Of a DNA stretch of 64,000 nt, positions 1 through 64,000 are shown piece by piece (position 1 is the first letter of the stretch; each line of letters begins with the position of its first letter). Under the pieces are notes generated by a model that made no database searches, was not told where the DNA came from, and worked only from the letters and a program-made list of their open reading frames with translations. This stretch comes from Vairimorpha necatrix (taxonomy: Eukaryota): contig CP142730.1 of assembly GCA_036630325.1 (NCBI GenBank), positions 1,116,001-1,180,000 of the forward strand, written 5' to 3'. The position numbers and the translations under genes were made by a program.

Positions 1-471
1 AATACTGCTTTTTCCTTGAGGTGATACAAGAAAATGTATAACCTGTTTCTATATGATCTCTAATCAATGGGTAGCATGTGATGTCACATTAGCTAAGCAA
101 AGGGATGGAGCACAGTATTAAGAATCACTCCATAAATGCCGTAACCTCTAGCGATTCTGAGTCACAATATTATATAATTTAGTTGGTTTCGGCTCATTCC
201 TATAAGAGATATTTGATCTTAACATAAACAAAGAAGAACACTATGAGTACCTTTTACAGTTTCACTAGGCTTTTCAAATTCCCAAAAATTAACGGATAAA
301 TTGTCTTCTGTCATTATTAATAATAAATCATCAAGTCCTTTTTTTATAACTTTTTTTTATTTTTCCCTTTTTTTGAATTTTTCAAAGCGAGTTTATTTTC
401 CCAAAGCGGGTTCATTTTCCCAAAGCGGGTTCATTTTCCCAATGCGGGTTCATTTTCCCAAAGCGGGTTCC
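1..471 (+). mobile_element. Right end of a degenerate Merlin/IS1595-like DNA transposon
   Basis: About 5 copies of a 19-bp unit (TTTTCCCAAAGCGGGTTCA) at 378-471 end in CC, i.e. a GG terminus on the minus strand. The upstream relic reads GMEHSIKNHSINAV, resembling the Merlin HxxVNHS motif. The left end is outside the window. Confidence 0.45.
378..471. repeat. 19-bp tandem repeat, about 5 copies
   Basis: CCAAAGCGGG recurs at 401 and 420, and the 19-nt period continues. Confidence 0.9.
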
Positions 472-1579
472 AAACGGTCATGTACCAAATTTTGTAATTT
501 TTCATATTAATTACTCTTAAATGTAATTCACATATAGTTCTAAAAAATGATTTAAAATTTTTGAAGTATACGGGTACATTACTAGACTAGCTTTAATTAT
601 AGTTGCATGTTTGTTAATATTTTACTATACTACAAATTTTATTTAAATACATCATTCGGCTTCTTGAATTGTCGTCGTGTATAAACATTCATTCAGCATA
701 ATTAGTACGCAACATCTATTTTTATTGATATGTTAGCGCGATTTTATGCTTATTGAATATAAATATATAATCACGCATTTTTATATTAGGATTTATATAT
801 GTTCGATTTATAAATGAGCATATTTATATAGAATTACAATATCAATTATTTAAATTAATATTTTTATGATAATGGTATTTCGGTGTACAATCTTTTCAAT
901 GCTTTTATTTTTTCTGCTTCCGTTTAATTACACCAACTATTATTGTAATATATTATATATTGTGATAAAAATGCTGACTTCGACAATAAAACATTTCCTT
1001 GTGACAAAATATATTTAATACATATAATCAAAGAATAAATTAATTATTTATATAAACCAAAGGAGCTTTGCGGAATGAACATAAAAATTATACCATGTGT
1101 TTGCTCTAAAAAATAAAGATTTGTTCAGCTAATTTTTATTCTCTGTACCCAATAAATTATGAATTAAAGTAAATACGTACTATAATATGAGATTTAAAAA
1201 CTTGTTCCAATTCAATTAAATAAAAAATATCAATTTGTTTTATTTTAAAATTCATCGAAATCATAAGCACAATTAAAAAAAAAAACAAAATGAAATTAGT
1301 AATTATTTGATTTTTTTCTTCATTATTACAATAAAAAAATTCCAGTCAGCGGTGACGTGTGTTGACAATTTACAAAAATCAATTTATCACAAAAAAATGT
1401 TCTTATTTTAAGATATATCATTAAATTTGCCCAAAATAATGGTTTGATAAAAAATTATTTTTTTCTAAACACTTTACGAGAGTTGTTTGGATTAAAAATT
1501 AACATAAAAAAGTTTTACAACAATGTAAAAAATGTTTTCTGATAAATTATATATAATAATAAAATTTTAGTACCCATAT

Positions 1580-2497
1580 ATGAAATTCGAGCAATGTTTT
1601 TCTGGGTTATTTTACTTATTTCTTGGTGTAAAAAATGCGAGTGATAGTATGTCCGATATTTTACATGACATGATTAATAGTAATTTGACAAAAGATCAAC
1701 TTTGTGATTCTTTAGATAATAAAGTTGGAGGAAATGGATTGTCATTATTAACTGTTCGAATATATAGTGAATTATTTTGGGAAACGATAACAAATCACAA
1801 AATTTTTAAGGATATGGTACAAAATGATGTCTCAATATATAGCTTTGTAAATCTACGCTATTTGTTAAAAGATGGATATGTAGAATTAATTAGACAGTTA
1901 TTTAGAATAATAAAATGGGATCCTTATTCATTAGACTTTCTTTCAATGTCAGAAAAAAAATTTATTTATGAACTAGTTGAGGGCACCTTGCATTATTATA
2001 ATGTTTTACGTTTGTGTTATAAAGATATAATTAATAATTCAAACTCTACTAAAGAAACTATTGAAAATATAATTACGGAAAATACTTGTTTTTTACCGAA
2101 AGATGCAAATGGACAGTTTTCTTCTTTTGTTTACAAGATGTGCGACGGACTTTACCCCTACTATATGTTGTGTTATCAAGATTTATGGATGAATTATACA
2201 TTAAACGATCTAAGAAATAATTTTAATTCACTATCAAAGTCCGAATGTACTGATAATGCGCTTGTTTTTAAGAATATAACTGATTATGTAAATAGTAAAA
2301 TGAATAATATAACGGAAGACCTTAAAATTCAACCATTGCATATGTACACAGAAGAGAATACTAGTTATAATGGTAAAGTTAGTTTAATCTTCTGTATAAT
2401 CATTATGTTTATGTTTTTAATCTTCTTTTATATGGTACACAGGTACTACAAGAAAAAGTACCAACGAAAATTAATAAATTTACAATTCACAACTTAA
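1580..2497 (+). CDS. Hypothetical type I membrane protein (signal peptide plus C-terminal TM helix)
   Basis: 305-aa ORF with a hydrophobic N-terminus, TM segment VSLIFCIIIMFMFLIFFYMV followed by a basic tail, and CCC before the ATG. Confidence 0.75.
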   Translation: MKFEQCFSGLFYLFLGVKNASDSMSDILHDMINSNLTKDQLCDSLDNKVGGNGLSLLTVRIYSELFWETITNHKIFKDMVQNDVSIYSFVNLRYLLKDGYVELIRQLFRIIKWDPYSLDFLSMSEKKFIYELVEGTLHYYNVLRLCYKDIINNSNSTKETIENIITENTCFLPKDANGQFSSFVYKMCDGLYPYYMLCYQDLWMNYTLNDLRNNFNSLSKSECTDNALVFKNITDYVNSKMNNITEDLKIQPLHMYTEENTSYNGKVSLIFCIIIMFMFLIFFYMVHRYYKKKYQRKLINLQFTT

Positions 2498-3939
2498 TCA
2501 AAACAAAGACAAACTATTGTTTAACAAACATAAAAAAAAGTATAAATGATTTTGTTTGTAAAACTTCTATCCTTATAATCGATAGTTATAAGTGTAGCGT
2601 ATGAAAAAAGTGACATATTGTCTATATTCAGCCCTCTCCTTAAGTTATTAATTGTATATGTTGTAATTACATTAAAGTTTTTATTTATTTGTTTTGCAAA
2701 ACATTAGTATTTAATTTGGCAATGTATAAAATATTTTCTAGATTTTTATAGCCATCATTATTAAATCAAAATAAACGTTATATATGTTTGTCTATATTTC
2801 ATAAAAGTATTTAAAAAAAATTTATTAATTATTTAAATCTCATTCTAGTCGTATAAAAGTCTTATTTTTAATATAAATTTGGAGCAGCTAAATATTTTAT
2901 AATTAATTGAACATTCGTTTTGATATATCCAAATATGTAAAAGCATATTGAAATATTAATGGAAAAAAATATGAATAATGTTAAGTGGATTGTATATTAA
3001 AAAAGTAACAAACATATGTTAAAATATCTATAGATTCTTTAATTTTAAGGAACAACAAACATGAGTATATAAACTTTTTTTTTATATTAGTATATACAAC
3101 GATATGCATGTTTTCTAGTATGTCATACTCCTATTTTAAAAATATATTAATATTTTTTTCATTTGTATCCTTTTATATTGTAATTTTTAATTGCTGAGGG
3201 ATTTTTATTTTGTTTTTTATTAACATTAGAAGTTTTGGATTTCATACTCTAAAAATTGATAAAAAATCATTAATCGCAGTTTCAATGTGCTTTTTACAAT
3301 TTTTTATTGCAATACTTAATTTGTAAATAAAAAATCAAATTTTTTATGTACCTATATAATTTTTCAATGGATTTATATTATTTTTTTAAATTTTATGTAG
3401 ATAAGTTACTATTGGACACTATGGAATGTTCAAATAGTTTCATTTAACTAATAATTAACGTGTTTAATTGCATATCGAAAATTTGTTAATTGATAAATTC
3501 TAATGGATTAAAGATATAAATTTTGCAAATCACAATTTTACAAAAAAAAAGCTTCTTAAATATTTGATTGGTAGTTAATTTGCCAAATATTTTGCTAGAT
3601 TGTGCAAATCAAAGAGTTGATAATTACAGACCTTTTTTATAATTTTTTTTTTATTTCGGTATTACTTTCTATTTGACTAATATTTATATTAATTTGTTTA
3701 TTTGTTGATTTTCTCGGCAACACATATAGTTAAATTTTGTAAATATACAAGAGGTGTTACTTTTCATCAAAATGAAAATAAATTATTTGCATGTCTTGAC
3801 TATTTTTTATAAATACCAATTACACGTGCTAATTTTTCATAAGTTTCTTTTCAAAAAATAATTAGTCCGATTCGAAAATGTTATTAAAAAAAGGTCATTC
3901 GTTATTAAATAAATAAAAAAAAAGAATGGAATAAAATTA

Positions 3940-4542
3940 ATGGACAAAAAAGAATCAACTTCTAAGAAATCTGAATCATCTAAAGGCTCAACATCTAAAG
4001 AATCAGCTTCGAAGAAATCTGGATCATCATTGGGCTCAACATCTAAACATTCTGTGTCATCGAAAGGGGTAACATCAAAGAAGTCTGTATCTTCTGAGTT
4101 TAAAGATGGTAGTTCCTTAGATGTTGGGGTAGGATCTGCTGCTTTCTCTAGTACGGCTTACGACACTACAGATATCACAGAACCATTAAAAGAAACAAAT
4201 TCTTCAAGTTTTTCTGACGTTGAAGGCACAAATGCTCTTACCAACACTTATGTAATAAGAGACAAATTTGATAATCCTGTTCGAGAACTAGCTTTCCAGG
4301 AAAAATTCGGGTTACCTGTTGATTTCACGGCCCAAGATGTTCGCCTCTATGTTTTTAGTGATGGGTTTACTGTTTGTTGTGCTAACCAAGAACCAGAAAG
4401 TTCAAATATACAGACAAATTCTTTTCATCAACTGAAATATACGAGGATGTTTGATCGACCTATAAGAGAAGTTTATATGGAAGTTGTGGAAGGAACCGTA
4501 CTTGTAGTTGGGGAATTTGCAGATTATGATTATCCACAATAA
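3940..4542 (+). CDS. Ser/Lys-rich protein with a C-terminal HSP20/alpha-crystallin-like domain
   Basis: N-terminal S/K repeats. The C-terminus (FQEKFGLPVDFTAQDVRL...TRMFDRPIREVYMEVVEGTVLVVGEF) aligns by eye with the 9388..9717 protein. Confidence 0.55.
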   Translation: MDKKESTSKKSESSKGSTSKESASKKSGSSLGSTSKHSVSSKGVTSKKSVSSEFKDGSSLDVGVGSAAFSSTAYDTTDITEPLKETNSSSFSDVEGTNALTNTYVIRDKFDNPVRELAFQEKFGLPVDFTAQDVRLYVFSDGFTVCCANQEPESSNIQTNSFHQLKYTRMFDRPIREVYMEVVEGTVLVVGEFADYDYPQ

Positions 4543-4661
4543 AGTATATTTCATTTACATATGTATTTAGAAATAATGAATTTTCTATTTAAAGCAACGT
4601 TTTTGAAATAAAAATCCTCTTTTATATACGTAATTGAAAATTAGTCAAGGTATGAGTGTCT

Positions 4662-4904
4662 GTTTTTGCAATTAAATTTATATTTGTGCATTGATAAATG
4701 CAGCAAATATCTCGAGGGAATAAATGATAGGAGTAAATAACGTTTAATCGTAAATTTATCATAGGGGGTTATATTTCAGACTTTGTTTGTGCAATAAATC
4801 AATGTTCGAAGACAATATATATATGCTCATGTAGATTTTTGATCTTTTTAAAAATTAAATAAGTTTTTACAAAGATATTTATTTTGCCCACGGGCATAAA
4901 CTAG
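4662..4904 (+). mobile_element. Degenerate Helitron 3' remnant
   Basis: GC hairpin TTTTGCCCACGGGCATAA is followed by CTAG|T at 4901-4905. Upstream decayed codons resemble the Pif1-type helicase C-terminus (FAIKFIF..SRG ~ FPIKLAF..KSQG; GLYF; QYIYA ~ GQLYVA; YKDI). Confidence 0.45.
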
Positions 4905-6512
4905 TCTTCCAATATATATATTTCCAAAAAAATATCATTTGTTGCAATATGTTTTTTGTTGTTTTGATCACTTCTTATGAGTTAAATGAAAAATCTTATT
5001 GAAAATGAAGTACAACACTTAATTTCAAGTAAACTTCTGTTCAATAAACCACTCCGATGAGATCGTAGTAGAGATTAAATCAAGACTAATCGGATTTTTA
5101 ATCATAATTTTGTCTGTAAACACTATGTATAATGGATGTTCTCTTTTAAAGACGTTTAAGAATGTATCTCCTAGTTCAATTGGTATTACATTTAATACGT
5201 ACTTTATACGTGACTTTTGATTTGTGCATTTCTTTGTTATGTCTCAATTGATGTATCGATTAAAGTCTTTTTCAATTGATAATTAAACTAGGAGGTTGTA
5301 TTTTGGCAGTGCATATACGATATTTGTGATAATGTACATGAGTATTGTATTAATACATCCCAAAATTCATATATATTACTTTATATTCTAAAAGAATTTT
5401 CAAATAGAGGAATCTAAGATTATCTCGTCAAAATTGATTTTACTTTGTATCATTTTACAATAATGACGTAATCAACTTCTTAATCGTTTCCTACTATTTA
5501 TTTGCGACTCTAGCTTGTATTTGTAGCAAATATTACTATTTATTGATTTTCTGCTAATCAAAACATGAGTTTCCCTTAAATAATATATAATAACACTGTT
5601 GTTTTAGTCGATCATCATATTCAAATTTCACAGCAGCAGAATCTTCAGGCATACATTACTTGGTTCGTATTATTATTTGTATTAAACAGACGACAAAGAA
5701 GTAATTGGTACGGCGGCATGGCAGAATAAGTTTACACTAACAAATTTTTTCCGACGTTGTTTTTTAGCCTAAAATAATTTCTTATCAAGACGTAGCAATC
5801 TCATATATGGACTCATTTTGCATCTAATATGTTTATATGTGCTTATTTGTATTCAGTGAAAGGTTTTCAGTACAATTTACAATATTTATATTAATTTTTT
5901 AACAATTACATCATCGAGCTTAGTATTTTAGTTACTTGTCATAGTTATGACACAATATTTTACGCATCAAAGTTTAAAATAAATGATTACTATGCATTAT
6001 TCATTTATTTCTGTTGAGAGTTTACATATTGCAAAGAAACTATTAGATTTTATAATGTACAAGAGCGTGGTCTATTTTATTTTTTTTGTGTTATATTTTT
6101 TCTTGTGTCCAAAGAATTATCTTTTTGCCTTTTCGCCTCTGATTATCCTGCTTATAATATCGTCAAAAACGTTTTTTACAACATTTGATTGGGTAAATTT
6201 TTAATTAATCATAAGTTTCTTTTATCAATGGTCAATTTTTTTTCCAGTAATTTTATTCATAAATATTTACTAAAAATTCATTTTAGCAACTTTTTCTTTA
6301 CCATTTTTAATCATAAATTTTTTGATATTTACCTATTTGGGATTTTTTTCTCCTTTATTAAAAATAATTTTTACTATTAATTTTTAACAAATTAAATTTG
6401 CAAATTTTTTTCAAAATAGAAAACAGGTTTTATGTACAACACTAATCGTAGTTTGTATATTTTTTTTTTAATTGGTTTTTTTTGTTATTTATACTCTGTT
6501 TGTTTTACCCCC

Positions 6513-7427
6513 ATGTCAAGTTTTGATGATGCACAGTCTGCTACAGAGCATTTTATATATAATGCAGACAATTATAATAGGAGAGAATATCATTCTCCTC
6601 CTCCCAGATATATTTTTATTCAAACTGAACCCACTATAATAGATTTTATTCCGTTTATATTTTCAATGTTAATATACGCCTTAGTGGTTCAGACGGGCTG
6701 CGTTATAGTTAAGAAATGCAGTACTAGGTTTTATAATATCTTAGTATTCTTGACTTTAATGCTCGCTCCACCTTTTATTTTATTATATACTGGTTTTCTT
6801 ATGTTTCCATTTTTATGGGCTTTATTCGTCCTACCTATGTCGGTATTATACTATAAAATTAATAAGAAACCTCTACACAAGAACATGCCTAGAATGATTT
6901 TTAATATATTTAAAAATTTATTTTTTATAACTAATATAGGTATATGTGCACTACAATCTTTTACTATACTAAGTTTCTTCTTTTTTTCATCCTATATTGT
7001 TTCTTCTTTCTTGTCTCTTCTTACAATAGTCTATTTCGCTCTTTTAAGTAGAGAATTGGTCTTCCTTTTTAGTGAGACTATGGCTTCTAATACTGGTTTT
7101 TACAGTAGAGAAGGTATTCCTCAGAGGAATAATAATGAGTCTCTTTGTATGATTTGTACTAAAGTATTTGACAATAGTGAGCCTATTCATACGTTGATTT
7201 GTAATCATAATTTCCATGAGACATGTATCAAAGGATGGACTATGATAGCCAAGAAGAAGAGTTGCCCGTATTGTAAGAAAGGTGTCGATTTAGATACATT
7301 TAGTAAGGATATTTGGTATCAAAGCGAGATATGGTTTTATCCTTTGATTGAAGCATTGAGGAGTGGAATAGTGTTTGTTTTTATACTGATAGTTATAATA
7401 TTTTATAGACTAATAAAATCGAAATAA
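6513..7427 (+). CDS. Transmembrane RING-H2 E3 ubiquitin ligase (RNF121/RNF175-like)
   Basis: Multiple TM helices, then CxxC...CNHNFHETC..W...CPYC. Start moved to the ATG at 6513, which follows CCCCC (ORF track starts at 6432). Confidence 0.85.
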   Translation: MSSFDDAQSATEHFIYNADNYNRREYHSPPPRYIFIQTEPTIIDFIPFIFSMLIYALVVQTGCVIVKKCSTRFYNILVFLTLMLAPPFILLYTGFLMFPFLWALFVLPMSVLYYKINKKPLHKNMPRMIFNIFKNLFFITNIGICALQSFTILSFFFFSSYIVSSFLSLLTIVYFALLSRELVFLFSETMASNTGFYSREGIPQRNNNESLCMICTKVFDNSEPIHTLICNHNFHETCIKGWTMIAKKKSCPYCKKGVDLDTFSKDIWYQSEIWFYPLIEALRSGIVFVFILIVIIFYRLIKSK

Positions 7428-7591
7428 ATCATTCAAAAACATATAAAAGAGATATATATACATTATAGTAGTATTTTACCACTAGACATATTTGATCTAA
7501 TATAATTTATACTAATCTAGTTTATAATACATGTTTATGATTTATCTATTTTATAATGAATTTATCTAGTTATTAGTCTATTATTTATATT

Positions 7592-7900
7592 TCATTTAAA
7601 TAAGTCCCATTCATTCTTATTTATGTCTAAATCTTGCAAATATTTGAAGAACCTCTCAAAATAAACTTCTTTACATTCCAGCAAAATCTTGAGGAATTCT
7701 TTGTTTTCTTTAAAGTTAAGATATAATTCCACAAATTTATCAAAACATTCATAATCCTTTACAATTATAATAAAATTCTTAAGATCTCTAAGATCATCGT
7801 GTTTATTAGTGTTATTAAGAAGTCCAAGGCGGACTTCGTCCATTCTAAGTAATATCTCAGATTTAGACAAGGAATTTTCTTGAAATAATTCGGTGCACAT
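7592..7900 (-). CDS. Hypothetical protein
   Basis: ORF 7592..7996. The likely start is MCTELF at 7900, preceded by CCCCCAAAA. Confidence 0.55.
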   Translation of the reverse strand: MCTELFQENSLSKSEILLRMDEVRLGLLNNTNKHDDLRDLKNFIIIVKDYECFDKFVELYLNFKENKEFLKILLECKEVYFERFFKYLQDLDINKNEWDLFK

Positions 7901-8290
7901 TTTTGGGGGTATTAAAATAACAAAAAAAGCCAAAAATAAGAAAAACCTAAATAAAAAATCAGAATACCGACTAAGAAGATATCTGGCGGGATACATGAAG
8001 AATTTAAAGCTTAATAAATGTATATTGTTGTAACAGTCGCTTTAGAACGCGACAAACAAATATTTGAAGATATTAGGCAAGTACTGACTGAATATTATCT
8101 AAACACAAATAGAAAGCATAAAGTGCCTATGTCTGTGAAAAGATGTTTTTTAAAATGTAGGTTTAATTCGTGAGCAGCCTATAATCCCGATTTAATTACC
8201 ATAAAATCATTAACACGGAATTCTAAATGGACTCAAAGGCAAATTTTACTCTAAAATTTAAAAGGGTCGATTTTTTTCTGTGCGCTTTTA

Positions 8291-9153
8291 GGAGCATTTT
8301 CACTTTATCCCCCCCCCCTTACCAATATAAATTAAGAATTTTTAAAAAATATCCCTTTTTTTCGAAATTCGAAGCGGAAAAAATGTGAAGGAGCAAAAGT
8401 CAAAAAAATAAAGTTGTAAAAAAATAGCATATTTACCAAAAATAAAACAATTGTTTTTTCGTTTTTTTTCAATTTTTTAAAAATTTCCTTCTTCCAATTA
8501 TTGATCAAGATTTATCTTTATTGTACATTGCAATGTATAACAACGAAATCTCTGTATAAACAATATTTATAAGGTTTATTTGCTGTTGTAAATGAATATT
8601 TTTCAAGAATTAAAGAATTTTCAAACATGTAATATTTTACTTTTGGAGCTAAAATATAACATATATTAATAAATTGACATTCTATACGATTCAATAGATC
8701 TTAAAAGAGCATAAATATAACATTATTTTTACTTTGTTTGTCTAGAAAAAACCAATAAAAACCTAAAAAACAAGACTAATAAATATACTACCAAACTAAG
8801 AATAACCAAACCTAGAATCTGTTTTAAACAACATAAAATGAAGTATAAACAAGTTTATCAATGGCAAAAATTAATTGCATGACAAAAGAAAGCAATAGGT
8901 TAAAACATATTTTTACAAATTTAGACTTCTATTTAACTCATAGTTTTTTAGAAAACATTATTAAATTGGTTTAAATAATATATTTTTCATAAACTATGTT
9001 TAAATTAGATATTTCTAAGACCTTTTTTTTACTTATGTAAATTTTTCTCTGTTCCTTTCCGCTCTGGACGCTTCGACTTTTAAAAAACAGGGCTAAAAAT
9101 AAAAAATTCTTAATTTATATTGGTAAGGGGGGGGGATAAAGTGAAAATTAGCC
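8291..9153. mobile_element. MITE (863 bp), Merlin-like
   Basis: About 50-bp TIRs (GGnnnATTTTCACTTTATCCCCCCCCCTTACCAATATAAATTAAGAATTTTT). Perfect 8-bp TSD CGCTTTTA at 8283-8290 and 9154-9161. No ORF. Confidence 0.9.
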
Positions 9154-9387
9154 CGCTTTTATGTTTAAATTAGAGGTCAATGCCTCTTTAACCGCCTTGT
9201 TTTGGGCGACCTCCCAGTACAAAATTACATAGTCAAAATATGCTATAGGAACTTTTTTATAGGCTGTCATTATGACGAAGTCTTAATTTAGTTTATTTAT
9301 AATAATAGTCCCGGGCTTACAATATAAATGAAAAAGTTGGTATAATGCCACGTCATAGATAAGATATATTAATAAAATCATAATGAT

Positions 9388-9717
9388 TTATTGAAATTTC
9401 CCTTCTACGTAAGGATGTCCTTTCTCTTCTTTAAGCTCCACATCTTTAACATTCTTCGTAAATTGTCTTTCATGCTCAACCCTGAAGCTGCACTTTTCCC
9501 CGGTCTCACAAGTCATACTTGAGTATCCATGAACTTTGTAACTATTTTTGCCCACTTCAAGTTTCAGATCTTCTTTCTTGAATCCTTTTGGTAGCATTTG
9601 GAATTCTTTAAAACATGTGTCAGTGCATGTATTACAAGATTTCAGGGATGTGGGACATGGTTCACATGTGCAACATTTGCAGTCATTGTTTTCTTGTTGA
9701 CTATAAGACATACTCAT
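9388..9717 (-). CDS. Small HSP20/alpha-crystallin-like protein with a Cys-rich N-terminus
   Basis: LPKGFKKEDLKLEV...YKVHG...ERQF resembles HSP20 LPGxxKEDIxVxV. N-terminus reads CKCCTCEPC...CNTC. Confidence 0.6.
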   Translation of the reverse strand: MSMSYSQQENNDCKCCTCEPCPTSLKSCNTCTDTCFKEFQMLPKGFKKEDLKLEVGKNSYKVHGYSSMTCETGEKCSFRVEHERQFTKNVKDVELKEEKGHPYVEGKFQ

Positions 9718-10480
9718 TAATTGTAAGATAAGACGAGCTTAAATATTTTTAATAGCCAATTAAAAGATTAAAAAGTTTTTTACTGTCAAGAATAGTATTT
9801 GATTGGTTGTTTAGTAGAATTTTGTGGTTTATTTTTGGTTTAGAATTTTAATTTGTTCATTGACAAAAATTTTATGTCTAAAAATAAAATTCAAGATTTC
9901 ATTTTCCAAGTTTTTATAGGATGAAATTGCAGGTCAAATTTATTGGCTAATTTTGACTTAAATTTCATTCGACATTTTAGTAAATTTTTGATTTGTCTAT
10001 GACATAAGTCTTTCAAATTTTAATGGCTGAATTTTAGCTTAATAAGGTATGCTGGTGTGTACCACAAGTTATCGGCTGTTAAAGTTTTTATTTGCTGGGT
10101 GCTTTTCTTCAATAACAATAAAAGTTTTTTAGTTAATTTTAGCTTAAATTTCATTTATGCATTTTTGATACATATTTATATAGTTAGTTTTTTTAATGTT
10201 TCTTTAAACATTAACTAAGTAGATTACTTTACTAAAATATGTCAAATCCTCCTTTTCTAAATTTTTGATTTGTTTTTTGATAAAAATTTTTGCGGTTGAT
10301 TTTTGTAAATTTTTTTATGGTTGATTTGTTTTTTGAGATGTTTGACATTTTGTAGATAATTTATCTACAAAAATATGACGCATAAACTTAAAATTTGCAT
10401 AAAATAAATATTTGTGTAAAATATAATTTTTAGTTAATATTTTATTAGTAAGATATTGTTAATATTTCTATTATTGTTTA

Positions 10481-11038
10481 TTATCTTCTCTCAAATATCT
10501 CATTTAATGAATCTCTCAGATTATCAGTCAAATTTTCTATATCTTCATTCTTAACACTCAGCTTATTCTCAAACATATAATTTATATCTTTAAGAAATGA
10601 ACTTTGTTCTCCATTTTGTTTTTTTAATCTGCATAAACAATCAAATAAATAAACAAGATTTTCTTGTTTCTTATCTTTTCTTCCTATACAATGTCTTATA
10701 TAATCAAATATATTTTTTAAAACTCTATCATAATCTTCAATAGCCTCTTTTAGATCATTTATCTCTAAGCCCATTCTGTACTCTTTTTTTTCTAAATCTT
10801 TTATGTGGCCTAATTTCTTCTCTCTGCTCTTTTTTGCTGCTAATCTGTTTTTTTCTTTTTTCCATATTATTTTTAATTGTTCTTCGTCAAGATACTCATT
10901 CATTCTAACCGGGTGCATATATTCATTGGGTATTGGATACCTACCATATCCTGGTTCTATGCGTTCTTGGTAATAATAATTGTTATCGTATTGGTCTGGG
11001 GCGTTAAACTTTTTATTGGTGTTTTGGTGCTCTTTCAT
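10481..11038 (-). CDS. bZIP transcription factor
   Basis: Basic region KKEKNRLAAKKSREKK followed by a heptad coiled coil. Confidence 0.9.
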   Translation of the reverse strand: MKEHQNTNKKFNAPDQYDNNYYYQERIEPGYGRYPIPNEYMHPVRMNEYLDEEQLKIIWKKEKNRLAAKKSREKKLGHIKDLEKKEYRMGLEINDLKEAIEDYDRVLKNIFDYIRHCIGRKDKKQENLVYLFDCLCRLKKQNGEQSSFLKDINYMFENKLSVKNEDIENLTDNLRDSLNEIFERR

Positions 11039-12334
11039 ATGGCTTACATCATTTTTTATTTAATATTTTGGATTTGGAATAGACCGGTCTATTGGTCCAT
11101 TTTTATAGATTTGTAATGTTGACACAAAAAAAAATAAAAAAAAACATTAAACAAGAATTTAAAAGACAAAAATTTAGACATTTATAATTTAAAAATCAAG
11201 AATTTCAACTAAGACAAATAATAATCATTAAGATTATACATTATTATTATTAAAATTATATTTAAATTCAATTTTTATGATGTTTATTTTTTATGCAATT
11301 TTTGATTTTTTTGTTTATGCATTTTACTTTGTTGGTTAACAAACAAATTGAAATTTAAAAATATAAATATGACGACATTCTGCATAAACAATGAGAAATA
11401 TTTTATATTTTACAAATTTCATGTCAAATATCATTATCTCTATGATTTGATCATGAAGTAATTTGATGACCGAATCATAATTAAGTATAAAGTGACTAGA
11501 AGTAAAGTACGATGAAATTTCTAGTTTACGCATTTATGATCAAAATATTGAATTATTTTATTTTGATTTATTAAATTGAAGAATTTATTTATGATTTAAA
11601 TATAGAGAAATTTACTAAGAGAAATATAATTATGACTTAATTCCAAAGAATGTTCTTTTAGAATAAATGAATATTTATTCTTAATTAAGAGACAGTTGGT
11701 GGTCTATAAATTGAATTATGATTCATTATGAAATGTATTTAATAATGAATCATTAAGACTTTAATGATGATATAAAGAGGCACTATTCATATAGAGCCTC
11801 TTTATGTTCCAGACTGAGTTTATTTTATCCTCTGGGCTTTGGAGTTATGATGTCATCATTTCCTGACATTTGACACTTTGAAAATATTTAAGAGAGCTTC
11901 CAAAGAAACCTCAGAATGATAAAAATTATTTAAAATGTACAGAATAATATAATTATACAAGATAAGTTAATATTCATTATAGATGGAATATTCTAATAAA
12001 CATAAAGGTTTTATTTATAATAAGAAACATAGCATAAGAACAATAAGATCATGTCGGCTAGAAATATTGTAAGATGTGCATAAAAGAGTAGCAAGACAAG
12101 ATTTATGTCGGTAACAAATATAATAAGATAGCTTAAAATTTAAATAAGACACAATAGAAATACATACATAAAATTTTAAAGACAAATATATAGAAATTTA
12201 TAATTGGCACTTTTATTTATGAAGGCGTAAATGTTAAGTTGATTTATAAATTTGACTGGTCCCTACAAATCCCAAGTGTCCAATAAGATATTATTTCTTT
12301 TTTTTCTGATTAAATATCTTGGGCTTCTTATTTT

Positions 12335-12874
12335 ATGAGGACTATCAAGCTGGTCTTTGTAGGGGACAATTCTGTAGGGAAGACTTGGCTTATTCGGACA
12401 TATTTGAGCAATGAGACGCCAAGTGGATATGTCAGCACAATCTTCGACAACTTCGGGACAAGAATCCAGTACAAAGAAGAATATTATATGTTAAGCATCC
12501 ACGACACAGCAGGGGTCAGTGAATGGAGCAAGACCAACACTCTGTCTCATCAGCAGACAGACGTCTTTATCGTCTGTTTCTCTGTAGACGACACTGACAC
12601 ATTTAATAATGCAGTCAAGTTTGTAGACAAATTGAGGCGATATGATGTCCCAATAATCTTGTGCGCTACTAAGGCCGACTTGAGAGATAGTCGAGTAGTA
12701 GACGCGAGTGTGTCTAATCATTCGGCCGCGAGACTGGGGTGTTATGATTATATTGAGACATCATCTGTAGACTTCAAAAATGTACGGAGGGTATTTGACA
12801 CGGCATGTGAAGCGGCCATAGAGCCTAAGGATTATGGGACAAGTAAATGTTGTGGAATATTTTATTGTTGTTAA
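12335..12874 (+). CDS. Rho-family small GTPase (atypical)
   Basis: Motifs GDNSVGKT, YVSTIFDNF, DTAG, TKAD, ETSS; C-terminal cysteines. Confidence 0.9.
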   Translation: MRTIKLVFVGDNSVGKTWLIRTYLSNETPSGYVSTIFDNFGTRIQYKEEYYMLSIHDTAGVSEWSKTNTLSHQQTDVFIVCFSVDDTDTFNNAVKFVDKLRRYDVPIILCATKADLRDSRVVDASVSNHSAARLGCYDYIETSSVDFKNVRRVFDTACEAAIEPKDYGTSKCCGIFYCC

Positions 12875-13026
12875 ATAAATAAAAATTGATGTATTTTTAT
12901 ATGTATTTTATAATTATATGATAAATGCAATTGTATTCTGTTTTTATATGTAATGATTTATATTGTATTTAACATTATTAGCATAGAATTTACTAGCTAA
13001 ATTTCTAAGTTGTAAATAAATTTTTA

Positions 13027-14337
13027 TTATAATTTTATATTAAACTTCTTCATGATTTCTACAATCCACTCAGGTATAACTTTGTATTTTTTATTCATAT
13101 ATTCCTTTATAAATTCGGGATATTTATCTTCCAAAATGGCCTCTCTAATTCTCTTGGTCAGATTTCTCATGTAATATAAATTGTGCTCAGTAGCCAACAT
13201 ACAGAAATTTGTAGTACCTTTTATTAGGCTTAAATAAGCATACGAATAATTTGTACACGTAGAACATCCACACTCTTCATTCTTATTAATTTCATATTGT
13301 AATTTATTATTGATTAATATATCTCCTTTATCGCTGAACAGTCTGCCGAATCGCGCCGTCCTTGTCGGGTACACGCAGTCTGACATGTCTGTGCCTAAGG
13401 AGACACACACTACAATGTCCTCGGGGTAGCCGACGCCCATGATGTATCTCGGAATATTGTCAGGGAGATTATTAGTGCAGTATAAAACAGTACGAGCAAA
13501 TTCACTCTTTTCTTCGCCGCCACTCAACCCGCCTATGGCTAAACCTTTGGGCTTTCTTTTGAGTATTTCGTCAATACTGTATTGTCTTAATTCTTCTGAG
13601 AGTCCGCCAGTGACTATAGGAAACAAAATCTGCTTACTAGATTTATCTAATTTAATAATTAGATCATTATCTCTTTTTAATCTCTTGGTATTATTTTCTA
13701 TGTTATCTTTTAAATCTACTGTATTCTTATCATTAGAAATGTTATTGTCTTTAACATCTAATTTATTTCTGTCTTTGACATCTAATTTATTATTGTCTTT
13801 GACATCTAATTTATTATTGTCTTTATTAATGTTTTCTTCTTCATCTAATTTATTGTAATATACTTGTTTAATACATCTATCAAGCCATCTTATCGATCTT
13901 TTACTTGCAACTTCTATCTTTTCTATATCATCATTAGGATTAACTACCTCATCTAATTGCATTATAATATCTGCACCTAATGTAATTTGTATATCCATAC
14001 TTTCTTCAGGCGTAAACATCTTATCAAAAAATTTTACACCTTCTTCTTCTACTACAACATCCGGCAAACTGCCAATCTGGAAGCCGCCACTATCAGTGAG
14101 CATATTCTGTTTATACTTCATAAAATTTTTAATATTTTTTCCCAGATTTCTGAGATGATAAGTGTTGGATAAAATCATGTTTTCTTTTATATTGTCAACT
14201 GTGACTGCTTTCATTGCGCCGTATGTTCCGACGGGCATGAAAATGGGAAGGGAGAGTGAAGAATTTGATAATTGAAGAGATGAGACACGGGCATTTGTAG
14301 TAGAACACTTTTTTATAATCTCGAACTTGCCGAACAT
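13027..14337 (-). CDS. tgt: Queuine tRNA-ribosyltransferase, eukaryote-type catalytic subunit
   Basis: Motifs FMPVGT, NTYHL, TDSGGFQ, LDEVV, GGLSGGE, YIMGVG, DCVYPTRTARFG and the CxCxxC...H zinc site. Start placed at CCC-ATG 14337 (ORF track 14421). Confidence 0.95.
   Translation of the reverse strand: MFGKFEIIKKCSTTNARVSSLQLSNSSLSLPIFMPVGTYGAMKAVTVDNIKENMILSNTYHLRNLGKNIKNFMKYKQNMLTDSGGFQIGSLPDVVVEEEGVKFFDKMFTPEESMDIQITLGADIIMQLDEVVNPNDDIEKIEVASKRSIRWLDRCIKQVYYNKLDEEENINKDNNKLDVKDNNKLDVKDRNKLDVKDNNISNDKNTVDLKDNIENNTKRLKRDNDLIIKLDKSSKQILFPIVTGGLSEELRQYSIDEILKRKPKGLAIGGLSGGEEKSEFARTVLYCTNNLPDNIPRYIMGVGYPEDIVVCVSLGTDMSDCVYPTRTARFGRLFSDKGDILINNKLQYEINKNEECGCSTCTNYSYAYLSLIKGTTNFCMLATEHNLYYMRNLTKRIREAILEDKYPEFIKEYMNKKYKVIPEWIVEIMKKFNIKL
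13741..13824 (-). repeat. 24-nt coding tandem repeat x3 (NNKLDVKD) inside tgt
   Basis: TTATTGTCTTTGACATCTAATTTA-like units. Confidence 0.85.
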
Positions 14338-14529
14338 GGGTTGAAAAATAAATATATTATAAATTTGTGCAATTTTTGGAATTTTTATATTTTGTTCGTT
14401 ATTAATTTTAAGATTTTTCATATACCGTTATTAATATAAATTTATTAAGATTTTTCTTACTATAAAATGCCCCCAATTTTAGACAATATAGAAATATTAA
14501 TGTTTTTTTAGTTTTTCCTTCCCCTTCTA

Positions 14530-14970
14530 ATGGATGGATACGCGTCTTGTAAAATTGTTATTGGCACAAAAGCCACAAAAAAGAAAATCCCGAATTCAGA
14601 CATCACACATGAATGGATGGTCTACGTAAAAGCGCCCAAAAACATTATAAAAAATGTACAGTACAAACTGCACGATACATTCACGCCCAACACAGTGATT
14701 AAAGAATACCCTTTTGAACATGTTGAACATGGGTGGGGCGAGTTTACGATACAAATAAAAATTTTATTGTTTAATGATGACCGACTTTTGACTAGTCATT
14801 TCTTGAAATTGCACGGGGAAGGAGATGTTGTAATAAATGAGACTATTGATGAGATAGCGTATAAAGGATTGGGGACTGAGTATAGTGTAACAAAAGAAGA
14901 AGAAGAGGAATATCAGAAGATTGATAAAGGAATAGAATACATGTTAAAGCTACTTGGGGAATATGATTGA
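14530..14970 (+). CDS. YEATS-domain protein (Yaf9/Taf14 family)
   Basis: Motifs THEWMVYV, KLHDTF, PFEHVEHGWGEF, HFLKLH. Confidence 0.92.
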   Translation: MDGYASCKIVIGTKATKKKIPNSDITHEWMVYVKAPKNIIKNVQYKLHDTFTPNTVIKEYPFEHVEHGWGEFTIQIKILLFNDDRLLTSHFLKLHGEGDVVINETIDEIAYKGLGTEYSVTKEEEEEYQKIDKGIEYMLKLLGEYD

Positions 14971-15127
14971 TATTTCAATAGAAAAGAAAATTGGAAATGT
15001 GTAATATTAAATTAATTTGAAAAAAATATTAAAGGGGATATTTGTTTATTTAATACAAACTTATACAAAACTAATATAAAAAAAATTGCATACATAAATA
15101 CTAGTTTACCTAATACAAAATAATATT

Positions 15128-15226
15128 AAAACATATATAAAAAAAAATTCAATAAAAATTAGTTTATTTAATACAAAACATATATAAAAAAAAATTCAAT
15201 AAAAATTAGTTTATTTAATACAAAAC
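15128..15226. repeat. About 47-bp AT-rich tandem duplication
   Basis: AAAACATATATAAAAAAAAATTCAATAAAAATTAGTTTATTTAATAC occurs twice. Confidence 0.8.
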
Positions 15227-15262
15227 TGATATAAAAATTTTTAAAATAAAATTTTTATTTTT

Positions 15263-16600
15263 TTATCTTTTATATAAATGCTCATTAAATAATATTTCTA
15301 AATCTCTAAACTTCCTATATTTATATTCCGAAGTTGTCCTTAATCTATAAATCATTTTTTTTGCTTCTTTTTCTCTACTATAAAAAGTTACAAGTGAAGT
15401 TATTGTAAATCTTGAAGGTTCTTTATAATTTTTAATATTCATTATATGTCTCATAGACACCGATGAACACTTAAATTCTGGATTATTATAATCCATATCT
15501 GCTAGATTTACTAACACGTCATTCTCTTTATAATTCGGTGGTACCATTTTCCACTCATTCTCATCATACAAATCTTTGGGAGTTTTCCCTTGTTTATTTT
15601 TTATATTGACGTCGCCTTTGGATCTAATTAATATTTCTAATACTTTGTAACTCTTACACCGTGCTGCTATGTGCAAAGGCGTGTCTCCATTTTCGTCTTG
15701 TAAATTACAATCTATTTTTACCATTATAGATGTTACAGCATGATTTATATCGTCAAGATAGGCAGAAACGTGTAATGGCGACATTTTACAGAATTTCTGT
15801 ATGATATCTATAGAAAAAACTGCTAGTACTTCCATAACTTCGAATGTGGAATTTACTACAAAACAGCACTTAGAATAATTTATTAAACCTTTGTCTTCTT
15901 GAAGAAGTTTCTTGACCATTTCTGTATTATTTTCCATACAATAGAGGTCTAATAAAAATATAGGATTTTCTTCATTATTGATTATTTTTACTAAATTAAA
16001 TTGATTTAACAATTTATATTGTGTTGTAGTAAGAAAAGACCATTCTTGTTTGTCGTATAAAAAAAGATTTTTAGAAATACAAAGCATTTGTGGTGTCAAT
16101 CCGTTGTAGCTGAGACTGTATGATGGATTGAAATCCATCATAAGTCGCCATATCTCGTCACTTAGTACACAACTTAGTTGGAAATAAGTCGGCGACAGAT
16201 CACTAGCAAATGTCGAGTCGTTTATATTACTAGGAAATCCTTTTTTTAGGAATTCGTAGACGATTTCCGGTCTTTTTTTTAATAAAGCGAGTAAAAAAAT
16301 AAAATTTTGTAAATTGTAGAAACCTGTTTCTGAAGGTATAGGAAGTTTATAAGGGGTATTGTCTAAGAGAGAAATTTTTAGTAAATGTAGTGCATGTCTT
16401 TTATAAGTGAGTTTTGGTTTTTTATAATCTGTTTTTTCTTTTTTTTCGTTTTTTTGGATTTTATTACATTTGTAGTGTTGAGAAAGATAATAAAGATTGA
16501 GAAGGGTCTCTTTTTGGAGATTTGGGTTTGTGTCTTGGAGAATGAAAGTGCAGTATTCAATTTTTGGATTGATAAGTTTCTCGATTTTATTAAAAAACAT
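15263..16600 (-). CDS. Ankyrin-repeat protein
   Basis: Motifs SPLHVSA, GDTPLHIAA, DVNIKNKQGKTP. Start placed at CCCTA-ATG 16600. Confidence 0.88.
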   Translation of the reverse strand: MFFNKIEKLINPKIEYCTFILQDTNPNLQKETLLNLYYLSQHYKCNKIQKNEKKEKTDYKKPKLTYKRHALHLLKISLLDNTPYKLPIPSETGFYNLQNFIFLLALLKKRPEIVYEFLKKGFPSNINDSTFASDLSPTYFQLSCVLSDEIWRLMMDFNPSYSLSYNGLTPQMLCISKNLFLYDKQEWSFLTTTQYKLLNQFNLVKIINNEENPIFLLDLYCMENNTEMVKKLLQEDKGLINYSKCCFVVNSTFEVMEVLAVFSIDIIQKFCKMSPLHVSAYLDDINHAVTSIMVKIDCNLQDENGDTPLHIAARCKSYKVLEILIRSKGDVNIKNKQGKTPKDLYDENEWKMVPPNYKENDVLVNLADMDYNNPEFKCSSVSMRHIMNIKNYKEPSRFTITSLVTFYSREKEAKKMIYRLRTTSEYKYRKFRDLEILFNEHLYKR

Positions 16601-16978
16601 TAGGGACAACAAAAAAATAAAACAATAAATAAGTGATAAAGGAGATCAATAAAATATTATCAAAATATTTATTATGTAGTTTGGTTTTTGTTTTTTTAAA
16701 TGGGCCCAATACCAATCAAAAAAAGATGCGACAATTTGAGACGTTTTTAATATTGTTGTGCACAAAACATTTAGATTTATGTAGTCACACAAATAGTAGG
16801 GCTTATGAAGTTTAAAAGACTCTAACTTTGCTACATAAAGAGCGTTTAGATATTTAGAAATAAGAATGTGAAAGTCTGGACTTCTGCTGCCTACATTCTT
16901 TGTTGTTTTTTTTAAAGACGTGACCTTGTGTTCAAGTCCAATTTTGTGCTATATTTTTATATTTTTCCTACGTAATAA

Positions 16979-17038
16979 TGCTTAGTAATTGTTGCCTCCT
17001 TCCTTGCTCTCCTTTTTTGCACTTCATTTTTGGAGTTT
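16979..17038. mobile_element. Fragment of the TIR of the long-TIR MITE family
   Basis: TGCTTAGTAATTGTTGCCTCCTTCCTTGCTCTCCTTTTTTGCACTTCATTTTTGGAG resembles 20673-20735. Confidence 0.6.
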
Positions 17039-17160
17039 AAATGTCTTTCTCGGGGGACTAAACTTCTCTTTTTTTTCCTCAATTTCGTTCTTTTTTTTTT
17101 TCTTACTTATACACTGGCTTTTAGTAATAAGCTTGTCTTTCTTTTTTTTTCTAGATACAT

Positions 17161-17810
17161 CTTAGTTTTGCCTTTCCAGTCTTCTTCATAAGAATATTCG
17201 TTTTAGCTCTTCGTTTCTGCTTTTGATTTATGCTGATTTTTTTTCTTTACCCATTAATAAAGAAAATGATTTGCTCTTCATGTTTAGTAATCTTGAGATG
17301 GCTTACAATCCCGAGTCCCCTAATTACAAATTTAAATTTGTTTTTTATAATAAAGTCTCTTCTCCCTTTCTCAAGCCTGTAGATTTCCCTGATGATCTCT
17401 GGTTTAATGCTCTGAAAAAGGACAATACATTAATGCCTGTCTTATTGAAAGGGAAGGAGATAGAATTGAGAAGAAAGAATCAGTTAGATACACTGAGTAA
17501 TCTAAATATGTCTTATTCCTTCTTACAAAGCAGGATAGATGAGTTAAAGCTCAAGTCCGAGAGGATAAGAAGCAAGTTACAAAATTCTCTTGTAGCGTAC
17601 AGGATACTTGTCTACAATAAATGTAGGCTTAAGAAGGAATAATTGTAGTCATATGAATGATATTGACAAGATCAATACGGAGATAGAGAAAGAAGAATAA
17701 AGTATTTAATTAGAAATAATAGGAAATTTGCTTAAATTGATCTGTAAGATAAATGAATATTTGTATGAACACGAGAGGAAGATTTGTATATTTCAAACTA
17801 TAAATAAAAT
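17161..17810 (+). pseudogene. Pseudogenised duplicate of the Nup54/Nup57-like gene and its upstream region
   Basis: Closely similar to 27455-28149, but CCC-ATG has become CCC-ATT (17253), with an internal deletion, a premature stop at 17642 and further 3' deletions. Confidence 0.85.
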
Positions 17811-18829
17811 ATAATAATATCATCGAAGGCGAGGATGGAATCAGTAATATGCGACAGAAGAAGAATAAATAAAGACACAACCCCTGCTTGGCTGCGTAGA
17901 CAACTGCTTTTGAAGAAGTGCATGTTGAGGAAAATGCTAATAAAATTTGAAACAAGAACCAAATAAAAAGATAGTTAGAACATGTGAAGATCTGATTTAT
18001 TTGAATCCAACTTGAAATGTTCGTCCTTAAGTCATTGGCTAAAGGTGCTAATAGACCCCCCCTCCGAGGGTGTACACTTTATTTTTTAAAACCATAAAAA
18101 CGAAGTGTAAAATAAAGGAGGAGCAGGAAGGGGACAAAAATTACTAAGCACTTATGACATTAAAAATAACAAATAAATATATTTTTATGTACACAATTAT
18201 ATTTTAATACAAGTTTGTATATTCATTTAGATTCATAAGCATTTTTTACCCTTCTGATTTTTTAGAATTGGGGACCAAAACGCCCCCTCTTAGGGTGTTC
18301 ACTTTATTTTTTCGAACCCCAAAACAAAGTGCAAAATAAAGGAGAAGCAATCATTAGCATCTAAATTAGTTGCATCTTTAAACATAAAAAATACCAAATA
18401 AATATACATTTGCGTACGAAATTTAATTTAAAAAAAGATTATAACCATAAAACTATATAATTCTAAATAACTTAACATATTTAAATTAAATTTTTTGATT
18501 TAACAATCTGTATAGATCGTTGAACATTTATTTAAATTTTCTTATATAAATAATATTTATAATTTAATTGTTGGTTTATTATTGTTAAAGACAATTGTAA
18601 GTTAAGGATTAAATTTATTAAATCTATATTCTCAACATCCCCGCGCTAAATTTAGAATTGGGCGATAAAAAAACTTTACTACTTCCTACGTCTACTACTG
18701 GTCTCTCAAAATAAAAGTGCATTTTTATATTAACTGACCATGGGCTGCGCTTTACTCTACCGCGTCATACAATCCCTTCTAATATTGGTCTTCTAGGTAC
18801 TTTCTTTCCCTGTTTTAATACATAAAGTT

Positions 18830-19987
18830 GGCCCTACTAGGAAAATCGACCCCCCAAAAAAATAAATATTTATTGAAAAACCAAACATTTTTCTAGAAGT
18901 AAAGCAAAAGCATGAGGAATTGAATATTTTTTTTTATATTGGCAATGTCTTTTACGCCAAGAAAGTTCTTCTAAAAATTTTGAGATACGATTATGGTTTA
19001 ACCCACTTCTTTTTCTATAATCGTGTTTTAAGTGGGACCAGAAATTTTCAATCTGGTTTGGATGACCACCCTCTCCATTAACAAATCCCTTACTATGATT
19101 TACTATTTCATGCACTGATCCAAAATTAGCCACAGCTTTAGGATATGATGGATATCCATCAGTAACAATAATAGTTCCTGGAAGTATATATTTTTTAAAC
19201 TCTTCTAATAGAGTTTCATGTTTTTTATTAGGAATTAATGAAACAAAAAAATTCGTTCCTTCACCTTCTATAACTCCTCCAAGTATCCATTGTATACTTT
19301 GAGTATCGTCTTGTATAGACGATGGATTATCAATCACTAGACCATTGCATATGGCCGTTTCATCAATTTGAATGTGTGTATTTTCTCCACCTATCTTTTC
19401 AATTCTAAGGAAGTCTCACTTATAATATTCATTAATACATTTTTAAATTCAATGTATGTGGACTCGGCTATCTGACAAAAATTAATAGCCTGATAATTGG
19501 TGTATGAAAAGACCCAACAATACAAGCCCCTTAGAATCTTCTTTTATTCTATATTCGATTTAAAAAATTTGGTGCTTTTTTTAAGGAGCACTTTCTTTTA
19601 CATTTTTTACTTGGGCATTTGTACCCTTTCCCATCAATAGAGGAAGCTGTTTTAATTATTTTCATGTTTCTTATACAAGTATTAGATACACATGGCATAA
19701 CAGGTTTTATTACACCCACTTCTAACAAAAGTGTAATTGCCGTGTCATTATCTTGGAATATAGGATTCTAAGGATCAAGTTCTCCTACCTTTTCTAAAAT
19801 TCCTTCTACTAGCATAATGGGTAAGAAAATGGAAAAAAAAATAAAAAATACCATAGCTTGGAAAATCGACCCTTTAGAAAAAAAAAATAGACAATAGAGT
19901 AAAAAATCGAGAGATTTTTTGATTTTATAGAAGTGATATTTTTTTATACTGTTTTAAGTAGAGGGGGTCGATTTTCCTAGTAGTGCC
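18830..19987 (-). mobile_element. Merlin (IS1595/IS1016-like) transposon with a disrupted transposase
   Basis: TIR GGC(C/A)CTACTAGGAAAATCGACCCC; TSD ATAAAGTT/ATAAAGTC. Confidence 0.92.
18870..19815 (-). pseudogene. Merlin DDE transposase, frameshifted
   Basis: Motifs KIGGENTHIQIDETA, IVTDGYPSY, HEIVNHS, HPNQIENFWSHLK. The 5' part has stops and frameshifts. Confidence 0.9.
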
Positions 19988-21010
19988 ATAAAGTCTATGG
20001 GCATGTGATTATTCTTTACACATGTCTTCCCATCAATGAAATCGAATTTTTTCCGTCTATCTCATTCTTCGACTATAACACAGTTTCTTTTCGATTTTCT
20101 TCTCTTTTTAAATCTCTCTGGATTTTTGAACACTATTGATTCAGCTATCTTGCCACGATAGCTTAAATGTGAATAGTGGAATTAACACTACACTCAATCT
20201 CGACAACTCTTATGTAGATCTTATTACAGTCAATACTGTTTCTCCATAGCTCTTTATAGCTACTTTACGTCTTCACCTATCCGGGTCCCTCGACTGATGC
20301 AAGCCATCACCTTCTCTTCTGTTAGACAACCAACCATCCCCATTCTAACCTAGACTGCATTTTTTACGTCTCATGCTTCGACGGAACTTACGACCTCTTC
20401 TTTTGTTTTTTGTTTGGGTTCAATAATTTTATTCTCCACCATGTTAAAGACAATTGTAATTTAAGGGTTAAATTTATTAAATCTATATTCTCAACAATTA
20501 TAAAGTAGATTTTTGAAGAAAATCTCTTTTTATAATAAACCAAAAATTAAAAAAACTTGAAAAAATAAGAAGGGCAAAAAAGATATAATACTTTAAATGA
20601 TTTTTATAATTAAATTTAAAATTAATTTTCGTATCTAAGCATATATTTATTTGTTATTTTTAATGTAAAAAGTGCTTAGTAATTTTTGTCCCCTTCCTGT
20701 TCCTCCTTTATTTCGCACTTCGTTTTTGGGGTTCGAAAAACTAAAGTGTACACCCTTGGAGGGGGGGGGGGCCTTGGATCCTAGCTCCAAGTCATTATAA
20801 CCCGACCCATTAAATTCTAATATTAAAATATTTGATAATTTTTTAAAAAATTCTTGTATTTTTGTTATTTTCATTAAAAAAACGATATTTTAGATTTTAA
20901 ACATCATGTATTAGCTAAATGTTTTATTTTGATTATAAATACTAACAAATTTTTCTTCATGTCCTCTGTAATAAAGTTTTTTTTTAAAATGAAAGAACAT
21001 AAATCAAAAT

Positions 21011-22742
21011 GGGTACCCGTAAATTCGCCTACAGGCGAATTTACGGTTTTTCGCCAAAAGTTCAAAAATGGTTGTTTTCGCCAAAAATTTTGCCCATAAA
21101 AATTTTCCTTTTTTTTCGCCGAAAATCTACCCTTAAAAAAATGAACGACAACTTTGAAATTTTTAAAGGTCAACGTGGAGGGCAAAATCTTATCTATGAA
21201 GATCAGATATACACTTTAGACTACAATAAGGACGGAACTAGGCGATGGAGGTGCAGTAATAGGTCTTGTAGAGGAGCCATTACAATGAATGAACAAAACG
21301 AAATCGTTAAAAAAGTTATTCATTCACATGAACCAGTACCTGAGAAATGCATGTTTAAAAGAACTATCAAAAAAATAAAAGAACAAGTTGCTACAAGTAA
21401 TGAAAACTCAATAGAAATAATAAAAAAACAACTACCAGCATTGTCAACCAGCTTAGATATTACTAAAATGCCTTCCATAGAATATTTAAGAGATACAATC
21501 AAACGAACAAGAAATTCAAGACTCGGATTTATAACTGGTTGCATTATGGATATACCCGAAGTCTTGCAAGTAGATTCTAAAAAAAATCGTTTTCTTAGAT
21601 TTGATAGTGGTATGCAGGATAATAATAGATTTATAATATTTTTTTCAGAATTCAAAAAAAGTATGATTGAAAAAATAGATACGTTCGTTGTCGATGGAAC
21701 GTTTAAATCTTCTCCTCAAGGATTTTACCAAATTGTCGTCTTTCATGGACATATATTTGGCAAAAGTTTTCCATACATTTATATTCTACTCAAGGGAAAA
21801 AGTGAAAGGTCATATTCTAGAGCCTTCGATAAATGCAAGGAATTAGTTATTATGAATGTTAAGAACTTTGTGACTGATTTTGAGAGAGGATTGGTCAATG
21901 CATTACGAATATCTTTCCCTGGAGCAAACTGTAATGGATGCTTGTTTCATCTTGGGCAGGCAGCCTATAAAAGAGTCGGGGCAATGGGGAACATAGAAAA
22001 GTTTAAAAACGATTCTAACTATAATCTAGTATTCAAAAAGATTCTTCGATTAGCTTTTGTGCCAATACGAGATGTTCCGGTTTTTTATAATGATATTAAG
22101 AAATTTATACAAGATAATTCAATTACAACCACAGCTAACTTTCAGTTATACTTTGAAAATAATTATTTAGTTTCCCATGTAACAAGAGAAGATAATGGTG
22201 GGAGAGCTGTCGCCAATATAAATTTTTGGAATGTATTTGATAGGGTAAAAAATGAAATTCCTCGGACTTCTAACAATGCAGAAAGCTGGAATAGAACCAT
22301 AAACAAGAGGATGGAGACAAGAAATCCAAATATCGCTTTTTTTCTTTCAAGAATACTCGATTGTGAAGAAATGGATATATATAATCTAAAACGTTATAAA
22401 AAAGGATTATTTGAAGCTAAAAAAACCCAAAAAGCGGAGGAAAAAATTAGAATAATCGTTAAAAATTATAAACATTATTCTCGTGAAGAGTACATGAATG
22501 CTTTACTGCAACACGTGAATTTCAAATGCGAATAAGTTAATTCAATAAACCTATTTTTATTATAAATGCTTTTTTTATAACCAATAAATTTTAATTAAAA
22601 TTATAATAAAGCTTTTCAAATCTTTTATTTCTTTCTTAATACCAATAAATTTTTTTTTGTATTTTTTTTTGGCGAAAAACGAGCAAATTTTAATTTTTGG
22701 CGAAAAACCGTAAATTCGCCTACAGGCGAATTTACGGTTATC
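21011..22742 (+). mobile_element. Mutator-like (MULE) transposon
   Basis: TIRs carry the palindrome CCGTAAATTCGCCT-AC-AGGCGAATTTACGG plus TTTTCGCCAAAA repeats. Intact transposase. No TSD found. Confidence 0.85.
21141..22535 (+). CDS. MULE transposase with a FLYWCH zinc finger
   Basis: Motifs WRC..RSC...HSH, VVDGTF, VTDFE, CLFH, RTSNNAESWN. Start follows CCCTTAAAAAA. Confidence 0.93.
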   Translation: MNDNFEIFKGQRGGQNLIYEDQIYTLDYNKDGTRRWRCSNRSCRGAITMNEQNEIVKKVIHSHEPVPEKCMFKRTIKKIKEQVATSNENSIEIIKKQLPALSTSLDITKMPSIEYLRDTIKRTRNSRLGFITGCIMDIPEVLQVDSKKNRFLRFDSGMQDNNRFIIFFSEFKKSMIEKIDTFVVDGTFKSSPQGFYQIVVFHGHIFGKSFPYIYILLKGKSERSYSRAFDKCKELVIMNVKNFVTDFERGLVNALRISFPGANCNGCLFHLGQAAYKRVGAMGNIEKFKNDSNYNLVFKKILRLAFVPIRDVPVFYNDIKKFIQDNSITTTANFQLYFENNYLVSHVTREDNGGRAVANINFWNVFDRVKNEIPRTSNNAESWNRTINKRMETRNPNIAFFLSRILDCEEMDIYNLKRYKKGLFEAKKTQKAEEKIRIIVKNYKHYSREEYMNALLQHVNFKCE

Positions 22743-23999
22743 GGCTCACCATGCCCTTGTGGGGGTTTCGCTATTTATACTTTACATGTTTGTTTGATTG
22801 TTTGTAAACAAACAAACTACAAGAAGTTTTAGAAAGACCATTCTTAGAAAGGAGTATATTGTATCATTACATGGATATGAATTATTTGTTAAGAATAGCA
22901 AACAAATAATGTGATGAGCTATGTTTGTTTGATAAGGTCATCCGCATATATACTGAAATTTTCATAACAAAGTTATTATAATATCTTTACTGGACTTTTC
23001 GAAACATCTGCTAGAATCTACAAAGTATTTTCTTTTTTAAGTTGTTGAATTGCATTTACGAATGCTTCAATGGTTTTCTAATCATTGTAAATTTATAAAT
23101 CTGTCAAGTTTTCAATATAAATTATATGATAATTTTTGCAAGTGTTTAGAGTTGTTTTGTCGATTTACAGTACCTACAATTGTTACTTTGTCATGAGTGC
23201 CACATTCTTCGTTGACTTAAAGGTTTTTTACACATTTAACTTTTATTCATTTTCTTAAGTTATACTATTTTCCCATTGTATATATTGTGCTGTCTGATTA
23301 AACGATTTTGCGCTGTTTTTTTTCGTAATTTTTTTTTGCCGCCTCCCTATTCTCAAGTTTGAAAAAAAAATCAATAAATTAATGGAATTTAAAATTAATC
23401 GTTATATCAATTTATTACATTATATAACAATAATTATGCAAAATGTATATCCATTCTTCATATTAGATTTAATTTTTGAATAAAAATCTTAGAATATCGC
23501 AATACTAAACAAGCAATCCAAACAACTGCGTTTGTCGAAGAAAAAAAATAGTAAAGATTTTTTAATGTCGCCATCCAGATGAGATGCTTGTGAAAACTTT
23601 ACTCAATAACAATAGAAAACCATTAGAAAACTAAAAGTTTAAGATAATCTGTCTCATTTTGTTGAGTTTCCCTTCATAACTACCAAGATGCAACATGGGA
23701 CATAGGTAAACCGACATGCGTAGATCGGTAAAGATATATATATATATAAGTGTATTATTTCTATCAAATTTAGCATATAAAATGTTTTTTTGATTTTTGC
23801 TTGTATAAATAAATTAAGACTTGTATATAATAGTCGCGCTGCCTTTAGATCAGAATATATATAAGTTAAATATACCTAACTATTTTATATAGTGATATTA
23901 TACAAAGCGAGTTACAAATCGGGGGTTATAAAACATTATTACTCACGACTTACACCAATGTTTGCAAAACACGATTAAAAATTGTTTAGTACAATTATT

Positions 24000-25004
24000 G
24001 GCTAAAGTGAGCTTTAGGTAACGAAAATCGATATAGGGGTTTTTTGCCCCTCTTTTCAAAAATGGAGGAACGAATTCTGACAAGAGAAGAAATCGAAATT
24101 ATATATAATAATTTGTTTAATAAAAACAACCAATATGTACTGTGTGTTATGTTAGGATGAGTTTGGTTATGTAAACGGGATTACCTCATTAAATGTACTT
24201 GGAAGGACTGTAAGAAGACAGTATCTTTATGGAAAGACACTTTCTCTGAAAACAGTAGACTCGATCATATTACAATTTTACAGGTACTTAATTTGTGGAT
24301 TCTTGGCTATCCTCGTAAGAATATTTGTCAATATTTAGGTTGTTCTAAGCGTTCTATATCCTTCATTTAACAAAATTAAAAGAAATAAACATTTTTGATA
24401 AATATTTATCATCTTTGAACAAGATAGGCGGAGAAGAAGTTATAGTAGAAATAGATGAAACTATAATTGGAAAAAACAAATATCTTAGAGGTAAATTAGT
24501 AAAGGGGTTTTGGTGTTTTGGTATGATAGAGCGTTCTCCAGAACGCAAAATTATACTTATATATATTAAAAAAAGAGATAAAGAAACGTTAACAGCTCTT
24601 TCTTTGAAATTTGTAAGTACGAAAAGTACTATATATAGTGATATGTGAAGGGCTTACCATTCTTTGATACAATATTCAATGAACACCACATGGTCAACCA
24701 CTCATTAGACTTTCGAGATCCTAGTACTGGGGTTCATACCAATACCATAGAAGGTAATTGGCGTTCCCTCAAAAATTCTATACCTAATAGAAATAGGTCG
24801 GCAAATAGTGCTAAACTTTATTTATTTAGATACATGCTTCAAGAAATTCAACTAATTCTGTTTTTGATGCATTATTAAATTTATTGTTCTAATCTTTATT
24901 TTTGTTACTTTCTTCAAATTTTCTTTCCTCCATTTTTGAAAAAAGGGGCAAAAAAAACAAATAACCCTATATCGATTTTTGTTACCTAAAGCTCACTTTA
25001 GCCC
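24000..25004 (+). mobile_element. Merlin transposon, second family, with a decayed transposase
   Basis: About 39-bp TIR GGGCTAAAGTGAGCTTTAGGTAAC(G/A)AAAATCGATATAGGG. CAATTATT flanks both ends, so the boundary is uncertain by 1 nt. Confidence 0.92.
24062..24890 (+). pseudogene. Merlin transposase pseudogene
   Basis: Motifs KIGGEEVIVEIDET, TIYSD, HHMVNHS and GVHTNTIEGNW are split across frames. Confidence 0.9.
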
Positions 25005-26646
25005 AATTATTTATTTTTCTGACTTTTACGTTATGTTATGAACACATTAGAATAATATCACGAATCCATGTTCTTTAACCCCTTCTTATTTCTGTATCCA
25101 TTTTGTGCGTACAGACATTGATAGAAAAGAATTATTGTGAATTTTTTCTCTAAAAATCATTTATATTTTAACAAATAAATTTTACTGTAGTAAACAGAAG
25201 ATAAAATAAAATAAACATATTAAAAGGATGAAAAATTTTAAAACTAAAATTATCAGCTATTTATTTAAAATAAAACTAGATAAATATTAGAAAGACTGTA
25301 CAAAAGAAAAAATTTCTCATTTATAATAGATTACGAATATTTAAAATCAATGCTAAATATGTTAGTTTTTTAAAAGAGTATTTGTTTACAAGACAGTTAA
25401 AATTTAAGAATCTTAAAAAAATTCTTTGGGCAAGTAAATAAATTTGAGCGATATTTTGGAAAAATCATAAATGCGCTAAATACAAAATAAAATCATTCAT
25501 ATAAATCATAAGAATAATATTAATAGTGATGATACAACAAACATTTAGTACAATATATATATTAATAATAACGAAGGTAATAACAATGATGGTATTAGTT
25601 ATGATAATATAACAGTTTTTTGTGCTTGCGAATTTTTTTATTAGTTTTCAGATTATTTTTTATAACAATCAATATTCTGATAATTATAGTTCAAATTAGG
25701 TAAAAATCTCATTTTTATATGTAAGTGAGATATCTATTTAATAAATAAATCTTATTTCGGGACATATCCGTATTGTGGTGTAATTAAAAAATAAAACCAG
25801 AAGTACATATTTTATTAGATATTACTTTCAAATTTATAACAAATAAAGCAAGAAGTATATATATAATGTATAGGTAAATTAATCTAAATGTAATTTTAAT
25901 GATTAATATTTTAAATTAAACACTCAAATTCGAAATGAGATTTGTCTTGTTAAAATGTGTAAATTACTTCAGCTTATATTTGTTTTACATTATAAATTAG
26001 TAGTTTTATACAGAAAAAAATTGTATGAAAGAGGTATAAAAAATTTTATATTTTAATAAGAAAGTATTATGAATATATATATACTGTGTTTTATGGTGAA
26101 AACACACAATTCCTCATATTGAAACGTATTGAAATAAATAAAATAGTATATGAAAAAATTATAAACATATTTAGATACAGAATAGCTTAAAATATCATAA
26201 ATTAACTAATGACGAAATATGAGGTATATATATTAAAATAAAATAAATTTTTAATTTTGTAATATACTAATTATGAAGATTTTAATATGAGCATTTAAAG
26301 TATTTAGATAGAAATAATAAAATAATTAATTTATTTATGCAAAGAACATGTTTTTTTATTGCATAAGGTCAAAATTAACATGATGGTATATACAATAAAT
26401 AAAAAGTTATGTATAAAATTATTATTGTCGTAGTTACTTACGCTTAAACCGAGCATTTATAATGCTTGGATATTTCTTTATATTTTTATAATATTTTAAC
26501 CCCATCTTATGGAAGAATAAGCCAATAATACATTTCATTAACAATTATACTTAAAATTTATAGAATTTTAAAGTGGTTCTAGCACATTTGTCGTTTTTTT
26601 TTGATATAATAGAAAAAAATACCCAAAAAGAGCTCCCATTTTAATT

Positions 26647-27417
26647 CTTTGCAAGTATGAGGTAAAGGGAACCCTTAAATACAAGCACGGGAATTTGATT
26701 GTGATTCTTATCTAATTGTTACTATTAGATTCCTACATACAAAAAAATCCGTGTAATTTGCCGAAGCAGCAAACTTCACTGTATACATTAGACTTGAGTT
26801 CAAGAAAATATTGTTCAACCTAAAACTCAAATCGCGTCCAGAGTAATATCATGGTAAATATACTTAACGGTCATAGTTTTCTATAACTCGAAAATATACA
26901 TCGTCGTACTTAATGAAAGGTCCCGACATCGATCTGTATCACGCACGCTTCTTATACCGCCACAAAAGCAACCCGGCATTTTTGTTGGACTACGTTGACA
27001 ACCATTCTCGGCTGATACCGGCTACCTGTTACAGAATCTTGTAAGATAGAGTCAACCCCTTCACATTGCCATATTTTGTTTAGTCTCTCAGTTAACTCTA
27101 GGATCCCACTCTGGAGTGCACCAGCAATGTGGCCCAACTTAGGCCATACCCAGCAGATACTTTTATGTATAATTAAGTCACCACAAGGATGATACAGTTT
27201 TTTGGCCTTAAGTGGCGTTGCTTCACTGGTAGATGCAAATCCCCCAGTGGCTGGACGTACACAAGTTTCATTGAATCAACTTAATGATTATCGTAGACTT
27301 TTTCATCATCTGAGTTGTTCAACTGCACCATAGAAATAGAAACATCCTGGCGCTTTCGAGAATCGAACACAGTCTTGCTCAATGATCGCATCGCCTTCGA
27401 CCACTGGACTGGAGCTC
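26647..27417 (-). mobile_element. tRNA-derived SINE-like element, copy 1 (diverged, near full length)
   Basis: Colinear with 56290-57071 from the CTTTGCAAGTA tail to the tRNA-like head (B-box-like GTTCGATTC on the minus strand). Confidence 0.85.
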
Positions 27418-27546
27418 TTATTTTATCTTTACTGTGTGTTCAAATATATTCTTCTTAGTTTTGCCTTTCCAGTCTTCCTCATAAGAATATTCGTTTTAGC
27501 TCTTCGTTTCTGCTTTTGATTTATGCTGCTTTTTTTTTCTTTACCC

Positions 27547-28149
27547 ATGAATAAGGAAAATGAGTTACTCTTGATGATTAATAATCTTGAGATGGCTTAC
27601 AATCCCGAGTCCCCTAATTACAAATTTAGATTTGTTTTCTACAATAAAGTCTCTTCTCCCTTTCTCAGGCCTGTAGATTTCCCTGAAAAACTCTGGTTTA
27701 ATGCTCTTAAAAAGGACAATACACTAATGCCTGTCTTATTGAAAGGCAAGGAGATAGAATTGAGAAGAAAAAATCAGTTAGATACGCTGAGCAATCTAAA
27801 TATGTCTTATTCCTTCTTACAGAGCAGGATAGACGAGTTGAAGCTCAAGTCCGAGAGGATAAGAAGCAAGTTACAGAGTTCTCTTGTAGTGTACAGGAGA
27901 CTAGTGCACAGTGTCTACAATAAATGTAGAGCAAGGAAGAATAATTGTAATCTCATGAATGATATTAACAAGATCAATACGGAGATAGAGAAAGAAGAGA
28001 TGGAAATCGGGGATAAGAAGAAAGAAGTAGTAATGTATTTATTAGAGATAAAAGGGAATTTACATAAATTGATCAAAAAGATCGATGAAGATTTGTATGA
28101 GCACGAGAGGAAGATTTATGTATTCCAGAATATAAATAAAATAACATAA
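27547..28149 (+). CDS. Nucleoporin Nup54/Nup57-like
   Basis: AYNPESPNYKFRFVFYNKV...KLWFNAL...LMPVLLKG...RRKNQ followed by a coiled coil. CCC-ATG at 27547. Confidence 0.75.
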   Translation: MNKENELLLMINNLEMAYNPESPNYKFRFVFYNKVSSPFLRPVDFPEKLWFNALKKDNTLMPVLLKGKEIELRRKNQLDTLSNLNMSYSFLQSRIDELKLKSERIRSKLQSSLVVYRRLVHSVYNKCRARKNNCNLMNDINKINTEIEKEEMEIGDKKKEVVMYLLEIKGNLHKLIKKIDEDLYEHERKIYVFQNINKIT

Positions 28150-28216
28150 TTTCTAGAAAATATGTCATATGTTAAATTTATAAAAATAAATATTAGCAAA
28201 TTTCTTTTAATTTTGT

Positions 28217-28675
28217 TTATTCGCTTATTATTTCTCCATATTTCATTTTCTTAGTCAAATTCTTAAAATTAAGTCGCCCGTCTTCCCGGCACCCTTTAAA
28301 AAGTAAATCCACGTCTTCATTAGAAAGTGCATCTTCTCCTTTGGTAAGCCACTCTCTCAATTCGTCCTCATCTTGGAATTCACTCACTGCCCTGTAAATC
28401 TCAGACTCAGTGTTTGTCGCGCTAAGCCTTTCCCCGACCATCGTAATAAAAGTCATAAAAGAGAAGCCTTCGCCCATCTCAGACATCATCTCGTCCATTT
28501 CCTTCTCTGAGAAGGGCGAGCCTATTGAATTAGTAAAGGAATCTAAATCTTCCCTTGTTATTGAGCCATCGCTGTTCTCGTCAAGAATGGTGAATGTCTC
28601 TCTTAATTCTACAATTTGATTTTTACCTAACATGTGGAAGATATTTGAACTTTGTCTACGAGATCTTCTCTGCAT
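28217..28675 (-). CDS. Myosin regulatory light chain (EF-hand)
   Basis: RRQSSNIFHML, QIVELRETFTILDENSDGSITREDL, FMTFITMVGERL, KKMKYG. Confidence 0.9.
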   Translation of the reverse strand: MQRRSRRQSSNIFHMLGKNQIVELRETFTILDENSDGSITREDLDSFTNSIGSPFSEKEMDEMMSEMGEGFSFMTFITMVGERLSATNTESEIYRAVSEFQDEDELREWLTKGEDALSNEDVDLLFKGCREDGRLNFKNLTKKMKYGEIISE

Positions 28676-28847
28676 TTCTGGGTAAAAAACAAACAAAGAC
28701 AACACAATAAATATTTAACAAATACAAAATAATATATTTTTAACAAATATAAAATAATATATTTTTTATTTTTCTTATTTGTTCTTTTTTTTTACTAGTG
28801 GCTTTTTGTTACATCTTTTTTTATTAAATTTTCTCTCCTCATCAATC

Positions 28848-29216
28848 ATGAAACTAGACAGTGAAACATCTGATGAAGAAATAAATACTAACACCAAACT
28901 AAATATTCCATCTATGCCTCATATAACCCCAAATAACTACAACAATGACATCCCACCCATGTCTACATACTCATATGAATATTATAACGAACAGGGAGAC
29001 CAGCCAATATATGTAAATATAAAACAACTTGGCTGTATACAAAAGAGGAAAGCGCGTAGAGAATATTTGGACACTCTCATGGCCGAGCATAAGAATAATT
29101 ACTTACATGAGAGCAGGCATCGACATGCCATGCAGAGGAAAAGAGCGCCGACAGGAAGATTTTTAACAAAAGAAGAGAGTAAAAAACTCAATGAGAACGA
29201 AGAACAATATAAATAA
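28848..29216 (+). CDS. HAP2: CCAAT-binding factor subunit NF-YA/Hap2
   Basis: PIYVNIKQ..IQKRKARR and YLHESRHRHAMQRKRAPTGRFLT. Confidence 0.93.
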   Translation: MKLDSETSDEEINTNTKLNIPSMPHITPNNYNNDIPPMSTYSYEYYNEQGDQPIYVNIKQLGCIQKRKARREYLDTLMAEHKNNYLHESRHRHAMQRKRAPTGRFLTKEESKKLNENEEQYK

Positions 29217-29647
29217 AACTAATTTATATGGGTAAAAAATGTATAAGTTTATTATTTTTTAGTATTAATTTTAAGGTTATATGAGATACTAAAGTAAAAA
29301 AAATTATAACAATAATAATTTAATGACATATGACTCGTTTTTAAAAAACATCTTTACAAAATAATACTGTAAATAAATTTGCATTGGAAATACCAAACAT
29401 TTATTGATATTTTAAAATGACCATTTTTAAAATATGAATTAAGTAGATCCAATCACACTAAAAATGTAGAAGCCGATGCTAGTCACACTAAAATGTAGAA
29501 TTTTGTATATATCTTTTTTGATTTTTTAATGTGTCTTAACCAATATATAGCTGAACATATAGAACATTATTATATGTTTATAAATTTATAAACAAATTGT
29601 AAACACATTAAAACATCAATAAACAATTTAAAAGTTAATAATTTATT

Positions 29648-30028
29648 TCAATTAGTCGTAGGAAGTCTGACATAAGAATTGCTCTCTTGACTTTTTCTTG
29701 TTTGATATCCAATAAAAAAGAACAAACAACACGCCACACTAAACATCGCCAATCTAACCATAGAGTGACTGAAAAATATCTCGCTAAATCTTCTCTTAAA
29801 CTTGCTATTATCTAAATCATTTTTTTGTACTTCGTCATCTTCAACTGCAAAAGGTTGCACTTCCCTGTGAATTCTCTGTACAAACAAAGGCTCGGCATAA
29901 GGTCTCATGTGTCCTAAATTGCTATTGTATGAGTAAGGAGTTGAAGATGTCTTAGTGGTTATCATTAAAGCGTGTCTGGGTTCGAATACATAACAACTGA
30001 CTAGATTGAAGATAAGAACTAAAGACAT
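29648..30028 (-). CDS. Small hypothetical protein with signal peptide and TM helix
   Basis: Hydrophobic N-terminus; TM segment LAMFSVACCLFFFIGY. Confidence 0.65.
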   Translation of the reverse strand: MSLVLIFNLVSCYVFEPRHALMITTKTSSTPYSYNSNLGHMRPYAEPLFVQRIHREVQPFAVEDDEVQKNDLDNSKFKRRFSEIFFSHSMVRLAMFSVACCLFFFIGYQTRKSQESNSYVRLPTTN

Positions 30029-30307
30029 GATAATTAAAAAAAATAAAGAAAAAATTTAAATATGAAAAAATGAAACATGTTTCAAAAATGTTTCGAAAGT
30101 GACAAATCAAAGAGAACATGTTTGAAAAACGAGTGGTTATTCAAAACTACGCGCCAAATAAATCTATTACTTTGAATATATTGGCAACATTATAATGTAC
30201 AAATGTATTAAAATAATAATTTGAAATTATTATAATTGAGAAATAAAATCAAAAATTTCACAGAAATATTAAATAATTGTAAAGACTTAACTTGAAATAA
30301 AATTAAT

Positions 30308-32170
30308 TTAATATAAGTGCGACTCCTTAAGGAATTCTTTATAACTATCATAAACCATAATTTCATTATTATAAATTCCTAAAATCTTATCAAATTTCTC
30401 TAAAAGAACATGTTTATGAATTATCGCTATAACTGTCTTATCTGATAAATAAGTATGCATCTTATCAATGAGATTTAACTCAGACTTGGGATCCATGTTG
30501 GCAGTTGGCTCATCTAAAATGAAAATATCTCCATTTTTGATAACACCTCTTAAAAAAGACATTCTTTGTTTTTCTCCACCACTTAAAAATTTTCCATTGT
30601 CGCCTACATCCCGATTTAAATCTTTAAAATTCATATCGTACAAAGTACAAAGCTTCAAAATGTCAGTCTCACTCAGATTCTGACTGTTGTACAATAAATT
30701 GTCTGTTATCGTACCACTTAAAATTCCAGGTATTTGTGGAACAAAAGAGATTTTATCTCTTTGATCAATTTTATAAATATTTCTCATTTCTTGATTATCA
30801 ATAAACAAAGAGCCTTTATAATCCCTGTACCTTAAGAAAACATTTACTAAGGTAGATTTACCTACTCCATTTTTGCCAACTAATCCTACTTTTTCACCTT
30901 TTTTTATTGTAAAATTTGCCGGATTAGTTAAAATTCTATCTTCAATACACAAAACAAAATCTTGAAATTTGATGTGTTCATTTAATACAAATTTCTCTCT
31001 TCCATCTCCATTTATTTTCACTTTCTGTGTCTCTATTATTGTTTTTTTTATAATATCGAAATCTTTAATGTCTCTACTTGAAATATTTTTTATTAATACG
31101 GGTTTCTGATCTTTTATTTCAACTGTTTGTTCTATATTTTTAACTTCTATGTCTCTATTATCAGTATGTTTGTATTCAAAATACATTTCCATATTTTCAA
31201 TATCATAACGTATTTCGTCCCAGTCATTATTTCTAATATCTGTGTAATATTGGGAAAGCATAGTGTAGTGGGTTTTCAAATGATTAAATTTAGATTTTAA
31301 CTCACAGAACAGCTTGTTAAACAAAATAAACTCTGCTGCGTTTTTTATATCGAGATAAGCATTCTTTTTTAACATTAAATAAAAAATAAACCCATTAGGT
31401 ATTATCACGACACTTCTATTAATAAAACCACCAAATGAAGACAAAAACGCGGAAAAAATACCATAATATCTTATATTTCTGAGTTGTGTATCGAAAATTT
31501 CTATTTCTTTGCTTTCATTATTAGTAGCCTTAATAATATCATAATTATAAATAATTCTATACAAATTTTTAATGACTTTGTCATATTTCTCTGTATATTT
31601 ATTTCTAATAACATTCCTGAACTTAGTTATCGGGACTGTTAAACTTACTACTGTTACTAAAGCACTCAAAGAATAAAGTGTAAGATATATATTAAAATAA
31701 ATATACATCATAACGATAACTGAAATAGCAAATGATAAATTATAAGAAAAAGAAAATAATAAAAGATGAAAACCATGAACATAATGAAAAACTTTTCTGT
31801 CTATAATACTTCTAATACTTGATGGACCAATTTTATAATAAGTCGCTTGATTAAGATTTAAAGCTTTTAAAATGTAAAAACATATACAAATCCTGTAACA
31901 TTTAGTCAAAAAATAATCAGAAATTATTGGCAACAAGTACACAACAATGTAGACACCTAAAATCTTAGCTGATTTAGTCATAAGAAGTTTGACACATTCA
32001 TCTTTTTTTGAGAAATTTCCAATATTTTTCAATAATTCAATTTCATCAAAAAAAGCAGTCACTTCAACATAAGCGAACATTGTAACTAAAGCTAAAACTA
32101 CAAATACAAAACTTTTATAAATTTTGTAATCATTTAGAAAATTAATCAATATTTTCAAATCTTTATTCAT
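30308..32170 (-). CDS. ABC half-transporter (ABCB/ATM1-like)
   Basis: TM domain plus GKNGVGKS, LSGGE, ILDEPT. CCCC-TA-ATG start. Confidence 0.9.
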   Translation of the reverse strand: MNKDLKILINFLNDYKIYKSFVFVVLALVTMFAYVEVTAFFDEIELLKNIGNFSKKDECVKLLMTKSAKILGVYIVVYLLPIISDYFLTKCYRICICFYILKALNLNQATYYKIGPSSIRSIIDRKVFHYVHGFHLLLFSFSYNLSFAISVIVMMYIYFNIYLTLYSLSALVTVVSLTVPITKFRNVIRNKYTEKYDKVIKNLYRIIYNYDIIKATNNESKEIEIFDTQLRNIRYYGIFSAFLSSFGGFINRSVVIIPNGFIFYLMLKKNAYLDIKNAAEFILFNKLFCELKSKFNHLKTHYTMLSQYYTDIRNNDWDEIRYDIENMEMYFEYKHTDNRDIEVKNIEQTVEIKDQKPVLIKNISSRDIKDFDIIKKTIIETQKVKINGDGREKFVLNEHIKFQDFVLCIEDRILTNPANFTIKKGEKVGLVGKNGVGKSTLVNVFLRYRDYKGSLFIDNQEMRNIYKIDQRDKISFVPQIPGILSGTITDNLLYNSQNLSETDILKLCTLYDMNFKDLNRDVGDNGKFLSGGEKQRMSFLRGVIKNGDIFILDEPTANMDPKSELNLIDKMHTYLSDKTVIAIIHKHVLLEKFDKILGIYNNEIMVYDSYKEFLKESHLY

Positions 32171-33041
32171 TAGGGGTATCTTATAATATTTTTATTTATA
32201 AAGAAAAATAAACAGATATTGTAAGTAAAGGAGAAAAAAACAACATTACCGTTTTTAATCAAAAATTAATTTTAATTTTTTATTAAAAAACAAATCTTTT
32301 ATAAAATGAACAGAATTGTGTCATAAAAAAAAGTTAAAATAAATATTTTTAGTTTTAATTTATAAAAGCCGTTAAACTGAATTTAATATAAAATTAATAT
32401 ATTGAAAGACACATTTGACATGTCAACGGTCAATTCGAAAAGTATTTAGCCTCGTCATATTGGATTTAATAGTGTTTATAATAGCCCTTGATTTTTACAT
32501 ATAAATATTCAAATCAAAAGAAAAGGAGAAAAAATATTTCTACTCCCCTTTTGTAATGTTTGTTTTATAGAATAAGGCTATTTTTATAATTTTCTGCTTT
32601 TTGTTTATAAAAGCAACAAACTAGTCACTAAATTAAATAGTACAATTTAATGCTATAATTTACAGACACGATTTCTTTAAAACTCTTCTTAAGCTTATAT
32701 GAGGGTAAATTTTTACGTTTTATAATTTTAAAAAATGTCAAACTCTCAATATGTCCAACTGTCGCCCATCCATTTTAATGTCATGTATATTGTATATGAC
32801 TTTGATCATGTGATCAAAGTCTTACGCTTTTTGGTATTAATAAAAGCAGAATCCAACTGTTTTATTTACTAATTTGAGAAAATGATTAAGTATTTCATAA
32901 TTCGTTATAGAAAACAATAAACAATAAATTGGCGGGAAAAAATATTTAATTTTAAAATGCTTAATTTTGTTTAATTTAGTTTAATATTAATTTTAAAATT
33001 TTCTGATAATTTTTTAAAAATGAAAACATCTGTACCCCTTT

Positions 33042-34763
33042 ATGAATGAAGACCATAAGACCTTGACTTATCAACAGTCTATAAAGTACACTTTAAATTT
33101 CATTTACCATAATCCATTATTTAAAATAGTATTAGTTCCAATAATATTATTATCAGTAGCAGCTGCTACATTCGGAATTGTAGTATTGGAAGTTATAACA
33201 GACATAGAAAAATATTTTGTATGTGATTTGAAGTCTGAAAGTGCTTTCAATTTGATGATTAGGTACATGTCTGCCCCCTTTTTTCATTATATTTTAATTA
33301 TGTTAAATGATGTTATTGTTGCGTTCTTTATTTCTTCTGTTCTAAGACAAGCCTTTTGCGCATTTACTAATGAATATGTCTTAGTTAATTACGACAAATT
33401 TCACTCTCTCGGGTCTGGACAGATACACGCTATAATACAAAGAAGATTAATAGCAATAGAAGAATTTATTAGATTATTAATTACAAGCGTATTACACGAT
33501 TTTATATATGTTTTTGTAGCATTTAGTAAAATGTTTACTGACATAGAAAAAAGATTATTTTATTCAAATGTCGCAATGTTCGTTTTTTATTTAATAATAA
33601 TTTATTATATCATGAAAATGAGAGTATCTTTTAGATTGAAGTTTAATCAAGCTTATAATTTAGTCTCAAACACATGCTATGGCATTTTAACTAATTATGA
33701 CGTCATCAAGTCATATACAAATGAAAAATTAGAAATAAAAAATTTAGATAAAAAACTGGAAGTAGTACAAGATAAAAGTATAGTATTTGATTGTTTAACC
33801 ACATTTGCTGAATTAATACAGAAAATAGCACTGGTTATTCCCAATGGTCTGATTTTATATTTAGGGATGTGTAAAATTTTTTTCGTCGAACTAAGTGCGG
33901 CCGGGAAATATTCGTTATATAATAAAATATTTTTAGAAGTTAAATCTAAAATAGCCAAAATAACTCAAGATTCATTAAAAATCACAAGATATTTGACTGA
34001 TATTTCTGATTCCAGAATAGTAGAAGCCAAATTAGACGAAGAATATAAAGGCCTGCCTATAGACACTTTTAAAAGATCTATAGTATTAAAAAGGGTATCT
34101 TTTTATATAAAAGACATAAAAATATGTTCTAATGTTAATTTGACGATTTTTAAAGGTGAAAAAGTAGCGATAGTGGGTAAAAATGGCAGTGGTAAGTCAA
34201 CTTTGTTTAATGTTTTACTAAGAATGAGGGACTACAAGGGAAGTATTCGTATTGACGATATGGAAATGAGTAATATTTCCAAATATGATCAAAGGCAAAT
34301 AATTTCTTATATTCCTCAGAATCCTGGTATAAAAGAAGGCACTATTCTTGAGAATATTAAATATGGCAAGGAAGATGTTACGAATGAAAAAATTATCCAA
34401 ATTTGCAAAGATTTTGGATCTCATAAAATATTTTCAGAGTTGCCTGATGGATATGAAACTGAATGCGGGGAAATGGGCAAGTACCTAAGTGGAGGACAAA
34501 AACAGAGACTTAGTTTTATAAGGGGAGTTATAAAGAATGCAGACATTTTTATCTTTGATGAACACACATCCAATTTGGACACGTCTGGTCAAAGGGAGTT
34601 AGTAGATTACATTTTTACTTTATTAAAATTCAAAACTTGTCTCGCAATTTTACACAATCAAGAAGAATTGCCCAAATTTGATAAGATCATTGGGCTATCT
34701 AATGGGAAAGTTAGAGTATATGAAAGTTATAATTCTTATTTAGAAGACATTCATTTATATTAA
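33042..34763 (+). CDS. ABC half-transporter (ABCB/ATM1-like), divergent paralog
   Basis: Motifs GKNGSGKS, LSGGQ, IFDEHT. Shares IPNG and the terminal HLY* with its neighbour. Confidence 0.9.
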   Translation: MNEDHKTLTYQQSIKYTLNFIYHNPLFKIVLVPIILLSVAAATFGIVVLEVITDIEKYFVCDLKSESAFNLMIRYMSAPFFHYILIMLNDVIVAFFISSVLRQAFCAFTNEYVLVNYDKFHSLGSGQIHAIIQRRLIAIEEFIRLLITSVLHDFIYVFVAFSKMFTDIEKRLFYSNVAMFVFYLIIIYYIMKMRVSFRLKFNQAYNLVSNTCYGILTNYDVIKSYTNEKLEIKNLDKKLEVVQDKSIVFDCLTTFAELIQKIALVIPNGLILYLGMCKIFFVELSAAGKYSLYNKIFLEVKSKIAKITQDSLKITRYLTDISDSRIVEAKLDEEYKGLPIDTFKRSIVLKRVSFYIKDIKICSNVNLTIFKGEKVAIVGKNGSGKSTLFNVLLRMRDYKGSIRIDDMEMSNISKYDQRQIISYIPQNPGIKEGTILENIKYGKEDVTNEKIIQICKDFGSHKIFSELPDGYETECGEMGKYLSGGQKQRLSFIRGVIKNADIFIFDEHTSNLDTSGQRELVDYIFTLLKFKTCLAILHNQEELPKFDKIIGLSNGKVRVYESYNSYLEDIHLY

Positions 34764-34887
34764 ATTAAAACATTTAACTTTAATAATTTGTTGTATTTAG
34801 TAAACAAAATCAGACATTTATTATATTGCAAAAAAATTTGTTAATTTACAGTTACATTTCAATACTAAATATAAATTAAAGTTTTGT

Positions 34888-35469
34888 TTAATTTTCTGAT
34901 TTTTTATTAGATGCCTTTCTTCCTTTCATTCTAATTCTCTTCTCTCCACCACGTTGCTTCTTATTAGCTCTTGGTAAAGTTGTAGATCCTTTCTGACCAG
35001 GAGATTTTCCCCAATATTTAGCGCTCTTTCTCTTCATTCTGTCTCCTTGAATTAAAACCATATTGTTGAGATCTGAGCAAATTTTAAATAATTGATCTAA
35101 AGTAAAGAACTTTCCACTAGATCTTTCTACTTTTTCTTGTACAGATTTGGACCAGTCTAATGCTACGATCCTCATAGGTGGTAAAGTAACAAGCCTTTCA
35201 TCATCTAAAACTTTCCCGACAACAACGGCCACTTTGTCACTGTCTTCATTTAGAGACTTGACGATCTCGGAGACGCGTACAACTGGACGATCTTTGTTTG
35301 ACATTGTAAGACGCTTGGCTATTCTCTTGATGTCATCGTTTGAACAGTTCTTTGCTACTTTAATGTAGAAATCGGCAAGAGACTGCAAAAGTGGATTGGG
35401 AGATTTCACAGTCTTTCTTTTAATGACTGTGGATTTTGGTATTATTTTTTTAGCAAAAGTAATGGCCAT
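34888..35469 (-). CDS. RPL18: 60S ribosomal protein L18 (eL18)
   Basis: [35 protein letters not shown]. Confidence 0.93.
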
Positions 35470-35781
35470 TTGGGGGTCGAAAAAATTTCAAAAGAAAAAA
35501 AAGGCGAAAATGTTTGATGTTCTTTCAAAAGAAATTGAACCCTTTAAAGCTCAAGAAAAACATATTCTTTTTTTAAAAAAAAAATTTAAATAATCTTAAA
35601 AAATTAATTAAAAACGGACAAAGCAAAATGATACGAATAAAATGTTTTTCTGATATACCATAAATAATAAGTTTATTAATAAAACTAAGCACATAATAAT
35701 TCATCTATAAAAACATCTTGAAACATTTAATCTATGAAGTAGAATTTGATATAAAACAAAACAAAATAGACAATAAAAAAA

Positions 35782-38292
35782 ATGACACTTCTAAACAAAA
35801 TGAATTTTCTATTTTTATTAAGTTGTATTTACACTAATAAAACTAAAAAGAGACTAGACAAAGAAATAATTCCAATTCACTACGATTTAAAATTTAATAT
35901 AACGCCAGAAAAATTCGAAGGTTCAACTGTCGCCACTGTAAAAACTTCAAGAGACACGAACAATATAATTTTAAATGCGAAAGATTTGAATATTCAATCA
36001 GTTAAAGTAGAAAACAAAGACGAGGTCAAAGTCAAAGAATTTACAATTAAAGACGATCTGCTAAAAATTTCTCTTGCAGAGCCACTTAGAAAAGACGAAA
36101 CTTACAAGTTAACATTTAATTTTCATGGGAAATATTCAGACGAAATGGATGGAATTTATAAAAGCAGTTACAACGGCAAGCCGCTTTATTCCACACAATT
36201 CGAACCAACCTCAGCAAGGAAGGCATTTCCTTGCTTTGATCAGCCAGACATGAAGGCAACTTTCTCAATAACAATTAAAGCTCCTGAAAATCATACAGTC
36301 TTGTCAAATTCATCTTTGGATAAAAAAGAAGGAAATTCATATTTATTTAATTATACCAAACCTATGTCAACATATCTTGTCGCATTTGTAGTAGGCCAAT
36401 TGGAATACATTCAAGCATCAACTTCCACTAACATACCCATCGCCGTATACGCAGACAAATCTGATATTAAAAACGGAAAATTGGCTTTAGACGTGGCGAA
36501 ATTTACTCTTGACTTCTTTCAAGATTATTTTCAAATAAATTATCCATTTCCTAAACTCGATCTGGTTGCAATACCAGAATTCGCCATGGGAGCTATGGAA
36601 AACTGGGGACTGGTCACTTTTAGAAAGACGTCTTTATTATTTAATCCGAAAACTGACGCGGTAGCTTCTAAATTAAATGTCATTGAGACAGTTTGTCATG
36701 AATTGGCTCACATGTGGTTTGGTAATTTTGTAACAATGAATTGGTGGAATGATTTGTGGCTTAATGAAGGATTCGCGACTTGGGCATCTGTCATGGCTTT
36801 TCATAATTTGCCAAAATCCATTATCGATTTCGATATTTGGACTAATTTCGTAAATTCGACACTCGAAGATGGAATGGAATACGATGCTCTACACAGTTCA
36901 CATCCTATTGCCGTGGAAGTTCAAGATCCAAATGAAATTAATCAAATTTTTGATAAAATTTCATATAACAAAGGTGCTTCATTAATAAGAATGATAGAAA
37001 ATTACGTAGGTCATAAAAATTTTAGAAAAGGAATACAAAATTATTTGAATCATTTTAAATATTCTAACTCCGAGTCTGATGATTTTTTTGGTTTTCAATA
37101 TAATTCTCAAGTAACAACAAAAATGGCACAATCTTGGCTAAACCAAAAAGGATTTCCTTTGATAAAAGTAGAAGAAAAAGATAAAAACTTGATAATTAGC
37201 CAAAAAAGATTTTTATCTGGAGAGAAAAAAGACGAAAATAAACTTTGGATTGTGCCGATAACAATAAAATTTGAAAATGAAAATCCAAAGACTTTGATTT
37301 TAGATAATCAAAGTATAAAAATTCCCATGACTAGTGATATTTATAAATTAAACATTTCTAACGTCGGCTTTTACAGAGTTCTTTACGGCCAGCGGACATT
37401 TGAAAGAATTTTTAAAAAATTTGATAATAACAAAGAAAGACTTAATATTATAAATGACTTATTTGCACTAGCGTATGCGAATTATGTCGATATAAATTGG
37501 GTAGTGAATTTCTTGACTTCTTCGTCTATTGATTACGATTACGAGACTCTAAATTCCATATTGTCTGGTCTAAGAAAGCTATGTAGGATTTATTATGAAG
37601 ATAAAAAAATAATTGAAAGTATAAAAAAAGCTATAAAAAATATTATTGAGCCATATATCTTAGAAATAGATCTAGAAAAAAATAGTGAAGATATTACCGC
37701 TAAATTGTTCAATAGCTTGATCGTATCTAATGCATTATTTGTAGGTAATCAAAATATCAAAGACAAATTGAAAAAACTTTTTATTGACTTCAAAACAGGC
37801 GAAAAAAATATTTGCCCGGATTATATTTACCCGATGATGGTCTCTGTGGTCGATGACAACCTTGACGATGTGATCAATATTGCTAAAAATTCCATTTTAT
37901 CAAATATAAGAATTATGGCCATGAGAGCACTTGGAGCTGCGCAAAATGTCGACAATATAAAAAAAGTCTTAAATTTGTATAGCGAGTTAGACAGACAAGA
38001 CATAAGTTACTATTATTTTGGATTAAGTAAAAATATAAGTCATCAAAAAATGATAATAAGTTTTTTTATTGACAATTTTGATAAAATTAGTTCATATATT
38101 ATAAATCAGAGTATTATTAATTCTTCTATGTCTCATGTCTTGAGTGAAATCTCTGATTCGAAATTGGCAAGTCAAATTTCTAATTTTGTAAAAAAATTTA
38201 GCGAAAATTTGACTGTACAAAAAATAATAGAAACTAATGAAATTTTTAAAAATTTTAAAGAAAAGAACCCAAAAATAACAATAAAATATTAA
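35782..38292 (+). CDS. M1 family zinc aminopeptidase
   Basis: Motifs GAMENWG, HELAH(x18)E (WLNEGFA), YNKGAS. Hydrophobic N-terminus; the start may be 35800. Confidence 0.96.
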   Translation: MTLLNKMNFLFLLSCIYTNKTKKRLDKEIIPIHYDLKFNITPEKFEGSTVATVKTSRDTNNIILNAKDLNIQSVKVENKDEVKVKEFTIKDDLLKISLAEPLRKDETYKLTFNFHGKYSDEMDGIYKSSYNGKPLYSTQFEPTSARKAFPCFDQPDMKATFSITIKAPENHTVLSNSSLDKKEGNSYLFNYTKPMSTYLVAFVVGQLEYIQASTSTNIPIAVYADKSDIKNGKLALDVAKFTLDFFQDYFQINYPFPKLDLVAIPEFAMGAMENWGLVTFRKTSLLFNPKTDAVASKLNVIETVCHELAHMWFGNFVTMNWWNDLWLNEGFATWASVMAFHNLPKSIIDFDIWTNFVNSTLEDGMEYDALHSSHPIAVEVQDPNEINQIFDKISYNKGASLIRMIENYVGHKNFRKGIQNYLNHFKYSNSESDDFFGFQYNSQVTTKMAQSWLNQKGFPLIKVEEKDKNLIISQKRFLSGEKKDENKLWIVPITIKFENENPKTLILDNQSIKIPMTSDIYKLNISNVGFYRVLYGQRTFERIFKKFDNNKERLNIINDLFALAYANYVDINWVVNFLTSSSIDYDYETLNSILSGLRKLCRIYYEDKKIIESIKKAIKNIIEPYILEIDLEKNSEDITAKLFNSLIVSNALFVGNQNIKDKLKKLFIDFKTGEKNICPDYIYPMMVSVVDDNLDDVINIAKNSILSNIRIMAMRALGAAQNVDNIKKVLNLYSELDRQDISYYYFGLSKNISHQKMIISFFIDNFDKISSYIINQSIINSSMSHVLSEISDSKLASQISNFVKKFSENLTVQKIIETNEIFKNFKEKNPKITIKY

Positions 38293-38403
38293 TTTTATAA
38301 AAATTTTAAACATGACATGGTTTTTAAATCCTTTTGGAAGATCTTTAAATATTCCAGTGAATCACACCACTAGTTTACAATAATCTTTCTTACACCCCCG
38401 TAA

Positions 38404-38739
38404 ATGTCAATACATTTTTTACTTAAACTACCATATGATTGCTCTGAAGATTTATTAGAAAAATCTTACAAAAAAAAAATTATAGAACTGCATCCAGACA
38501 GATCTAAAAAGAACACACTTGATCAATACTATGAAATAAGGAAGGCTTATAATAAATACAAGAATAATTTATTGGATGATAATTTCTATTTACAATGTTT
38601 TATTGAAGATGTCGATACGCTCATTTGTCGATGTGGTACTTATTTTGATAGATCGAACTTAGTCCACGATCGTATTGAGTGCGAAACATGTTCATGTTTC
38701 ATTATTGTATGTCCAAAAATCAAACTTATACAAAATTAA
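38404..38739 (+). CDS. DPH4: J-domain plus CSL zinc-finger protein (Dph4/Jjj3-like)
   Basis: LHPDR J-domain motif; CRCG...CETCS. Confidence 0.8.
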   Translation: MSIHFLLKLPYDCSEDLLEKSYKKKIIELHPDRSKKNTLDQYYEIRKAYNKYKNNLLDDNFYLQCFIEDVDTLICRCGTYFDRSNLVHDRIECETCSCFIIVCPKIKLIQN

Positions 38740-38847
38740 TATGTTCACAAGTCTGATGTCCGTGTCCAATAATAGGCAAAATCAACTGACACAATTGTAA
38801 ATATTATGATTGTTTGGGATATAAAGAAAGATATATAAATAAACAAA

Positions 38848-39288
38848 ATGCTTTTCATTCTTTTGTCTGTTATTCCATTTATAATTACAAGAAAACATGC
38901 TCATCATGCAAGTAAGTTGAGGCCCGTTGTTACTTATGATAGACTAAACGTTTCTAACCACGAACTCAAAAAAATTTTAAGAAATGAATTAGTAGACGTA
39001 CTGCCTGCTATCAGTGAACAATTTGAAACAAATTTTAGGAATAGGAATATTGATTTTGACAATTATAGAGATCTCATTTTTGTTTCTAAGCGTGTCCGTC
39101 AAAATGGTGGACGAAAAAAAATCGAATACACAGTAACAGAAAAGATAATTCCTAAAAACAATGAAATTGAACAAACAAAATATGTCAATAATGATATAAC
39201 AGTCTGGTATGTTGTATCATTTTTCTTTTTATTAGGATTAGGATTTACTTTTTTATTAAAGTATAAAAAAATCAATATAATTAAATAA
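38848..39288 (+). CDS. Hypothetical protein with signal peptide and C-terminal TM helix
   Basis: Hydrophobic termini and a basic tail. Confidence 0.65.
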   Translation: MLFILLSVIPFIITRKHAHHASKLRPVVTYDRLNVSNHELKKILRNELVDVLPAISEQFETNFRNRNIDFDNYRDLIFVSKRVRQNGGRKKIEYTVTEKIIPKNNEIEQTKYVNNDITVWYVVSFFFLLGLGFTFLLKYKKINIIK

Positions 39289-39329
39289 TTAGAAATTAAA
39301 ATTTTTATAACTCAACTTTTTTATTTTAG

Positions 39330-40574
39330 TTATCCTATTTCCAGTTGTATTTTACTCATTCTAAATTTATAGATTACATTCCATTTGAGATAATCAGTTA
39401 AACTGTCAAACTTGAAAAAATGAAATCCATCACAAGTTTTAAACGCTATGTGAAGCGAATCGAGCTCAAATTCGGCTGATCTAGAATCTTTTCTTAAGAA
39501 CATGGTGTACCCATTAGGTGTCTCCTTGATATTTGTTATTATTTTGTCAGATATATCAACTAAATCTTCATCTTCAGGAATTGGCATAGAGCAGAATTTA
39601 AACATTTTGCATTTTAATTTCTTCTTACAAATGTATAACGGACTTTGAAATATATCAATTGTATATTTTTTAGCTAGAAATGCGTCAAAGTCTTCCGGAT
39701 GTTGTAAATCTCCAGAACTTTCGTTCATTACGATATTTTTACTCTTTTTTTGTATTTTTGATTTATAAACTGTTATTAAATTCTCTTTGAATGATATCCA
39801 ATTGTCTGTGTAGTACCCCTTACTGCACATTTTATGGACTTTACCAATTACTGTCTTAAATTTCATGTCGTTAAATGTCAATATATCTTTTATATGTATA
39901 AGGCCAGGGTTCTTTTCAATAACAAATCTTCTTAAAGGAACATTAGTATCAGGTCTCTTATTCTGTTGTATAGTTCTTGTTTTAGCTTCGCTTATTAGAC
40001 CAAAGGTACTTATAGGCATTGATGAATTATCATAATAACTATCATCTGGATAACTTTTCAGAAATACTTTTTTACAAGATATTGGTGCGTCAATTTTAGT
40101 TATTAGTATGTTAAAAGGCCTTGACTCGATTTCTTCTCCTCTATCTGCGTCTTCATACCCATTATTATGTATAGTTACTTGGGTTTTTTCATTTATATTT
40201 AATTCATCGTAATCGCTATTTGCATCAACACATTCAGAATCTACTAAATTGTGTTCGTTACACAAATCTATACTATCATTTTCGTTACTTGGTTCTTCAT
40301 GATCTATTAGTTTCTTGTTTTCAATATATTTATTTAGATTTTTAACGGATTCAGCATATGGATTTTTTTCTAATATATAGGCGTCTAATAAAGATTCAAA
40401 TGCAGTATCCTCTTCATATTCACTAGATTCTATTGTAGAATCCGAATTGACCTTATTGTTGTTGTAACTTATCCATTCATCAATATATTTTAATCCATCA
40501 TATTTCGTAGTATCTACTACTTTTTCCTCGACATTCATATTGCCGTTATTTGATTCAATACTTTTATCTTGCAT
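39330..40574 (-). CDS. Hypothetical protein, possible C-terminal PH-like domain
   Basis: 414-aa ORF with an acidic N-terminus; GKVHK...W...F and HFFKFDS..DYLKW pattern. Confidence 0.65.
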   Translation of the reverse strand: MQDKSIESNNGNMNVEEKVVDTTKYDGLKYIDEWISYNNNKVNSDSTIESSEYEEDTAFESLLDAYILEKNPYAESVKNLNKYIENKKLIDHEEPSNENDSIDLCNEHNLVDSECVDANSDYDELNINEKTQVTIHNNGYEDADRGEEIESRPFNILITKIDAPISCKKVFLKSYPDDSYYDNSSMPISTFGLISEAKTRTIQQNKRPDTNVPLRRFVIEKNPGLIHIKDILTFNDMKFKTVIGKVHKMCSKGYYTDNWISFKENLITVYKSKIQKKSKNIVMNESSGDLQHPEDFDAFLAKKYTIDIFQSPLYICKKKLKCKMFKFCSMPIPEDEDLVDISDKIITNIKETPNGYTMFLRKDSRSAEFELDSLHIAFKTCDGFHFFKFDSLTDYLKWNVIYKFRMSKIQLEIG

Positions 40575-43204
40575 TTATTTAATTAAATTTACTCTTTTTA
40601 TATTTTTACTCCTTTAAGTTTTCTCCTTATTTTAATGTTTAGAATTAAAGCTTTCTTATTCAATAATAATGACTAAGTGTGTCAGAGTTCAAAATTTACC
40701 TATTATTATACTTATTTAAAATATTTAAATTAAATTGATTTTACAATAAAAAGTTAGTTCTATAATCAAAAGTTTTTTGGTTAAGTTACATGTATTTATA
40801 TTTTGTTTAATGAATAAAACGGTATTTATTAAAAAAATCTCTATTTTCTGTCGGAATAAATTTCTACATACAAATTATTTGTAATTGCTATGAGATAAAA
40901 ATTAAATCAGTATTGGTCATTCAGTTGTGAGTCTCATATTTAATTGATGTTTCATTAAACCAATAATTTTCCTATTGGTACAAAATTTTTTCAATTTACT
41001 AATTGTTATAATCATTTTAAATATATTAGCATACATGTAAAGGTATTTATTATCATAAGAAATAAATATTCGAATAAAGTTAAAATTTTTAGATAGATTA
41101 GTTATTGTCCTGTATAGACGGGACTTTGCTATATTTATAATAGCTTTCTAAATAATTTTTAATATTATATAATTTATTGATGGTTTCTCTATTTCTCTTA
41201 TACTCCATATATACCATACCCTTCACAGACAGACTTTCTTTTATAGTTTATTTTTAATTTATTAATTGTTGTCAACGCTAAACACAAACATTGGCGTACT
41301 TACGAATGTAGTAACGACCATCCAACTTTCGTTTGTTTGTTTGTTTGTGTGACTCATCATTACATGCCGTTTAAGATGTTTGACAGCTGATCGTTTTGAC
41401 AGTTGTCTATGTGATGTAGTCATGTACATCACAGTTATGTAAAAGTAAATACGGCTTTACGGATCCTTTACTATGTATTTAATTAACTATTAATACTTGA
41501 GATATTTAAATTGATAATACTATCTAATAGATAACGATTTAAAAAATCTAAAAAAGATCTAGTTATCGTCAAGCAAACTAATGTACGAAAAACAGGTATC
41601 TTTTTGTACACATTATTAATATTCTTGGTACTTAGTTACTAAAAAAACAAGGCAATAAAATTAAGTTCAATATAATTGTAAAGTTCCTATGCATCTTAGT
41701 TTGCTATTTTACCATTTACTTAATGAGGTTTTGACTACGATATATTACATTTAATTTTTCGGATTGTGGATGTTTATTCATTTTTAATACTAGATAAAAT
41801 ATGTTAGGTAGTTGTATATAAATATTATTGTATTATTTGTCATAGAATTTCAAATATAACGTTGGGTGCATTTTAACCGCAGAAAACCTCTTTTTTATTT
41901 CATTATTAAAGATTCAAAAACTAGCAAATTTATCATTGATTCTCTTACGTTCACATATTTAGAATATTTTATTCCCTTTGTTCAATAGTTTATTATTTAG
42001 TAATAAAGTAAATATTTCTTTATAAATTTTTTTAATTATATTATTAATTTAAACATTGTAGATCTCACCATAAAAATTAAAATAACATTGTAATACTTAT
42101 CAAAAAACATTTATGATAAAATCCGAGTTTTTAAATTTAGTTGAACAATAATTACACAACCTAAATTTCAAAGTGAACTTTTTTGTGTTGAATTTACATC
42201 TATATGGATGTATGGTATTGTTACTAGATAATATGGAATATAAAAAGACATCGCGGTAATTTGGTGTAATTTAATTATATCTCATTAAGTGGTCATTCAA
42301 TACTACACAAAATATGAAAGGCTTATATATGTTTGGCGTTATCCTTTTCTTCATGCCCACAAATGTATATACAGTAACCGATGATTCAAACATTCAAGTC
42401 AACAATTCTTTGCAATATTCTTAAAAATTTACAAACGTTTATTTACACTATTATACATAGATACTACTTTACCGGGGGAAAATTTTAATGACTCTTTGTT
42501 ATAAAAAAAATTTTTATCGTTTTAATTATCACTACATTGTGCCAAAATCATTTGAACAATAGAAACAAAGTTACCAATAATGTTATATATTTTTTTTTAA
42601 ACATTCACTAAATCTTTAGATTAGGGGTGGTATACATTAGTTTAACAACGTCAAAGATCAGAATAAACAAATTTATCACCAATATAATATCTTCCTAGTT
42701 TATACAATCAGCTGAAAGATCAAAATAAGTGCGACCTGTTTATTTTTATAAATTACGAAAAAAGTTATAAGATTAATTTACGGCCTGATTAAAAATTTAT
42801 TGTGTGTTATAAAACTTCCCAATTTAGATTTGTTTAATAATCTGATTCTACCTTACAATAAAAAAATTATAAACTGTTGCTGATTAAAAAAATGTAAATT
42901 TTTTTGATTGTTATAGCTCGAATATACACATGATTTAGTGCAAAACAAATTTCTAATTTATTTTTTAATATTAGAAATAGTTGCATGTCCATTTTTTTGA
43001 TAAAATGTATTACATAAATAGTCAATGTGTTGATTTTTATTAAAAATATTTTCATTTTTGTTTTAAAGTTTAGTCATCGTATAGCTATTATTAACTTGTT
43101 TTGAATGGTATTGAGTCCTTTCGTATTAATGTAAATCATCTAAAAGCAATGTATTTTACTTAACCCGTTAAATATTCATTGTAATACATAAATTATGCCC
43201 TTTA

Positions 43205-43762
43205 ATGGAATACAACAAGGAAAAGAATGTTTTCTATGAAATTGACTATTCAAACAAGGTACTATTTTATGAAAATGAGTTGCCTCATGAAATAGATGAC
43301 AATATAAAATTAATAAATGTAAGAAACCAAGAATTTAAAGAGATTGTTATGGAAAAATACAAATTGAATAGCATCCCTGCTCTCATGTACTACAAGCAAG
43401 TTGTTTATCTTGATAAAGAAAATCTACAAGATTTGAAATTAAACAAAGACAATTTATTAAGAAACGAAATAACGAGAATAATAAATAGTGCTAAAATAGT
43501 ACTTTTTATGAAGGGTGAAATAGAAAATCCTTATTGTCAATTTAGTAGAAAAGTCGTTAGTATATTAAAAAAAGCTGGAGTGAACTTGGAAGATGTCGTT
43601 TACTATGATATTTTAATGAATGAAGAAGTAAGAGAAAAATTGAAAGAAATGAATGATTGGCCCACTTTTCCACAAATGTTTGTGAATGGTGAATTCATTG
43701 GAGGATGTGATATTTTAACATCAATGGATGAAAGAGGGGAAATTTATGAATTGCTTAACTAA
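43205..43762 (+). CDS. Monothiol glutaredoxin (Grx3/4-like) with a reduced Trx-like N-domain
   Basis: Motifs VLFMKG, PYCQFS, WPTFPQ, GGCDI. Confidence 0.92.
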   Translation: MEYNKEKNVFYEIDYSNKVLFYENELPHEIDDNIKLINVRNQEFKEIVMEKYKLNSIPALMYYKQVVYLDKENLQDLKLNKDNLLRNEITRIINSAKIVLFMKGEIENPYCQFSRKVVSILKKAGVNLEDVVYYDILMNEEVREKLKEMNDWPTFPQMFVNGEFIGGCDILTSMDERGEIYELLN

Positions 43763-44292
43763 ATTTATTTTTCTGTTCTAATTTTATATTTTTTAAATAT
43801 TGTTGTGCTTAATATATTCATTATACTGTTGTGGTTTTTAAGAAACATTAAAATATTATGTGATGTATGGATTTGTATATAATATTTTTGTTTATAAAAA
43901 TGGTAAAAGTAGTTGTGATTAAACAAATTGTTAATAAATTTTAAATGTAAAGTGTTCATTAAATATTTGTCTTTTGTAAAAAAACCGTTATGAGATTTTT
44001 GACGTTTTATTTTCATATCGAAAATAACGGTGTAAAATTATGATCAATTTTTATATGTTGATAATCTTTTTGTTGTCTTCAATGGATGGAGGAGCAAAAA
44101 AAGAAAACCGACATATCTCAATATTTACAACTGATCATAAAAAATTTAATTAATTTTTGATTTTCCGTTGAAAAATTAAAAAATCAAAAATGTTTACAAT
44201 AAAATTCCATACTAATTTATTTTATAGATTTTATTATTTTAAATATGATGTCGTTTTTTATTTAATTTTTCATTAATTTTTTCCCCTTTACA

Positions 44293-45198
44293 ATGGATCG
44301 AAATTTCATAACTGATCTTAACAAAGCTTTTTTACAAAAAGCCAACGAATTTGTTGAAGAAAATAAGCCAATTACAGAATTGTTTGAATTTTATAGAAAA
44401 TGTATGAAAAAAAATATCAAAGAAGATAATACATACTTTAAAGTAGACAAAAATTCCATCGAAAACAATGCTAATATTTCGCACCACATTCAAAGTTCCG
44501 ACAGCGACGAATTTAATTTGTTAAAAAATAAGTCTATCCAATTTAAAAATTTTAAGAAAAAAAACAGTAATCATGTTTGCTCAGAAACCGAGATCTACAA
44601 ATTCCTTGTACAGTATTATGATTATGAATGTCCGTATACAATTCCGACATATAAAAAACGAAAAGTCGTTGAAACGAACTTTGATAATGAAGATTTTACA
44701 TGGCCATTTTTGGAACCTCCAAAAAAACCAAGAACAGTTTTTGATTCTGGCCCGACCAGAGAAGAAGTTGGAGAATATAATAGAAGAATTTTTGCTGCTT
44801 ATACAGAATATTTGAATTATGAGAATGACGTTATACCATATACATGTAATCCTAATTTTATTGATGAAGATGCAGATGAAGAATTTTGTAATAATCACCA
44901 CGATCATCAATTTAAAGCCGAGATCGAATCTTATATTTATAATGGAACTGATTATATTTATCAAGATAAAGCAATAGTAAGAATAAGTAGAGATAAAGAT
45001 AATCAATTAGTATTCTCTCTTAAATGTGGTAAATATAATATTGAATCTTCTTTAGATAATTTTAAATTGTATTATATCGAACATGATGGCAAAGTCGATG
45101 TTTTGAATATGGAAAATTTTACTATTTCTAGATTGTTATTCAATAATGAAACTCATTCTAAAGAATTCTATAGCTATTTTGACGTACCATGTGAATAA
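44293..45198 (+). CDS. Hypothetical protein, possibly Nup2/Nup50-like
   Basis: N-terminal LNKAF..ANEFVEEN..ITELFEFY resembles a Nup2/Nup50 helical motif; the C-terminus has a PH/RanBD-like pattern. Confidence 0.45.
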   Translation: MDRNFITDLNKAFLQKANEFVEENKPITELFEFYRKCMKKNIKEDNTYFKVDKNSIENNANISHHIQSSDSDEFNLLKNKSIQFKNFKKKNSNHVCSETEIYKFLVQYYDYECPYTIPTYKKRKVVETNFDNEDFTWPFLEPPKKPRTVFDSGPTREEVGEYNRRIFAAYTEYLNYENDVIPYTCNPNFIDEDADEEFCNNHHDHQFKAEIESYIYNGTDYIYQDKAIVRISRDKDNQLVFSLKCGKYNIESSLDNFKLYYIEHDGKVDVLNMENFTISRLLFNNETHSKEFYSYFDVPCE

Positions 45199-45471
45199 AA
45201 TATTTAATTAAGTTTTTGTGTGTTATGTAAACAAAAAGAACAAACACGTCATTGTTTGCGTGAAAATAAAAATTTTCACAAAGATTTTAGGTTTTATAAA
45301 AAAGACAAATTTATACTCACAATGAACATTAAAAGATGCTTTATTTTATGTAATATGTAAGTAAAAACTATTACCATAGTCAATGACTTCGAAATATTTA
45401 AATTTTTTATACACAGTGTATAAAATGAAGTTAAACCATTTTTTAATTTAAAGATAGATAGCAAATATTTT

Positions 45472-46434
45472 TTATTCTAAAATATCAAAATATTCTTTTT
45501 CCTCGGAAGAGTTTTCAAATTTAACATGATTATGGTACAGAATAAGCTGCATGAGTGTTTTTTTAAAAAATCCATTTTTAAAGTCACAATCTTCTTTTAC
45601 GTACCAGTCCATGTTTTTTTCAACTTCTTTAATAATTAAGTCTTTTTCAAATAAGTGAAAGAAAGCACCCTCTGATCGTAAATCTATTAATTGATATTTA
45701 TAATTTTTTTTGTCAATTTTCGGATCATATCCAAATGAAACCCAGCAATTTCTAAATGGACCATCCATTACATAATATCTAAACATTGATATAATAGTTT
45801 TAATTTTTTCAGCTGCTATATTCAATTTTTTTGATTTTTTATATTCTTGAAATAATGCTTTAATTACAGAAAATGGCAGTATTAAGCACGGCAAACTATT
45901 TATAAAATGGCTAATGTCTTCGTCTACTTCTTCGTTATACAGCGGACTTACCGGAATTTTATCATTATAATAAACTCTTACACTTTCTGTTTTATTTTTA
46001 TATAATATTGTGTTTTTTGTTATCGTAAGTATTTTTGGTGTCATTTCATAATGATTAATAATCGGTGGATAGTATGGTGGAAACTTTTCAATTGTTATTT
46101 GACTTGTATCAAGTAAATTTGTAATATTACCGTCTATGAAAACATTACCTAATTTATTTTTAAACGCTAGGAAATCTGTATTATCAATATAAAAATCGAG
46201 AGGTCCTTCGAACTCGTATAAATTTGTTGTATGACCAATAATGTTTACATTATTATCTTCTATGTTTAATAGTAGTAATAAATCAGTGTTTCTTTTTTTT
46301 GTGGCATAAATCTTTTTAGAATCTAGCGTATCCATAATTCTAAATTCTATTTTATATTTATTGTAATGAAATATTAGTTTTGTATTTTCTCTGATTTTTA
46401 AAGGATAGTCGATAACATCAAAATTATTTTTCAT
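45472..46434 (-). CDS. TFIIIC subunit tau95/Tfc1 (GTF3C5-like)
   Basis: VIDYP near the N-terminus; YYVMDGPFRNCWVSFGYDPK...YQLIDLR. GGG precedes the ATG. Confidence 0.85.
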   Translation of the reverse strand: MKNNFDVIDYPLKIRENTKLIFHYNKYKIEFRIMDTLDSKKIYATKKRNTDLLLLLNIEDNNVNIIGHTTNLYEFEGPLDFYIDNTDFLAFKNKLGNVFIDGNITNLLDTSQITIEKFPPYYPPIINHYEMTPKILTITKNTILYKNKTESVRVYYNDKIPVSPLYNEEVDEDISHFINSLPCLILPFSVIKALFQEYKKSKKLNIAAEKIKTIISMFRYYVMDGPFRNCWVSFGYDPKIDKKNYKYQLIDLRSEGAFFHLFEKDLIIKEVEKNMDWYVKEDCDFKNGFFKKTLMQLILYHNHVKFENSSEEKEYFDILE

Positions 46435-47354
46435 CCCTCAAAAATTATAAAAAAATTAATATTTTGTAAAATATTTTTTAGTGTCTTTATATGGTAAATA
46501 TAATAATTTAAAAGTACTTTAATCATGTTTCTTATGTATAAAAAATGGTACCAAAAAACTGCATATTTTGTCTAATACAAATGTTTAAAAAATTTGTCTC
46601 TAATATAAACTCATGTACTTTTATTAAAAGACAATTTTATAAATATCTCTAATTGGTTTACTTACAAATTTTAAAAATTAAAAGGGGTTAGATATTAATT
46701 AACCGTTATTAAATTGATATTATTGGTGTTTCTTTTGTTAAAAAACCATTGATTCTTACAACAACAGAGCGTTATGTATAATTTTACATAAATAGCAAAT
46801 GTACAATATAAAAAAGTACTTTGTAGTTATATATCTTGAAATAGTAGTGTAAAAGAGTTTTTCGGCAATACATGACGTTTCTAAATAACAGTAAGAAAGA
46901 AATTGGTAGAACTTGTTAATAAAAGCTCTTAGAATTCAAAAAAATGACACTTTGTTTGTTAAACAATATTTATGATTTGAAGTAAAAAAATCTATACAAT
47001 TTATATCGCATATTTCGGCACTCCAATGCAATGTCTGGTCTTTAACATCGTTAAGCTATTTTACAGAATTTGATGATTTCTGAGCAATTCTAATCTTCAT
47101 ATTTTAGTCTCTACTTATTGCATCTGGTTTGCGTAAATCCTGTTTTTTAAAATTTAAACTAAAAATAAATGAAAAAGAGAAGACAAATAAATTCGTTAAA
47201 AATTTTATACAAGTTTGAAGATGGACATATAATGAATATATCAATAAAATGCTCAACATTCTCAAATAACAAAAAAATCAATAAATTAATAAAACTTTAT
47301 TAATTTTTTTTAAAATACCGTTTTTTATTTAACTTTATTTCTCTACCCTTTAAT

Positions 47355-48350
47355 ATGAGGAGAGTGTTTTCTTTTATGATAGTTGAAATTTACGATATAT
47401 CTAAAGATATCACTATAATGGTAAACCAGCAAACAAGAATTGTTGCTCCTGTATTATTCAATAATGTTAGGATTATAGGAAACTCAGATTCAAAAATTTT
47501 TATTAATGATAAAGAAATAAACAGTGAGCAAGCAACTGTAAACGTAGGAAGCGCAAATATTTTAATAACTCGTGAAAATTTTTATGACTTTCAGTTTACT
47601 AATGAAAAAAATTTAGGAGTTGTAGGACACAGGGGATTGGGCATGGACAATGGCGATGTATTGGAAAACACTATAGAGTCCTTTGAACTTGCTCTCAAGA
47701 AAGTGAAATGGGTAGAAATGGATGTTCAACTCGCGTATAAAAAGACTCCAGTAATTTTCCATGATACGTTAATTTATGACGAAGAGACAAAAGAGCACCA
47801 TACGGAAAAAGGAGAAAAAGTTATAATGACTAATGATTTCCCTCCTACATTGAATCAAGTACTACAAGCACTCAAAGGCAAAGGAGGTATAAATTTAGAA
47901 ATAAAGTATCCTATAAACATGGATCCTTTAATACAATTATCGGGATTCAATGAACATGACATCGAAAGTGATGCCGACGTGGGCTACGATGTGCCATTTT
48001 TTGTAGATTCTATCTTTAAAATAATCTACAAAAACAATTTTACTGATATTGTTTTTTCTTCCTTTTCGCCATACGTCCTTCTTTATATAAAGACTCGTCA
48101 TCCTGATGCTAGAGTTCTACTTCTTACAGATAAATATTATGAAATAATTAATCCTTTTTGCACTGGTATAAAATTATCGGGCCTAGTTTTCAATTATAGG
48201 TCTTTCAAAACTGAGGATATCTCTAAACTATCAGAATGTCTCGATAAATATGTATATGATGTTTTTACTAAAGAAGAATATGAGAATTGTGTTAGCATGA
48301 ACATACGAGGAGTTATAACTGATAACATTGATGAGTTATTAAGTACGTAA
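47355..48350 (+). CDS. Glycerophosphodiester phosphodiesterase
   Basis: Motifs GHRG, ENT..SF, VEMDVQL, IFHD, NLEIK, FSSF, GVITD. Confidence 0.93.
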   Translation: MRRVFSFMIVEIYDISKDITIMVNQQTRIVAPVLFNNVRIIGNSDSKIFINDKEINSEQATVNVGSANILITRENFYDFQFTNEKNLGVVGHRGLGMDNGDVLENTIESFELALKKVKWVEMDVQLAYKKTPVIFHDTLIYDEETKEHHTEKGEKVIMTNDFPPTLNQVLQALKGKGGINLEIKYPINMDPLIQLSGFNEHDIESDADVGYDVPFFVDSIFKIIYKNNFTDIVFSSFSPYVLLYIKTRHPDARVLLLTDKYYEIINPFCTGIKLSGLVFNYRSFKTEDISKLSECLDKYVYDVFTKEEYENCVSMNIRGVITDNIDELLST

Positions 48351-48659
48351 AGTTGATATTAAATGTCTATCATTTTTTACGATAATATATTTAATGTATG
48401 GATTGACTGTTTGTTTAAACAATGTTTTATATATAGTTCCACTAAAGTCTCTAAGCATGTGTTTTTTCATCACTAATCTATTTTTGGTTTAAATTGATAT
48501 TACTCTAATATCAAATATTTTAGTGTCATCCAAATTGATAAACCTACTTCAGTATTCGGAAGTACAATACAAATGCTTTTTTTAAATATGTAAGAAATAT
48601 TTTTTTTAAGTGTCAAATATATCATAACAAGTCAGTAAAAACATTTCCGTTATCCCCCG

Positions 48660-48923
48660 ATGAATATAGAGGAATATATAAAATTACTTAATGAGGAAGA
48701 AAAAAAAGAGATCTTTTTGAGTCTAAGAGAAGCTAATAGAAGTATTAATTATGGCCTAGACACAGAGTTGTCTGTTTATTTTTTAAAAATATATTTGGAA
48801 TATATAAAAACCAAACAGACACTTAAACAACATGTTGATACTTTAAACACCCATACAAAAATATATGAATATTTGCTTTTACTCATCACATTTAGTTTAC
48901 TGTTTCTATTGTATGTATTTTAA
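48660..48923 (+). CDS. Small tail-anchored hypothetical protein
   Basis: CCCCCG-ATG start; C-terminal TM helix. Confidence 0.6.
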   Translation: MNIEEYIKLLNEEEKKEIFLSLREANRSINYGLDTELSVYFLKIYLEYIKTKQTLKQHVDTLNTHTKIYEYLLLLITFSLLFLLYVF

Positions 48924-49733
48924 GCATTTAAAGATATAAAATTATTTCTGTAAATATACAGTAATATATGAAGGCTTCATAAAATAAATATATTATTTTT
49001 GAACTTATATATATTAGAAAAAACACCGTTTTGATTAAATAAATATCTTAGGAACACACATCGATACATATTTGGACTACCATTTAATTTTTTTTAAAAA
49101 AACTTATTAAAGCTATTTTGCAATAAGTATCTACAAAACACATACAGCCGAACAAAAAACATCAAAACATTTCGGAAATCTTTGTATATAAATGCTAATA
49201 TAAATTTTTTTAAAAAATAATATATAATAATAACTTAACCTTTATCGATTGTAATATGGAACAAAAAATGCCAATAATTTATTTTTATATGTTCCTCATC
49301 TTTAAACATTTTTATAACTTAGATTAAAATCTTTTAGTTATCTTTATTGTATAAACTACTCGTAAATCAAGGGAACATGTTCTGATCTGTTTAAACTTGC
49401 GTCGTGCATCTTGTAATGGCTTTGTATATAATATGATTACCACGAAAAGCATGTATGTTTGATATAAATTGGATCATAAGTTTTACAATAAAGCTAAAAT
49501 TTTATCGAGCTTGAGTTGTAAACATTATTAGATCTCAATATTACCAAGGCAAACTCCAATTAACCTCTTTAGAGTATGTAAACAAATTAAAATTCTTTCT
49601 GAGATTTTTGCATATGACCTAAAAATCCTTCACAGATGCAGGACCATTGTATCTGTAGTTATATTTTTATTTTTACATATAGAAAAATTTACACAAATAA
49701 TTTATTGTCGAATAACATAATATCTTGCTTGCT

Positions 49734-49955
49734 AATTACTTTTCACAAGCTATACTCACAATTTCTTCTGACATTTTCTGGAGTTCCTCCTGAAATCCAC
49801 ATATCGGATCCTCGAATGGCCCTTTCTGTTTGGTATAAAGCCCATGTCTTAATGACATAGTTAGGCTTCCTAAAGCCATTTTAAGGACTCATGTTTATAT
49901 ATGCTTTCGTTTCGGGTTTCAATCGGAGCTCTTTGATATGCGAACGGTAGACAGA
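49734..49955. repeat. Diverged ~230-bp repeat, copy A
   Basis: Colinear with 51890-52115. Confidence 0.75.
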
Positions 49956-50260
49956 AAAATTTAAAAATTTTGTTTTAATATAGAGATAAATTGAAAACGG
50001 ACATCAAATTGTTTTAAGTGATAGAAATATGTAGATAAGATTTTCATGCAGCAAAATATTGAAAAAGATATTGATATTGCAGTTCTTTACTATGAGATCT
50101 ATGGGATAACTCATAATTCCTGAAATTTATGTTAGTAAATAAGATAGATGGTATCTCACATGTGTAATTTTCTTTTTGTATTTTTTAAAAAATGATCATA
50201 TCAAGTGAAAGGTTTGTCTTTCGATTTAACTTTTTTAATTTTCTAAATATAATATAAATA

Positions 50261-51099
50261 GGAGGTGGGGTACTTTAGACCCCCCCCCTTTGAAGCGCTT
50301 CAATTTTTTTTTCGAACCCCAAAATTGAAGTGCAAAAAAAAAGAGGAGCAAGAAAGGGACAAAAATTTCTTATCACTTTAAACAAAAAAAATACAAAATA
50401 AATATATATTTATGTACACAATTATATTTTAATACAAGTTTTTACAATAATATAAACCAATAAGCTAATTTTGCCCTTCTGATTTTTTAGAATTGGGGAC
50501 AAAAACGCTCCCCTCTGAGAGTGTTCACTTTATAATTTTGAACCCCCAAAAACGAAGTGCAAAATAAAGGAGAAGCAATCATTAGTACTCAAATTACTTG
50601 CATCTTCAAACAGTAAAAATACCAAATAAATATATATTTGTATACGAAATTTAATTTAAAAAAAGATTATAACCATAAAACTATATAATTCTTTATAACT
50701 TAACATATTTAAATTAAATTTTTTGATTTAACAATATGTGTAGATCGTTGAACATTTATTTAAATTTTCTTTTATAAATAATATTTATAATTTTAATTGT
50801 TGGTTTATTATTAAAGTAGATTTTCTTCAAAAATCTACTTTAATAATAAACCAACAATTAAAAAAAATTGAAAAAATAAGAAGGGCGAAAAAAGACACAA
50901 TACTTCAAATGATTATTATAACTAAATCTAAAATTAATTTTTGTATAAAAGCATATATTTATTTGTTATTTTTAATGTTTAAAGTGATAAGAAATTTTTG
51001 TCCCTTTCTTGCTCCTCTTTTTTTTTGCACTTCAATTTTGGGGTTCGAAAAAAAAATTGAAGCGCTTCAAAGGGGGGGGGTCTAAAGTATCCTTCACCC
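50261..51099. mobile_element. Long-TIR MITE, uninterrupted copy (839 bp)
   Basis: GG..CC ends, about 150-bp TIRs, 9-bp TSD ATATAAATA at 50252-50260 and 51100-51108, an internal TIR-like copy and a central hairpin. Confidence 0.92.
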
Positions 51100-51889
51100 A
51101 TATAAATATTATAAAAAATCATTAACTATATAATTAAAAAATTACAAAAGCAATTTTATGCTTAAAATGGTAAGTTTTTTCAGAAAAGCTATTAATAACA
51201 TATTTTGCTTTCCAAGCCCAACTTCAATGTAATTTGTAAGTAATTTTATTTATCTAATTATTAAATATACATATGTTCCAAATTTATATATATAGAATGT
51301 GTCCATGAACTATGTACTTCGTTTCATATTTATGTAATATTAAATATTTTCTATTATTGCTGATGCTGTAATATTTAAAGAATAATTTGCTCATTATGTT
51401 ATAAAAAATTTTTCTTTCTATAATGATTAGTTATTTATGAGATACAAGACAAATTTTATTTATGAAGTAAATCAAACATTTTTCATTTTTCTTTTAGCAA
51501 TTAATCATTATTTAAAAAACGTAAATACAAATTAATTAACCAGAAACGTTATTGCAAATAATCAAATGAAGACCGATTCTGTTTCATTATTATTTGGCAA
51601 AATAAACACCACTAAGTTATTTTGACTCGCATTTTTTAAACGAAATTCTTTAAGATTTTAAGCTATTTTATGCATACATAATTTTTTAAATATAAAACAA
51701 AGTATTTTAATATCAACCCCGCGTGTTAATTATATATTCTCTTTGTTTGATGACAGTTGTTTTGTATATTGATCATAGCATAAAAAGATTTTTTTTAATA
51801 ATTCAATTATAAATAAATTAAAATATATAAAAACATCTTAAAACATAAATATACCTGATATAATCAATTTGGTAAAATGTCTCACTTAT

Positions 51890-52115
51890 TAATTACCTTT
51901 CACAAGATACACTCACAATCTCTTCTGGTTGGTCCCGGCGTTCATTCTGCAATTCACATATTGTGCCTCGAATACTCCCTGCTGATCAGTGCAAAGCCAA
52001 TGTCTGATTGACATATAAGTCTTTCTAAAGTCATTTTATAAATTTTGTCTGTATATAAGCTTCTGTTATGCGTTATTATCAAAGCTCATTGATATGCGCG
52101 CGGTGAAAGCAGACA
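51890..52115. repeat. Diverged ~230-bp repeat, copy B
   Basis: Shares blocks TTTCACAAG, ACTCACAAT, CACATAT, CCTCGAAT, TGACATA, CTAAAG, TTGATATGCG with copy A. Confidence 0.75.
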
Positions 52116-52361
52116 AGTTTTATCCTAAGTCATAACGTAAGGAATAATTTTCGGTATGTATTTGTAAAGAGAAGCAACAGAACACAAACATATATAATTC
52201 TTTTTCTGTATATTGCATGTGTTCATGTATTAATATATATAATTTATCAAAATTGATCATCATTTTTTAAAAAATAAAAATGTAACTATACTTTTTGTAA
52301 CAACATTTTATTTTTCTAATAATTTATTTTTGCTATGAAAAAATCGTTAAATTTGCCCCAA

Positions 52362-53054
52362 ATGTTTTTAAACAAGAAAAATAATTGCTATTATTTATTA
52401 ATGAGCTTGTATATTTCTGCTACTATTTATACTGATCAAATTTCTGGCGAGGAAATAATGCCATTTAAATATCTCGATGTAAACTCGCCCACTATTAATA
52501 ATATGTACAATCAGTATTGTTCTCATCACATTTATAAAAAAAGGATTAATATATCTCTTTTCAGCAGTGTGTTACAAGCGCTTTACTATATATGTCATAT
52601 GAAAGAATGTCTAATTCAAAAACTATTTGATGATAGGATCCTGTCACTTGATGAAGAGATTCCCAATGAAGATGTCATAAAAAATAGTAACTCCTTTCAA
52701 AAAAACCTAAAGTGTTGTAAAAGAAACGAAAATTTTGTTAAAACGTTATTTGCTAATCATAATTACAATAATCGATACTTGGAACATGGTTCATTTCTAA
52801 CAAGATTTTCGGAATTCAATGGGAGATTGACAATTAATAAATTACAAGGATTCAGACTTAGAATGTTTGTTGAGACAACAAAATTTAATGAAATTGGTAA
52901 ATTGTTACATGATGTAGAGCATGCTAGTGAATTTCTCGTTAAAGATGTAAGAGATAAGTTATTAAACCGAAGATGGATCAAAAATGATAAAACATATTCA
53001 TTTGTTGATATTGTATTTATGGAGTGGTTTTTTTTTGTAAAAGAAAGTTTATAA
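52362..53054 (+). CDS. Hypothetical protein, possibly secreted
   Basis: ORF with CCCCAA-ATG at 52362 and a hydrophobic N-terminal stretch. Confidence 0.6.
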   Translation: MFLNKKNNCYYLLMSLYISATIYTDQISGEEIMPFKYLDVNSPTINNMYNQYCSHHIYKKRINISLFSSVLQALYYICHMKECLIQKLFDDRILSLDEEIPNEDVIKNSNSFQKNLKCCKRNENFVKTLFANHNYNNRYLEHGSFLTRFSEFNGRLTINKLQGFRLRMFVETTKFNEIGKLLHDVEHASEFLVKDVRDKLLNRRWIKNDKTYSFVDIVFMEWFFFVKESL

Positions 53055-53937
53055 ATAAAATTTTATGTATAACATTTTTATCTTTAAGGAGCTTATATGG
53101 TAAAATGTTGTTCTCAAAACATTTGCGTCTAACGTAATTCTATTTGCTTGCATATATTAAATTCAAATCTTAGACATTTTTCCAGAATCAGATAATATTT
53201 CATGTTGATTATTTGTCGAAAAAAGAATGAATTTATTTAAATTTAGTTAATTAATTTTTAAAATTATTTATTACATTTGCAATGGACTTACCTTGTAAAT
53301 TTGCTGATTGAATGATTATATAAAATCTGAAAAATTTCATAGCATCAACTTTTTTAAAACATATATTATAAATGCAAAACGATTTAATAATTTTTAATTT
53401 TTCGTTAGACATAAAGTAATAAATTTTCTGGCAATAAGGTTAAAATGGTATTATTTTACTTCATAAACGTCTTAAAATTTTTTAGTTAAATTCAATTCGG
53501 TATTATGTTTTCACCAAATATTTCTTGCATGCAGTATTTTTATAAATAACAGAGATTGAATGATACTAATATTTGATTTTTCAATTATACAATTACTATT
53601 GAATTAACAATATTGGAAGATTTTAATTTTTATTTAAATTTACTAACAAAATTACTCATTTAGTTCCAATTCAAAGCATAAATGGCAGTGTTACTTTCAA
53701 ACGTTTTGTTGCGTAAGATTCAGGAAATCTCTGTAAATATATAATACAAAAAGTATCCGTTATATTATATTCTTAGATAAGAGTTCATAGGATTCGTATT
53801 TTTATGATCGACATGCTTGATTAATGTCTTTAAATTTCTATCGCATTCATATACTACATTTTTTTCTCTTCACGAAAATGCTTAAAAACCATTTCAGAGA
53901 CCAAATAATTTTAAATCTGGACCCCAGACAAGTGAAG

Positions 53938-54627
53938 TTGTGAGATTTGCTTTATTTTATACTTCCTAAATATAATTTGCCGGCATAGAAGCTCCGCCCA
54001 TCCATTGGATTTTAGTTATTGACAGAAGTTTTTTATTTATACTTCAAATCGCATCCAGAGTGACCTCACAGCAGATATTCAGAAAAATTATGGTTTCATA
54101 TACCCGGGGAAATGCTTTATAATATACTTTTACTTCTCACAATTATGGCATTGCACATACAGCATCTTACATGGGGCATCGCTAACCCGGCATTTTCATT
54201 GAAATGCATTGACCGCCAATGACCTACTAGTGACAGCTTTCGTGCTTTAGAATTTAAAGTCCAGATTTAACAACGGCCCAACATTCTCTTTAACGTCAAG
54301 CCTCTTAGATAGACTAGGATTACACAATAGAGCAACCAGCTATGTACAAACTAGGTCGTTCTGAACAGATACCTTTATACACCATTAAGCTATTACACGA
54401 ATGATAGTGTTTTCGAGCGTAAAGCGCGTATGTATATTAGCTGCAAGTCCCTCTATTCAGAATGCCCAGATGTTTATTTTATTCACTTAATGATTATCGT
54501 AAACATTTACATCATCTATGCTTATAAAATTGTACCATTTACATTAGAAACATTTTAAGGCTTTGGGATTCGAATGCAGACATTGCTTAATGAAAGCATC
54601 GACTTCGAACACTCGACTAAGGGCTCC
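53938..54627 (-). mobile_element. tRNA-derived SINE-like element, copy 2 (most diverged)
   Basis: Shares AAGCTCCGCC..TCCATTGGA, TCAAATCGC.TCCAGAGTGACCTCACAGC, CCCGGCATTTT and CTTAATGATTA.CGT, plus a tRNA-like head at about 54555-54627. The 3' end is unclear. Confidence 0.8.
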
Positions 54628-55471
54628 TTACGATTTACATCCTCGTAGTTCGGGCGTTTTATAATTTTTTTCTTCATTCTTATTATATACGACGTTCAAA
54701 TATTTAGAGACTCCTAATTATTAATAACCAAAAATTAATTAATTGGTTTATTTTTTATTCAATCTGAAACAAAAGTTTGCAGTCTGTCTTATTTATATTT
54801 TTTAAGGAAAACTAAATTCTCCTACGGGAATTTTCTTTTGCGTCTTTCTAATATAAAGAAAAGAAAAATTTAGGATTGACAATGCATTATAAAGTACTAG
54901 TTGCAGTGTAATGTTATTAATATTTCTAAATGTTACTTATTTATGTTATAAAATAGATAAAACACTAGGCCGCCAGAAAAGCATTTCTTTTATTGATCAT
55001 AGTACAAAAAAAAATTACACTAGAGGAGATAGTTAACGATAGCCCCAAATTTGTTAATTTTTCTATTTAAACAATGAAGCTAAAAAAGCATTAGCGAGAT
55101 AAAGATGCTAATTATGAGCATTTAAATATTGAAAAATTAGAATGGGTGCAAGAACACGAAACAAAATTTATTTTCAAAATTCCAAATATACTAATGCTAT
55201 AATATGTATTTCCTTTTATTTTGTTTATTATTAATAATGTTTTGTATATTATGATTAAATCTAAAAAACCACCTTGTGGTATCCACCACTGAGGAAAGTA
55301 TTTAAAATATTTTTATTATTCATTTTATGCTTCCTTTCCATTATTCCGTACCCCTCTCCAGATAAAATATTTAAATAAATGTTGGAGGGAAAACGGGTCG
55401 AATTTGGAGGGAAGATTTTAGAAATATATTTTATGATATTTGGTATATCATAATCTGCCTCTCCTTTTGCT

Positions 55472-57565
55472 TCAAAGTTTACTATCAACCAATTTTTCAT
55501 ATCCCGGTATTATATTAGATACTATATCTGGAGGCTCTTCTATTGTATTATTAACATCATTATTTATAGTTTCTAACCTATTTTTGGTGTTTATATTATC
55601 CAATGTAGCTATCATCCTCTTTCTTGTTTTAAAAGTCTTCAATAGTTTTGATTTACCAAAGTATTTTACTTTATACAGAATTTTCTCGCGATTTTGCTTA
55701 TTTTCACCTTCGCTGTTTTCTATATTGTCTTTCAATACATTGTCCCCGAGGGTTGATTTTTTAGCTCTTACTATTATCTCTTCGAGTTTCTCGTTTTTAA
55801 CTTCCTTGGCTTGTGGTTTTTTAGCGGTATCTGTGCTCGCTTCTTTAATTTCATCTGCGTTAACCCATTCTCTTTATGTAACTCGCTGTTTTTGATGTAG
55901 TGGTCTATTTTTTCGGCAGTTTCAATGCTTTTATTTTCCTCACTTATGGATAAGCAGTTTTGCATTAGCAAATCTTTATTTTGTGTGGCTTCATCTGTCT
56001 TCATGTTGTTATTCTTATTTTTATTACTTTTATTTTTCTTAAAGCAATCACTAGTATTATGAGTTCTTGATCGATGCAAACTACACCATCTATTCCCATC
56101 CTCTCTATGGTTTGGTTCTTTGACCTCGACTCGGTTATTCCTTATTAAGACTACATCATTTCGAATTCTAGCTACTAATTCTTTCTCCAAGCTTACCAAT
56201 AGATAAATAATGTCTTTAACATTCGTAGTATTTAATTTCAGAACATAATCTTTTGTATCTTCAGATAAATTTTTTTTTTTTTTTTTTTTCTTTGCAAGTA
56301 AGAGGTAGGGAGAAACCTTACATAGGGACCAGAGGGATTTGGGTGTGATCCTTTTCCAACTGGTACTGTGAGATTCTTACTCACTAAAACTCCCTCCGTA
56401 TAACTTGCCGGTGCAGCAAGCTCCGCCGTATCCATTGGACTTTGGCTCCAGGAGAACACTTTCCATTTATACCTCAAATCGCGTCCAGAGTGACCTCACA
56501 GCGGATATACTTAACGGGCATGGTTATCTATAACCCGAGGAGAGACATCATCGTACTGACTCAAAGGTCCCTACAATCATCTGTATCGCACACACGGCTC
56601 CTTACACGACCACATCCCCAGCCCGGCATTTTTATTGAACTGCGTTGACCACCAGTCTCCCACTAGTTTCGGCCACCGTGTTACAGAATCATGTAGGATA
56701 GGGTCCACGAGACCTTCTATTGCCCTACTTCGTCTAGTCTCTTAGTTAGCTCTAGGATCCCACTCTAGAGTGCACCAGCCATGGGCTCCAACTAGGCCGT
56801 ACCCATTAGATACTTTTATGCATCATTAAGTCACCAAAGGGCGATACTGCTTTTTGGCCTTGAGGTGCGTTTCTACACTAGATGCTAATCCCCTTGTGGC
56901 TGGACACACACAAGTTTCATTGAATCAACTTAATGATTACCGTGGACATTTTCATCATCTGAGTTGTTCCAACTGCATCATAGAAAGTAGAAACAATTTG
57001 GTGCCCCTGGGACTCGAACCCAGCCCATTGGTCAATGAGAACATCCCTTCGACCACTCGGCCAAGGGCACCTTATCTTCAGATAAAGCATTTAGACAGAT
57101 TTCATTAAATCTTCTCTCATATTCCTTCTTAGTATATTTTTCTAAATAAGATGCCACTTCAAGTTTGGCATAAATATCATTTATCATATCTTCTATCAAA
57201 ACATAATTAGATTGTTTAATTTCTAATAATTTAATTCCTACATTTGAAAAGATTGTATGTGGATAGGCAACAGTTAATATTTCTTCCTTACCCCTCATAT
57301 AAGACTTTCAATTGTTCTTTCTTTTCCATTCTTTACTTTCCACTAGATTTTGTAGCACTAACAGATTCTCTTCATCGCTCCATTCTATTTTCTTACTCAA
57401 TTCTTCAAATTTTCTGAACCATTCTAGCATATTGGTTCCTTCAATACAGTTTATTATTTCTAACTGTTTTATAATAGGCTCTTTTAGGCCCTTGACTTTG
57501 ATCTCAAAGCTGATCGTGTCTTTGGATTCATAAGTCTTTATCCTTTTGTTTAGTATAGGATACAT
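55472..57565 (-). pseudogene. Retrotransposon gag, frameshifted and interrupted by a SINE
   Basis: MLEWFRKFEELSKKIEWSDEE and zinc knuckle WCSLHRSRTHNTSDC. Fragments lie in several frames. Confidence 0.8.
56270..57072 (-). mobile_element. tRNA-derived SINE-like element, copy 3 (full length)
   Basis: tRNA-like head at 57000-57071 (A box TGGCCGAGTGG, B box GGTTCGAGTCC), A20 tail at 56270-56289, TSD TATCTTCAGATAAA at 56256-56269 and 57073-57086. Confidence 0.92.
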
Positions 57566-59860
57566 CTTCGTTAAATTTAACTTGTGGTATCCACCACTGA
57601 GGAAAGTATTTAAAATATTTTTATTATTCATTTTATGCTTCCTTTCCATTATTCCGTACCCCTCTCCAGATAAAATATTTAAATAAATGTTGGAGGGAAA
57701 ACGGGTCGAATTTGGAGGGAAGATTTTAGAAATATATTTTATGATATTTGGTATATCATACACCTCTAAAGCATTATAAATAGTATAATTGAATATCTGA
57801 CAAGTATACAACGATTAAATTTTACTTAGATTCTACAATTGTTTTTATAGTTGGCGCGTTGCACAGGATGCGGCTTGTTCTTAAGTAATACTCCAAAGAA
57901 CTACATGTTTGCCCGTCTGTCGCTGGCAGGCTTTTCTAAATTTTTAAATATTTGTTTATTAGTATTGTTTTCCTTGTAAAAAATTCCTTTCTTGAGGTCA
58001 AAAATAAAAATTCTAAAAATAAGAAGGAGGGAGAATATTTTGTAGTTGTAAAATACATCATATAAGAAAAAGAGATGTAATATGTGGTCATAATTCCATA
58101 ATAGTGTAGAAATATGCCTTGTTTAAATATTCGTATAGTCCACAAGATATGGGGCGGATATATTTTTCTATGGAAAAATCAAAATTTGTATCCAAATATA
58201 ATTTAATTATTTTATACTTTAGAAATGGTTTTCAATTACAGTTCGCTTCGTTTCTTTTTTAAATCATTTTTTAGAGCAAAAAAATATTAATGAAAGACCT
58301 TAAATAAAAGGGAATGCTCGCCTCCCTTTGGCCTATTCACAGCCTTTTAGAATTTTGATGACAAATAATTTATTTGTTGTAGAACAAACATTTCTATGGT
58401 TTATGTACGCGTATATTTATGTGCTAGCTTATATACTTTCCAACAAGCTTTGTGAATCTTACTTGATGTATTCTCTCTTAAAATGAATCTTAACCCCATT
58501 TATTGTAATAAACACCTATGATATAGACCCCCAAGGAATAAATCATAAAAATAATATTCTTATTACTAAATATACTACTTTTTAGTTTTTTTTTGCTGCT
58601 TATTAGTGAAATTACTATGCAAGATGCATACAACTTGACTAAAGATTTCAACTCGGGAAACTTTTAATTTGAAATTTCCAAAAATATATTAAATAATATA
58701 TTATATTGCTATATAAAAGGTGACACGTTAATAATAATAGGATGAGAAGATCTAAATTTTTGTAAACAAAATAACGTTACTTTGTTAAAAACTATTTTTA
58801 TAGTTTCATACAAATATTTTAGTCTAGATAATAAAATGCACTACAAATATCACTTTTACAACGATATATCTTTGCTTAAATATTTTTATTAGTTGGTTTA
58901 GTTAGTTGTAGCAGTTAGTCATAAATAAGAATATATTCAATTTTTTGTCTTGTGTCTCATTTATATTGTCCTATAATTATATGTAGTAGAAAAAAATATA
59001 AATCTTACGGAATCGAGATTAAATGCTCAAAATTCATAGTAAAACTTTTATAAATTATAATTTAAACAAATTTGACCAAATATACAAATTATCTGTAGCA
59101 ATATAATACAGAAATTGTTAAAAAATCAAATGTTTTACATCTATTTTTATTAGAATTGTTTCGGCGAATCAAAATATTAAAACTACGAGATTACAAAACA
59201 AAACAACTCAATAAGAGTATAACTTCTGCTATCTATTATTTGATACTTATATTTTTATATTTGATATTAATACTCACAAAAACATGAATAACAGAACATG
59301 TTAGATAATAATCACTTTAAAACATGATTTTAGAATTTAATCCTTACATATTGCTATTTTTTTATAAAAATTCGTATTTGCTAAACAATCAATTTGTAAA
59401 TTTAAAATATTTCATAAAAATTACTAAAATATCAAAAATCAAATTTTCGGATAAAAAAAACTGACGATTTCTGAAAAAACCAATTTTGGTAAAATATAGT
59501 TCTTCCTGGCTTATGTGTTGTTTCTCATCTATTTTGCGGCTTTAACCGTTTGTTGTAGAGGCGCTATCCCTGGGTGCAATAACTTTCTTGATCTTAGTCT
59601 TAGGACAACGCTGACTGTTCTATTTTCTAAACAGGATGTAGGCTAAGAAGTAAAAAACAATAGATAATGATTTTTTAGAAAATACCATTCCTAATGTCAA
59701 TTCTGAAAAAGGTAAATTGCAAAAATAAAACAAATAATTTATGACATACTTAATGTTAACAATACTATCGTGATATTTTCTATTAGTAGTTTAAAAACTA
59801 TTTTTATGCTTTCAAATTAATTTTTTACGTGATCTTAAAATTTTCTAATTTTTATCCCAT

Positions 59861-61855
59861 ATGAAAATTATTCAAGCACTTCTTACAATAGTATTCGTGC
59901 ATGCATATATGTTTGTTTATAAAAATGTAAAAAAGACTTTTACTAGGAAAATATATAAAAAAGATTTTTTAATGATCCATCATAGTAAATCCTATTTAAG
60001 AGTGATGATCGATTTTGATGCAGAAAACAATATTATAAGAGGAAATATAAAAAAAGATATGTCACAATCCGAAAATCAATTTTCAAAAGATTTTTTTATT
60101 AAATGTGTAGAAATTCCCGATATATCAAATATAGCTCTTGAAATCGAAAATCACTTGAAGAAAACTGGTAAAATCTTAAAAACTGATTTTATTATATTAG
60201 TCTATAACCCTCATGACTATATAAATTATAATTTTATGAAGAAGTTAATCAAAAACATTAAGAAATCAAATTCAGAGAAAAACAGAAACCCTACAAATCT
60301 ACACTACGAATATATTCTTGAACGAAATAGTGATTTTGAAAAAATTTTATCAAGGGGGAAATTTGATAAAAATCACGATAACAAAGAGTTTGGTAATTTC
60401 GATGTGCCCATATGTCATGTTCGTAGAAACTATATGAATTATGTAATATTTAGTATTGACATCATGAACATTTGTTATATTTTTAAAATAAATTACAATG
60501 AAATTGATGCAAAATCCCTTTATCGCTCGTTTTTGGCTTCAAAATTATCCAATAATAACCACTACAAAGACCTACAAAGAGAGCTATATTTATTACATAA
60601 TTTTATAAATAAAAATGAAAGAAATTTACATCTACAATCAAGTGCATTAAAGTGCACGGATTCTAGCGTTAAATTCGAAAATAAGAGCTTTATAAAATTT
60701 TACAAAGAAAATGGAAAAATAATTTTTACTCAAAGAGGGGGAAATTATGTTTATCCTTCAAAAAAAAAATTTTATCAAAAATTTGTAATAGAAGAATTTA
60801 TTGAAGAATTTAGATCAATTTTAAAAAAAATCTCGGACATACAAAATGGACAAGATTTTATTAAAGTTGAATTATTCATTAAATTACTTGTAAAGAAGGA
60901 TAAAATAAAAACGATTCTAAATAATATTCTAAACAAACCAAAATCCGCTATAAATTTGATATTTATTCATTTATTATTTTTTGATAGAGTAATAAACGAA
61001 AGTGAATTAAAACAACTAAGGAAAAATCGTAGTTTCAATGAAAAAAGAAGAACTATCTCAAATGTTTTGAAGAATAAACTATCAAATCAAAAGGAATTAA
61101 ATTCTCAACCGGCACGTGACATGTTAAAACTTTGCATTTTTATAGAAGCAGATACATTTCTCAATGAAAATAATTTAAAGTTTGAACCACCATTCTATAA
61201 ACTTAGAGAGATTGGTAAACAAGTACTTAAACATGAACCGAAACAAGTGGAATGCAATAAAATCAACCTCCTAATAAAAAAGAAGATTAACTTAATGAGA
61301 ATTTATGACAAAGTTTACCATCATTTGGATGACATTATTAAATTAAATGATGATTTTGCGAAGATATTATCCGAGATAATATGTTTATTTAAGGGCAATA
61401 ATAATTATACTTATTATATAAATGAAGTAAATTACAAAGGAAATCTAAATGAAATTGTTAAGCTATATGAATTTAATAAAAATGATATTGAAAGAAATAA
61501 CAAAGAAATATTAAATAAGTTGGAGAAATATTCCAACGATGAAAAAATAAAAAAGATAATCGAAATAATACAGAAATCATCATTAAAAGAAAAACTTGCA
61601 AGAATAATAATCGAATCTAAAAATAAATACCAAAACACAACTATTGACGAAAAAGAAATCATCATGTCAGAACTACTAGAAAAAGGAAACAAAGAAATTG
61701 AAAAAACATTTATTGACAAGGAAATAAAAAAACACCAAACCATTTATAACGAAGATTTAATTAAAAAGTATAAAAATGAGTTAAAAGCAGAGTTTAAAGA
61801 GAAAATAATACTTATATTAAATGAGAATATAAGAAAAACTTCTACAGAACAATAA
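59861..61855 (+). CDS. Large hypothetical secreted protein (K/N/I-rich)
   Basis: 664-aa ORF with signal-peptide-like MKIIQALLTIVFVHA and a CCCAT-ATG start. Confidence 0.75.
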   Translation: MKIIQALLTIVFVHAYMFVYKNVKKTFTRKIYKKDFLMIHHSKSYLRVMIDFDAENNIIRGNIKKDMSQSENQFSKDFFIKCVEIPDISNIALEIENHLKKTGKILKTDFIILVYNPHDYINYNFMKKLIKNIKKSNSEKNRNPTNLHYEYILERNSDFEKILSRGKFDKNHDNKEFGNFDVPICHVRRNYMNYVIFSIDIMNICYIFKINYNEIDAKSLYRSFLASKLSNNNHYKDLQRELYLLHNFINKNERNLHLQSSALKCTDSSVKFENKSFIKFYKENGKIIFTQRGGNYVYPSKKKFYQKFVIEEFIEEFRSILKKISDIQNGQDFIKVELFIKLLVKKDKIKTILNNILNKPKSAINLIFIHLLFFDRVINESELKQLRKNRSFNEKRRTISNVLKNKLSNQKELNSQPARDMLKLCIFIEADTFLNENNLKFEPPFYKLREIGKQVLKHEPKQVECNKINLLIKKKINLMRIYDKVYHHLDDIIKLNDDFAKILSEIICLFKGNNNYTYYINEVNYKGNLNEIVKLYEFNKNDIERNNKEILNKLEKYSNDEKIKKIIEIIQKSSLKEKLARIIIESKNKYQNTTIDEKEIIMSELLEKGNKEIEKTFIDKEIKKHQTIYNEDLIKKYKNELKAEFKEKIILILNENIRKTSTEQ

Positions 61856-62769
61856 AAATAAATTTATTTCGAAGTTATAAAATATTTTTCACTTACGAAT
61901 TTATAATTAGTACATTCAGCGGTTAGGCTAACTTAGAGTTTATGACAAAATATTAAAATATATGATCTCAAAAAATTTAGAGTTTATAAAAAATCATAAT
62001 TCCTAAGTAGTTCCAATTGCAACAAAATGAATAATTGTCGCGCGACCGGATTTTTTCTAATTTTTCCAACAAAACTAAAATTTTTAACATTTGGATTTGG
62101 TTGTTTGTAACTGTTTATGATTTTATCCAACTAATTTTTTTTTAATTTACTAACCCCCAAGTAAATTTTTACCATGTTTATATCCTCAAATGCAAATCCT
62201 CGTTTAAACAAACAGAATAATGATAGATCTATTGATATGCAATTGAGTCTTGAATGATGTTTTGTAATCCATGAACCTTCATTTTTTATATGGTATTAAA
62301 TTCTCAAAATTACTTATTATTTTTTATACATATAATCATTTTTGTAAAAATTTGACATTGGTGCATATACATTATTTAAAGTCTAGATTACGATTTTGTT
62401 ATTTATGCGTCACAAAGGTTCAGAATAAAATTAAAAACAATTCAACAAATTTGATATTTAAATTTCTAAAAGCATTCGAGAAGAACTTTAACTCAGATAA
62501 CTTTTGTGTTTTCTGTAAATGTATATTAAAGTTTAATTTTATAATAAATTTACTAGATACAGTTACCCATCAAAATTTATTTTTACATTTAATCTCAATC
62601 GTATTTACCCAACATGATTGTAACTGGATTCATTTTAGGTTTATTTGCAATTATCATTTTCAAAACACTATAAGAATGCTGTAAGTATGAAAAATATGTT
62701 AAACAATATGAGAAAGTTGAAAAATGTAAGAATTTAAAATTAAAAAATATAAAATATAACACGTTAGAT

Positions 62770-63854
62770 ATGGTTGCCGCCCCAAACCTATTAATTAAAT
62801 TGTATTAGACAGAAAAAATATGTTTCAAGAATCTTTTAAAATTTTAAAGGCAATGTTAAAATCATCTTTACATCCAAACAATATAATTAAAATCAAATAT
62901 AAAGATGAGGAATGTGTTGATTTGGGAGGAATTAATAGAGAATGAATTACTTCGTTGTTTGATGAATTTTTTGCAACAAGAAATCAATTGTTTTATTTCC
63001 TAAATGATGATCTAACGGAGATGTTTCCTATTGATAAAGAATTAATAAGAGAAAACGATCTAACATATTTTAAGCTTTTAGGAAAAATAATTCGGAGAAT
63101 GGTTGTTAGAAAAGTCAATGCCAATGTAAAATTACATACAATTATTTGGAAACAAATTTTAGATTTGTCTTGTGACAACACAGATTTTGAAAAAGTTGAT
63201 CCACTTTTTTACAAAAATTTTACTTCTTTAAAAGAAGATCTAAAACATTAATCGATTTGCAAACGACATATTCGGAAAATGATTTTAGTTTATTAAAATC
63301 GGAAAAAATATTTTAGTCAATGAAGAAAATATAAATTTGTACATAGACGAATATTTAAAATATAAATACGTTACAAAAATAGATGAACAAATTGCGGAAA
63401 TAAAAAATGGATTATTTGAGATTATTCCTAAATATTGTCTAAACACATTTGACGAAACAACTTTAAAATGTTAATATGTGGAGCAGAAAAGATAAATATG
63501 AAAAATTGGATTCAAAATACCACATACGAAAATTATAATTCTAAAGAAAAAGTAATTATTTGGTTTTGGGACATAGTAAAAAGTTTCACAGACGAAGAAA
63601 AAATTCTACTTGTACATTTTGTAACAGGTTCTAATAAAGTACCAGCCGGATTTTTTGAAGATCTTACTGGAATAAGAGAAGAAAATAAAAAATTTACAGT
63701 TACAAAGATCGCATGTGATCATGATAAAATACTACCTTTTGCCAGAACATGTACCAATACTTTATTACTTCCAGAGTATTCAAGTAAAAAAAAATTAAAA
63801 GAGAAACTTCTGTTTGCAAATAATGGATGTCGAGAAGGATTCGAAATATTTTAA
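62770..63854 (+). pseudogene. HECT E3 ubiquitin ligase pseudogene
   Basis: EECVDLGGINRE*(TGA 62943-62945), WFWDIV, FVTGS..VP, PFARTCTNTLLLPEY, EGF. Further stops and frameshifts. Confidence 0.85.
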
Positions 63855-64000
63855 ATAAATATTACAATAATTATAATCATAATTAAACATAAACAACTTT
63901 AGCTGCAGTAAAAAAATAACAAAAGTGTAATTCGAAACCTATCTCTTATGTATACCTCTTGACGACAAACACGTTTTTATTAATAAAAAAAATATTTTGG

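Follow-up and report, generated by a model that had tools for sequence, protein, structure and literature searches.

A tRNA-like-headed, A-tailed repeat family, probably a SINE, with one recent-looking and two old copies in a 64-kb region of the Vairimorpha necatrix genome

The stretch of DNA analysed here, called the window below, comprises 64,000 nucleotides of the microsporidian Vairimorpha necatrix (assembly GCA_036630325.1, contig CP142730.1, positions 1,116,001 to 1,180,000 of the forward strand). Its genes are closely spaced and uninterrupted. The best named relatives of the queuine tRNA-ribosyltransferase encoded in it belong to Nosema granulosis (66%), Encephalitozoon (58-60%) and Ordospora (57%), which identifies the DNA as that of a microsporidian from this group. 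Two half-size ABC transporter genes, at 30308-32170 on the minus strand and 33042-34763 on the plus strand, are arranged divergently and represent an old inverted duplication, their DNA being weakly similar (72% over 180 bp). Mobile DNA of several kinds is also present. An ORF of 508 aa at 21009-22535 (plus strand) encodes a transposase with MULE and FLYWCH domains. Terminal inverted repeats, each about 75 bp long (21014-21087 and 22666-22740), bracket it, and the whole has the appearance of an intact transposon of the Mutator-like type. Fragments of Merlin-type transposase genes occur at 18873-19415, where the DDE_Tnp_IS1595 domain is recognised, and at 24349-24645. The first of these fragments is adjoined by a set of short repeats (18056-18583, 20497-20770 and 50248-51113), in direct and inverted orientation and 74-87% identical; these probably represent either the terminal repeats of Merlin elements or MITE-like sequences derived from them.

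The family described in this work is represented in the window by three copies, of which copy A is an 803-nt unit occupying 56270-57072 on the minus strand. Read along that strand, the locus starts with the 14-bp sequence TTTATCTGAAGATA (57073-57086), followed by one extra A at 57072 that separates this duplication from a tRNA-like head of 73 nt (56999-57071). The head passes into a non-coding, G+C-rich body of 709 nt (56290-56998), whose 3' end reads ...CTTACTTGCAAAG (also ...CTCTTACTTGCAAAG); the body is succeeded by a tail of 20 A residues (56270-56289) and then by the second TTTATCTGAAGATA (56256-56269). The initial annotation had described at this place a tRNA-headed, poly(A)-tailed unit of about 800 bp ending in ...CTTACTTGCAAAG(A)20 and bracketed by a perfect 14-bp target-site duplication, and all of this is borne out by our reading of the sequence. 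The span it gave, 56256-57086, is correct as to place, but it counts in both duplications, the element proper being 56270-57072. The two duplications are identical at 14 of 14 positions. When the downstream flank was shuffled 300 times, this match was never equalled, and the A20 tract is the sole homopolymer longer than 11 in the window. A polyadenylation signal is absent near the 3' end of the copy. The target adjoining the tail reads TTTATC... and offers no T-rich primer of the L1 type. Self-comparison of the element revealed neither terminal direct or inverted repeats nor internal repeats within it.

Copy A is nested in a small, apparently young, gag-only LTR-like element (55273-57760, minus strand), which is delimited by direct repeats of 180 bp (55273-55452 and 57581-57760) that are 100% identical. 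AGGTG is found at both outer edges of this host element, and a purine-rich AAAAGGAGAGG is located just ahead of its 3' repeat. The target-site duplication translates as LSED in the same frame on either side of the insertion (...NEICLNALSED/K... upstream and ...NLSED/TKDYVLK... downstream), so that an open gag-like ORF has been split by copy A with no decay since. The preservation of this frame, together with the identity of the host repeats at 180 of 180 positions, makes copy A look recent. The part of the host ORF at 55777-56256 (minus strand) contains a knuckle-like motif C-x2-H-x4-H-x4-C, the usual gag knuckle of retroelements being C-x2-C-x4-H-x4-C; Pfam recognises nothing in it, and no homologue of similar length was found for it in the protein search. 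The full HMMER scan with this ORF part yielded five weak matches, the best of which (E=3.2e-6, 36% identity) covers residues 208-287 of a 654-aa polyprotein in which an aspartyl protease and RVT_1 come next; the remaining four carry no Pfam domain. Since the matched region is situated directly upstream of the protease and RVT_1, the ORF can be attributed to the gag-like region of a Ty3/gypsy-type polyprotein. The host element measures about 1.66 kb after subtraction of copy A and encodes the gag-like ORF only, with neither protease nor reverse transcriptase, which suggests that it is a non-autonomous derivative of a Ty3/gypsy element.

The head of copy A (56999-57071, minus strand) is the sole ARAGORN call in the window, where it is reported as tRNA-Met(CAT)-like. 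In the ARAGORN structure the acceptor stem, GGTGCCC with GGGCACC, is paired at 7/7 positions and the T arm at 5/5, but the anticodon stem at only 3/5. An A-box-like sequence TGGCCGAGTGG (57053-57063) and a B-box-like sequence GGTTCGAGTCC (57010-57020), both on the minus strand, fit perfectly the A-box consensus TRGCNNAGTGG and the B-box consensus, respectively. The arrangement of the end of the A box and the B box, formulated as AGTGG-N(25-45)-GGTTCGANNCC, has this single match in the window and was not encountered in any of 100 shuffles. The Rfam tRNA model, in its turn, does not match the head either at the gathering score or at E<=1, and the sole Rfam match of the head is to the tRNA-like mascRNA model, at a sub-threshold score (28.6 bits, the cut-off being 42.5). 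The head is therefore to be called tRNA-like and not a tRNA gene: the suggestion of a tRNA-like head made in the initial annotation holds for the acceptor stem, the T arm and the A and B boxes, but not as far as the Rfam tRNA model is concerned. A genuine tRNA gene is ruled out by the absent Rfam tRNA match, the incomplete anticodon stem and the body that is directly continuous with the head. The tRNA-like structures mascRNA and menRNA likewise combine a reduced anticodon arm with a retained acceptor stem and T arm; they are located, however, at the 3' ends of long vertebrate Pol II transcripts, whereas here the head is the 5' end of a mobile unit, and the likeness, with its score below the curated cut-off, is one of shape only. 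In the alignment, the CAT triplet is kept in the heads of all three copies. In copies B and C, both boxes of the head carry mismatches, and ARAGORN calls neither of these heads.

The G+C content is 0.47 for copy A as a whole and 0.458 for its body, compared to 0.272 for the window. Among 20 stop-free segments of at least 25 aa in copy A, no significant Pfam match was found (one match, E=0.024, is at chance level), nor was any obtained with the longer ORFs of either copy A or copy B. The indels that distinguish the copies are mostly of 1-2 nt and mostly not multiples of three. These data agree with the earlier description of the body as more G+C-rich than its flanks (0.46 versus 0.27) and devoid of a credible ORF. 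Rfam found no match in the body of copy A, and the folding z-scores of this copy are -1.4 for the sense and -2.2 for the antisense strand (20 shuffles each). The sense strand thus folds no better than its shuffles and the antisense strand only slightly better, and for this reason the idea of a strongly structured RNA was dropped. Of all the features of the element, only the G+C-rich body, set in a genome rich in A+T, still wants explanation.

The only T4 run in the sense strand of copy A is at position 683, and T runs of greater length are absent. The genome has about 13 such runs per 782 nt; the mean is 1.17 in dinucleotide shuffles of the element (P(<=1)=0.68) and 2.46 in mononucleotide shuffles (P=0.27). 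The scarcity of T4 runs relative to the genome is thus a consequence of the G+C content of the element and is not separate evidence. The initial annotation counted this run correctly, but took it as a sign of Pol III transcription, and that step does not hold, the number of runs being not lower than the composition of the element predicts. It is the intact A and B boxes of the young copy that speak for the predicted transcription by Pol III. A TFIIIC tau95-like gene (PF09734, E=3.9e-13) is located in the window at 45472-46434 on the minus strand, and the factor that reads the A and B boxes is therefore present.

A profile built from the three copies has exactly three matches in the window, all of them full length, and there are no fragments. 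All the copies are on the minus strand: copy A is matched at 56290-57071 (profile positions 2-784), the older copy B at 26647-27419 (positions 4-784) and the oldest, copy C, at 53866-54627 (positions 1-784), the last two having been delimited by BLASTN and the profile together. Pairwise identity is 0.77 for A and B, 0.66 for A and C, and 0.60 for B and C. Both of the additional same-strand copies indicated earlier are thus real, but copy C does not stop at 53938 and runs to 53866, about 70 nt more. The homology among the copies does not extend beyond head and tail; their flanking sequences are unrelated. The anatomy of a LINE-type retroposon (a tRNA head, an A tail and a target-site duplication), which had been proposed for this family, is complete in copy A, and the three full-length copies with unrelated flanks conform to it. 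The tails and duplications of the other two copies are less clear. Copy B has a short A-rich 3' end and a candidate duplication TAAAATrrGAGCTC at 27412-27425 and 26630-26643 (TAAAATAAGAGCTC and TAAAATGGGAGCTC), which matches at 12 of 14 positions (P=0.077 in shuffles) and overlaps bases that can also be read as the start of its head. Copy C is directly followed by a run of seven A (53859-53865), and no target-site duplication is detectable around it in the shuffle test (P=0.84). Loss of the duplications is to be expected at 23-34% divergence, so that in this respect copies B and C neither support nor contradict the assignment of the family to the SINEs.

A repeat of about 0.7 kb, present on the plus strand at 17152-17821 and 27445-28153 (85.5% identical, with an ORF of about 208 aa that has no Pfam match), begins in its second copy 25 nt from the head of copy B. 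We considered this pair as a paralogous empty site for copy B and rejected it: the repeat stops before the element, and lenient alignment merely added weak similarity. Beyond the window, two conserved patterns of the element, 30-33 nt long, had no match in bacterial and archaeal contigs, a result that was to be anticipated and carries little information, and a blastn comparison of the element with plasmids and phages also returned no match. A spurious antisense ORF of 92 aa, taken as a proxy for the number of copies, had no match in the protein collection, the window's own copy included.

The three copies differ in composition in the order of their age. The G+C content falls from 0.47 in copy A to 0.41 in copy B and 0.37 in copy C, towards the 0.27 of the window, and the number of sense-strand runs of four or more T is 1, 5 and 4, respectively. 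Among the changes private to copy B, 47 are strong-to-weak and 27 weak-to-strong. Copy A has 33 apparent private changes from weak to strong, which by our own estimate from the counts is close to the number expected from parallel loss of G and C in copies B and C, and the pairwise identities roughly fit two independent decays from an A-like source. The simplest picture is that of a G+C-rich source that has changed little, to which copy A is close, with copies B and C decaying toward the composition of the genome. Copy A looks like a recent insertion and the other two look old. The family had been called recently active in the initial annotation; this claim hangs on one young copy, and a clear duplication and a long tail are found in copy A alone.

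A partner LINE was sought in the window. No reverse transcriptase or endonuclease domain was detected in 54 of its 63 ORFs of at least 85 aa (the scan omitted nine that are overlapped by larger ORFs on other frames), and BLASTN found no sequence in the window that shares the 3' end of the element other than the copies themselves. LINEs are on record in related parasites: 4-15 families are given for four Nosema species in table 1 of PMC4202319, and table 2 of PMC3614468 has 'Dong-R4' and another LINE fraction for N. bombycis.

Judged on its sequence, the family is probably a non-autonomous, tRNA-like-headed, A-tailed retroposon mobilised by a LINE, that is, a SINE, represented in the window by one recent insertion and two old ones. 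What can be read directly at the three loci is the anatomy of the unit, its discrete boundaries, three ages of copy, the in-frame split of the host ORF and the pattern of decay; Pol III transcription, a LINE partner and current activity are inferred. According to the model we propose, Pol III would transcribe a source copy with the A and B boxes inside the head as promoter, starting no more than a few bases upstream of the head, and the transcript would cross the body of about 710 nt, which has no T run longer than four, and continue into an A tail encoded by the source copy. That the tail is encoded in the source is suggested by its length and purity and by the lack of a polyadenylation signal close to this end of the unit. 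A LINE located elsewhere in the genome would then supply the endonuclease that nicks the target and the reverse transcriptase that copies the RNA by target-primed reverse transcription, and a staggered second nick would produce the 14-bp duplication. New insertions would be inactive from the start and would drift toward the A+T-rich composition of the genome. The support for the SINE reading is incomplete. Against it stand the lack of reverse transcriptase and endonuclease domains in the scanned ORFs of the window, the marginal or missing duplications and the short tails of copies B and C, the absent Rfam tRNA match with the incomplete anticodon stem, and the target beside the tail of copy A, which offers no T-rich primer. 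Moreover, the lone T4 run at position 683 could halt Pol III ahead of the tail, and Pol III would here have to make a long transcript, of about 800 nt.

The alternatives to this model can be weighed on the same data. The family could consist of retropseudogenes of a cellular gene for a long non-coding RNA with a tRNA-like head, kept G+C-rich by selection and copied by a LINE, in which case the copies would be a by-product of a host gene and not a selfish SINE. Copies B and C have diverged by 23% and 34%, whereas the source has seemingly changed little and kept its high G+C content; processing enzymes recognise a tRNA by its acceptor stem and T arm, and in the youngest copy this half is perfect while the anticodon arm is not; and the best Rfam match is the tRNA-like mascRNA model. 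That match, however, is under the curated cut-off, the fold is no stabler than shuffles on the sense strand, a conserved source would be equally predicted by a SINE master gene, and the window holds no candidate source gene free of duplication and tail, which leaves this possibility improbable in our opinion. A transfer of the family from an animal host, instead of a native origin, concerns where the element came from and is compatible with the SINE mechanism. It would account for a body of 46% G+C in a genome of 27%, and transposon exchange between microsporidia and animals is documented (PMC4202319, PMC3614468); nevertheless, copies that have diverged by up to 34% imply a long stay in this genome, and we regard such a transfer as unlikely, though not negligible.

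Two further possibilities appear much more remote. Chimeric retrogenes likewise show the head of a small RNA joined to an A-tailed body and a bordering duplication, so the family could descend from a one-off chimeric retrocopy, formed when reverse transcriptase left a poly(A) RNA template for a tRNA, and then multiplied by segmental duplication. This is very improbable, because the junction of head and body and the ends of the unit are common to all three copies while the flanks are unrelated, and because copy A has its own perfect duplication within a different element; the same facts disfavour segmental duplication as such. A chimera may still have been the first origin of the family. Lastly, the unit could be non-autonomous and belong to the LTR elements, the DNA transposons or the Helitrons, carrying a tRNA-like piece by chance. 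PMC10886601 includes published examples of non-autonomous LTR elements with tRNA-like sequences, and the window itself is rich in DNA transposons, as its MULE and Merlin-type transposase domains demonstrate. Against it, the element possesses no terminal direct or inverted repeats, the 180-bp repeats near copy A belong to the host element, and an A20 tail with a 14-bp duplication contrasts with the 4-6 bp produced by LTR elements. Membership of the body in an LTR or DNA element, which the initial annotation had named as the finding that would overturn its interpretation, therefore seems scarcely credible.

Taken as a SINE, the family can be compared with two groups of known elements. The long pure A tail, the duplication of about 14 bp, a length that is variable in such systems, and the lack of a polyadenylation signal are shared with the tail-dependent SINE/LINE pairs of the Alu type, described in mammals, in which the LINE requires only the A tail of the SINE. 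In contrast to Alu, the head here is tRNA-like and not derived from 7SL, and the primed strand of the target lacks a T-rich stretch beside the tail. The other group is formed by the fungal SINEs (Foxy, Mg-SINE, mgsr1, Egr1 and EGH24), which also have a tRNA-related head with an internal promoter and are non-coding and dispersed. In the account given in PMC5063351, these elements are present in tens to hundreds of copies, with lengths of 470-900 bp that bracket the 803 nt found here; Foxy of Fusarium oxysporum and Mg-SINE of Magnaporthe are listed there as tRNA-derived, and the long SINE-like elements are mgsr1 with 800 bp, Egr1 with 700 bp and EGH24 with 900 bp. The element had been described as long for a SINE, and this is right with respect to the common length of less than about 600 bp, but there are fungal precedents of 700-900 bp, which make the limit of about 600 bp a soft criterion. 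Unlike the fungal SINEs, compared here by description only, our family resides in a microsporidian genome of 27% G+C and has a body far richer in G+C than its surroundings.

We found no characterised microsporidian SINE in the full-text literature, which supports the view that SINEs are poorly described in these parasites. One table has an undescribed and unnamed 'SINE' fraction of 0.18% in Nosema bombycis (PMC3614468), and for another microsporidian species no SINE is reported (PMC11585130). The term 'SINE' is absent from the main text of the microsporidian repeat surveys PMC4202319, PMC7313128 and PMC12449221; the family may figure in the repeat tables that supplement PMC7313128 and PMC3614468.

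The finding adds a new case to a class of mobile DNA that is well known, and does not change the general understanding of SINEs. It is conceivable, and we advance it tentatively, with somewhat more doubt than confidence, that we are dealing with the first characterised SINE family of Microsporidia, still active: an 800-nt Pol III retroposon with a tRNA-like head, whose source has kept a G+C content of about 46% and an intact 'top half' of acceptor stem and T arm in a genome of 27%. If this were true, it would point either to selection on the RNA, be it for stability, for recognition by the LINE enzymes or for a function in the host, or to a transfer from an animal host.

Microsporidia are a textbook case of genome reduction, and the repeat surveys devoted to them list LTR elements, LINEs and DNA transposons, with no SINE anatomy. 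From this point of view, a young SINE insertion would show that a LINE reverse transcriptase is active in trans, now or very recently, in the parasite, that type-2 promoters of Pol III are able to drive a mobile RNA of 0.8 kb, and that such elements break open reading frames. The presence or absence of SINEs at individual loci would at the same time provide homoplasy-poor markers for the history of strains and species in the Nosema group.
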